DNA from: Haliotis cracherodii
Taxonomy: Eukaryota
Assembly: GCF_022045235.1 (NCBI RefSeq)
Contig: NW_027266275.1
Coordinates: forward strand, 35,526,001-35,590,000
DNA length: 64,000 nt
Direction of reading: 5' to 3'
The translations under genes were made by a program, and so were the position numbers. Shown one piece after another: positions 1 to 64,000 of the stretch (position 1 is its first letter; every line of letters starts with the position of its first letter). A model generated the notes under the pieces. The model did no database searches, was not told the DNA's origin, and saw only the letters and a program-made list of their open reading frames with translations.

Positions 1-767
1 CATCAGTTGCATATTGAAACTGGTGGATATGTTAAAATCGTTGGCCTACATTTACCGAAATAAAAAGAGAGAGCCATAGATTGCTGTATACTGTAACTGT
101 CAGTTCAGACACGGATCCAGTCGATTCTACGATAGTGGATGTGCATTTCTTCGTTTTGTTCACTAGGATGGGTCATAGCGAGCATATACATGAACGATCA
201 TGCAGTCAAACGCTCTGACAATTCTCAATGTGTGCTTAAACGCTGAGTTCACGATTAAAGGTCTAAATGATGAGACAGAACGGTTCCGTATGTATTCATG
301 CTAGAGAGGTTACAAGGGTTCCCCTAGGAATGTGGAAGTAGTCCGTCAGGGTTTACGTCATTTCAAGAACACGGTCTCGTGAAAAACGTATGAACGTCAA
401 TTTGTGTCGTTCATACAATTATGAACGTCAATTTAGCTGTCATGTGACCGGCCTCTCGTCCAATGGAAAAGCCGTATATCGTGTAAACTAAACATTAAAC
501 ACTTATATCAATATGAGCCCGTTGATAGTAAAATAGTCTTGACAGTAGTGGGATGGCGAGAAAGACCATCGAGCGAAGACGATCAATCAGATGTCAACAC
601 GGAAAGACTAGGGTACACAATCTGTATTAAACGCTATCCTGACATTTCTAAATAAAATAGAAGTTTATCAATATAAAAATTATTTCGTGAGATAGTTATT
701 CTTGTGTAAAACGTGCCAAGTGTAGACTGACGATTACATAGTTCAGTGTGTTGAACACGGTAGATAG

Positions 768-1113
768 TGAGGTGAGGTGAAATGGGGTTTAACGTCGCGT
801 CCAAGATTATTGCACTTATATAGCGACGTGCAAGTACGTGTGTGTGGCTGCTTGTACTAGTCCGGACTGATGCCGATTAATAGTGCTAGCTCACTGAGAT
901 ACCATGCCGCAGTTTAACATGAATACCCCACTCAGACACAGTATACTGACTCCGAGCCGACCAGTCCTTGTTTTAGCCCCTTAATGCCGAGCGTCAGACA
1001 GGGTAACAACAAGTACCATCTTTTAACGTCTTTTGGTATGACGCGGTCGGGGATCGAACCCCGGACCTTCCGCTCTCCGGGCGGACGCTCTACCACTAGA
1101 CCACGGAGGCGGT
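768..1113 (-). mobile_element. tRNA-derived SINE family A (Meta-domain-like core)
   Basis: A/B-box head, GTCATACCAAAAGACG..ATGGTAC core, (TCACC)n tail, 13-bp TSD ACACGGTAGATAG. Confidence 0.88.
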
Positions 1114-4100
1114 ACACGGTAGATAGCTCTATGGATATACAACTTCATTCGCGGGCTGGATCTGCCATTGCTTTATTACAATAATATCCATAGAACTTTT
1201 CCCCTTTTTCTTCTTAACTTTTCAATGCCACTCAACGAAGTTCATTTTGCTTTATGCCAAACAAATAAATTTGTTTTCTATACAATTGAATGTTATGCTT
1301 AAATTGTATTGTCTAATGATGGCTGGTTGAGTTTTAAACATTGCCCTTTAAACAGCTGTAATAATATGTAATTCATTGATCTACAGAAGGATATTAATTG
1401 CTGTGAGTGACTGAAATAAACACAGATTATTTATTTAATAACAGATAATAGCATAATAACATAAAACAATATCATTATATTTATTAGTTCTCTAACAATG
1501 AACACATTCACACTTATCTAACTTATGACATACGATAAATTATCCCAGAGTAAGAAACAGAATATTACTGAAATAACCATCGGTGGTGGATCCAGAGGCG
1601 GAATTAAGGGGGTGAGTTTATGTACAAAACTGATTAATTTACATGGTCCATTGTAATTGTTGTGCGATGGGAGTCAGTCATGAATTTTTTTTAACAATGA
1701 ATGCAAAATGTATTCTCTTTTGGATCTTTCTCATAGACAGATGCCTCAAAATGCACGAAACACAAAACGGCATGTCCAGTCGGACGTCTCGCCACTATGA
1801 CGTCACTGCTACCGCTCGGCTGCGAGCTGTAAATTCCTCATGCATGTGCGCCGAACTAGTACATCCTCACTCAACACAATACCCCTCGCGTCTTCAATAC
1901 GCCAAAAGTAGCGGAAACTCACTTTATCGCCATGTATATCAATGCAATGTAAACAAAACAAAATGGCGGACGTCTCTCCACTATGACGTCACAGCTACAG
2001 CTCGGCCTCCAGCTGGGATTTCAACATGCATGTGCGCTGATTGTGTGAAGTTGTTGTTGCTTTTTAGATAACAATGAAATCACATATGACTTGGTTTGGG
2101 GTGTAAATACATGTATGTACTTTGTATGACTATTTAACATATTTAAATATCTCCAATAGATCTCCTTTAAGGTGATTGTATCTCTACATATGTACTCTGG
2201 GGTCTGTAAGAGAGGCGAGTTTAAACTCTTGCGTGAAATCAACGCACTTGGGTATGGCAATCCAAGGATCATAATCAGTTATCAATCTAAGATCAGCGGA
2301 TTCCGTTGCGAAAAGGGACGTAACTCTTCACTGCGAATCATATCAGGATACAAGTCCAATTCTCTCCGAGCGGACAGACGATATGACTGACGTCATTATC
2401 TGACTTCATTATCTGAGTAAAAAACATGAAGTCCTCACGGATAAATACTGATATCTGAAGCCAACAACATAATGTGCGATTCTTTCAACGGGAAGGCCAT
2501 ACCTTGTTTGCCCTCGGTACTTCTGTTGCTACTTTTGACAGAAATCGAGCTGAGTGCTTCAGGATTGGATTATATACCCGTAGAAGCAACAACTTCCGCC
2601 ATCTCCTCACCACCCCAATCCCATCCTCCACATTTTTGGCCTTTATAAACTTTATTTTTCTTGGCTTTAGATCACCGAAGTAACACGTAGTATGCATTGT
2701 AGCAACATTTAAACCCAAGATACTAAGAAAGTACAGTAAACACAATTTGTGGTACTGCAATAAATCGAAATTATCTGTATATTGCAGGTATCTTAAATCA
2801 TCGATGGCGACAATAGCGTCGCGGGTTAAGCAGAAGCCATCTTTGTTTCCAAAATCTGAATCATCCGCTAACAATGTACAACTTTACTTTTTCGAAGTTT
2901 TCTGTTTTGTTTTAAATAACTTATTTTCACCTTAAGTACATCTATCATGGCATTGGTCCCAAGACAAGTGTATAATAGTATGGAATACAATTGGATGTAT
3001 ATTGATGTTCCAATACATGACATTAAGAAAAATATTATACATGTAGATACATATTCATGATGATTCTGAAAGCGTTGTGTTTTTTAATTGAAAGTGAACG
3101 TAATGGCGACAACAGCTGTGGACTCAGACGGTGTAGTCCTGTGGTCAGAGTGTGTTACAAACATGACTACAGTCAGTGGTACGTTGTGTCTTGGCTTCTT
3201 TGTTTGTTGTTTAACGCCGCATATTCCAGCTATATGACGGCGGACTGCACATGGCCGAAAACCTGAAAAACCGGTGATTGGTATCTTGAGCAATGACACA
3301 CGCAGTCGCGATACGATGACCCGTCATCAAACAAGAAATGGAACCTGATCCATCGAGTCGTCTTTTACTCTAATCCAGAGGTCTCATTTTTCCCCTCGGA
3401 TTTCCCATTGGATTTCAAAATGGCCGCCATGAACTATTACCATCCAATATTAACGTCATTCTGTTTGAGTTATGCATCGGAATGGTTTAGGTGATGATTC
3501 AAACATTAAAAGAGGTTTGAAATGATTAAAAAACACACGTTTATAGGCCGATAATACAAGTGTGCTTACATTTTTTGGTCTTGAATTGAATTGAATTGTC
3601 AGCTTTAGTCGCCTTACCATTAAACTTGCTCTGCGCCAATATATGCCTGATATGTATAAGCCAGTTAAATCTAACATCTATGTACTTCTGATTCATCAGA
3701 ATTAGGAACCGACATACGGCAGAAGCGGCTGGGATTTTCAAAAAAAGCAAATTGTCCCAGGAAATTCTTGAACAAAATAATTATTCTTCAGACTGTTGAA
3801 AAAAAAGAAATTGTCTATCCAAAAAATTCTATTGTTGCAAGGGTTTTCCTTAAAAAAAGCTGTAGCTAAACAAAAATATGTAATCGCCAGAACCCCTTTG
3901 ATCTTGTCGTTAAAACTCGGATCCAGCTTGGGAGAATCTCCCAGAGGAAATACAGCGTAAGCCATATATAGGTCAATCGCGGACGTAGGAGTAGAAAACC
4001 TCCGATCGGGTTTTCCTTCACCCCTACCGGGTAGCCAAGACTCTTAAGATAAGATTTGCAGCTTAATTAACATGAGTAAAAAGACCATCTCGATACGTTG

Positions 4101-5219
4101 CAGTGTTTGCACTTTAAGTACATGTGTTATATACAATAAAAGACCAAATGTTTATTCAGTTACCCCTAAAAGGTATCTGACGTGCACAGAAGTTGAGGCA
4201 TCTTGTGTGACATCGGTCGGTATGCTCCAATATTTCGGAATACCTCAAAGTCTCTCCCACAACACCTCTACTCCTCACTCCTTGTGGATGGATAGTAGCC
4301 AGAATCTCGTGAAGTAAATTCAGTAAGTCGTTTCATAAGTTGTATGACACATATCTTGTGTTAAAAATCTCTCAGCATGTCCATTGAAATAACGTATGTA
4401 TACGTCATCACGCCTGATATGGGTCTATGCAGAATACAGAATATATTCAAGGTTATTTTGTTCAATACACACTACACAGACATCGTAAAAAAGAAATAAA
4501 CGACGACCACGAGCCGTTTATTTCTTATATGAGATATCAACATACGTACAGCCTCTTTAGGATGTCAGTAAAAAGTACAAGCTTTAAAAATATTAACCCG
4601 TATTAAGTAATGATGACTCCCTGAATAAAATCCGACCGCGGCAATGTCGGACAAGTCCAATTTATGAACAGGTGTGTGTGTGTGTGTGTGTGCGTGCGTA
4701 TGTATTCCCACAATTTTCATGCGGATTTTCTCCCCAAACCAACCGATTGTCATATCCCCCTCACTTTTGTGTGCGATCGTTTGGTCACTACGTTCATCTG
4801 CGCTGTCCAGCTACATCTGTGGGGAACAACTCACTAGACACTTCCCTCTAAAAGATAACGTCATCCAATATACAACCTCATCAAGTTGCGAGCGCATGTC
4901 CGAATCTTCAGAAATTACGTCATGATAGAACCACGTTTGTTTCGTGAAATAAACCACATTACTTTCATCATTTTTCTTTGAGATTTATCGCGTAGGTATC
5001 TTATATATAATAATAATAATAATAATTTTTCATGTTTAAATTATTGGTTATATAAACCACTGAACCTCCTTTCTTTCTCGATCATTATGTGGAAACGATC
5101 TTCGAACTCGCTTCCAGCTTAAAGAAACATCGCACCTCAACACATCCCAGCCATCACCGTGGCTGCCATCACCGACAATAGACTGTGCTCTGACTTGTTG
5201 CCCTTCCAAATGATCACAT

Positions 5220-5500
5220 GAGTGAGTGAGTGAGTTGGGTTTAACGCCGCTTTAAACAGTATTCCAGTTATATCGCGGCGTGTCAGCTTAATGTGGGAGG
5301 AAAGCCCGAAGTGATGCAGGTCTCAGACGTTTACCACATCGGTGAAACCCACGAGCACGGGTATAGTGCTTACAAACCTAGAAACATAATCGGGGCGAAC
5401 CGGGATTCGAACCCACAATCATAGGTTTCTGGCGTGCCCAATGGACGCAACTCTGCACAGAGAATCGCGGCGCCACAGACGACTGGGCCACCCGTGCCCC
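5220..5500 (-). mobile_element. SINE family C copy inside a fold-back/MITE-like inverted repeat
   Basis: Homologous to 13355-13632; flanked by inverted arms ~5068-5160 and ~5545-5638. Confidence 0.84.
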
Positions 5501-6254
5501 CCGGTTAGAAAGAGCATGAGTAAGCGTGTGACGTCATGTGATCAATGGAGACGGCTTGGATGTGTTGGGATGCGTTGTTTTTTAAAGCTGGAAACAAGTT
5601 TGAGGATCGTTTCCACACAAGGAACGAGAAAGAAATGGAAATGCACACTTTGAGAAAGGATAAGTTTGAAATATTGTATTTGCTTTAATGGTTACCAAAT
5701 ACATATTTTAAAACCGAAATCATTACTGCTTTAATGATTCTCATTATTTTCTTTATACAATTATCTGAAAATGTCACCATTTATATCGAAGACCACTACG
5801 GCAGGACTATTTTTGCACACTTCAGCGTGGACGCCTGGTCTCTCCTTCCCACCTACGATCGAAATTTCACAAACGAACCGTTCATGTGAGAATAATATTG
5901 ATGATGATGATGATGATAATTAGCATTAATTAAATAGAAAATTTGAATAAGTACTCAAAAAGGCAAGTTAGCTTTGAGGCGTTCATTGTGGTACAACTGG
6001 TTCATAAACTGCCATCTGAATCTAACAGATTTTAAGCATCAAGCCTCATCCTGATACTCTCTCAGGAACAAAGGGACGGATACCCGTGAAGATCCGGGGT
6101 AGAATAGGTTTTCAGCAACCCATGCTTGCCGTAAAATGCGACTATGCTTGTCGTAAGAGTTGGTTGAAGCATGTCATCGATCCCAATGGCGTGGATCGAT
6201 ACTCATGATATCAATCACTGGATTGTCTGGTCCAGAATCGATTATTTATATCAT

Positions 6255-7043
6255 GGTGTCGGGTGGTATTGGTCTTGCAAAGAGGGTCGGCCCTGTGGTC
6301 TTCCAGAACATCGGTAGAGGGAGAGGGATTGGCGTCACAGCACCTCGGTACATTGATCAAGTCTTGAGACCACAAGCCATACCTCATTTGGCACGTCGCT
6401 GCAACCACGAGTTTCAGCATGTGCCCGTGCCCACACTGCGAGAGCAACAAGAAACTTCCTCCAGCAGAATGGCATCAGAACCATGCAGTGGCCTGCCCTC
6501 AGTCCCGATTTAAATCCCATTGAGCACTTATGGGACGAGATTCAAAGACGGCCGAATGACGTCCGACCAAGGCCAACACCTGCAGCTGAACTGCGTCAGG
6601 CGTTCCTCTGAGTGTGGGCTCAAGTGCCTGTGGCCTTCATCAACCGCCTCATCCATTCCATGTATCGGCGTTGCGCGGCAGTCATCAATGCACATGGGGG
6701 ACACACGAGATACTGACTTGTGATGACATTTCCCAAAGACTAGTGTTGTGTCTCACTTTAAGAGTGAGTGAGTGAGTATGGTTTTACGCCGCTTTAAGCA
6801 ATATTCCAGCAAGATCACGGCGGGGGACACCAGAAATGGGCTTCACACATTGTACCCATGTCGGGAATCGAACCCGGGTCTTCGGCGTGACGAGCGAACG
6901 CTTTAACCACTAGGCTACCCGACCGCCCCAGTTTGGTCAAGTTTCAGCTTTTTAATATGTCTCAAAGTATGTTTACAGTGTTTGGACAAACAAGGTTTCT
7001 CATATATCTATCCATGGTGACGTTTGTTTTGCGGCTCAGTATA
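6255..7043 (+). mobile_element. Tc1/mariner 3' fragment with a SINE inserted
   Basis: WPALSPDLNPIEHLWDE, GHTRY*, TIR-like end ttttgcggctcagtata. Confidence 0.78.
6761..6929 (-). mobile_element. SINE family B copy
   Basis: Reverse complement of 49617-49786. Confidence 0.86.
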
Positions 7044-7789
7044 TTTAAAGAATATTTTTTGTTTCAGTTGATTTTGTATATAATCATATCCGAATGTATG
7101 ATGAAGAATTTCTGTGACCCTGAACATTTTTTGTTACTTTTATTACTTGGTTTATATTTTTTACGACTTTTCAAGCACGGAACTACTTGAAACGACTCTG
7201 CGTGTTAGGTAGGGAGAATTTACGTTTCAGGGTTTTTCATTTGTAATTCGTAATTTGTATAATAAATAGGATATTCCAAGTGTGTGAAAATCATGTTTCT
7301 GTCATCCCCTACTACCCCCCCCCCCCCCCCCCCCCCCGGTCACTCGACTGGTAGGTCCCTAAGAAGCTAAGAAGTCAGTTGGGGACATTAATGCATTCAA
7401 CATAAACTCAAGGACACAAGAAATGTCACGTCGTATATTTTCAAAGCCACAAAATAACAAAGCTATTTTTTAACGGCGATTGTTGTATTTAACAACAGGG
7501 TAATTTTACATGTTTGCATAAACACTGACAAATCCAGGGGAAGAAATTAATTTTATCGACATGTTTTGCGAAGAAGTTTAACTGTAGAATATTCGATCAC
7601 ATCCCCCCCTAAACAACAACAACAAAACAAAACAACAACAAAACAAACAACAACAACAACAAAAAACACCAAAAAAACAAACACAACAAAACAAAAAAAT
7701 AAAATGAGCCGCCACTTTTAAAATGTTAGAAAAAGCAACTATCCAGTCAATATCGGGTGTGTCCTCTCCCTGCTTTGATGCAGGCTCTG

Positions 7790-9180
7790 ACACGGCGCCG
7801 AGCAGAGAAAGTCAGTCGTCTAATGGCTTGCACAAGGATCGGGCGCCATTCTGCCTGCAATGCCAGTGCTCAAGACACTCTTGTCTCTGGACGTGCCTGA
7901 CATTACCTAATCGTCCCAGATGGTCCCACAGATGTTCTGTTCTAGACATGGCAGGAGATCTTGCCGGCCATGGGAAAAGGTTCACGTTGTTGGCGTTATA
8001 AAATGCTCTGGTAATGCGGGCTGTATGAGGCATAGCGTTATCTTGCTGGAATAACGTTTGCAGGTGACGTTGAAGAAATGACAGTACAACTGCCGTTAAC
8101 ACTTTATTGATATAGCCTGCAGGGTAAGATGGCCATAAAACAACAACCAGATCCGTCTTCATGTCTCCACTAATCACACCCTAGGCCATCACACTGCCGC
8201 CCCGTGAAGATCCGGTGTAGAATAGGTCTTCAGCAACCCATGCTTGCCGTAAAAGGCGACTAAGCTTGTCGTAAAAGGCGATTAACGGGATCGGGTGGTC
8301 AGGCTCACTGACTTGGTTGATGCATGTCATCGGCCTCAATTGCGTGTATCGATGCTCATGATATTAATCACTGAATGGTCTGGTCCAGACTTGATTATTT
8401 ACAGACCGCCATCATATAGCTGGAATATTGCTGAGTGCGGCGTTAAACAACCAACCAACCAACCATCACACTGCCACCACCGTATGGTTCAATTTCCTGC
8501 ACGAAACAACGTGCCGTCCGTTCCGCTGGCCAACGAATAAATACGCACCCTGCCATCTGCTTTGAAGAGTTGGAACCTGCTCTCATCGCTAAACATTTCT
8601 CTGACGACAATATTCACGCGTTAACGTCATGCCCTTCAATGATCGGTAGGCTTTCAGACCACAGCGACAAAGTTTTTCTGCTGATGGGATGGCCAAGAGC
8701 ATGTCGTCCCAAAGACGTCACTGTGAGGTATCGGTTCCTAAGGTGACGCAGCCGTAAATGGCGGTTTTCTTAAGGGGACGCAGCCGTAAATGGCGGTCTT
8801 CCTAAGGGTTGGTAACTCTGGGTCTACCTCTCCTGGGCCTGTCTGCCGTTCCACCTGTCTGCCTAAACCGGCTGACTAACCTAAGTATCGTCCTTCTCGA
8901 ACAACCCATTATCCCAGCAACATGGGCCTGAGTTGTCTCATTGCCCTTTATCTCTGTTCCTATGTTTATCGGGTCATGGCCACTTTTGGCAACTGAATGT
9001 GCCAATGCCCGTTTTCGTGCCCGTTTTATACCAGATTTGCAACGGGTATTTATGCAAGGGTTATGCCCTTTTTCCGAGCAAAAAGGGCATTTTCACTCCC
9101 AGCACGTGCACTTTGCGCATGTCTGAATATGTTGCGTTAAGGCGATACGTTAAATAAAATATTAAAAGGTATTTTGACAT
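7790..9180 (-). mobile_element. Decayed Tc1/mariner element interrupted by a retroposon at 8200-8462
   Basis: FQQDNAMPH, PWPARSP..EHLWD, DRPRRGRPRVT; ends approximate. Confidence 0.8.
8200..8462 (+). mobile_element. Non-tRNA-headed SINE-like retroposon family D
   Basis: Starts CCCGTGAAGATCCGG, ends GCGGCGTTAAACAACC(AACC)n, 13-bp TSD CCATCACACTGCC; copies at 6082(+), 14122-14245(-), 17150-17373(-), 54168-54392(+), 28215-28412(-). Confidence 0.85.
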
Positions 9181-9684
9181 CGGTTGAAAATTTACTGAAA
9201 AATATATTTGAGGTACGTAAACAAGGCTCATAGAGTGACAACTACGACATCCATTGGACGTATCCCGTCAAGGATCGCAGTAGTGGTTGTGGATACAGCG
9301 AAGCCCGAGAAGCGGCAGTAGAAATGGAATTATGTCATTGTTCATAATAAAGTTTCATGTCATCATGTTCTGTCAACTTGTTGGTGTCAATCAAATGCTT
9401 CGTTGTGTCAGATGACGGATTTAGCCACCATCAAACATGGATGAGTACTTTATTTTGCTCTGCAGTATATAATGGATAGTGTTATCGATGCGATTTATTA
9501 ATTCGTAAACTTAGTATCACGACCCAATAAATATGCAAATAGGTCACCTAGCCAAATGCTCGAATCCTTTTTCATTTCTAATGTATGACAATTATGATAC
9601 TGAAACACCTTCGACTAATAATCTCTAAACCATACTCTCACTCACCCAACAGACGTAGACAATTGAACAACAATGGGACACTGG

Positions 9685-9690
9685 TTTATT
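9685..9690 (-). promoter_or_regulatory. Candidate polyadenylation signal AATAAA of gene A
   Basis: About 30 nt after the stop codon and conserved at the same position in gene B (47638-47643); a second AATAAA lies at 9494-9499. Confidence 0.4.
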
Positions 9691-9718
9691 AGCACACAGA
9701 CGGGTGTTAGTGATGACG

Positions 9719-9906
9719 TCAACATCCGGGCACTTTGTACGGGAAGTCGCAGGCCTGGGTAAGTTCGTTGAACGCCGTGTATGGAGGGCAGTCGAGCACG
9801 AAGCCAAGCTGCATGTTGCATTGGTAGTACTTCGAGCAAATGTAGGGGTCACGGTATAGGCCGTTGCCACGGCCTTGACAGAAGTCCCCAATGTTTATCG
9901 CAGTAG
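9719..9906 (-). CDS. Chitinase A exon 11 (CBM14 #2, stop TGA)
   Basis: FCQGRGNGLYRDPYICSKYYQC..DCPPYTAFN..ACDF..GC*. Confidence 0.93.
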
Positions 9907-12900
9907 CTGGAGAAGAGAGGTTAGTATGGGTTAGTAGTGTTAGTTTGTGTTTGATACAAATATGATACACGACAATATTCAACGCCTCATTTGGTTAGGG
10001 TGAGTAATAATAATATAATCAATGATCATCGATAATCGATTGTTAGTTAAACGACAGATTACAAAAGATGAATGTTCAGTTGTGCTTTGAAAGCAGAATG
10101 AGTTGGCACTGTCCTAAGATAGTCTGGAAGATGGTTCTACTTGATGAATGAGTGAGTTAAGATTTAAAGTCACATCGGCAATATTTCAGGCATATCGTGA
10201 CGAAGTTCCAATAGGCAAGGAGAAATTGGGTTTACCGTGGCATTCAAGATCATTTCACTTATGAAACGACGCGTATGCATGTGTGGCTGTGTGGCTAGTT
10301 GTACTTGTCCACACTTGTGTCTGTTTTACAATGCTGGCCCAGCGGGATACCATGTCGCAGTTCTAACATGGATACCCCTCCTAGACACAGTATACTGACT
10401 CCCAGCAGACGTTTTCTTGTTTCAGCCCCTTAATGTCGGGCGCCATGCAGGATATCACCGAGCACCATCTTTTAACATATGTTGGTATGACGCGGCCAGG
10501 CCATCGAACCATCGAAATTCCGCTGTCAAGGCAGACGCTCTGTCCACTGCACCACGGAGGCGATCAGGGCATCGACCCATCGACCTTCCATTCTCCGGAC
10601 AGACGCTATGTCCACTGCACCACGGAGGCGATCAGGGTATAGACACATCGACCTTCCATTCTCCGGGCAGACGCTCTGTCCACTGCACCACGCAGGCGAT
10701 CAGGGCATCGACACGTCGAACTTCCGCTCTCTGGGCAGACGCTCTGTCCACTGCACCACGGAGGCGATCAGGGCATCGATCCATCGACCTTCCATTCTCC
10801 GGGCAGACGCTCTAGATCTGTCCACTGCACCACGGAGGCGATCAGGGCATCGACCCATCGACCTTCCATTCTCCGGGCAGACGCTCTGTCCACTGCACCA
10901 CGGAGGCGATCAGGGTATCGACACATCGACCTTCCATTCTCCGGGCAGACGCTCTGTCCACTGTACCACGGAGGCGATCAGGGTATCGACCCATCGACCT
11001 TCCATTCTCCGGGCAGACGCTATGTCCACTGCACCACGGAGGCGATCAGGGCATCGACCCATCGACCTTCCATTCTCCGGGCAGACGCTCTGTCCACTGC
11101 ACCACGGAGGCGATCAGGGTATCGACACATCGACCTTCCATTCTCCGGGCAGACGCTCTGTCCACTGTACCACGGAGGCGATCAGGGTATCGACCCATCG
11201 ACCTTCCATTCTCCGGGTAGACGCTCTGTCCACTGCACCACGGAGGCGATCAGGGCATCGACACGTCGACCTTCCATTCTCCGGGCAGACGCTCTAGATC
11301 TGTCCACTGTACCACGGAGGCGATCAGGGCATCGACCCATCGACCTTCCATTCTCCGGGCAGACGCTCTGTCCACTGCACCACAGAGGCGATCAGGGCAT
11401 CGAGATTTCGACCTTCCGCTCTTTGGGCAGACGCTCTGTCAACGGAGCCGGTTTCATTATTTGGTGGTGCAATGAGGTTTAACGTCGCGTCCAAGATTAT
11501 TGCACTTATATAGCGACGTGCATGCATGTGTGCGTGTCTGCTTGTACTAGTCCGGACTGATGCCGATTCATAGTGCTAGCTCACTGAGATACCATGCCGC
11601 AGTTTAATTTGAGTACCTCACTCAGACACAGTCCTTGCTCTAGCCCCTTAATGCCGAACGCTAGACAGGGTAACAACAAGTACCATCTTGTAAAGTCTTT
11701 TTGTATGACGCGGCCGGGGATCGAACCCTTCGCTTCTCCGGGTGGGCGCTCTACCACTAGACCACGAGACCACTGAGGTGGTTTCGTTATTAGGCTTGAG
11801 CAAGGTGATTAAACCTTGCCTGTTGTAATGTAGGCCCAATTTTAATTCTTGTTTTTAGAATTTCTCGACCATAATTGCCAGATACAACTGAACAAAATAA
11901 ATTTAGTGGCTGATGAAGGAAACAAAAAAAATGACTTGCGAATGGCAGACCATCTCACCCAAGGACAGAAATATAGTTCCATACAGATGACGACATGTAG
12001 TTAGTATATTAATACATGGACACCAACGAAATGTTAAATATGAAATGTTGCATCCTTGTTTTAACCTTCTTTTACTTGAAAGTATGTCGCGAAAGCATAA
12101 AATCGTGGCTAAAAAGTTCACCCTGTGGTTAAATCATGCAGAAAGGCTAGATAAACACTAGCTTTAAAGTACAACGTGGCTCGCTGACTTGGTTGATGCA
12201 TATAATCGTATCCCAATTGCGTAGATCGATGCTCATGATGTCAATCACTGGATTGTCTGGTCCAGACTCGATCATTTACACTAGCCGGAATATTGCTGAG
12301 TGCGGAGTTAAACAACGAACAAACACTCAGTGGCTAGATAGAACACTGCGGTTAGATAATACACATTGTGTAGAAAGAACGTTGTGACTAGATAGTCGCA
12401 AGAAGGTACGCAGTTGCTAGAGTGAGTGAGTGAGTTGGGTTTAACGCCGCTTTTAACAGTATTATATTCATATCGCGGCGTGTCAGCTTAATGTGGGAGA
12501 AAAGGCCCGAACGGATGCAGGTGTCAGACGTTTACCACTTCAGTGAAACCCACGAGCACGGGTATGGTTCTGACAAACCTAGAAACATAATCGGGGTGAA
12601 CCGGGATTCGAACCCACAATCATAGGTTTCTGGCGTGCCCAATTTGGGTTTCCTGTAGAGATGTACACATGCTGCACTACAGATACTTTAGCTTGGGTTT
12701 AAAGTTTACGAATTTATGAATTTATGAAAAATCAAATATAGTCGATTAAATTGGAAGGAAGTGGAACTCACGGTTTCTCGTGGTTTGTCTGGGTGTGTAA
12801 GGCCTCTGTGTGTAAGGCCTCTGTGTTGAAGGCATCTGTGTGTAAGGCCTCTGTGTTGAAGGCATCTGTGTGTAAGGCATCTGTGTAGAAGGCCTCTGTG

Positions 12901-15900
12901 TGTAGGGCCTCTGTGTGGTACGGATTGGTGTGTATGGCTTCGGCGTTATCGGATGAACAGTTGACCTGGAAGTGCTGGTAGTCGTTGTGGTAGTTGTACT
13001 TATAGTTGGACTCTTGCTGGTGAAGGCTGTGTTGGGGGCAATGTTGCACGGGACGTTGGCCGCACGGTCGCAATATTTGCCCTTAGGGTTGAAGCGTAAC
13101 CCCGCAAGACAGGTGAACGGGTGGGCAATTCCATTGACACAGATGAAGTACGCCGAACAGCTGTGGGGACTTGGGTAGAAGTCGCTGATTAGACCATAGC
13201 AGAAGTCTGTGACGGACGTAGCTGAAACAAAAATGATAGTGTGTACTATCTAAAGGTCATAAAGAGGACTGTCTTTGAGACAAGTTTGGGATCGACTGTT
13301 TGAAAAAATATTTGCTTATAAAAATTTTACCTTCACCTTGAATATCAAAAGATCGGGGGGCACGGGTGGCCCAGTCGTCTAAGGCGATTCGCTGTGCAGA
13401 GTTGCGTCCCTTGGACACGCCAGAAACCTATGATTGTGGGTTCGAATCCCGGTTCGCCCCAATTATGTTTCTAGGTTTGTCAGCACCATACCCTTACCCG
13501 TGGGTTTCACCGAAGTGGTAAACGTCTGAGACCTGCATCACTTCGGGCTTTCCTCCCACATTAAGCTGACACGCCGTGATATAACTGGAATACTGTTAAA
13601 AGCGGCGTTAAACCCAACTCACTCACTCACTCAAAAGATCGATCCCAAAATAGACCTAAAGACGATTCTCAACTTTTACAAATATCAGTTGTTCGCTGGA
13701 CATGTCCGATGGATAAAAACAAAATGTGTTCTGAATAAAAAGAACTCGGCTTATTTTTCACAGAATAGAATTGCATATTTTGAAGCAGTGAACGACAAAA
13801 TATCCAAAATATCCAAAATGTCTCGGGGTCAACCTCCAGAAGGTTAAATGGTGTGTCCCTTATGATGGAGTGAGTGGATGAGGCTTCTACACCTCCGTAT
13901 CAGCATCACAAGCTGAGAATATCTAAAGATGAGGGATGGGATGGAATGGGAATAGAGGATGTCTCCCGAGTGTCTTTTGATATCAATTATTAACATTCGA
14001 CCTCGGCGTTTTAAACTTTCATTGCCAAATGTTGATGAATTTGACATAGAAAAACAGAAAAAATAGGAGAAATTCTATTTATCATCCTGCATAATTCATT
14101 TTTCAAACTTTTTCAAGTTTTGTATGTTTGTTGTTTAACGCCGCACTCGCCGATCCCGTTCGTCGCCTCTTACGACAAGCATAGTCGCCTTTCACTGCAA
14201 GCATGGGTTGCTGAAAACCTATTCTAACCCGGATCTTCCGGGGTCTTAAGTGTATACCAGCTTCACTGCCAGAGAAGAAATTAATGATGTCATTATATTA
14301 TGACGTCACGATGGTCTGCAAAGGGGGGGGGGGGGAAAGCTAATTTCAGTTCTTACACAGCAAGACTTTAAACATTGTATTGACTATGAACGGGGAAATT
14401 AGCATCTGGTAATAAAACTAAATCATGTGTTGATAATGTACTGTGTGCTAAAATATCCGTTCACGAAGTCACTAGATATGTAGATGTACAGACACTGAGG
14501 GCGAGCTTATCACCAGGCCCTGGCAATACTGATAATCAACATGTGATTTTCGTGGGTGAGCTTCTTGTAAGAAAGTTAGCACTAGTATTTTATGCTATTC
14601 TTAGACTTCAGTACACACCTATAGACGCGGGGTAATTATATCTATTTATCAGGGAAAAAGAAAATCAAACCCTGCCTTAGAAAGCTTTTTGAGAAAATTC
14701 CGCTTAAGATTAGAAACGTGGACATCCCGAAATGCCTGTAATTTTCCCGATATGTTGCAGTTTTGCTTTAGGAATGAGCACAGTGCTGTTATGTCGCTAT
14801 TTACCCTCAGTGGATGGCTACAAAGTTATGTTAACAAGGGATCATGTTTTCACATCATTTCTAGATAACGCGAAAGATTTTGATCGAATATGGCATTTTG
14901 GCCCCTTCACCAACTATATCATCTTTGTATTAACGGTAAAATGTGGTCTCTGTTACACCACTGTTATACTTCAATGTATGCGTGTGTTTAGTATAAGGGC
15001 GAACAATCTGATGTATTTGCTGTTAGACAAGGTATAGGTCAGGGTAGAGTTATCTCATCTTGGCTTTTTCTTGTGTACATAAATGACCTCATAACTGAGC
15101 TTCGGCAGTTAGATACAGGAATATGTATATATAATGTTAGTTTAGCATGAGTGTTACTTGCTGAGGAGACTACACTTATCAGTTACAGCCCTAAAGGTCT
15201 ACAAACAACTTTTGATACAGTTGTTACTTACGCATCCAAATGGCATATCATAATGCATAGAAAAGTAAAATTGTTGTGTTCAATAAAAAGAAGCAATTAA
15301 TGTGTGCGCATGCTTATCACTTTTGAGATTATGACATACCTTTGTTTTATAATGTAAGATGTGCAGGTGTTGTTTTAGAAAATAATCTTTCTTTTAGAAT
15401 ATATATTGAAGAGAGCTGTATAAAAGCAAGGCGCGCTATTCATTCTCCCCTCTCTGTTGGTTTGAATAGTAGTGATTTACATCAGTATGTAAGTATTAGG
15501 ATATGGAGAAGAATGATCTTCCGGGATTCGAACCCACACTGTCAGAGTGAGGCACCTAATCGCCAGCACACAAAGTCAGCGATCTAACCCACTCAGCCAC
15601 CGAGGCTTCCACAAAAAGGTAAATCCGACTATTGGTAGTGTAGATCATGTATTTTGTGTACCCCTCTGACAAGTGTAAACGTTTTCACACTGATGCCACT
15701 ATTGCTAATCTCGGACTTTAGAGCATGGTTGGGGGTGGGGTGGGGTGTTATTTGATTATTTTCTTCTGCTTGATCAATTAATGATCGTAATATGCTAGCT
15801 GGTCTGTATATACACGTCTCTATTACAATGTCATGGGGTCATAAACAAATATGCTTTCAGAGATTCAATATATTTAAAAACATGCTGATGGGGATTATCG

Positions 15901-18900
15901 AAATCAGTGAGCCTGATACAGGTATTTGGTATTTAATTATTAGTATTAGTTTGCAGCATGTATTTTAAGGATTGTAACGAAGAGGTGATACACCTTTAAG
16001 ATTTTGAGTTGTTTATGTTTGGGTCATTCACTACACTACCAGTCCCATTGTTTGTGTTCCGGTTGAGTGGCTGACCCTATTTTTCTGCTTAGGTTTATCT
16101 TTGCGTGCTCTTTAACCCCCATGGTACCCTGCGCGTTCGGTTTCAAACTCAATGTATCAAGGTTAAATCTATCGGAACCTAGCTCTGCATTGAACGCACT
16201 GTAGGTTTCTCCTATAATTGATCATCTCTGATTGACTAATGAAAAACGAGTGTTTTCCAAATTCATGGTAGAATGTACATTTAGTAACATTGGCATATTT
16301 CCATATTTGTAGGTAATTTGATGTCACTGGATAACTCCTGTCATATAGCTGCTGAAGTTCAAATGTAACATACGCTAAGTGTGAGTGAGTGAGTTTGTGA
16401 ATTTATGATTTTACGCCGTTTTTAGCAATATTCCAGGAATATTACGGCGGGGGACACCAGAAATGGGCTTCACACATTGCACCCATTTCGGGAATCGAAC
16501 CCGGGTCTTCGGCGTGACGAGCGAACGCTTTAACCACTAGGCTACCCGACCGCCCTCATACGCTGAGAGGAATGTTTTGTTTATCATCATATGTAAAGAT
16601 ATAAAATTAGGTTTATCCAGAGACCATATAGTAGATTTATGGCCTCTGGTTTATCTGTTGACTACATTTTGACACTTGTCAGGGGGGTACTCAAAGTAAG
16701 TGATCTGGACTACCAGTTGTCGGAATTTCTTTTTGTGGAAGCCTCGGTGGCTGAGTGGGTTAGATCGCTGACTTTGTCTGCTGGCGATTAGGTGCCTCAC
16801 GCTGGTAGGTGTGGGTTCGAATCCCGGACGGGACTCAACCCCAAAAATTACAAGAATCTGTACTTTACTAAGAAAGTGTTATCCCAAATATAACATTTGT
16901 TACACGCAGTAAGAAGTGTAAATTTAGCATTTATATGTATATCCTATGTATCTGTAGTTTGTCTCTCTTGATTGCCATCATTTACATCTAATGTAAAGTA
17001 ATGCCCGTCTTTTATTTACATGCAACAATGAATTAATTACTGATGCATATTTGTATGGTGTTGGTATCAAAGTAATGCTTATCAAACAATTTACCTATAT
17101 CCTTATGATGGTTAGAACTGTTCATATATACAGCTCTAAGTTAGTGTATGTTTGTTTGTTGTTTAACGCCGCACTCAGCAATATTACAGCAATATGACGG
17201 CGGTCTGTAAGTAATCGAATCTGGACCAGACAATCAAGTGATTGATAACATGAGCACCGATCCACGCAATTGTAATCGATGACATGCATCAACCAAGTCA
17301 GCGAGCCTGACCACCCGCCTCTTACGACAAGCATGCATTGCTGAAGACCTATTCTACCCCGGATCTTCACGGGCCAAGTAAGTGTATGATGTATGTGGAA
17401 TGCATAATCGGATTTGCATGTCAGATGAATTATCATGCTCTGTTCGTATTTGTTATATATTTTATACTGTGAGGAATGATGTTCTCATTGGTTGTTATTA
17501 TATGTTTCTGGGTTTCATGAATAAACAGAATTCACACCCGTTGCCGTGTTGACCTTATTCAGCGAAGCACACACCTCTGATGCAATTGCTACTTACTGTA
17601 AATAGGGCCGTTGGTGATGGGTGGTTGGTTCGTCACGACGACCTGCGGGGGAGTGTTGGGTTTCCGAGTGGTGATTGCTGGACGCTGAGTGGTGGCGGGA
17701 CCATGGTGGAAATCTATGTGCCTAGGGGTGAGGAAGTGTAACGGCATTAAACATAGCTAACGGAGATAAGGGCAGGCGTTTTCGTTTTACTGATTTTAGT
17801 ACTGGCAAAATGGTCTGTAATGCTTTAGACAGGAATTTAGAAGGGTTTTATAGTTTAATTGGGACGATAAATTGAGATGAAAATAATCTGACCTCACTGG
17901 TTCGTTCCGGATACCGGATAACTTGAGTTTTAAATTTCTGTCTTGTTTCAAGTTTCAAGAAATGCTCTAAGAGAGTTTGCATTTGAATATCATATCTCAT
18001 TAAAATCAGATCTTGGTGCTCGCTATCGCTTCACACCGCTTTTGACACAATTAGACTTTAACTCCTTTAAACACATCCTAACAAATCCCCGATCACAGAT
18101 CAATGACCATAATCAGGGCGAATGGATTTGGAACCCAAGATTATCGTATCCTGGCACGACTACGGGACGCAACCCTGCACAGGTTGCACGTGGCAATCCG
18201 TGTCCCCAGCACCCTTACAATGACAACAATAGCATCATTGTGAAAGAGAAAAGTCACCGCATTGCTTTAGTCTAAAAACCTTTATATTGTTATTGTAGGC
18301 CTGTATTGGATATATACTACTTGTATTGTTCTTCAAAACAAATCTAAAATCTTACGGTCCTGGTCCTACACAGTTAGTTCTGTCTGGGGTGGCGAGTTCG
18401 TCCACGATGGCGTGGAGTAGGGGATAGGGGCCTTGGCCACAGTCGGCCCCTGAGAAGTCATCCAAGTCCACGGCCCACACCATGACGCCTCCAAAGCCGG
18501 ACGACTTGATGTAGCACACCTGCAGCAAGAGGAGAACAGGGAGATTGGTTCAGTGACAAAAGGGATGTCCTATACAATTCCCTATTAAGTCTTGTACCAT
18601 GTTTTGTCAGGTGAACAATAGACTTGCCTTTGCATGTGTTTGTGACGGGTGCCACCACTGGGGCAGGATCCACTTACTATTTCGCGAACACCTGCTATCA
18701 TCACTGTTTGATAGTAATTCATGAACACATTCGGAATCTTAATGGACTATATGATTCTTGCTTTTGTTTAGCGCCACTTTGAACAGTGTTTTCAGTTATA
18801 TCATTCCAGTTTCGAACATGCTTGGTAAATGTTAGTCTTTTGAGTACAAGTGTTGCATATTTTGTGACTACGTGATTTTAGTTTAAGGTTTCTTTGAACT

Positions 18901-21900
18901 GTATAAAAGTATTCCAGTTATATCACAGTGTGTCAGCTTGATGTGGGAGGAATCCTGAACTAATGCACGTCTTACGCGTTTGCCATGTTGGTAAAACCCA
19001 CGAGCACAGTATGGTGCTGACAAACCTGAAAACATAATCAAGGCCAATATGGGATTCGAACCCACTACTAAATAGGCGCAACTCTGCACTGCTAATAACG
19101 GTGCTTCAAACGGCTAGGCCCGTGCCATTACCAGCTGTAAGGATGACAGTTGTAACGTTGTTTGTCATTCAGGAACGAAACGTCCCAAGTGACGTCGGCC
19201 ACCCAATCTTCCCTGCATCCAACAGCGCTTACCTTCTCCCGGAGACCCCGATTGTCGTCGTAACCCACCCTCACCACCCCTGATCCAGCATGCGCTTACC
19301 TTCTCCCGGAGACCCTGATTGTCATCGTAACTAACCCTCACCTCTCCTGATTCAACATGCCCTTACCTTCTGACGGTGACCCTGATTATCATCGTAACCC
19401 ACCCTCACCTCTCCTGATTCAACATGCCCTTACCTTCTGACGGAGACCCTGATTGTCATCGTAACCCACCCTCACCTCTCCTGATTCAACATGCCCTTGC
19501 CTTCTGACGGGGACCCTGATTGTCATCGTAACCCACCCTCACCTCTCCTGATTCAACATGCCCTTACCTTCTTACGGAGACCCTGATTATCATCGTAACC
19601 CACCCTCACCTCTCCTGATTCAACATGCCCTTACCTTCTGACGGTGACCCTGATTATCATCGTAACCCACCCTCACCTCTCCTGATTCAACATGCCCTTA
19701 CCTTCTCCCGGAGACCCTGATTGTCATCGTAACTAACCCTCACCTCTCCTGATTCAACATGCCCTTACCTTCTTACGGTGACCCTGATTATCATCGTAAC
19801 CCACCCTCACCTCTCCTGATTCAACATGCCCTTGCCTTCTGACGGAGACCCTGATTGTCATCGTAACCCACCCTCACCTCTCCTGATTCAACATGCCCTT
19901 ACCTTCTTACGGAGACCCTGATTATCATCGTAACCCACCCTCACCTCTCCTGATTCAACATGCCCTTACCTTCTGACGGAGACCCTGATTGTCATCGTAA
20001 CCCACCCTCACCTCTCCTGATTCAACATGCCCTTACCTTCTGACGGAGACCCTGATTGTCATCGTAACTAACCCTCACCTCTCCTGATTCAACATGCGCT
20101 TACCTTCTGACGGAGACCCTGATTGTCATCGTAACCCACCCTCCCCTTCCCTTATTCAACATGCCCTTACCTTCTCCCGGAGACCCTGATTGTCATCGTA
20201 ACCCAACCACCTCCCCTTTCCTGATTCAACATGCGCTTACCTTCTCCCGGAGACCCTGATTGTCGTCGTAACCCCACCTTCACCTCCCCTGATTCAACAT
20301 GCGCTTACCTTGTCCCGGAGACCCTGATTGTGCTTATCCTGATTGTCGTCGTAACCCACCACCTCACCTCTCCTGATTCAACATGCGCTTGCCTTCTCCA
20401 GGAGACCTTGATTGTCGTCGTAACCCACCCTCACCTCCCCTTATTAAAAATGCGCTTACCTTCTGACGGAGACCCTGATTGTCATCGTAACCCACCACCT
20501 CACCTCCCCTGATTCAACATGCGCTTCCCTTCACAAGGAGACTCAGTTTGTCGTCGTAGCCCATCCACTTACTACATCAGCGTACCTTCTGCCGTAGACT
20601 CAGCTTGTTGTCGTAGCCCACCCACTGGTTGCCTAGAGTCATATAGCGGACGCGCTGTTCGGGAATATCTACAATTTTGCCACCATTGTGCTCCATTTCA
20701 CAAATCTGAAACCAGAAAAATTCATATTCATGTCAGTCAGGGCTCGAGTCTTATGTGAAAAAAGATTGAATGGGATAAGCAAACAAAACAACATCAGTGC
20801 CATCACGACTTTCCACGGCACAAAAACGTCCCTATAATCTTCAATGGAATTAAGAAATTAATTATTTTTGTGTAAAATTGTATTGTATAATAATTTATAT
20901 CCAAAGTGGTTATGGGACCATCATCATATTTCATTACACAATCGCCATGGCATCAAAAGGCATTTCTTTATTTCTTAAATATTATCAAATAAAAGCACTT
21001 TCTAAAACATAACAATTATCCAAGAGTTTTGAAGGGCAGTCGCTACCCCTATTATGTACGCTTCACTCACCTCCTGGTAAGACAGAAAGCCCGCCTCACG
21101 TGTGTACGTTCCGTTTGCGCCGGGGCCACTGGCAGGTGCACCTAGGGTGTTGTCAGCAGTTGACAGGGTGAACGTGCGACCATATAGAGCCACGCCTATG
21201 TTTAGTTTCTCTCTAGGAGCGCCCATCTTCACCCAGTATTCAGCTGCCCAATGCTAAAACAAAATAAATTTGATATATTCTATTCGCAACGTCAAAAGTG
21301 AATAATTTACTGTGCCTTATTTAACGTGGGTACAAGCTTAAATATTTTCCTGTTAGAAATATATTTTACAAAAAAGGATATGGTGAGGGAACAAGATTAA
21401 ATTGCCCATTGCCTTATTAACATATGTCGATAACCACCTATAGTCAAGTGGACAGAGCGTCTGCCAGGAGAGCGTCAAGTCGGTGGATCGATCACCGTTT
21501 GCGTCATACCTAAAACGATGGTACTTGTTGTTAATTTGCATGGCACTCGACATTATAGGAGATACAACAAGGACTGGTCGGCTCGGGGTCAGTATACTGT
21601 GTAGCTCACATGTCACAGATTTAGACTAAGCCAGATAGAAGACGGTTTTGAATAACATGAACAGACTGAAATTTGAGAGCTTTTCTTCCCTAACATGATA
21701 TGTATTTTCAACATTTCGTCTCTAATTTGCTTGTAAATTGAACATTCTAAGTAGTAAACTGGAATTCATTTTCACATGAAAACAACAACTAACTGCATAA
21801 TTAAATTTTAGAACTCCAACGGCTCAGAAAGTTGATCAATGGTTCCTTAAGTCGGTTCAGAATTTTGAAAAAGACATTTCGATTCATTTTCCGACCGTTA

Positions 21901-24900
21901 TAAAGAGGAACTTTCGACTTTCCGGAACCATTCAACGTAATCAGCTGAGTTTAAATTGTAGGTATTACTGGCCATGATGCGTTAATGTTTATTTTAAAGA
22001 ATTGAAAATTGAGTGAGTTTTCATGAATGTAAACATACCAATGCTTAAAGAGTTTTCAAAGTCAATGATCCTTCATTGTTCAGTGGATATGATCCTTCAT
22101 TGTTCAGTGGGTGTTGACCCTTCATTGGTCAGTGGGTATGATCCTTCATTGTTCAGTGGGTGTTGACCCTTCATTGGTCAGTGGGCATGATCCTTCATTG
22201 ATCACTTGGGTTGATCCTTCATTGGTCAGTGGGCATGATCCTTCATTGTTCAGTGGGTATGATCTTTCATTGGTCAGTGGGTATGATCCTTCATTGGTCA
22301 GTGGGTATGATCCTTCATTGTTCAGTGGGTATGATCCTTCATTGTTCAGTGGACATGATCCTTCATTGGTCAGTGGGCATGATCCTTTATTGGTCAGTGG
22401 GCACGATCCTTCATTGGTCAGTGGGTATGATCCTTCATTGATCAGTAGGTATGATCCTTTATTGATCAGTGAGTATGATCCTTCATTGATCAGTAGGTAT
22501 GATCCTTTATTGATCAGTGAGTATGATCCTTCATTGATCAGTGGGTATGATCCTTTATTGGTCAGTGGGTTGATCCTTCATTGGTCAGTGGGTATGATCC
22601 TTCATTGGTCAGTGGGTATGATCCTTGATTGGTCAGTGGGTATGATCCTTCATTGTTCAGGGGGTATGATCCTTGATTGTTCAGGGGGTATGATCCTTGA
22701 TTGTTCAGTGGGTATGATCCTTGATTGTTTCGGGGTTTATGATCCTTGATTGTTCAGGGGGTATGATCCTTGATTGTTCAGGGGGTATGATCCTTGATTG
22801 TTCAGGGGGTATGATCCTTCTTTGTTCAGTGGGGTTGACCCTTGATTGTTCAGGGGGTATGATCCTTGATTGTTCAGGGGGTATGATCCTTGATTGTTCA
22901 GGGGGTATGATCCTTGATTGTTCAGTGGGTATGATCCTTGATTGGTCAGTGGGATTGATCCTTCTTTGTTCAGGGGGTATGATCCTTCATTGGTCAGTGG
23001 GTATGATCCTTTATTGTTCAGGGGGTATGATCCTTGATTGGTCAGTGGGGTTGATCCTTCTTTGTTCAGTGGGGTTGACCCTTGATTGTTCAGGGGGTAT
23101 GATCCTTGATTGGTCAGTGGGGTTGATCCTTCTTTGTTCAGGGGGTATGATCCTTGATTGTTCAGGGGGTATGATCCTTCATTGTTCAGGGGGTATGATC
23201 CTTGATTGTTCAGGGGATATGATCCTTGATTGTTCAGTGGGGTTGACCCTTCATTGTTCAGGGGGTATGATCCTTGATTGTTCAGGGGGTATGACCCTTC
23301 ATTGTTCAGAGGGTATGATCCTTGATTGTTCAGGGGGTATGATCCTTGATTGTTCAGGGGGTATGATCCTTGATTGTTCAGGGGGTATGATCCTTCATTT
23401 TCACGGGGTATGTTCCTTGATTGTTCAGGGGTATGATCCTTGATTGTTCAGGGGGTATGATCCTTGATTGTTCAGGGGGTATGATCCTTGATTGTTCAGG
23501 GGGTATGATCCTTCATTGTTCAGTGGGATTGATCCTTCTTTGTTCAGGGGGTATGATCCTTGATTGTTCAGGGGATATGATCCTTGATTGTTCAGGGGGT
23601 ATGATCCTTCATTGTTCAGGGGATATGATCCTTGATTGTTCAGGGGATATGATCCTTGATTGTTCAGTGGGGTTGACCCTTGATTGTTCAGGGGGTATGA
23701 TCCTTGATTGTTCAGGGGGTATGACCCTTCATTGTTCAGAGGGTATGATCCTTGATTGTTCAGGGGGTATGATCCTTGATTGTTCAGGGGGTATGATCCT
23801 TCATTTTCACGGGGTATGTTCCTTGATTGTTCAGGGGTATGATCCTTGATTGTTCAGGGGGTATGATCCTTGATTGTTCAGGGGGTATGATCCTTGATTG
23901 TTCAGGGGGTATGATCCTTGATTGTTCAGGGGGTATGATCCTTCATTGTTCAGTGGGATTGATCCTTCTTTGTTCAGGGGGTATGATCCTTGATTGTTCA
24001 GGGGGTATGATCCTTCTTTGTTCAGTGGGGTTGACCCTTGATTGTTCAGGGGGTATGATCCTTGATTGTTCAGGGGGTATGATCCTTCATTGGTCAGTGG
24101 GTATGATCCTTGATTGTTCAGTGGGGTTGACCCTTCATTGTTTAGGGGGTATGATCCTTGATTGTTCAGTGGGGTTGACCCTTCATTGTTCAGGGGGTAT
24201 GATCCTTCATTGGTCAGTGGGTATGATCCTTAATTGTTCAGTGGGGTTAATCCTTCAGTGTTCAGCGGGTATGATCCTTCATTGTTTAGTGAGACTGATC
24301 CTACATTGGTTGGTTGGGGTTGTCCCTTATTGGTCAGTTGGGATGGCCGTTCATTGGTCAGTGGGACTGGTCGTTCATTGGACATTGGTTCTGATCCTTT
24401 ATGGGTCAGTGGTAGATGCGACTGGACCGTCAGTGATCAGTGGGTTTGGTCGTTCATTGGTCATTTGGTATGGGCCTTCATTGGCCGGTGCCACTAGTTC
24501 TACATTGGTGACAATTAGTGTATAATATCTGTTCATTTGAGACATACACAGCTGTCTGACCTGGAAACTCCGCCCACCCCATGTAGGTCTGATCTGATCT
24601 ATGTTTACGACACGAGTGTCTAAATTTCGGTACAATTCCGAGTCGGAGCGAGGGATATACCGGAATTTAGCACGAGTGTCGTAAACATAGTATCACTCAT
24701 GTGATGTTTTTTTTTATAATCCAAGAAGATGTCTACATACAGAGACAACTTTTAGTATTTACCTATAAGGATAGCAAGTTGAAAAATAAGCGGAACGTCG
24801 AATGACGTCAACTATCTTCAGCTGTGACGTCGTTTCACGTGTGACGTCACTCCGACCACATGTCACAATAAGTTTCGCATGACGTCAACAATGCCGTCCG

Positions 24901-27900
24901 GATGACGGAAACAATACAATGTTGTCTCGTTGGCACATATGATTTTGATGAACCCCGATAAGTTTGTCCTCAGGCTAATTTCCATTTCAACCTTATTAAA
25001 AAAGTAATTTAGACCTTTGTCCATTCATTTAGTCAGATAATTTGATCTCCCTTGGCATCTGGACAGGATTTAATATGTTTCAACTGTAACAGCATGCTTT
25101 CCTGGTAATTAATTGGCTAACCGACTGTATGTTTCTTCCTTTCTCAGAATTGAGCGAGATCCAGATGAGCTTTAAAGCACAATGTACTTATCCACAGACC
25201 GTAATTCCTCTAACAGACGCCCTGTCGTGTATTTTATCGGACATAGTAATCCCACAGGATTGATACTTGATTTCTGGTGTTTGTTAACCTCTATTGGAGA
25301 AAATACGGTATTTCTCTTCAAATCTTCACACAATCTGAGAGATTGCATAAACATCTCGCGAGTTGACCTCGATTGCAAAGGCCTCTTGCATGCAAACATG
25401 ACCAAGGCATGTGTCACACATGTTTAAATACATGCACATGTTCTGTGTGATGTTTTCTCCACTGGGACCATGATTTCATAGCCTCACATCTCTCGTGGAA
25501 ATACTCTCACAAATCTCGAGCCAAGCAGATATATTTTCAATGGATAACATTGTGACAATATAATAAATCATACTGCACGAAGTCTTCATCCATTTGAACA
25601 CAGAACACTAAACTGACAAAGATGTTGTTGTTTTTTAAAAAAGGTTCTCGTACAATATTTGCGACAGACATAGACAGATAGCTGGTTCACCAAGTAACGG
25701 AGACGAGGAAAAGAATGTTTTTACTACTGTGTCAATGCCATTCAGTAAACAGAGAAATGTATAACTATGACAGGGTTGGAGTGCGCCCATCTACAAGCTA
25801 TATAACTGTGCTGCACTTCAGTATATAATGCAGTCACCTCCATATGTATAACTGTTATACAGAACAGGGTAAGAGTGTACCCATCTACAAGGTGTAAATT
25901 GGCGATACATTACTGGGTTACAGTGTACCCATCTACCAGGTTTATAACTGTGATACAGTTCAGGGTAACAGTGCACCCATCTACCAGGTGTATAACTGTG
26001 ATGCAGTACAGGGTTACAGTGTGACCATCTACCAGGTGTATAACTGTGATGCAGTACAGGGTTACAGTGCGCCCATCTACCAGGTGTTTAACTGTGAAAC
26101 AGTTCAGGGTTACAGTGCGCCCATCTACCAGGTGTTTAACTGTGATACAGTACTGGGGTACAGTGTACCCATCTACCAGGTGTATAACCGGGATACAGTA
26201 CAGGGTTGCAGTGTACCCATCTACCAGATGTATAGCTGTGATGCAGTACAGGGTTACAGTGCACCCATCTACCAGGTGTATAACTGTGATGCAGTACTGA
26301 GTTACAGTGTACCCATCTACCAGGTTTATAACTGTGATACTGTACAGGGTAACAGTGTACCCATCTACCAGGTGTATAACTGTGATACAGTACTGGGGTA
26401 CAGTGTACCCAACTACCAGGTGTATAACTGTGATACAGTACTGGGGTTCAGTGTACCCATCTACCAGGTTTATAACTGTGATAAAGTACTGGGGTACAGT
26501 GTACCCATCTACCAGGTTTATAACTGGGATACTGTACTGGGTTACAGTGTACCAATCTACCAGGTGTATATCTATGATACAGTACTGGGTTACTGTGTAC
26601 CCATCTAAAAGGTGTATATCGGCGATACATTACTGGGGTTCAGTGTACCCATCTACCAGGTGTATAACTGGGATACTGTACTGGGTAACAGTGTACCAAT
26701 CTACCAGGTGTATAACTATGATACAGTACAGGGTTACAGTGTACCCATCTACCGTGTTTATAACTGTGATACAGTACTGGGTTACTGTGTACCAATCTAC
26801 AAGGTGTATATCGGCGATACATTACTGGGGTTCAGTGTACCCGTCTACAAGGTGTATAACTGTGATGCAGTACATGGTTACATTGTACCCATCTCACAGG
26901 TTTATAACTGTGATACAGTACAGGGTTACAATGTACCCATCTCACAGGTTTATAACTGTGATACACTACTGGGGTACAGTGTAACCATCTACCAGGTGTT
27001 TAACTGTGATACAGTACTGGGTTACAGTGTACCCATCTCACAGGTTTATAACTGTGATACACTACTGGGGTACAGTGTAACCATCTACCAGGTGTATAAC
27101 TGTGATACAGTACCTGGTTACAGTGTACCCATCTACCAGGTGTATAACTGTGATGCAGTACTGGGGTACAGTGCATCCATCTTCGAGGTTTATAACTGTG
27201 ATACAGTACTGGGTTACAGTGTACCCATCTACCAGGTTTATAACTGGGATGCAGTACTGGGGTACAGTGCATCCATCTTCGAGGTTTATCACTGTGATAC
27301 AGTACAGGGTTGCAGTGTACCCATCTACCAGGTTTATAACTGGGATACTGTACTGGGTTACAGTGCACCAATCTACCAGGTGTATAACTATGATACAGTA
27401 CAGGGTTACAGTCTACCCATCTACTGGGTTTATAACTGTGATACAGTACTGGGTTTCTGTGTACCCATCTACCAGGTGTACAACTATGATGCAGTACAGG
27501 GTTACAGTGTACCCATCTACCAGATGTATAACTGTGATACAGTACTGGGTTACAGGGTACCCATCTACATGTACCAGGTGTATATCGGCGATACATTACT
27601 GGGTTTCAGTGTACCCATCTACCAGGTTTATAACTGGGATACTGTACTGGGTTACAGTGTACCCATCTACCAGGTGTATAACTATGATACAGTACAGGGT
27701 TACAGTGTACCCATCTACCAGGTTTATAACTGTGATACAGTAATGGGTTACTGTATACCCATCTACAAGGTGTATATCGGCGATACATTACTGGGGTTCA
27801 GTGTACCCGTCTACCAGGTGTATAACTGTGATGCAGTACTGGGTTACAGCGTACCCATCTACCAGGTGTATAACCGGGATACAGTACAGGGTTACAGTGT

Positions 27901-30900
27901 ACCCATCTACCAGGTGTACAACTATGATACAGTACAGGGTTACAGTGCGCCCATCTACCAGGTGTATAACTGTGATGCAGTTCAGGGTTACAGTGCGCAC
28001 ATCTACCAGGTGTACAACTACTGAGTTACAGTGCCCCGGTTTACCAGATTGAGGTACTTGTCATCGTTGGTCTCGTCAATGCGTGGATACAGAGGGCTGT
28101 GAATACCGGTGTGATTCTCCCAACTGCCGTGCAGGTCATAGGTCATCACACTGATGAAGTCCAAGATCCTAGGCAGCATCAAAACACAACATGATGCCGG
28201 ACCAGAATAAAGTTTGTTTGTTGATCATATCCGCACTCAGCAATATTCCAGCTATATGACGGCAGTCTGTAAATAATCGAGTTGGGACCAGAGAATCCAG
28301 TGACTGATATCATGAGCATATATCGACGTACGCAATTGGGATACGATGACATACATCAACCAAGTCAGCGAGCCTTACAACCCAATCCCGTTAGTCGTCT
28401 CTTAAGACAAGCACATTCGCAATTACATCTACTTATAAATACTTGCCATGTCTACTTAATATTGTGTTAGTGACAAGTCTGTAGGGTTGTTTGTTTGGTT
28501 AGAAACTGAATATTACACGGGCAATGCCATTTTTTCAGTATATTTTCGAAGACAAATTTACCTGAAAATTAATCCTTTCACCTGATATGATGGTCACTCA
28601 CTCACTTATAACGTCTTCCTGACCATGTGACTTACATTCCTTACCGTGAAATTTCCGGGATTTCGTATGCAGTGTCAATGTTGGGTTTTCCCGCCGCCAC
28701 AGCCGCCGTCAACATCAGTCGGGGTCTACCAGATTGCTGCGCTTCCACTACAAAGGCATCGTACAGTGCCTGAAAACAATTCTCTATTCGGCTATTCCAG
28801 TCCAATGTAGATTGTCTTAACGTTTGTAAAATAAAATAAGCACAAGGGGTGCAACTCTGCACAGCGAATCGCCCTAGACAACTACCCCCCCCCCCCCCCC
28901 CCCCACCCGTGCCCCCCGTAAATAATCAAGTCTGACAAACCAGTGGTTGATATTGTAAGCACCACAACGTATGGTTTTGGTGACAAACAATCAACCAAAT
29001 ATCCGAGTCCGATCCATTTAGCAATAGAGAGTTCGGGACATATCTATTGAAATTGATAAAGTCACCTACACGAAGACTCGTCCCCCTGTCGATCAATGTT
29101 AGGCGCGAAGACACCGCAAACCAACCAGGATGCGCATATAACTGTAAGTAATTTGGTCAAAGAATCCTCCTTAATATTCTTTGTTGATATGCAAAGTTTG
29201 TGTCAAACAATATACCAAAGTGACATTCACAATTGTTTTACCATATCAAATAACAATTGGTTGTAAATGTCAACCGTGATATATTTCGAAAATATCCTTG
29301 TAAACTTACAAAACCAAGGTGAATGTGGTACAACAAGCGGGCTATTTGCATGACCGTTTGCGCGAAGACGGAACCAAGTTGATAAAATGGTCACGCGAGG
29401 GGCACGAGTCGTTATTCGGCTTGTCCCGGAATAGCACAAGTAGTCACGCGTGGGATCTCTTCTAACCCGGCTCAAGTGGTACCTGAAGCAATTCGGTATA
29501 GTGATGTTTGTCCTCTGGTGGACCGCCTCTGTTTGCAGGATACTCCCAGTCAACATCCACGCCATCGAAGTTGTTGTCTCGGACGAATTTGACAACGGAG
29601 TCCGCGAACTCCTTCCTCCCCGAGGGAGTGTGGGACATCTCATGGAACGGCATCGACCTAAGATTCCAGCCCCCAACAGCAAGCAGGGTCTTCATGCTAG
29701 GATTGATATTCTTCAACGCCATAAAACGCTCGAACCTGCATCGAAAATGTTAATCGAACAGGTAATTACTGCATTAATGTGAGTGAGTGAGTGAGTGAGT
29801 GAGTGAGTGAGTGAGTTGGGTTTAACACCACTTTTAACCGTATTCTAGTTATATCACGGCGTGTCATCATAATGTTGGAGGAAAGCCCGAAATGATGCAG
29901 GTAACACCCACTAGCACGGATATGGTGCCGAAACACGTAGAAACACAATCGCTGACGGGCATTATAGGAAATATAGAACCCTGAACAATAATATGTTCAC
30001 CTGATTTTTTAAAAGTTTACATCACTTACATAACTTACTGTGGAAGTACATTGGAGCTAACCACCTAACGAGCACGGGTATGAGAAACTCAGCTTCATAA
30101 TCGGGGTGAATCTGGGATTCAAACCCACGATGAAAGTTGGTGGAACGAATATCCTGCTTTGAGCAAAATAAATTTATCATTCTGTCATTAATCGTTTACT
30201 GCTGAATGTTCGAGATGGTGGTCGATGTCAGTCATTTTTTGAGACTCAGTTACACTCACATTCCTCTTTTCCAGGCTGTGGACAGGTCATTCCATTCAAA
30301 AGCTTTTATCCTGTTGCCTAGCAACGTGGCGAAGGCGTACACGTAGTGCGTGCAGAGGTTAGGGTTAACATTCTCCGGCGTGTATTTCCCTTTATCGGGA
30401 CGATACTGAGACCAGTTGGTGTAGTAACAAACTCTTCTGAGGTCTGAACCTGTAACATGATAGATGACACGTATGACAGTTGGTGTAGTAACACACTCTC
30501 CTATGACCTGAACCTGTAACATGAAGGATGACATGTATGACAGTTGATGTAGTAACACACTCCCCTGTGCCCTGAACCTGTAACATGATGGATGACATGT
30601 ATGACAGTTGGTGTAGTAATACACTCCCCCGTGACCTGAACCTGTAACATGATGGATGACATGTATGACAGTTGGTGTAGTAACACACTCTCCGGTGCCC
30701 TGAACCTGTAACATGATGGATGATACGTATGACAGTTGGTGTAGTAACACACTCTCCTGTGCCCTGAACCTGTAACGTGATGGATGACATGTATGACAGT
30801 TGGTGTAGTAGCACACTCTCCTGTGACCTGAACCTGTAACATGATGGGTGACATGTATGACAGTTGGTGTAGTAACACACTCTCCTGTGCCCTGATCCTG

Positions 30901-33900
30901 TAACGTGATGGGTGACATGTATGACAGTTGGTGTAGTAACACACTCTCCTGTGCCCTGAACCTGTAACATGATTGATGACAAGTATGACAGTTGGTGTAG
31001 TAATACACTCCCCTGTGCCCTGAGCCTGTAACGTGATGGATGACATGTATGGCAGTTGATGTAGTAACACACTCTCCTGTGACCTGAACCTGTAACGTGA
31101 TGGATGACATGTATGACAGTTGGTGTAGTAACACACTCCCCCGTGACCTGAACCTGTAACATGAAGGATGACATGTATGACAGTTGATGTAGTAACACAT
31201 TTTCCTGTGACCTGAACCTGTAACGTGATGGATGACATGTATGACAGTTGGTGTAGTAATACACTCCCCCGTGACCTGAACCTGTAACATGATGGATGAC
31301 ATGTATGACAGTTGGTGTAGTAACACACTCTCCGGTGCCCTGAACCTGTAACATGATGGATGATACGTATGACAGTTGGTGTAGTAACACACTCTCCTGT
31401 GCCCTGAACCTGTAACGTGATGGATGACATGTATGACAGTTGGTGTAGTAGCACACTCTCCTGTGACCTGAACCTGTAACATGATGGGTGACATGTATGA
31501 CAGTTGGTGTAGTAACACACTCTCCTGTGCCCTGATCCTGTAACGTGATGGGTGACATGTATGACAGTTGGTGTAGTAACACACTCTCCTGTGCCCTGAA
31601 CCTGTAACATGATTGATGACAAGTATGACAGTTGGTGTAGTAATACACTCCCCTGTGCCCTGAGCCTGTAACGTGATGGATGACATGTATGGCAGTTGAT
31701 GTAGTAACACACTCTCCTGTGACCTGAACCTGTAACGTGATGGATGACATGTATGACAGTTGGTGTAGTAACACACTCCCCCGTGACCTGAACCTGTAAC
31801 ATGAAGGATGACATGTATGACAGTTGATGTAGTAACACATTTTCCTGTGACCTGAACCTGTAACGTGATGGATGACATGTATGACAGTTGGTGTAGTAAC
31901 ACACTCCCCTGTGCCCTGAACCTGTAACGTGATGGATGACATGTATGGCAATTGGTGTAGTAACACACTCTCCTGTGACCTGAACCTGTAACATGATGGA
32001 TGACATGTATGACAGTTGGTGTAGTAACACACTCCCCTGTGCCCTGAACCTGTAACGTGATGGATGACATGTATGACAGTTGGTGTAGTAACACACTCCC
32101 CTGTGCCCTGAACCTGTAACGTGATGGATGACATGTATGGCAATTGGTGTAGTAACACACTCCCCTGTGCCCTGAACCTGTAACGTGATGGATGACATGT
32201 ATGACAGTTGGTGTAGTAACACACTCCCCCGTGACCTGAACCTGTAACATGATGGATGACATATGTAACAGTTTATATAGTGACACACTCTCCTGTGCCC
32301 TAAACGTGTACCATGGTGGATGACATGTATGGCAGTTGGTGTAGTAACACACTTCCTGTGCCCTGACCCTTGATTCCATGCATTGCACTGGATATATGTT
32401 GTCTTGTCAGAACATTGTTTTCTGCGAGGCTGATTATGGGTGTGTGAAGCTACAGTCACACAGACGATGCGACCGCGATGCAACCTCTTGGCGACTGATT
32501 CCTTTGCTTTGCAACTTGTCAGTGATCGATCGGCAACTGTTTACCGCAGATACGGCGAAATGTTTGTAACTGGTTGAGAACGATCGGTGACTAGTCAGCG
32601 AATGTTCGGTGACTTGTTGTAACTGAACGGGGACTGGTCGGTGACTAGTTGTCGATCGATCACCGATCAAAACATAATGCATATAAAAAGGGATCTTTTC
32701 TGAATGAAACAACTTCTTTGCAAGTTGTCAAGATGTTAACAACAGAACAGTTGTAGTTGCCCCGCCTGTAAAGAATAAATCAAAATGCTGCAGTTGCTGC
32801 CATGATGATGTACAGAAGAATGAGACTGACAAGGCGAAGGCAGTATTGGCTGAGACCTTGGATCGCAAGAAGGCCACAGCTAGGAGACTATGGGAATCTG
32901 ATGGCAGAGTTGGAGAGAGACAGTCGTGGTGTTTTCGAGGGTTTCCTCAGAATGGAGCTTGTCAACATCGGACATCTCTAGCTCTTACTCCTCATCAGGT
33001 ATCGGCCTCTTCTCTTGTTGAGATGTTGTTGGCTGTGGCTCCATTGTAGCAGACCTGTGCACCACAGCAGTTGTCTCTATTGTATCGTCTACAATTTCTG
33101 GTTCTTTAAGTTTCCTCCCTTTACGGACCATAGTGAAGAATGGAAATAATTGATGTGAACTGTCTTAGTACTTATGACAAAACGATGCTGTAAGGCATAG
33201 ACAGGTCTTTTTATAGATTGTGACATGTTGCAAACCCAACGGCGAATGATCGACGCACGCTTGGAAACCACTTTGCCACCGATCGACAACCAGTCACCGA
33301 TGAAGCGCAGGTCGATCACTGCCTCATCACTGATCAATCACCGATAGGTCGTCACCAGGTTGCAAAGTGTCAACACCTTTGTGTAGACGAAACCGATCGC
33401 CGCACAGTGGAAACCAATCTGCGATTAAAATAACACCACTTGGGGACCTCTAGGAGACCTTTAGGAGACCAATGAAACCCCCGTGCGACCAAATCGGTCG
33501 CAGCCAGTCTTTTGTGCATGTTCAAAAGACTGGTTGCGACCGAATGGGTTTTGCAACCGCTCTGAAACCTTGTAGCGACCTCAGTGAAACCTTTCAGAGA
33601 CCCCTGAAACCTCATTGCAATTGTCAAATATTTTGGTCGCCAGGAGGCTGCATCGAGGTCGCATTGTCTGGGTGACTGAGGCTTTAGCGACCGACCATTT
33701 GTCTTGAACAAATTATTCAAAAACACTGTTCTGTTCATTTTTGACTCATTTAAGCCAAACGTCTGTAATGATGACGCCATTTGTCTCAAACCTGCAAGTG
33801 ATATATTGTGTCAACATAGTGTCAACATGTATGATAGGTTAATAACAACATTATTAAGTTCTCGATAAATAAAGATGTGTCGTTTCGAGTTGGCCCAAAA

Positions 33901-34302
33901 TGGTCGCCATCACACCCCATCCTATATGTACACTGCCAAAGTTCTCTCTGGTGTCGTGTTTATATTATATACTCATGTGTTGTGGCCTCTGCAGTCCCTA
34001 TATTCATATATATCTATCCGAGTTCGAAATTAATTACCGAGTCATTTGTGCAATCTTAATAACGATCGAAAATGATACAATTGTTTCTTTTATCAATGAT
34101 AAAAATTGGGCAAAATGATGTTTTCTAATTAGCTTGCTGTGATAAAACATAAAAAAATGTGGACATTATGAAAAGATGGTATAATCAAACGGATACACAG
34201 GAGTGTTTGTCAAGACACGGTTATCTTACCTTGGACAGCGTGCAGTGCCAGGAAGATGCCTCCCGCCACGGGGAGCAGCAACAGGGATACCCGGGGGATC
34301 AT
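9719..34302 (-). CDS. Chitinase gene A (GH18 + 2x CBM14, secreted), 11 coding exons, ~664 aa
   Basis: Manually assembled exons 34230-34302, 30260-30449, 29483-29735, 28645-28769, 28045-28168, 21071-21253, 20586-20705, 18356-18519, 17597-17721, 12772-13221, 9719-9906. All introns are GT-AG and the phases join to a 1995-nt ORF. Motifs: VCYYTNWSQYR, LLAVGGWN, FDGVDVDWEYP, VMTYDLHG, WVGYD, WAVDLDDF and two 6-Cys CBM14 domains. Confidence 0.93.
10510..11440 (-). repeat. 68-bp tandem array (~13-14 units) of a tRNA-derived SINE head
   Basis: Minus-strand unit CGCCTCCGTGGTGCAGTGGACAGAGCGTCTGCCCGGAGAATGGAAGGTCGATGGGTCGATGCCCTGAT resembles the head of SINE family A; period 68 (10531, 10599, 10667). 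Confidence 0.92.
11465..11775 (-). mobile_element. SINE family A copy
   Basis: Homologous to 768-1113; TSD-like ggtttc(a/g)ttatt. Confidence 0.82.
12772..13221 (-). CDS. Chitinase A exon 10 (CBM14 #1 + Thr-rich/TQRPY repeats)
   Basis: FC..SDFYPSPHSCSAYFIC..TCLAGLRFNPKGKYCD..C six-Cys pattern. Confidence 0.92.
13355..13632 (+). mobile_element. tRNA-derived SINE family C (~280 bp)
   Basis: TGGCCCAGTCG / GGTTCGAATCC boxes; TSD tcaaaagatcg; more copies at 5220-5500(-), 12420-12642(-), 36427-36690(-), 53432-53703(+), 18880-19130(-). Confidence 0.86.
14700..15510 (+). mobile_element. Decayed LINE reverse-transcriptase fragment
   Basis: QGRVISSWLFLVYINDLI..LLAE.TTL..SPKGLQ remnants with stops. 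Confidence 0.55.
16382..16555 (-). mobile_element. SINE family B copy
   Basis: Reverse complement of 49617-49786. Confidence 0.85.
17597..17721 (-). CDS. Chitinase A exon 9 (Thr/Pro linker)
   Basis: Phase-compatible; homologous to 54407-54531; cctag| and |gtaagt. Confidence 0.85.
18356..18519 (-). CDS. Chitinase A exon 8 (VCYIKSSGFGGVMVWAVDLDDF...)
   Basis: GH18 C-terminal WxxDLDDF motif; tgcag| and |gtaag. Confidence 0.93.
19200..20622 (-). repeat. 67-bp tandem array (~21 units) made of the exon-7 donor junction
   Basis: Minus-strand unit GTGGGTTACGATGACAATCAGGGTCTCCGTCAGAAG|GTAAGGGCATGTTGAATCAGGAGAGGTGAGG; period 67 (19361->19428). Confidence 0.96.
20586..20705 (-). CDS. Chitinase A exon 7 (ICEMEHNGG...QWVGYDNKLSLRQK)
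   Basis: WVGYD motif; ttcag| and |gtacg. Confidence 0.9.
21071..21253 (-). CDS. Chitinase A exon 6 (HWAAEYWVKMGAPREKLNIGVALYGR...YQE)
   Basis: GH18 motif; tttag| and |gtgag. Confidence 0.92.
22065..24480. repeat. 24-bp minisatellite (~100 units)
   Basis: Unit gatccttgattgttcagggggtat and variants (gatccttcattggtcagtgggtat). Confidence 0.97.
25760..28047 (-). repeat. 48-bp tandem array (~47 units) starting at the exon-5 donor
   Basis: Plus-strand unit cagggttacagtgtacccatctaccaggtgtataactgtgatacagta, period 48 (25981->26029); contiguous with the exon-5 end CTG|GTAAAC. Confidence 0.96.
28045..28168 (-). CDS. Chitinase A exon 5 (ILDFISVMTYDLHGSWE...YLNL)
   Basis: MTYDLHG motif; cctag| and |gtaaa. 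Confidence 0.92.
28645..28769 (-). CDS. Chitinase A exon 4 (ALYDAF...RLMLTAAVAAGKPNIDTAYEIPEIS)
   Basis: GH18 homology; ttcag| and |gtaag. Confidence 0.92.
29483..29735 (-). CDS. Chitinase A exon 3 (catalytic FDGVDVDWEYP)
   Basis: GH18 DxxDxDxE motif; tgcag| acceptor and |gtacc donor. Confidence 0.95.
30260..30449 (-). CDS. Chitinase A exon 2 (SDLRRVCYYTNWSQYRP...AWKRG)
   Basis: GH18 N-terminal motif; ttacag| acceptor and |gtgag donor. Confidence 0.9.
30413..32370 (-). repeat. 64-bp tandem array (~30 units) made of the exon-2 acceptor junction (27 nt intron + 37 nt exon)
   Basis: Unit TCATACATGTCATCCATCATGTTACAG|GTTCAGGGCACAGGAGAGTGTGTTACTACACCAACTG; acceptor G positions 30450, 30514, 30578...32242 in exact 64-nt register. 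Confidence 0.97.
32448..33683 (+). mobile_element. PIF/Harbinger-type non-autonomous DNA transposon
   Basis: ~50-bp imperfect TIRs (agctacagtcacacagacgatgcgacc... / ...ggtcgcattgtctgggtgactgaggct) with TGA/TTA flanks. Internal remnant RRRQYWLRPWIARRPQLGDYGNLMAELE..FLRM resembles Harbinger transposase N-termini. Confidence 0.75.
34230..34302 (-). CDS. Chitinase A coding exon 1 (signal peptide MIPRVSLLLLPVAGGIFLALHAVQG)
   Basis: ttccag|ATG start, hydrophobic peptide, AAG|GTAAG donor; homologous to 63600-63672. Confidence 0.85.
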
Positions 34303-37300
34303 CTGGAAGAGAAATGAAGATGAAAATATGGAATGATGAAGTGGCGTGGACTATATACCGGACTCCAGATAAAAACTAAACAACCCCAGATAACGTAGGT
34401 CATCGAGTGTTTCCTCACGTGGCCCTGTGCCTAGTGATTGTGTGGCGTAAGTAATGACAAAACCCCAGTCATAATCATAAGAAATCCGTTATACAATACC
34501 GACCATATCATGAGCATGTGTTTATGAATCACTATCAAATAGTGATCACACCAGGTTTTCGCGAATATGTAAGCGTATACTGTCCCATCGGTAGCAAACG
34601 TCACAAGCACATGCAAAGGCAAATCAATTGTTTACCGGCTAAAACACGGAAACATATGGTACGAGATAAAATAGGAAATTGAATCGGACATACGTTTTGT
34701 CACTGTTGCGTCAAATTTTGAACTGTCCTCCACTTGACTACCACAAAACGTTTTAAAAGCTTTCCTAAAGACCCTGAATGTTGTAACAATGATGGTGCCT
34801 TTTGAAGTCTTTGTTGAAAGAGCATGCCCAAACGTTGTGAAATCTGGACATCAAATTCTGATGCTGTAAAGGGAAGGTTGAATATTGGAAAGTTGAAGTC
34901 ATCCTTCTTGTCGGTCACCCCTCAGTTGTGAGACGGCTTATTCCGTTATTAGGTAAGAATGTGTGCAATAGTAATTGTCACCTGTCATGCTGTCTTATGG
35001 ATATTATACTGAATCTTTATGCCATGATCTAAATATGAAAAAGATGAGGCGGTTTCCTGGTCTCTTATGTTTCTAGCTCAGGTGGGTAAATAAGTGGAAG
35101 GGAATTGGCTATTTGATGGTTAATGAAGGTTTTCAGGTCATCGATATAACTGAAGCTTAAGGTCAACGTTTGGGACAAATTCCCTTGTTTAGATTTTGCC
35201 AATCCGCGCAGAAATCCCGATTCATGTGTATAATGACACGGATCAGCAAGGTGGGTATGCCGACTTCTTGCCTAGATATCCTGTCTCCAGCTTCTTCGCA
35301 GATGTTAGCTTTGAGAAAGTCCACCATTTCACGTATTGTTTCCTCAGTAAGCTTCGGATGACATATGCTTCCATATTTGACAACCTTTTACGACAGAGAT
35401 GTAATTATATCTATGGTCACCAAGTTTGTCGAGTGGTACTTCACATTCTATCAAATCACATAATATTGGCATGCAAACATATATTTACATGTAAAACTTG
35501 CAAATGAACTGACTGGTTGATATTTTTTAAGCAAGAACAGTTCCCACTACTGTGTAGATATATTTTCGCATTTAGTTAACGCGATGGCAACTGTAGCCTG
35601 ATGGTGTCGCCTTATGATGATGTGATATTGATATGTACACCTTACTGCCAACTATAATGTGCTATCTGTTGTATAGGTATGTAACATACACCTATAAATA
35701 TAAGATAACATGTTATGTAATATGTAACAACATCTACAGAATTGAATAAAAAAAGTTTTTAAAAAGTTGTCGAGTGAGGTTGTGGTGTACAAACAGAAAA
35801 ATCAATTATTTTGACATAATGAGCTATTTTCTGAGATTAAAAAACATTATGGTTAATCTTTGAGACATTAATTCGGTGGACCCAGCAACATGTCACTCCA
35901 AGAACCTTAGTTGATCTACCAATCTTTATTCATGACACGAAGCAGCTCAACGTAATATTTAACAGATAGTGCACACTGAACTGAATAAAAAAGTAGTTAT
36001 TATATCACGATTGCAAGATACTGTGTTCTTTTGTTGTTTAACGCCGCACTCAGCAACAACGACGACAATCTGTAAATAATGAAGTCTGGACCTGAGAAAC
36101 CAATGATTGATAGTGTGAGCAACGATCGGGATTCGATGAAATTCAATCAACCAAATCGCCGACTCTTGCAACAAACATGTTGCTAAGGGGCTATTCTAAT
36201 CTGAAATGCACATTGGACGCACGAACAAAGAACTTTGATACAAATCTAATCATATAATTTAAATTACTGAATTTTGTTTATGAATATGAGTATCAAGCAA
36301 GAAAGGAAAGCGTCAGTAGGAGAAATGTATATTGCTTATACGATGCCAGAAACATCCCGTTATCTCGAACTTCTTTAATCAAAGATTCCGTTTGTCTCGA
36401 ACAACGAATAATTCCATACATTTCCGAGTGAGTCAGTTGGGTTTAACGCCGCTTTGAGCAGTACTCCAGTTACATAACGGCGTGACAACTGAACGTGGCA
36501 GGAAAGCCAGATTTGATGCAGCTGGTCTCAGACGTTTACCGCTTTGGTGAAACCTACGAGCACAGGCATGGTGCTGACAAACCAAGAAACATAATCGGGG
36601 ATTCGAAGCCACAATCATAGGTTCCTGGCGCGCCTAAGAAACGCAACTCTGCACACCGAATTCCGGCGCCTCAGACGACTTGTCCACCTGTGTATACTAT
36701 TCCGATGGTATTAAGGGCTTTCTGTATAAACATATATTTGCATGCTAGCACTCATGATAATTCAGGCATGTTTAATTATTTTCTTTACATATAATTTATA
36801 ACATTGGGAATTATTGCTCTATTTCGAATGTACTATGGATATAACATTATATACATACTGCACCAGGTACAAGTCCCGCCTCTATCCCACCGATGCATCC
36901 CCTTTACATTATTGACATTATTTGAAGACAAAAATAAATAATGATAAAAAACATTTTCAAATGCTGTTTTACATATTTTAATTACAAGCTTACTTAACTT
37001 GTGATGTACGTGTCATGTGAGTGACAGCCAGCTTAGCAAAACACCTCCGCATTGTTCGATGAGCCCCTTTAACAAGTTTAAATGAAGAGAGGCTGTGTCG
37101 TTTGCATTTGTCATAAAGCAGCGACAGAGCGGAATAGGCTTATAATACCCTACAAGGAAACATTTGAATACACGTGTGAGATGTAATCTCCTCTTTAAAA
37201 TACGCATGGAGTCAAGCGGAATATAAACAAATACCATCGGCGTGAATTAACAAGGACAAGCTTAATAACAGCGACACTGACAAGAATGCCTGTGCAGATG

Positions 37301-39528
37301 GCTACAGACAATCATCTGAATCATAGATGTCGCTGAATCCTGGTAACGGTGTGGTGTTCAGAGATGCTACTTCCTTATGTAATGTCATTGGTCTGTACTA
37401 GATATATGGATATGTACCGGGATGTTTCATATGGACTACAGGATGTTTCAGAAACTAAGGGCTCAGTCAACATGTCCTGGTGCTTAACATAACGTGGTTG
37501 TGTAATATTGTATCTGCATGGTAAAAAAGTTTTCTTTCCCAGATTTGATCATAAGTGCGACAGTGCACATTTTGATGTTCGCATCAGGGCAAATAATGAC
37601 AAGAAGAAATGACACGTTTAGATCCAAATATGTTCAGGTATGTGTTTAAATCCTAAACGGAAAACACATTTGGTGACTTCACTCAAAACACGTTAAGGGT
37701 CTAAACACATGAAATGGGCTATCTTCTCACAGCCTAGTTAACACTAGGTAAACACCACCTAACACAACAACCCCAAAATCCAAACATGTTTAAATGAAGA
37801 GCATATCATTGGATATTAGGTCAAATATTGATAAGATATAAAATTGAAGTTCAAATTAAATTTACAAATAACGTATATACCTCTAGGCCTTACAATGAAC
37901 TTGTTACAATACTAACATAAAGTTGAACAATAAACACACAAAAAAGCTGAGTTAATGGTGACCAGGAAAATTGAAATCTATGACAACAACCTCCGTAGCA
38001 CGGTGACATAGGGTGCATGAGTACTAAATCAAGAGGTTAAAGTGTTTCATAAATGTATTGGAGCAATATGTTTAATATACTCAACCGCAAAAGAATGTTC
38101 TACATACAATGCGGATAACGTTAAGACCATAAAAGATATGTAGATAATATTAACAAATGCTAACAGCGAAACAATTGATAACGAATGGGTGTTGATTGTC
38201 TGATAGCCATCCGTGTTTACTGAAAAATCCCAGAAAAACAGAAAAATTAAACGTGTCAGTTGTGTCCATCAATAGCGTGTGTGGCCACCGACAGCTGCGA
38301 CACAGGCAACACATTGTCGTCTCATTCAGTCGACAGATCTTTGGAAGAAGGCTTGAGGAATCCCGTTCCATTCCCGAACCAAAAAGGCTTCCAGTTCCCG
38401 AAGTGTATGTGGCTGCATTGAAGCCTGAACACATCCCCCAATCTCGTCCTAGACATGCTCAATTGGCGCCATGTCCGGTGACAAAGACTCCATAGAGTCC
38501 ACAGAGACCCGTGCTGTATGGGGACAAGCTTTATCCTGCTGAAAGCAATCCCAGTTTGGGAGTTGTCTAATTTGCATTAGCCAATATGGCCACCAATTAT
38601 CAGATGAGATTCAATGTTTTGGTGAAAACAGCATGTGTTGTATTGCGAAATAGCCGTATTATGTTTCTAAAAAGATATTCACAACTGCAGAACGTTTTCG
38701 ACTATTGACAAATCTACAAAAATTCAAGATGGCAACCAATTTCAAGATGGCCGACAAGTTTCCTAAATATGTGTTTACACTGTTGAATTACTTGATAGGT
38801 CACGTTTACCAAGTTCTGTGATCAGACAAGTAATGTCGTGATGATTACATACGATGGTCAGTGGGAACAACTAAAACTTTTCACTTTGGACAGCCAGGCT
38901 TTGGATGACAGCTGGCTGGGACAGACTCCAATTCGGTTTCCTCTTTTTCAGTTTGTGCAGTCTACCAAGGAAAACAACACGCACTGACGTAACCCACTCT
39001 AAAAGACTTTCAACATGTTCCTCTTCTCTTTTTGCCCATGTTTTATGGCACGTGCTTCTATAACATCCATAATGGTGTAAATGTCGTGATCCCAACTTGT
39101 AGGAGGCAGCTAATGATATTTTGGTCTATATTTAGACAACTGACAAAGGTTGTCATTGTCAACTGTGATTATATGGTTTGTAGCAGTATGAAAAGTCTTG
39201 GAGTCTGGTCTGGCCAAACATTTCAATGCAATATCTAGAACTATACTCTCCAGTCGATACTGTGGCTCTTGCTGTTTGTAGACTGATCCATCAGCGAAAG
39301 TTTCTGGAGTCGTTTAGTTTCTTACAATGGCACATGAGGCTGTTACAGGTCCCACATTTCGACCCTAAACACGATAACCTCCTCATTATAGGACAAGAAA
39401 CATGTTTATGTTTGTCATGTATTTAGGATCAATACATACTTTCAGTGTGTAGAATTTAAATGTCATTGTGGAATATTAGCTGGAATAATTCTCACTGCAA
39501 CAATATTCACGCATATATGAATATGGTC

Positions 39529-39945
39529 CGGCAATGCTTTGTGTTCTCTCCCAGTCTTGTAATGACTTGATAACATATCTGTATGTGGCACGGCAATGCT
39601 TTGTGTTCTCTCCCAGTCTTGTAATGACTTGATAACATATCTGTATGTGGCACGGCAATGCTTTGTGTTCTCTCCCAGTCTTGTAATGACTTGATATCAT
39701 ATCTGTATGTGGTACGGCAATGCTTTTGTGTTCTGTTCCAGTCTTGTAATGACTTGATAACATATCTGTATGTGGTACGGCAATGCTTTTGTGTTCTCTT
39801 CCGGTCTTGTATGACTTGATAACATATCTGTATGTGGCACGGCAATGCCTTGTGTTCTGTTCCAGTCTTGTAGTGACATGATAACATATCTGTATGTGGT
39901 ACGGCAATGTAAAGTATTCTCCTAAAGTCTTGTGATGACTTAATA
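39529..39945. repeat. 62-bp minisatellite (~6.5 units), intergenic
   Basis: cggcaatgctttgtgttctctcccagtcttgtaatgacttgataacatatctgtatgtggca. Confidence 0.93.
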
Positions 39946-40989
39946 CCATTTCCTTTAAATGCTATATATGCTATATGTAAACATTAACATGTATTGATAT
40001 GACAAATCGTGGCTCAATAGTTTTCTCCTGACTCAGAACGTGAGATCGACAGTAAACTTTGTTTTGACCCGGGTTAGAATTGGTGTTGAGCAACCCATAC
40101 TTGTAGTACGGGATCGGGTGGTCAGTATATCTGTCTTGGTTGGTGCATGTCATCGGATCCCGTATGTAGTATGTAGGTCGATGCTCATGATGTCAATGAC
40201 TGGATCATCTGGTCCAGACTATTTACAAACTGTCGTCATAGAACTGGAATATTGCTGCGTGCAGCGTTAAACAACAAATAAACAAACGAAATAAACAAAC
40301 AAGAACAAATGTACTTTCAAAGCAGCAGTACACTAGCACTAAGCAACCCCATCATCCCGAAAAAAATCAATTTGCGTTTTCCTTTTGCTAAACATGCATG
40401 GTAGCTTAGTTCCAAGTAACAAATCACGCCCACAGATAACCTCTGTATATGACTGCTACGCAATATGTTCTGTTCACACTAACTCATATTTTTACAATGG
40501 TCCAACAAAGTATTCTTTCATTGAGATGGATAATTCAAACCACTGAGTGTTCAAGAAATTCTTCCTCCTTCAAAACACACAAGTGTCATCATGGCCACTC
40601 ATATTATGTAAAACAATTCTAATTCCGATGGAAGTGTGTACAAATATATAAACCATCACACTGTTCTACTGACGACTGATGTTCTTGCACTATCTGTCAG
40701 CCAAAATATGTTTCCGAATACTCTTTCTCTGGCATGATGACCGTTGACCAAAGCCCACCCTCAAGGTATTTTTTGGGAGAGCCATAGACTTGGCGAACAC
40801 CTACCTTACTGTGAAGACCATCAACAATAAAGGTTTTCAGTGTGCAATCTGTCAACAATTGAAAGGCTGTTTAGACTTGCGTTGCGTACTGTTATGGTTT
40901 CCAGCGTCTAAGACTGCGTCATAGATTATCTCCCAAAGATAAGAACTGGTGGTGCAGCCTCGGCAGTTATCTAATGAAATTGTTATGCT

Positions 40990-41640
40990 TTTATAAGTAA
41001 CATTGGTGTCCGCCAAGGGAGTTTATCAAGCCCCTTTCTATTATCCTTTTTCACAAATGAATTAGCGTATTAATTCAAAAATAATTGCACTAATGGTATA
41101 CGAATAGATTCTGAACTATTAAATTATGTTTGCTTCTTTTTGATGATGATATTGTCATGTTCTCGAGCGCAATACCTGGCTTGCAAAAGGAAATAAATAT
41201 ATTAGAAAGTTATTGTGGGTGGAACGTACTGTAAATATAGATAAAACAAAAGTTGTAGTTTTTAAAAATGGTGGTAACTGATCTAGAAAAGAAACATTGC
41301 TCTAAAGAGGGAAACCTGCAGTTGTGTAGTAAGTGAGTGAGTGAGTGTTTTTTTAAATATTCCAGCAATATCACGGCGGTAAACATCGGAAATCGGCTTC
41401 ACACATTGTACCCATATCGGGAATCAAACGCTTTAACCAATAGCCTACCCGACCGCCCCACTTAGGCGTATGTTTTACAAGTAGATTAACTAGGTCAAAG
41501 AATGCACATAAAATTTCATTAAAGCCAAAATATACTTTGTAGGTATATAAAAAACTCTTAGAGTTTTGGACAATATTACATATGATGTTTCCCATTTGGC
41601 CCATGGGGGCTAGAACATTTGGATGTTATTGAAAAGGTAA
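40990..41640 (+). mobile_element. Decayed LINE reverse-transcriptase fragment
   Basis: GVRQG..SP, DDIVMFS..GLQ, VNIDKTKVVVFKNGG remnants. Confidence 0.6.
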
Positions 41641-43879
41641 ATTTATATGCATTTATTTAGAGGTTTATTAAATACAGGGTAAGTTGCTAACATCTGCGCC
41701 CGTCTACAAGAAAGCTTAGAAATGTTATAATGTGATGGTTCTCTACGACAGCTATGGGAAAAGTTTTTTTTGGTAAAACTTGAAAGGACAATATTTTTTC
41801 CAGAACATTTTCGGAACCGATGATTTTTTAACCTCACACCAAACCCATCATGTTATCGAAAACTTGCTGTTCCTATTATATTACTTATAGGCTGGCGTAC
41901 TGAAATATATGATAGTGAATTTCTCGGTTTGAACATACTCGTGGGTTTCATCAAAGTGGAAAACGTCTGAGACCTGCATCCCTTCAGGCCTTCCTCTCGC
42001 ATCAAGCTGACACGCCGAGGTATAACTGGAATACTGTTCAGAGCTGCGTTAAACCTAACTAACTCATGCTATTCAGCCTACTTGTGGCCTGATTCGATCG
42101 ATCTTAGTGCTACATATACACTTCAGCTAAGACTTACGATCATCGTTGCTCTAAGATTGGTCTAACTATAATGCTGATGACTTCGGTTTAATACAACATC
42201 CATTCACCAATTACCATATACCAGGTGATGCAATTCGGCGTGCGTTACTTATTTATTTATCTGATGAGTGTGGGTTCGAATCCCTGATTCGCTCTGATTA
42301 TGGTTTGTCGGCACCACACTTTTGATTGTGGGTTGCACCCAAGTGGTAACATTGTTAGACCCCCATCACTTCTTGCTTTCCTCCCACATAAAGCCGACAC
42401 GAGATAACATAATTGTCCAGAGCGGCGTTACAACCCAACTCATTCATTCACTCACTCACGCTCTTGGATTTCACCAAAGTGACCTGAGGTATTCAACACT
42501 AAACACTAAATATTATCCCTACAAAAACACTAAAAATACCCCTATTCAAACACTTAAAATTACCCCTATAAAAACAAATGAAATGATGAATTAGAATGGT
42601 AAGCTATAAACAAAATTCTATTCAGAGCTTTGCAAAATTCGGACTATAGATGTTTTAATATTTTATCCTACATTGAAACCTGCAAACTAAATCAGTACTT
42701 TTTAAGATTGGATGTGAAGACAGTGATATGTGCTCTTTTTGTAACTCGGAGATTTTACGCCGTACTCATTCCTTTTATAAATGCAAGAAGATACTCTATA
42801 CATGGGAACAGGTGTTCAATTGATAGAAATATAAACAGGAATATGTATTGTAATTTACACTAACGAAATGTTGTTTTGATATTCCGAAAAAAACCCGAAA
42901 TGAACATCTTAATCTTCTAATTACAGTTGTCAAACATAATCATTTCATTATAAGCACATTTACAGATAGTTCTGGATTTGAATTGTTACAAAGGGAAATT
43001 ATTAATGCGTATGACGTTGGTAAATTAATGCTTTTACTTTCTGTAAAAACACCACCTTCATGAAGTTCTGGTCTTTACCTCATCTTCTATTCCAATAACG
43101 GTACTCCATTTTTTTTGTCCGTGATTCAAAGGTAAATGTTAGCCTCTTCCTTTGTAACCAGTGAAAGTGACCACTGCATAAATAATCTCATCTCTAGAAA
43201 TGTACAAAGTCTTACAAAGTCTATGCATTTTGTAACTATTTTTGTAACATTTTGTCTCTTTCATCCCATTTGCATAAGCATGTTCCATGCTGTTTAATTT
43301 GTACATCACAATTAGTGTTCTTGGCTAAGTTTAACTTTCGCCCAAATGCAACTTACACGGGATTATGTTCAAACTAGGGTGCACCGGCGCAGTTCGCTCT
43401 TGTGTATTTAAGAGATCCATGTCATATCTGGTAAAAAGAAGTGTAGAGTGTTAAAAATGAAGAAACTTTGTCTACGTCCACCCGGCTCGACAGTGGGACG
43501 GAGCGAGACCGAAGGACGCCAAAACCATTGGAGATTCAGGCAAGAGTTACTTCACTTCGCAAATTCCCGGAAACGTAAACTTGCATTTGACACCAATCTG
43601 GTGACAGCCGAAATGAAAACAATTCAGGATCTGGAAGAGGAGAAGAGAAATATAAGTGACCAAGTCATGTTGATGAGAAACAAGTCAGACAAAGTGAAAC
43701 TGACAGATCCTTGACACCATAAGGAAACCACTCAGATGGCGAGAGAACGACAGCATACCTTACTTGGTAACTTGCATTCTACATCAGAATCGTCAACGGA
43801 ATTGTCGGACACTGAAGAGTGTTCTAGAAAAGAGGAGAACACAAGAACCCATTGGACAAGTTGAGCATCCAATATGCAG

Positions 43880-44272
43880 TCAGTCAGCGTAACATTGCTG
43901 TACTGCCATGGCCGATGGTTCTCCAGACCTCTCCCCCATAGAACATGTCTGGGATGAGATATGATGACCAGGACCAGAACCATCCAGTAACGTCAGCTCA
44001 GTTGGACCAATCTTGACATATGGAACAACTTCCCCCAGGTACTTCAATGCGCCGCCGCTGCAACGCCTGTATCCACGCAAATTGTGGTCACCCCCTGTAT
44101 TGATATTGTTTTTTGAGTTATTACACGACCCTTCTTCTAGGGCGTGTCGCTGTCTCCTGTTACCAGGAATGGATTTTGTTGATGAATTTGTTTTGATCAG
44201 ACGACTGACCAAATTATGTCGTTATTTTATTTTCGTTAACATTTACACCACAGGTTTTTTTTTGCGCTAGTA
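43880..44272 (+). mobile_element. Tc1/mariner 3' fragment
   Basis: LPWP..SPDLSPIEHVWDE remnant and TIR-like end ttttgcgctagtata. Confidence 0.7.
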
Positions 44273-44705
44273 TAAATAAACATAACTATTAAAAGAATAT
44301 CAATTGTTAGGTAGGGGCTACACGTATTCAGCTGGGGCCAAGACACGTGTTGGCGTCCAATATCCATTTCAAACCGTCCTTTCCTCACCCATGTATCCAA
44401 GCACCCTGTTTTCAGGACCTGTATAAACACATAAACATGGCTCAAAGTGTGACAGCTAGTACGCCTCTTGTACGTTCTCCGTCACAGATGGCAGCAGTAG
44501 TAGTGGTTATACCGAAGCTGATTCTAAACCCCGAAAAGCGGCAGTACACTGCAGGCCATGTCTTCGGGTCCTATCAACTACAGACTGTAGCTATACCGGA
44601 AAGAAAGTTAGAGAAGCTTTCCATTTGCATCACATCTCTCGTAGTCCCTAACAGTAGGTCTGTGTATGTTCGTGATGTATCGTCACTTGTTGGTCAAATT
44701 ATGCC

Positions 44706-45706
44706 ATGAAACCAGTTATTGGTTCAATTAGTCAACTAATGACGAGGTCACTCAGTATACATGTAGATTGTCTGACGGCTAACTCGTGGAATGACTGGAT
44801 TGTTTTGTCAGCTCAAAGTAAGGAACAGTTAGTGTTCTGGCGGGACAATATTCCACATTTCAAGTCCAGATCGTTGTGTTCAGACAGTTCCCCTACAAGG
44901 GTTGTTTATAGCGATGCAAGTGGTGTAGGTTACGGTGGCTACTGTGTTCAGTTTGGTGGAAGGTTGTCACATGGTCAGTGGTCTGAAAGCGAAATGAATC
45001 AAAGTTCAACATGGCGGGAGTTGAAGGTGTATCTATGGTACTGACAAGTTTTCTGTCTTTTCTTGGTTCTCACTCAGTCAAGTGGTTTTCGGATTATACC
45101 AATGTATGTGCTATTATTAAGGGTTGCATGATGAAGACCCATTTACAAAATCTTGCATTGATTATCTGGCAGTTGTGTTTGAGATCCCGTATACGTTTGG
45201 AAGTAGACTGGATTCCCGAGAACAAAGATTGTCTGAGCAAGCTCACTGATAGAGATGACTGGGCAGTTGCAGACTACTTTTTTCATGTACTCGATGAAAC
45301 ATGGGGACCACATTCAATAAATCGTTTTGCTTCTTACTACAACAATAAGATCAATCGTTTCGATTCTAGGTACTGGAACCCTAATTCTGAGAATGTGGAT
45401 ACTTTTACTTCAGATTGGAGTAATGAGGGGAATTGGATAGTACCACCAGTGTATCTGGTCTCTCGTGTGTTGTGCCATATGCGCAAATACAGAGCAAAGG
45501 GTACGTTGGTTGTACCTCAGTGGTACTCGGCAAGTTTCTGGCCTTTGCTATGCAAACAAGGTACATTTTTCAAAGAAGTAAGAGACTTTGTTTATTTGCT
45601 GTCTTGCAAAGAAGCTTTTGTTCCCAGTCGTATTGGGGGAGGTTTATTTGGTGAACCAGATTTAAAATTTTCAATGTTAGCGTTGAAAATCGATTTCAGT
45701 TATTGA
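44706..45706 (+). pseudogene. RNase H + adenine-methyltransferase-like part of a DIRS-type pol, frameshifted near 45030
   Basis: ORFs 44706-45044 and 45011-45706 carry consecutive motifs in different frames. Confidence 0.78.
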
Positions 45707-45726
45707 AATGCTTTCTTCTGTTTCAG

Positions 45727-46715
45727 ATGTGTTATACAGTGTATATAATGATGTTATATCTACTCTCCCAGAAAGTTTAAAACCGAACGTACAAGGTTTG
45801 AGCATATTATTAAATGAGGCTAGATCAGCCACTACAGTGCGATCATTCAACTTTTGATTCAAGAGATTTTCTGTTTGGGCAGATTCTCATGGTTTGCCGT
45901 CTTTATTGCCAATTGCTCCTATGCACTGCGCACTTTATTTGTTATCTTTAATACAAAGTTGTGAAAGTATTTCTCCTGTCAGAACAGCTTTTTACAGCAT
46001 TCGATATGCTCATGTTCTTGTTGGGTTATGCAGTCCCACAGATAATACACTGGTACGAAGTGTATTGGAGGCTGGTAAGCGGAGATTAGCTAAACCAGTA
46101 AACAAAAAGGAACCGATAACTATATCGCAACTTAGTTGTATGTTATCGTCTCTAGAATGTGAGAAATGTTTAAAAGACAGCAGAGTTGCTGCAATGATTT
46201 TAGTTGCTTTTGCAGGTTTTCTTCTATCAGTTGAATTGTTGTACATTGCACGTTCAGATATCATGTTTTGTGAACATTATATGTCTATGTTTATTGAACA
46301 ATCCAGGACGGACGTGTACCGAGAGGGTGCATGGGTAGTCATAGGTGTATGTCATGTTATGCACTTACAACGTAATTTAACGATGGCAGGGATTGCCGAG
46401 GATTCTGAGGAATATGTGTTCAGAGCACTAAGTCCTGTTAATGGTAAATATGTTCTGAGGAAAGAAAACAAGCCACTGACTTATACAAGACTCCGTGAAA
46501 TATTTCGTGTAACTTTGTCACCTTTTGTCATTGATGTGTCAAGATATGGCCTCCACAGTTTGAGGTCAGGAGGTGCTTCAGCGGAAGCAAACAATGGTGT
46601 ACCTGACCATCTTTTTAAGAGACACGGGAGCTGGAAGAGCAAGAATGCCAAAGATGGGTATATCAGAGACAGTGTTAAAGCCAGATTAAGTGAGTCCAAA
46701 TCATTGGGTTTGTAA
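45727..46715 (+). pseudogene. Tyrosine recombinase of the DIRS-type element (inactivated)
   Basis: HSLR, HGSW and DGY present. The first catalytic Arg position reads FAGFLLS (FLR expected) and there is an in-frame TGA at 45855-45857. Confidence 0.82.
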
Positions 46716-47671
46716 TATAGGTTGTTTTCCTGTAATCCCTTTCTTTGTTTCTCATGCTTCGGCGTGAGCCAGGGGGGAAGCCACGTTGTGTGTTTGTTGT
46801 TTATATCTGGCTTGACGAGGTTTTGGAAGAGAAATGAAATTTCATTCGGTTGAACAGAGTGAATTAGACTGAAATCTCTCCTTTGGTCGCCGTCACAGTG
46901 CGGTCTGTTTATTTTATGTTTGTCCTGTGCGTTATGGTTATGAACATTTTCTGTTGTCAGGTGTTGGCAGTCTTGCTGCAAGAAAGATGGCGTCACAGTG
47001 ACGAGGATGGTTCTGAACCACAAAGCAAGGATGGTACCTGGTACATGCATGTATCTTACAGTAAGATGTTACAAGGTCGGGGACTGACGTGGGTTCTGGG
47101 ATCATATGGATCAAGGCTAGTGACGCTACTGGTGTTTGTAAAAGGAAATTTCAATGCAGAGTAAATGCCTCGGCGTGTGCCACAGGGGAAGCCACATTGT
47201 GTGTTTGTTGTTTATATCTGGCTGGACGAGGTTTTGGAAGAGAAGCTTGGTATCACGATTCGATGAACAAGCAAATGAGGTCACCTAGCTAACAACTCGT
47301 ATACGTTTTAATGATTTAATTATAATACGGAAACACACTCGTCTAATTATATGTGTTTACAATATTTGTCTTACCACCGTATTCTGCAACACAAAATATC
47401 CTTTGTTGTTGCAAGAACTGTTAAATTACCCAAATGAACGTTAGGACGGTGGATAGCATTTGCTCCTAATGTGGAAGGCCCGGGTTCGTTCCCCACATGG
47501 GTAAAATATGTAAAGCTAATATCTAGTGTCTCCCGCCGTGGCATTGCTGGAATATTGCTATGAGGGGCGTAAAACTTTACTCAATCATTCACCCCAAAGA
47601 CGTAGACAATACAACACAACACGCAATGTGCCGCTGGTTTATTTGTACACAGACGGGTGTTCTTGATGACG

Positions 47672-47859
47672 TCAACATCCGGGCACTCTGTAGGCATAGT
47701 CGCAGGCTTGGACGCGCTCGTTGAACACCTCGTATTCGGGGCAGGTCCTCTCGAAGCCAAGGTGCATGAAGCATTCGTAGTACTTCGAACAACTGTAGGG
47801 GTCACGGTATAGGCCGTTGCCACGACGTTCACAGAAGTCGCCAATGGTTTTCTCTGCAG
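47672..47859 (-). CDS. Chitinase B exon 11 (CBM14 #2, stop TGA)
   Basis: FCERRGNGLYRDPYSCSKYYEC..TCPEYEVFN..ACDY..GC*. Confidence 0.93.
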
Positions 47860-50800
47860 CTGTAGAGTAGAGGTTGGTTAGGGTAGTAGTGTTAGTTTGA
47901 GTTACAAAACAACGATATGCTACGGTGTGTAACTCCTCATTTGGTTAGGATGCGTATGAAATCGGGTTTAACTTCGCATTGAAGGTTTTTTCACATATAA
48001 TGCGACATGCATGTGTGTGTGTGTGACATGCGTGAGGGTGAGTGTGAGTGATTATGTGATTGTGAGTGNNNNNNNNNNNNNNNNNNNNNNNNNNNNNNNN
48101 NNNNNNNNNNNNNNNNNNNNNNNNNNNNNNNNNNNNNNNNNNNNNNNNNNNNNNNNNNNNNNNNNNNNNNNNNNNNNNNNNNNNNNNNNNNNNNNNNNNN
48201 NNNNNNNNNNNNNNNNNNNNNNNNNNNNNNNNNNNNNNNNNNNNNNNNNNNNNNNNNNNNNNNNNNNNNNNNNNNNNNNNNNNNNNNNNNNNNNNNNNNN
48301 NNNNNNNNNNNNNNNNNNNNNNNNNNNNNNNNNNNNNNNNNNNNNNNNNNNNNNNNNNNNNNNNNNNNNNNNATTGTGTGTGTGTTTATNNNNNNNNNNN
48401 NNNNNNNNNNNNNNNNNNNNNNNNNNNNNNNNNNNNNNNNNNNNNNNNNNNNNNNNNNNNNNNNNNNNNNNNNNNNNNNNNNNNNNNNNNNNNNNNNNNN
48501 NNNNNNNNNNNNNNNNNNNNNNNNNNNNNNNNNNNNNNNNNNNNNNNNNNNNNNNNNNNNNNNNNNNNNNNNNNNNNNNNNNNNNNNNNNNNNNNNNNNN
48601 NNNNNNNNNNNNNNNNCACTTATGCCGGTTTTACAGCGCTTGCCAAATGAGATACCTTGCCACAGTGTAAAAACGATACGCCACCCAAACAAAAGTATAC
48701 CGACTCCGAACGGACTTGCTTCATCCATCTAATCCCGAATATCTTTTTACGCAGGACGACAACAAGAACCAGCTTTTCACTTAAACTGTTGATATGGTGC
48801 GGCCAGGCCATCCAACCATTCTCTCCCACTGACCCTCTATGTCCCTCCAACTGACCAATCAGATTCCACCTCGCATATCACTTGCATTTGCTTCAAACAA
48901 AATGGCGGCGCCCAGTCAAGGCAACCGGATTTATAATCAAAATCTATATTGTTATAAAACGGGTCTTACTTCGGGAAGTGCGTCAAATCTGTACGACAGT
49001 TAACGAACCGGATGTCGATTTCGTTCCTCGACTTTGATTGGACTATGCATATACACGTAAACTAAGCCTAAATATATCTAACCGCCTCCGTGGTCTAGTG
49101 CTAGAGCGTCCGCCCGGAGAGCGGAAGGTCCGGGGTTCGATCCCGACCGCGTCATACCAAAAGACGTTAAAAGATGGTACTTGTTGTTACCCTGTCTGAC
49201 GCTCGGCATTAAGGGGCTAAAACAAGGACTGGTCGACTCGGAGTCAGTATACTGTGCCTGAGTGGGGTATTCATGTTAAACTGCGGCATGGTATCTCAAT
49301 GAGCTAGCACTATAAATCGGCATCAGTCCGGACTAGCACAAGCAGCCACACAAACACACACCCGTACATGCACGTCGCTATATAAGTGCAATAATCTTGC
49401 ACGCGACGTTAAACCCCATTTCACCTCACCAGCCAAGGGTGGATACTGGACTTTTATAGTCACTTAACTCCCTTCCCTCGGGAAGATACGATCTACCGAC
49501 CTTCCGCTCTATTCACTGCACCACTGAGGCGGCCAGAGCATCGAAACACCGACCTTCCGCTCTCCGGGCAGACGCTCTATACACTGCACCAAGGACACGG
49601 CTTCGTTATTATACTTGGGCGGTCGGGTAGCCTAGTGGTTAAAGCGTTCGCTCGTCACGCCGAAGACCCGGGTTCGATTCCCGACATGGGTACAATGTGT
49701 GAAGCCCATTTCTGGTGTCCCCCGCCGTGATATTGCTGGAATATTGCTAAAAGCGGCGTAAAAAACCATACTCACTCACTCACTCACGTTATTATACTTA
49801 AGCAACGTCATCATAGAATGCCTGTTGTAAGAGCGTACCAGTTTTAATTCTTGTTTTAAGGATTTCTCGACTATTATTGCCGAAAATGAAGGAGGTAAGG
49901 CCATCGAACCACCGACATTCCGTTCTCTGAGCACACGCTCTATCCACGGAACCGTTGAGGCGCCTTCTTTATTTGGATTAAGCAACGTCATCATAGAATG
50001 CCTGTTGTAAGGGCGGACCAGTTTCAATTCTTGTTTTAAGGCTTTATCGGCTATTATCGACAAATACAAGTGTGACAATAAAATTAGGGTTGGAAGGCGA
50101 CCAGTTTTTCTTATTAACCTAAGACCTAAGCGCTCCGCTGTGTATTTAAATTAATGTGTTTTGTATTTCTCAAAAGGCCTTTGAAACCTAAGGTTTAAAG
50201 TTAGCAAACAAATATGGGCTGAATAATATGAGAAGAATTGTAATTTAACATTGTACTGTTGAAGACTGATCCATAAAACAATGACAAAATGGCCTAAGCT
50301 GTTTAGAATGCTCATGCCCTGATGTGCTGAGTGGCAGAAAACAACGTTTGAATGATAGTTCCATATAGATGGCGACATGTAGTTAGTATATCAATACATG
50401 GTGAAATAAAGGTATTGTATATAATTATAATTTATGAATCTACTAACAACATACTGTGGGATGATGTTGTATTACTATTAGACACATAGCGGTGATTTTC
50501 CAGCCGATTTAGTCAGTTTACCAACACTCCTTTTTTTCTGTCCAGACTGAACCCTCGGTAGAGGTAATTACAATAATGGATATAGTCACTAACAACAACA
50601 AGGTAGCAGAGCGTGGTTGAACATATCTAGAAATAGAGACACAGAAATTGAACTAGAAACATAAGCGAAAACCGGCACACTGGTAGAGATCACAAGAACG
50701 ACAGCCACGACACACTATTCACAGGCCACACTGTCAGAATATACCGATGGTGAGGAAATAATATTTGATCTGATGAAAGGAAAGACACCAAAGTCCAGGG

Positions 50801-53800
50801 ATGTTGAGAGTTTTCAATATTTGTTCGTGAAATTTGTTCCCGCAGTCCTTAAGCACGCGCTTTGGTATTACACAATGTGTAATACAGCTGTATGTTTATT
50901 AAACGGGTGATCTCTTCACGGGCAAGAAATAAATATAGTTTACATTAATATGATTTCATGAATTTAAAAACCCCACTAGATTATAGTCGATGACATTGGA
51001 TAGAAATAGTACTCACGGTTCCCAGTAGTTTGTTTGGGTTTGTAAGGCCTCTGTGTGTAAGGCACCTGTGTGTAGGGCCTCTGTGTGTAGGGCCTTTGTG
51101 TGGTACGGATTGGTGTGTATGGCTTTGGCGTTATTGGTTGAACAGTTAACCTCGGAGTGCTGGTAGTCGTGGTGCTAGTTGTACTTGTAGGTGGTGGAGC
51201 CGTAGTGACCTGAGGCCTCTTGCTGACGAAGTGTGTGGGCCCGGGTGTGTTTTTGCCACTGTTACATGGGACGTTGGCTGCACGGTCGCAATATTTGGCT
51301 TTAGGGTTGAAGTGTAACCCAGGGGCACAGTTGGCCGTGAAGGTCATGTTATTGGCACAGATGAAGTATTCCGCACAGTTGTAGGGGCTAAGGTAGAAGT
51401 CGCTGATTCGGCCATAGCAGAAGTTCGTGCCGTGCTGAATGCGCGGCGTAGCTAGAACAAAAGGATAGTATGTACTGTCTGAAAGCCACAAAGAGGATCG
51501 TCTTTGGGTCGAGTTTTGGGTCGAGTTTTGGGTCGACCGTTTTATATTCACGATGAAGGGGAATTGTAGAGTCCTGAATAGGAAATGTGTATGTTTATGT
51601 GTGTTTTAGTGTTATCTAATTGTTCAAAAGTTGTTTGATCAAGGTTACAATATTCAAAGCCTCAGTAATATATGGTAGACATGTGGAGGACATTTCCACA
51701 TTTGACGCATCAGTGACAAGAATGATGTTCGATGCAATTCCTTAATTTGACTTGTTTTCAGGTGAACAATTGAATTGACTTGCCTTTGCATATGTTTGTG
51801 ACTGTTGTAACCTGTGGGGCAGGATACGCTCACCTTTTCGCGAACTCCTGGTATCATCACAAGTTGATATTTATTCATAAACACATGCTCATGATATAGT
51901 CGGAATATTACAATCGACTTAATGCTTTTAGTAGAGATTTCTATTGGATATGGAAAGGGTTTTGTCGCTTTTTTAGTATGAACACCGTTATAGATGACAT
52001 AATGTAACACAACATTATACATATTTTATTATATTCCAGCGTACAAAACTAAGTTTGATGTTCAGGTAATGAAGATATGAAAGATTATGTCTACTTTGTA
52101 TAATCCCTGTTGTGGAATCAGAGTAGCACGTTTGTCATGTTCGCCCATTTTCTGCGGCGGTCGGGTAAGACCCGGGTTCGATTCCCGACATGGGTACAAT
52201 GTGTGAAGCCCATTTCTGGTGTCCCCCGCCGTGATATTGCTTGAATGTTGCTAAAAGCGGCGTAAAACCATACTCACTCACTCGCCCATTTTCTTGATGA
52301 TCTTAGGCATCACACTTTACATGAATATTATTGGCAGTATCCATCAGAAAGTAAATGTATACAACTTTTTAGTTCTTTTCATGTCACAACTGTCAATGCC
52401 TTGTCGAAATATATTTTCTTAGCTGTAAAATAAAGAAAAAGTATCTGAAAATCACTGATGTCCATTAATATAATACTGTACTGTTTTACTGTACGCGTGG
52501 TACAACGCCGTTTTGAAACCGTTTGTGCTTTCACTGTAATAAGGGACGGTGGCCTTTTTACTGAATACATTTGAAGGATTATACAATATCTGAAATATTT
52601 ACTAGCAAATTTCACACCGAAAAACAAAACAACATTTAAACAATATAATGACTCGTTTGAACGATAGAATGACGCAGATTTGTTTAAATAAACATGAGTT
52701 CACTTGACCGGCACAAATCTCTAAAAATGCGAGAGGTAATGGTTCTGTGAAGTATTCACCACAGTTGAGTTTATGTATGTAATGCATGCATGCAATAAGT
52801 AAATACCTGTTCGCACTCTGCTTTATTGATTGTTTTGATTTTTTTTAAAAATGAGTAACGGTGATTTTGCTTCCTACTCTTTTCGCGAACATCTATATTT
52901 TTCATCAATGGAATTTTTTTTTTCAAAATGGAATTGGATTTCCTCTGATGACAATATTCACCACGTGATTATCGATCGGACGAATTCTTTAATATATCAC
53001 GTATCAGCATGCAGTTACTGATATTAATGAATAAAATTCAGGCAACCACATATCGAAACCCCATTCAATTCATGTTAAAAGTACCTTGCCTCTGTCAGCA
53101 TTTAATAAGTGGATTCTAATAGTATCTAGAATAAAGATCCCTGAGATTCCACTGCACTATTATGATAAGTTGATAACGATACCAATATTAAAGATAGTCA
53201 TCGAATAATACGTATAGGCTAGAAGACCTGCAGTAACACGTGACCTAAATACATTGCGATGGAATCCCCTTTGTGCACACGTTAGTAATACCACATACAT
53301 CTTTCCGAGGCAAACGTGTCCACAAACCTAGACCAAGGCCTAGTTCTAACACATGTCATGCCTGCTTTCCTTGCCTCGATCGTGGAGTCACCACGTTCAG
53401 AGCACTGGTCTTATTTCGTATGGCTTCACAGGGAACACGGATGGCTCAGTAGGGAGCTGCAATACGCTGTACAGAGTTGCGTCCCTTGGACACACCAGAA
53501 ACCTATGATTGTTGGTTCGAAACCCGGTTCGCCACGATTATGTTTCTAGGTTTGTCAGCACCATAACCTAGCTCGTGGGTTTCAACGAAGTGGTAAACCT
53601 CTGAGACCTGCATGAGATTTGGCCTTCCTCCCACATTAAGCTGACGCAACGTGATATAACGGGAATACTGTTCAAAGCGATGTTAAACTCAATTCACTCA
53701 CTCGAATGGCTTATCAAAGATGACTACCACATCAGAAGACAAAGTTTGCACTCAAATATATAAAAGTATTTGGGCGAGGTGAAAACTTTGAACAACTTCG

Positions 53801-56800
53801 AAAATATTTGTCTCAGCTTAATTTTTGGAATAATTTCAGTGCAAATTTGACAGGCGATGACTGCGGCACAGAAGCGATAACGCTTTCGGGACACGGGTGT
53901 TGATTTTGTAAAATGTTCTCTGGTTCTTTTGGACTTTCAAAATGTGCTATAGTCCCATGGTTCTCTCATATTTCAAGAAGTCTTGAAATGTAAAGTTTGT
54001 TACAGGCTTGTGAACATTCCTGCCTCGGCATAATGTTCAACATCTCGATTAAACGTGTCTCGCAAGACGAAGTAATGGAGTAAACATGGTATCGTGCCCA
54101 GACCGCTTGTTAAACGGCCGCTTTAAGGCATGCTAATATTAGAACGATCGCTACATACTGTAAACATCCCGTGAACATCTTGTTCTTCAGCAACCCTTGC
54201 TTGTCGTAAGAGGCAACTAACGGGATCGGATTTGTCAGCCTCGCTGACTTGGTTGATGCATGTCATGGTATCCCAGTTTCGTAGATCGATGCTTTTGATG
54301 TCAGTCACTGGATTGTCTGGCCCAAACTCGATTTACGTAGATGACGTCATATAGCTGGAATATTTCTGTATGCGGCGTTAAACAACAAACAAATAATAAC
54401 ACATACTGTAAACTGGGCCGTTGGTGATGTGTGGTGGGTTCGTCACAACGACGTGCGGGGGAGTGTTGGGTTTCCGAGTGGTGATCGCTGGACGCTGAGT
54501 GGTGGCGGATTCGTGGTGAATATCCTGGTGCCTGGGGTTAGGAAAGGAGATTAGAACAGATTTGTTTAATTGTTTGGTTTACGGAATATATTTCTTAAAC
54601 ATTAGTCGGTTACGCTTTCGAAGGAATTCGGAGGGGCTTTGTCGTATAATTGGGACAGTAGGTGGAGATGAACATGTCTGGCGATACCAATATGTGAGTT
54701 GATGTTTTGTTATCGAAACGAATCTTACCGTCGGCAACATTTAAAACAATTTGCAATACTGATCTTAGCACTTCTATTTGGGAGATCGGCGATACCGTAA
54801 AACAAGTAACAAAATGTAAGGCCTTTCTGTAAATTTCTGTGATAGTGTTTATCATTGTAATTATGATAATCCATCATTAGCATCGTCAACAACCGGGCCT
54901 ACATATACCGCAACAGCGAGTGAATTGAGTGAGTGGGCTAGTTTGGTTTAACACCGCTATGGACAGTATTTCAGTTATATCACTATGTGTTATGTGAGAG
55001 AAAAGCCCGAGGTGATGCAATCTAGGACGGTTATTCTCTTCGTCAAACCAACGATCTCGCGTACGGTGTTGACAACCAAAGGACTATAAACAGGGGCCTG
55101 GAATACGAACCCACGATAATTGTATCTTAGACAACTGAGCTACTCGTGTTCCCACCGCCAATACAATGACAACTAAAGAAGGTAACGGCATTGCTTTAAC
55201 CTATAAAAATGCTTGTGTTGGATATATATACACAACTTACTGGTCTTCAAAACAAATCTAAAATCTTACGGCCCTGGTCCTACACAGTTTGTTCTGTCTG
55301 GGGTGGCGAGTTCGTCCACGATGGCGTGGAGTAGGGGATAGGGGCCTTGGCCACAGTCGGCCCCTGAGAAGTCATCCAAGTCCAGGGCCCACACCATGAC
55401 GCCTCCAAAGCCGGACGTCTTGATGTAGCACACCTGCAGCAAGAGGAGAACAGGGAGATTGGTTCAGTGACCTATGCAATTCCTTATTTAGCCTTGTACC
55501 ATTTTATATTCAGGTGAATAATTGACTCCCATTTGCATGTGTTTGTGACTCACCTTTCCGCTCACCTGGTATTGCCACTATTTGATAGTAATTCATAAGA
55601 AAACCATATGTTTTTAATATGCTCGGGATCGTACAATGAACTCTGCTTTTAGCTTTTATTTAACACTGCTTTGAACGGGTTTTAAACGTCGCTATATAGT
55701 GCAATAATCTTGGACGCGACGTTAATCTGGGATTAATCTGGGATTGGAACCTATGACTAAAGGGCACAGATCTGCAGAGCGATTTACGGCGCATTAGACG
55801 TGCCGTTGTGACGCTAAGTGCCATTCAGGAAACGCTCATGTTAGCTATCATTGTCTTAGGACTCTTCTCAAACATTGCTTACTTTCTGCCGGAGACCCCG
55901 ATTGTCGTCGTAGCCCATCCACTCCACCCTGTATCCAACATTGCTTACCTTCTGCCGGAGACCCCGATTGTCGTCATAGTCCACCCACTCCACCCTACAT
56001 CCATCATTGCTTACATTCTGCCGGATACCCCGATTGTCGTCATAGACCACCCGCTCCACCCTACATCCAACATATGCTTGCTTACCTTCTGCCGGAGACC
56101 CCGATTGTCGTCGTAGTCCACCCACTCAACCCTACATCCAACATATGCTTGCTTACCTTCTGCCGGAGACCCCGTTTGTCGTCGTAGCACATCTACTCCA
56201 CCCTACATCCAACATATGCTTACCTTCTGCCGAGACCCCGATTGTCGTCGAAGCCAACCCACATCACCCCACATCCAGCATCAGCGTACCTGCTGTCGGA
56301 GACCCTGATTGTCGTCGTAACCCCCTCGCTTCACCCTACATCCAACATGTGCTTGCCTCCTCAAGCAGACCCTGATTGTCGTCGTAACGCACTCACTTCA
56401 CTCTACATCCCATATCAGCGTACCTTCTGCCGGAGACTCAGTTTGTCGTCGTAGCCCACCCACTGGTCGGCCCGGGTAATATAGCGGACTCGCTGTTCGG
56501 GAATATCAACAATTTTGCCACCATTTTGCTCCATTTCACAAATCTGAAACCATAACATGTCCATGTTGATTTTCAATGAACGTAAGAAAATAAGAAAAAT
56601 TGGTATCGTAAAATAATTTATATCCAAAGTGGTCAGAGGACATATATGTATGAACCACCTTCATATTTCATTCTAAACAAGAAAAAAAACCACTTTCTCC
56701 AACATAACAGTGATCCAAGAGCTAATGGTTCGAACGTGAAGCTCACGTGTCATGGATATCAAAATATACTGAGTCAAATTAAAAACTTCACATTTTTGAA

Positions 56801-59800
56801 AATAATCCCATATATGATATACAACGGACCAATGTATCAGAGAAGGTAATTTTAAATCATTAATGTTCAAAGAAGGATTTTAATTAACGGTGGTAACCAT
56901 AATTTGTTCCAAGCACCTACGGTATTCGGTAATAACATGAACAAGTTAAATCAAGTTAAGTCCCAAGCACTAGAATCTGATGGCACACAAGTTCAGTAGC
57001 GTGTATGGCCACCATGTGCGTTGACAACTGCCACACAACACCTCCGCATGAATCTTGTGATGCTTGTGGATACATGATTTGGAAGACGACGCCATTGTTG
57101 CTGCAATATGGTGCCAAGATCTTGCAAATTCTGTGGTTGGTTCTGGAGAGTGCGCAGACTTCTGCCAAGAGCAGACCAGACGTGTTCGATGGGATTGAGG
57201 TCGGGAGACCTTGACGGCCAGTCCATGACGTTGACTCCAGCATTCTGAAGGAAATTCCTTGTCAAAATTGCTCTGTGGGGTCTGGCATTGTCGTGTTGGA
57301 AGATCAAACCGGGTCCATGTGCTGCCATAAAAGGCAGAAGTTCTGGTGCCAGTACCTGGTCGCGGTAAGCAGAAGCGTTGAGGTTGCCACCGATGACAAG
57401 AAGCCTGGAACGTGCATTGCCACAGAAAGCACCCCACACCATGACACTTCCGCCTCGAGATCTGTCAACTTCCTGGACACAACAATTGGCGTAACGTTCA
57501 TGATGGCGCCTCCACACCCTCCCCCTACCATCAGCAAATCAAAGATTAAATCGGGATTCATCGGGGTTGATGTAGCCGTCAAAAATCGGTTACGGAGGTG
57601 ACGTAAGACAATCTGACGATCCTCTGCATGTGACGTCACACGTGGTCGACCTGGCCGAGGGCGATCAGCGGTGGTACCCGTTTGCTGTAGACGCGTCTGT
57701 AAATCATAAACAGTCCGTCGACTACAACCCATCGTCCTTGCTACTTCAGCTACGGACGTTCCCGTCTGCAACATGCCGATGGCACGTTCACGTTGCACAT
57801 TTGAAAGGCGTGGCATGACAAATGGCCGTAAAGACTTCTGTTTTCTTGAGTTTTTATTTTTTTGTTAATGACTGCTAACAAGTATGGCTGAAAACACGTG
57901 CGGTATTATTGCCACGTGACCAGTTGCACGTGAAAAACCACTTTTGCCACTGTAGTGCTGTGCACATGATTTTGATCGATTCACCTGCACAAAAACGGGT
58001 GTTACCTGAAGACAATACGTGGCCATTACTGTTTCAATACACAATAAGGGCCCACAATGATAACTGGTCAAATGTTAAAATTTTAGGATTGTGAAGTTTT
58101 TAATTTGGTTCAGTATATGTTTCGAAGGGAAGTCACCTCCTGGTAAGACAGGAAGCCCGCCTCGCCTGTGTACGGTCCTTTTGCGCCGGGGCCTTTGGCA
58201 GGTGCACCTAGGGTGTTGTCAGCAGTTGACAGGGTGAACGTACGACCATATAGAGCCACGCCTATGTTGAGTTTCTCTCTAGGAGCGCCCATCTTCACCC
58301 AGTATTCAGCTGCCCAATGCTAAAACAAAAATTGATATGAAATTATTTTATTCACAAAATCAAAAGCCAATCATTTACTGAGTCCTCGTTTTATACATGG
58401 ATAAGGTGATAGTCATTACACTGCAATATGTCCACGGCAAGGGGACACAACGATTGGCCTTCATGGATTTTACCTATTTGGGATATCTGACCTTGCTCGT
58501 CGGCGTGTCACGCCAAAGCTTTAACCACTAAGCTACCCAACCCCGCGCACTCACTTACCAGATTAAGGTACTTGTCATCGTTGGTCTCGTCAATACGTGG
58601 ATACAGAGGGCTGTTGTGACCGGTGTGGTCCTCCCAACTGCCGTGCAGGTCATAGGTCATCACACTAATGAAGTCCACGATCCTAGGCAGCATCAAAACA
58701 CAAAATGATGCAGAACCAGAATATAAAGGTGGCAGGATAAGGCTTTAACATCTACTAAAAAATGCTTGCTGCGTCTACTTAATTTTGCCTCAGTGAAAAT
58801 ACGCTAGGGGCCGATCATTTAACCTTCTTATGTGTCTGGTTAGAAACAGAATATTTCTCCATCACTGCTTTCAGTATATTTTCTATGCAAATTTGTTTGT
58901 TTAGAAATCCGATCCCCTTATGTGACTGTTAGTCTCTCACTTACAACATCTTCCCGGTCGTGTGACTTCTACCACTTACTTTGATATTTCCGGGATTTCG
59001 TATGCAGTGTCAATATTGGGTTTTCCCGCCGCCACGGCCGCCGTCAACATCAGTCGGGGTCTACCAGATTGCTGCGCTTCCGCCACAAAAGCATCGTACA
59101 GTGCCTGAAAACAATTCTCTATTCGGCTATTCCAGTCCAATGTAGATTGTCTTAACGTTTGTAAAATATATGTGACATACTGAGTCACATTTCATTTCTA
59201 AACTGAATCAGTGAATGTATGTTATTTAACAATATTCCTGCTTTTCCATACCAAATCGTAAATAATCGAACCGTTTTTGACAATATCCCAGCAACTTCAC
59301 GGTAGGGGACACCACAAATGGGTTTCATACATTGCACTCGTTGGGAACCAACCCAGGCATTCGTCATGACGAGCGAACGCTTTCATCACTTGGCCAATAT
59401 TCTTGGTTAAAATGCATGGTCTGTGTCTAACAAGATACCAAGTCTATCTGATTTAAAACATGGTTTTATTCGTTTAATATTTGTTACGTAAATGTGTCAT
59501 TTTGCTAATATTAATAACTGATTCAATAAGACGTTATTTGTACCTCCAAAATAAATATCTTGTTTTGTAATAATAACATGTCCTAAAATAACATGATTTA
59601 TAAAAGCATTAAATTCATTTCAGACTTATTTCACGTACGAGATTCTAAATATACCTGAGCAATGTTTTCATTGTCAGAATTGCAAAATGAACACAACTAG
59701 GCTTGTTGTCAATCAAGTTCATCTTTAACAATTACTTTTTAGAGTATATAATTTTGTGTAGGAATGTAATCTGAAATTCTTATATTTTGTAACTATCTAT

Positions 59801-62800
59801 TGTAGATTTTTTCTATATAGTTAAAATACAAGGACATGCAAACCATTAGTCGGGAAACACTTACGATTCGAATAAACGCAAGTACATTAACAAAAGGGCC
59901 ATGGAGCTTCTCGGTATTAGAACGGTATTAGAAGTGCAGGGTTTTGGATTGCCTGGCATCTGCGTCAATCGAACATGCCAAGTTTAACAGAAGTGCAAAG
60001 AAACAACGTCATAGGCCGCTTGTAGGCAGGAGGATCCCGATCAGCTGTAGCCTGGTTATTCAATGTAGCGCCCAGCACCATCACAAGGCAGCCCAGCACC
60101 ATCACATTTCAACAGCATCATGGGTCAACACGTGATCGGCAAAGATCGGGACGACCAAGAGTAACCACCCCCGCCCAAGATCGCTACATCCGACTGCGCC
60201 ACCTACGTGGAAGGACGACCACAGCCACGTCAACCGCATCCCAAATACCCGGACTGCGCAGAATCTCCGACCAGACTAAACCGTTTAAGAGCAGCAGTTC
60301 TACCAGCAAGACGTCCTGTTCGACGCGTCATATTGAGTCGATAACATCGTCAACAACGACTGCATTGGTGTCGTCAACAAAATGTATCGCTTCAACTGCG
60401 ATGGAGAGATGTCTGGTTCAGCGACGAATCAAGATTTCTACTCCGTCGAGGGGATGGAAGAGCACGGGTTTACAGACGTCGGGGAGAACGTTACGCCGGC
60501 AACGGCGCACAGGAAGTGGACAGGTTTTATGGGGGTAGCGTTATGATGTGGGCAGTTATCTCACATCATGGCAGGACAGGTTTGGTCCATATCCAGGGTA
60601 ATCTTACGGCTCAACGATACATCAACGAAATTATCCTTCCACACGTCCTCCCAATTGCAGCCTGTCACAAGAGCCTGTCTACACGACAACAACGTTGATG
60701 TTTTCCCCTGGCCTTCCAGATCTTCGGATTTGAACTAATAGAGCACCTGTGGGATGAATTGGGTAGACGGCTACGCCGACGTCAACCACAACTTTGGACG
60801 TTGCAGCAGTTGGTTTTTGCGTTGCAGGCCGAGTTGGCTACCATTCCCTAGGATGGGTTTCGCATACTCGTCTCTTCCATGGGCAGGATATGTCAGGCCG
60901 CTATCGATTCCAACGGGGGACATACGTGTTATTGATGGTAGCTGACATTCGCCTCAGACTTTTCCTATGTACCGATAACTGAGTCGACTACAATCACCAA
61001 GTGTTCTCTCCGCTACATTTTGCTCAATCTCCTGTACGGTTCCTCGTATAGATGTATTTTCCTATCTCACACAAATCTGGCCTTGCGTTTCCTTTTTGGA
61101 AGAGTTTATTTGTTCCGAGCAACTAATCTGTCTATCCAAAATGGGTTAGTGATATGGAAGTGGTTTTTTATATTAGCCCGTAAACGGAAAATATCCTTTT
61201 TTTAGGGAAAATCTGAAAGATGATACTTCAGATTTTTGGTTTAGAAATATATGGTTTGATACGCGATAACTTAAATGAGTAAATAAACACTGTAATATCA
61301 ACCACTCTAAGGCCACCATCTTCAAATTTTCTAACTAGGTCTATTCTTCTTCTAATTTTATTCTTCTCTGTCCATTCTATATAAAGTTGAAGAAAATGCT
61401 GTAAGTTTAATTCGTGTATAAATTATATTGGGGGATTTGGTAAAGCAGTTAATATATGAACCATATTTGGCAAAGCCAAGGTTTTTATCACATTTATTTT
61501 TACTATTAATGCCAAGTTGCATTTCCTTAAGTTTGAAATCATTCTTTTAATTGTTTCCAATCGTTTTCCAGTGTTGATAACCCAAAGTTTGTTTGTTTTC
61601 AAATCGAAGTTTAATTCCATGTAAATCGAATTTTGCGTCATGTCAGTTCAATGTTAAGTCAGAACATAATGTGAATGCACCGTCATAGATAATCGTTTAG
61701 AAACTGTGTCAGAGACCAAATCAGTTAATATTAATAGACCTTTCTTCTTTACTATTTTTGTTTCAAGACGGAACCAAGTTTATATAATGGCTACAAGGGG
61801 CGCGGGTTTGTGGTTCGGCTTGTCCTAGAATGATCTCTTCTAACCCGCCTCACTGTTACCTGAAGCAATTCGGTATAGTGATGTTTATCCTCTGGTGGAC
61901 CGCCTCTGTTTGCAGGATACTCCCAGTCTACATCCACGCCGTCGAAGTTGTTGTCTCGGAGGAATTTGACAACGGAGTCCGCGAACTCCTTCCTCCCCGA
62001 GGGGGTGTGGGACATCTCATGGAACGGCATCGACTTAAGATTCCAGCCCCCAACAGCAAGCAGGGTCTTCATGCTTGGATTGGTTTTCTTCAACGCCATA
62101 AAACGTTCGAACCTGCATGGTGAATGATGCTTTGAACATTATTTCAGTTATATCCCGATGTGTCAGATGCATGTGGGAGGAAGGTTTGAATTTAAGTCTA
62201 GACGTTCAGATGTTTGGTGACACACACGAGCACGGGTATGGCGCTGACACACCTAGAAACATAATCAGGCTAAACCGGGATTCGAACCCACGATCGTGGA
62301 CGCAACTCTACACAGCCTTAGACGACTTTGCCACTCGTATTAAATATGTCGACACTGATAAAATAAATGAAATACACTTGATACTGTAAAGTGATGTATA
62401 GAGTAATACCAACCTTTAAAAAATGTCTTGAAAAGTCAAATTTAACAGACCATAACAACTCAGAAACAGTTTACAGAATCGTGTTACTCGTGATCAACAT
62501 CATTTGAATCTTTGAATCTGTCTTCAAAATATAGGTAAACCTGTACTGTCTACTGTTCGAGACTAATAGCGGCGGTAGTTGTTGAGTTTGATGCAACGGC
62601 ACCCTGAACAGTATTTGAGTTACATCCCGGAATTATGACTTACTGTGGAAGGACCACCTCCGTGGTCTAGTGGTAGAGCGTCAGCCCGGAAAGCGGAAGT
62701 TCCCGGGTTCAATCCCGGCCGCGTCATACTCAAAGACGTTAAAAATGGTACTTCTTGTTACCCTGTCTGGCGTTCCACATTAAAGGGCTAAAACAAGGAC

Positions 62801-63672
62801 TGGTCGGCTCGTAGTCAGCATACTGTGTGGGGTATTCATGCTAAACAGCGGCATGGTATCTCAGTGTGCTAGCACTATTAATCGGCATCAGGCGTTGCTA
62901 TGCAATAATCTTGGACGCGACGTCAAGCTCCATTTCACCTCACCTCACCTCACCTCACCTCACCTCACCTCACCTCACCTATTGTGGAAGGGATGCAGAT
63001 CGTTGACGCTTACGGCCTTGAGCACGGGTATGATGCTGGTAAAGTAACTTTTATAATCGTGGTGAATCTGGGATTCGAACCCACGATCAGAGCTGATTGA
63101 GTGAATACAATGCTTTGACTAAATAAATCTATCATTCTGTCGATCACAATTAACGGGTTGACGGTGGAATCGTCTCGATGCTGATTGAATTCAGCCATTA
63201 TTTGAGATTACACTCACATTCCTTTGCTCCAAGCTGTGGACAGGTCATTCCATTCAAAAGCTTTGATCCTGTTGCCTAGCAACGTGGCGAAGGCGTACAC
63301 GTAGTGCGTGCAGAGGTTAGGGTTAACATTCTCCGGCGTGTATTTCCCTTTATCGGGACGATACTGAGACCAGTTGGTGTAGTAACACACTCTCCTGAGG
63401 TCTGAACCTGTAACATGATAGATAACATGTATGACAGTTGATGTAGTAACACATCATCCTGTGCCCTAAGCCTGAAACATGGTAGATGACATGTATGACT
63501 GTTGGTGTAGTAACACACTCTTCTGTGCCCTGAACCTGTAACATGATGGTATTATGAAATTGATGTACAGAAGTGTTTGTCATTACACAGTTATCTCACC
63601 TTGGACAGCGTGCAGTGCCAGGAAGATGACTCCCGCCACGGGGAGCAGCAACAAGGATGCCCGGGGGATCAT
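47672..63672 (-). CDS. Chitinase gene B (GH18 + 2x CBM14, secreted), tandem paralog of gene A, 11 coding exons, ~659 aa
   Basis: Exons 63600-63672, 63218-63407, 61860-62112, 58980-59104, 58559-58682, 58137-58319, 56424-56543, 55270-55433, 54407-54531, 51017-51451, 47672-47859. Exon sizes and phases match gene A except exon 10 (435 vs 450 nt). 1980-nt ORF with catalytic FDGVDVDWEYP intact. Confidence 0.93.
48069..48616. other. Assembly gaps (N runs) next to GT-rich microsatellite in the last intron of gene B
   Basis: N at 48069-48372 and 48390-48616. Confidence 0.99.
49081..49430 (+). mobile_element. SINE family A copy
   Basis: Near-identical to the reverse complement of 768-1113. Confidence 0.88.
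49617..49786 (+). mobile_element. tRNA-derived SINE family B (~170 bp, (ACTC)n tail)
   Basis: TAGCCTAGTGG / GGTTCGATTCC boxes; 13-bp TSD CGTTATTATACTT; more copies at 6761-6929(-), 16382-16555(-), 41331-41459(-), 47445-47590(+), 52155-52283(+). Confidence 0.88.
51017..51451 (-). CDS. Chitinase B exon 10 (CBM14 #1 + Thr/Pro linker)
   Basis: FCYGRISDFYLSPYNCAEYFIC..NCAPGLHFNPKAKYCD..C. Confidence 0.92.
54407..54531 (-). CDS. Chitinase B exon 9 (linker)
   Basis: 125 nt, homologous to gene A exon 9; |gtatgt donor. Confidence 0.85.
55270..55433 (-). CDS. Chitinase B exon 8
   Basis: GGVMVWALDLDDF; 164 nt. Confidence 0.93.
55870..56460 (-). repeat. Diverged ~65-70-bp array (~8-9 units) of the exon-7 donor junction in gene B
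   Basis: Units GACTACGACGACAATCGGGGTCTCCGGCAGAAG|GTAAGC... Confidence 0.9.
56424..56543 (-). CDS. Chitinase B exon 7
   Basis: QWVGYDDKLSLRQK; 120 nt. Confidence 0.9.
56767..58115 (-). mobile_element. Tc1/mariner DD34E DNA transposon with TIRs and TA TSD, internally deleted transposase
   Basis: TIRs tactgagtcaaattaaaaacttcac / gtgaagtttttaatttggttcagta flanked by TA. MPRLS..HTH (57816), VMVWG, FQHDNARPH-34aa-E (SPDLNPIE), GGHTRY. Deletion and stop near 57560. Confidence 0.93.
58137..58319 (-). CDS. Chitinase B exon 6
   Basis: GAPREKLNIGVALYGR; 183 nt. Confidence 0.92.
58559..58682 (-). CDS. Chitinase B exon 5
   Basis: VMTYDLHGSWE; 124 nt. Confidence 0.92.
58980..59104 (-). CDS. Chitinase B exon 4
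   Basis: LMLTAAVAAGK; 125 nt. Confidence 0.92.
59960..61108 (+). mobile_element. Decayed Tc1/mariner element
   Basis: MPSL start at 59975, RSGRPRVTT, WFSDESRF, GGSVMMW, PWPSRS.DLN.IEHLWD, GGHT.Y. Confidence 0.82.
61290..61620 (-). mobile_element. L1/Tx1-like ORF2 remnant
   Basis: KINVIKTLALP.MVH.L..LPNPP followed by a GGL motif. Confidence 0.5.
61860..62112 (-). CDS. Chitinase B exon 3 (catalytic motif)
   Basis: FDGVDVDWEYP; 253 nt. Confidence 0.95.
62654..62980 (+). mobile_element. SINE family A copy
   Basis: Same head and core, (CACCT)n tail, TSD tgtggaagg. Confidence 0.85.
63218..63407 (-). CDS. Chitinase B exon 2
   Basis: RRVCYYTNWSQYRP; 190 nt as in gene A. Confidence 0.9.
63371..63550 (-). 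repeat. Short 64-bp array (3 acceptor copies) at the gene B exon-2 acceptor
   Basis: Acceptor G at 63408, 63472, 63536. Confidence 0.9.
63600..63672 (-). CDS. Chitinase B coding exon 1 (signal peptide)
   Basis: MIPRASLLLLPVAGVIFLALHAVQG; AAG|GTGAG donor. Confidence 0.85.
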
Positions 63673-64000
63673 CTGGAAGACAAATGAAGGTGAAATTATG
63701 GAATATGAAGAAGCGTGTACTATATACCCCAGATAACCCCAGATAACGTAGGTCATCGCGTGTTCCTCGTCACGAGGTCCTGTCTCCAGTGATCGTGTGA
63801 CTTAAATAATAATAATGATAATAATGACATAATGACATATGATAATAATAAATCCGTGGCACGATGAAATATCATGAGCATGTGTTTATGAGTCACAAGT
63901 GATGCTACCAAGGCTTGAAATGGCATCCACATGTCTACCATAAAACCTTTTGAAATCTTTATTGGGGCCGTGAAAGTTGTAACCCTGATCAAACAACATT

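What the first reader, a model, noticed from the sequence alone, without database searches (positions are those of the whole stretch)
19200..32370. Splice-junction minisatellites: three arrays in one chitinase gene are each built from, and anchored on, a real splice site
Seen: three tandem arrays in gene A begin exactly at an exon boundary and their units contain the junction. They are the exon-2 acceptor (64 bp = 27 intron + 37 exon nt), the exon-7 donor (67 bp = ~36 exon + ~31 intron nt) and the exon-5 donor (48 bp, CTG|GTA). Together they place roughly 95 extra splice-site-like copies next to the real sites. Paralog B has short versions at the exon-2 and exon-7 junctions. Established: tandem duplication across an AG|GT site is a proposed route to intron gain, and intronic VNTRs can alter splicing. 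Inference: either a mutational process that preferentially amplifies splice junctions (e.g. splicing/R-loop-coupled slippage) or a copy-number-tunable splice-decoy system controlling chitinase output and isoforms.
Basis: partly seen in the sequence, partly recalled or inferred. Interest (0 to 1): 0.85.

Follow-up and report, generated by a model that had tools for sequence, protein, structure and literature searches.

The report
Splice-junction ("mirage") minisatellites in abalone chitinases
Three long tandem repeat arrays in an abalone chitinase gene really are built from copies of the gene's own exon-intron junctions, a little-known kind of repeat called a "mirage" in lancelets. It recurs far too often here to be chance, but the gene models ignore the extra splice sites.

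Summary
The window is Haliotis cracherodii (black abalone) chromosome DNA carrying two tandem GH18 chitinase genes on the minus strand.

In gene A:
- A 64-bp array (30 decoys) ends on the exon-2 acceptor.
- A 67-bp array (about 20 units) starts on the exon-7 donor.
- A 48-bp array (about 45 units) starts on the exon-5 donor.

Gene B and a third paralog outside the window share the first two arrays. Other chitinase genes carry unrelated arrays at other junctions. In total, 7 of 14 independent genic arrays span a junction, against 0.95 expected (P about 1e-5).

Genome-wide, arrays with three periodic perfect donor motifs are about 5.5 times denser than arrays with control motifs.

This kind is known: "mirage" minisatellites in amphioxus, and the human F7, IFI6 and CBS junction VNTRs. 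I found no mollusc report in the library searched.

RefSeq models of four of these genes use only the authentic sites. A regulatory decoy role therefore has no support, though it remains untested.

Read tools and further genome fetches were closed, so junction usage was not measured.

First-stage notes flag the same class in at least 8 other windows of this genome. Those notes are unchecked.

The parts
30413..32370 (-). 64-bp array in intron 1 of gene A. It has 30 decoy units, each 27 intron nt plus 37 exon nt, ending on the authentic exon-2 acceptor. A 640-bp higher-order block is duplicated inside it.
30260..30449 (-). Gene A coding exon 2. It begins GSDLRRVCYYTNW. The authentic acceptor is the 3'-most copy of the array.
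34230..34302 (-). Gene A coding exon 1 (signal peptide). Intron 1 is 3780 nt, against 192 nt in gene B.
25845..28047 (-). 48-bp array (about 45 units) at the start of intron 5 of gene A. The first, degenerate unit contains the authentic donor CTG|GTAAAC. 33 CTG|GTA copies follow. Genes B and C have no array at this junction.
28045..28168 (-). Gene A coding exon 5.
19212..20585 (-). 67-bp array (about 20 units, each about 35 exon nt plus 32 intron nt) at the start of intron 7 of gene A. 16 decoys read AAG|GTAAG[C/G]. A TGA lies 3 codons after the authentic donor.
20586..20705 (-). Gene A coding exon 7. The authentic donor AAG|GTACGC is the 5'-most copy.
18356..18519 (-). Gene A coding exon 8.
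22065..24286 (-). 24-bp x93 array in mid-intron 5 of gene A. It is not junction-derived and serves as an internal contrast.
10497..11440 (-). 68-bp x14 array in intron 10 of gene A. The unit looks tRNA-like. It is not at a junction.
63408..63535 (-). Gene B: two 64-bp decoy units upstream of the exon-2 acceptor (63407). Intron 1 is 192 nt: a 64-nt original piece plus the two units.
55871..56423 (-). Gene B: 66/67-bp donor array (8.8 units) following exon 7 (56424-56543).

Best explanation
These are junction-spanning ('mirage'-type) minisatellites. A short piece of DNA (19-67 bp) straddling an exon-intron boundary was duplicated in tandem. It was then amplified on the intron side by unequal exchange or replication slippage.

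Only the copy that is contiguous with the rest of the exon can give a working mRNA: the 5'-most donor or the 3'-most acceptor. That is the copy the gene models use. All other copies are silent pseudo-sites inside the intron.

The arrays turn over quickly, so copy number differs several-fold between paralogs. They are older than the A/B/C gene duplication.

In this abalone genome such arrays form or persist at junctions much more often than at other genic positions. The bias is shown; its cause is inferred to be mutational and is unknown. The arrays are most likely neutral or slightly deleterious by-products, not a regulatory device.
For: Shown:
- Unit anatomy and register with exact GT-AG junctions.
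- The arrays are not dispersed elements. The 64-, 67- and 48-bp units occur only in this chitinase cluster.
- Genes A, B and C share the arrays, with 30, 2 and about 21 decoys for the 64-bp array. The authentic units are more alike across paralogs (87.5-94%) than the authentic unit is to the decoys in genes A (85%) and B (77%); in gene C the authentic unit matches its decoys at 91%. A versus C decoys are 91% identical, the same as within-array identity, which fits ongoing exchange.
- Independent junction arrays with unrelated units occur in other paralogs: genes D and E at the exon-4 donor (45 bp) and the exon-6 donor (27 bp, up to x98), gene F at the exon-5 donor (48 bp x41), and an acceptor array (54 bp) in a second cluster.
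- Enrichment: 7 junction arrays of 14 against 0.95 expected, P = 1.2e-5. The replication set gives 4 of 9 against 0.61, P = 0.0018.
- Genome-wide, arrays with 3 periodic AGGTRAGT motifs reach about 2.0 loci/Mb against about 0.37/Mb for two control motifs, P about 1e-6.
- RefSeq proteins of genes A, B, C and F use only the authentic sites, and H. rufescens models agree.

From the literature:
- The same structures in amphioxus Adh3, TnC, globins and PGBD5 do not disturb splicing (PMC3087553, PMC3902484).
- In human F7 only the most upstream of the identical donors is used (PMC1557585).
Against: - No RNA reads could be laid, so minor use of decoy sites is not excluded.
- RefSeq models are predictions guided by homology and would favour canonical junctions anyway.
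- A passive neutral model does not by itself explain the 5- to 8-fold junction excess.
- The decoy donors of the 67-bp array match the consensus better (7/9) than the authentic donor (6/9), so why they would be ignored is unexplained.
- The 64-nt unit is stop-free in all three frames. Only 0.8% of shuffles are, which could hint at constraint.
- The genome-wide pattern test shows donor motifs inside arrays, not that those arrays abut real exons.
Confidence: 0.72

Rival explanations
1. The arrays are a functional splice-decoy or splice-tuning system. Clusters of pseudo-sites would bind U1 or U2AF and set the rate, fidelity or isoform output of chitinase mRNAs, tunable through copy number.
For: - The decoy donors are as strong as or stronger than the authentic donor.
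- 28 of 30 decoy acceptors are intact.
- Several arrays are in frame and stop-free: the 27-bp, 45-bp and gene F 48-bp arrays. The 64-nt unit is open in all three frames, P about 0.008.
- The arrays have been kept at the same junctions in three paralogs.
Against: - Four RefSeq models ignore the decoys, including gene F with its in-frame array.
- Copy number varies 10-fold between close paralogs (30 against 2), which does not fit a tuned dose.
- Splice dinucleotides show no more conservation than other columns.
- The open-frame tally among arrays with a period divisible by 3 is what chance gives: about 46% per 16 codons.
- The published analogues are silent (PMC3087553, PMC3902484, PMC1557585).
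Confidence: 0.12
2. Ordinary intronic minisatellites lie next to exons by chance in a genome that is very rich in minisatellites.
For: - The genome is packed with arrays. About 31 arrays of period 10 or more lie in 174 kb.
- Control motifs also give thousands of periodic matches.
Against: - The units contain 7-37 nt of exon sequence, in register with exact junctions.
- The Poisson-binomial probability is 1.2e-5, and the result replicates at P = 0.0018.
- There is a 5.5-fold excess of donor-motif arrays per locus.
Confidence: 0.03
3. The arrays are intermediates of intron or exon birth. This is the Rogers-type model, in which a tandem duplication across AG|GT creates new introns. On this view the arrays are raw material for new gene structure and not silent by-products.
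For: - Most units carry AG|GT.
- Gene B intron 1 is exactly 3 x 64 nt.
- The model was proposed for amphioxus globin mirages (PMC3087553).
Against: - All junctions involved are shared by the paralogs A, B and C, so no new intron position is seen.
- The first 37 nt of gene B intron 1 show no homology to the exon part of the unit (6 of 37). That intron was therefore not made from units.
- The GT that starts exon 2 sits in a poor donor context: 2 of 6 matches to GTRAGT.
Confidence: 0.06
4. The arrays are an assembly artefact: collapsed or mis-joined reads creating false arrays.
For: Long arrays are hard to assemble. An amphioxus mirage was mis-assembled in a draft genome (PMC3087553).
Against: - Units differ from one another by 8-9% in a structured way, including a 640-bp higher-order repeat.
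- The same arrays occur in three paralogs with different copy numbers.
- The contig is a chromosome-scale sequence of 82 Mb.
- Copy numbers may be inexact, but the arrays' existence is not in doubt.
Confidence: 0.02

Closest known systems
'Mirage' minisatellites of amphioxus (Adh3, troponin C, globins BflGb6 and BflGb9, PGBD5)
   Same: Both are tandem repeats whose unit spans an exon-intron boundary, at either donors or acceptors. Units are 10-160 bp and carry AG/GT signals. The arrays lie in the intron, are unstable in length and show concerted evolution that excludes the boundary unit. Normal splicing is reported to be undisturbed (PMC3087553, PMC3902484).
   Different: The lineage is a gastropod mollusc, not a cephalochordate. 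The arrays here are much longer: up to 30, 45 and 98 units, against 3-6 in the globins. Several sit in one gene, and they recur across a gene family. Splicing and polymorphism were not measured here.
Human junction-spanning VNTRs: F7 intron 7 (37 bp), IFI6 (6-16), CBS intron 13, LMNB2, PDGF
   Same: The first monomer spans the exon-intron boundary, so the authentic donor is followed by identical pseudo-donors. In F7, LMNB2 and PDGF only the most upstream site is used (PMC1557585).
   Different: The human cases are isolated, with 5-25 repeats, and all sit at donors. Here acceptor arrays occur as well, and the class appears frequent genome-wide. IFI6 and CBS do use the first one or two pseudo-sites, which was not testable here.
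Intron gain by tandem duplication across AG|GT (Rogers model)
   Same: A tandem duplication that contains AG|GT creates extra splice-site pairs.
   Different: No new intron position is created here. The duplicates lie inside pre-existing introns and are removed together with them.
Recursive (ratchet) splice sites
   Same: Each 64-bp unit has an acceptor followed directly by GT (CAG|GT).
   Different: The regenerated 5' site (GTTCAG) matches GTRAGT at only 2 of 6 positions. No evidence of stepwise removal was found, and this was not tested with RNA.

Membership tests
Mirage (junction-spanning) minisatellite | Head-to-tail array of a 10-160 bp unit | tested here: met
   TRF finds 64 bp x30.6, 67 bp x about 20 and 48 bp x45.
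Mirage (junction-spanning) minisatellite | The unit contains both exon and intron sequence, with the splice signal, in register with the authentic junction | tested here: met
   The units hold 27 intron + 37 exon nt (64 bp) and about 35 exon + 32 intron nt (67 bp). The 48-bp unit holds only 3 exon nt. Junctions were fixed by exact models.
Mirage (junction-spanning) minisatellite | The array lies on the intron side and the authentic site is the copy joined to the exon body | tested here: met
   RefSeq proteins P0001, P0002, P0107 and P0111 use the 3'-most acceptor and the 5'-most donors.
Mirage (junction-spanning) minisatellite | Extra sites do not disturb normal splicing | not testable with these tools
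Only annotation-level support is available.
Mirage (junction-spanning) minisatellite | Length instability or polymorphism | tested here: inconclusive
   Copy number differs between paralogs: 30, 2 and about 21 decoys for the 64-bp array, and about 20, 8.8 and about 13 units for the 67-bp array. There is a 640-bp internal duplication. No second haplotype or individual was available.
Dispersed repeat or transposon-derived satellite | The unit is found at many unrelated places in the genome | tested here: not met
   Whole-genome DNA searches find the 64-, 67- and 48-bp units only in this chitinase cluster.
Rogers-type new intron from tandem duplication | The intron position is new, and the intron sequence is made of duplicated exon sequence | tested here: not met
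   The intron positions are shared by paralogs A, B and C. The first 37 nt of gene B intron 1 are unrelated to the unit (6 of 37).
Recursive splice site | An acceptor followed by a strong regenerated donor (AG|GTRAGT) | tested here: not met
   The units read CAG|GTTCAG, 2 of 6 matches to GTRAGT.

The most novel reading that the evidence does not exclude
A duplication or expansion process aimed at exon-intron junctions operates genome-wide in abalone, as it seems to in amphioxus. It would have produced thousands of splice-site arrays. It might be coupled to co-transcriptional splicing. Alternatively, the G-rich donor motif, which resembles classical minisatellite cores, might act as a slippage or recombination hot spot. 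If so, these arrays would be a general and so far overlooked source of intron growth, cryptic sites and possibly new exons.
Probability: 0.35. Interest if true: 0.7.

Novelty: new member of a known kind. Interest (0 to 1): 0.5.

Why it matters
Junction-spanning minisatellites have been described gene by gene in lancelets and in a few human genes, and their origin is called unclear in that literature.

Finding them in a mollusc shows that the phenomenon is not a lancelet oddity. Here they are long, occur several to a gene, recur independently across a gene family and leave a genome-wide signal.

This offers a genome with probably thousands of natural cases. Two open questions could be tested on them: why tandem arrays nucleate at splice junctions, and how the spliceosome picks one site among dozens of identical ones.

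There is also a practical consequence. Such arrays are often open reading frames continuous with the exon, up to 710 aa here, and can mislead gene prediction.

Tried and rejected
- Sampling unrelated gene families. An annotation-anchored genome-wide test was therefore impossible.
- First permutation test. It placed whole arrays at random and was flawed, because kilobase arrays swallow exons. I replaced it with a seed-unit null.
- Amphioxus origin. My first guess from the literature was wrong; the proteins identify Haliotis cracherodii.
- The original mirage paper (PMC117041) is not held in the library.
- Raw match totals of the pattern searches are dominated by a few huge satellites and were not used. 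Loci per megabase were counted instead.
- The acceptor-motif test gave only a 2.2-fold excess in matches. No per-locus control was run for it.
- ARAGORN and Rfam did not call the tRNA-like 68-bp unit.
- Spliced models. Exons were searched by reference, and the exact exon boundaries were computed inside a script against the RefSeq proteins.
Full report
**What is there**

- 30413-32370: 64 bp x30.6
- 25845-28019: 48 bp x45.2
- 22065-24286: 24 bp x92.7
- 19212-20563: 67 bp, about 20 units

Downstream, the second gene has short versions at 63371-63547 (64 bp x2.8) and 55871-56464 (66 bp x8.8).

Open reading frames on the minus strand carry GH18 chitinase motifs. A protein search used the mechanical ORF that runs through the 64-bp array into exon 2, scored on its exon part only. 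It returned two proteins of Haliotis cracherodii, at 100% and 97% identity, on a contig of 82,358,895 bases. The whole-genome tool places the window on a contig of that same length. The accessions are XP_071105821 for gene A and XP_071105822 for gene B. The organism is therefore black abalone, not a lancelet as I first guessed from the literature.

**Exact junctions**

I matched the two RefSeq proteins to the window inside a script, requiring GT-AG introns and an exact translation. This gives 11 coding exons for each gene. No joined spliced sequence was saved or sent to any search tool.

In gene A the exon-2 acceptor is at 30449, exon 5 ends at 28045 and exon 7 ends at 20586.

The 64-bp array:
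- Printed in 64-base register, it runs without a single indel into the acceptor.
- Each unit is 27 intron bases ending in TTACAG plus the first 37 exon bases.
- 28 of 30 decoys keep the acceptor.
- A 640-bp block of ten units is duplicated inside the array.

The 67-bp array:
- Each unit is about 35 exon bases, encoding WVGYDDNQGLREK, plus about 32 intron bases.
- The authentic donor AAG|GTACGC is the first copy.
- 16 later copies read AAG|GTAAG[C/G], a better match to the consensus (7 of 9 against 6 of 9).
- All of them lie behind a TGA three codons after the authentic donor.

The 48-bp array:
- It begins 3 bases before the exon-5 donor.
- Its first unit is the junction itself with a 9-base deletion.
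- 33 CTG|GTA copies follow.

The exon content of the 48-bp unit is only about 3 nt. About 77 copies, not 95, keep an intact core.

**Not a dispersed repeat, and older than the gene duplication**

Whole-genome DNA searches find the three units only in this chitinase cluster. The 64-bp unit also occurs in a third paralog, gene C, 27 kb beyond the window. Gene C has about 21 decoys there and a 67-bp array at its exon-7 donor.

The authentic 64-bp units of A, B and C are 87.5-94% alike. The authentic unit of gene A is only 85% like its decoys, and that of gene B 77%; in gene C the figure is 91%. Decoys of A and C are 91% alike, the same as within each array (92.4% and 91.1%). Both are 79% like the decoys of B. 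This fits arrays that predate the duplication, keep exchanging or were inherited large, and leave the selected boundary unit out of homogenisation. The same behaviour was described for amphioxus globin mirages (PMC3087553).

**Recurrence**

I fetched 110 kb beyond the window and 90 kb of a second chitinase cluster. I ran TRF and tblastn on them and read every candidate junction base by base. The following arrays have unrelated units and sit at other junctions:

| Gene(s) | Junction | Unit | Make-up and copies |
|---|---|---|---|
| D and E | exon-4 donor | 45 bp | 7 exon + 38 intron nt |
| D and E | exon-6 donor | 27 bp | 22 exon + 5 intron nt; up to 98 copies; in frame and stop-free |
| F | exon-5 donor | 48 bp | 22 exon + 26 intron nt; 41 copies; in frame and stop-free |
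| Second cluster, gene 1 | an acceptor | 54 bp | x10.6 |
| Second cluster, gene 3 | ends 15 nt before an acceptor | 19 bp | no exon content |

Counting arrays shared by paralogs once, 7 of 14 independent non-coding genic arrays span a junction. The null lets a seed unit of the observed length fall anywhere in the gene once arrays are collapsed. It expects 0.95 (Poisson-binomial P = 1.2e-5). Leaving out the arrays that prompted the finding, 4 of 9 span a junction against 0.61 expected (P = 0.0018). My earlier permutation test was flawed and is discarded.

**Genome-wide signal**

Pattern searches of the whole genome were still possible. Each pattern asked for three copies of an 8-mer spaced 10-40 bases apart.

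| Motif | Loci | Span of contig 1 covered |
|---|---|---|
| Donor, AGGTRAGT | 17 (15 unit families) | first 8.33 Mb |
| Reversed motif | 11 | 31.4 Mb |
| GT swapped to TG | 12 | 30.2 Mb |

That is about 2.0 loci per Mb against 0.37 per Mb, a 5.5-fold excess (binomial P about 1e-6). Some 'control' loci themselves contain GGTGAGT, so the excess is probably understated.

The acceptor motif TTTYCAGG gave 861 matches against 383 for its reverse.

These tests show splice-donor motifs to be over-represented in minisatellite units. They do not show that those arrays abut exons. First-stage notes report the same class in at least eight other windows of this genome. They are unchecked leads, not evidence.

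**Are the decoys used?**

The only evidence is from annotation. The RefSeq proteins of genes A, B, C and F, and the H. rufescens models, join exon 1 to the last acceptor and use the first donors. This includes gene F, where use of a later donor would add in-frame 16-residue repeats and escape NMD.

Predicted consequences of decoy use:
- 67-bp and 48-bp arrays of gene A: a stop codon within 3 or 8 codons.
- 64-bp array: two decoys in three shift the frame. Every third would insert 64 residues per three units, because the unit is open in all three frames, a property of only 0.8% of shuffles.

Splice dinucleotides in the decoys are not more conserved than their neighbours. I see no positive evidence for a regulatory decoy system, but it has not been refuted.

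**What it is, compared with what is known**

[quoted passage not shown] They were first described in Adh3 and later in troponin C, globins and PGBD5. Normal splicing is reported there, and the mechanism of origin is stated to be unclear (PMC3087553, PMC3902484).

In humans, F7 intron 7, IFI6, CBS, LMNB2 and PDGF carry minisatellites whose first monomer spans the donor. Usually only the most upstream site is used (PMC1557585).

The abalone arrays meet every structural criterion of this class (see the membership table). They are not transposon-derived. They are not Rogers-type new introns, because the intron positions are shared by paralogs A, B and C and the first 37 nt of gene B intron 1 match the unit at only 6 of 37 positions. 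They are not recursive splice sites, because the regenerated donor is poor.

Full-text searches found no report of such arrays in molluscs. A paper on the Pacific abalone TSSK1-like gene notes only a polymorphic 27-bp intronic minisatellite (PMC6905558).

**Verdict**

It is a new lineage, and a strikingly dense example, of a known but obscure kind of repeat.

The decoy-regulation idea is unsupported.

Mechanism, with status marked:
- A local tandem duplication across a junction: shown by the anatomy.
- Amplification by unequal exchange or slippage: inferred from the higher-order repeats and the copy-number differences.
- Selection of the exon-contiguous site: annotation-level evidence plus published analogues.
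- An unexplained preference for junctions: shown as a pattern, mechanism speculative.

No further genome letters could be fetched from then on.

Noticed in passing
window 10497-11440: A 68-bp x14 array in intron 10 of gene A has a unit that reads like a tRNA or SINE head (GTGGTGCAGTGG...GGTCGATGGGTCGATGCCC). ARAGORN and Rfam at the gathering threshold do not call it. It is probably a SINE-derived satellite and unrelated to any junction.
   Followed up: partly
window 63408-63599: Gene B intron 1 is exactly 192 nt, or 3 x 64. It consists of an original 64-nt intron plus two 64-bp units. The first 37 nt are unrelated to the unit (6 of 37 matches), so the equal length looks like coincidence and not intron birth from units.
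   Followed up: yes
window 30259-32388 (minus); L020:404-2143: Stop-free arrays make very long mechanical ORFs continuous with real exons: 710 aa through the 64-bp array and 579 aa through gene F's 48-bp array. Many GH18 exon matches elsewhere in the genome also sit in open frames of 370-950 aa. This is a trap for gene callers and a quick proxy for finding more such arrays.
   Followed up: partly
window 32371-34229: Gene A intron 1 holds about 1.86 kb between the original intron start and the array. Gene B lacks this. Gene C has a different insertion of about 400 bp at the same spot. These are probably insertions that came after the array formed.
   Followed up: no
window 12793-12917 and 51037-51128: A 15-bp coding repeat (QRPYT-type linker) lies in exon 10 of both genes, between the two chitin-binding domains. 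It is a separate, translated tandem repeat.
   Followed up: partly
G000:C12:35643948-35650732 (L016/L017): A 41-bp x165 array (6.8 kb) lies 856 bp after the last recognised GH18 exon of gene D. No exon was recognised next to it.
   Followed up: partly
G000:C12:35612575-35613715 (L013): A 33-bp x35 array in intron 5 of gene C has a unit containing GAGGTGGGCGG. Like the 67-bp and 27-bp units, it resembles the G-rich core of classical hypervariable minisatellites. This is a possible clue to why donor-like sequence expands.
   Followed up: no
window 6853-6924 (-) and 49621-49692 (+): Two weak tRNA-model hits (30.1 bits, just over threshold). They are likely SINE heads and not tRNA genes.
   Followed up: no
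   Followed up: no
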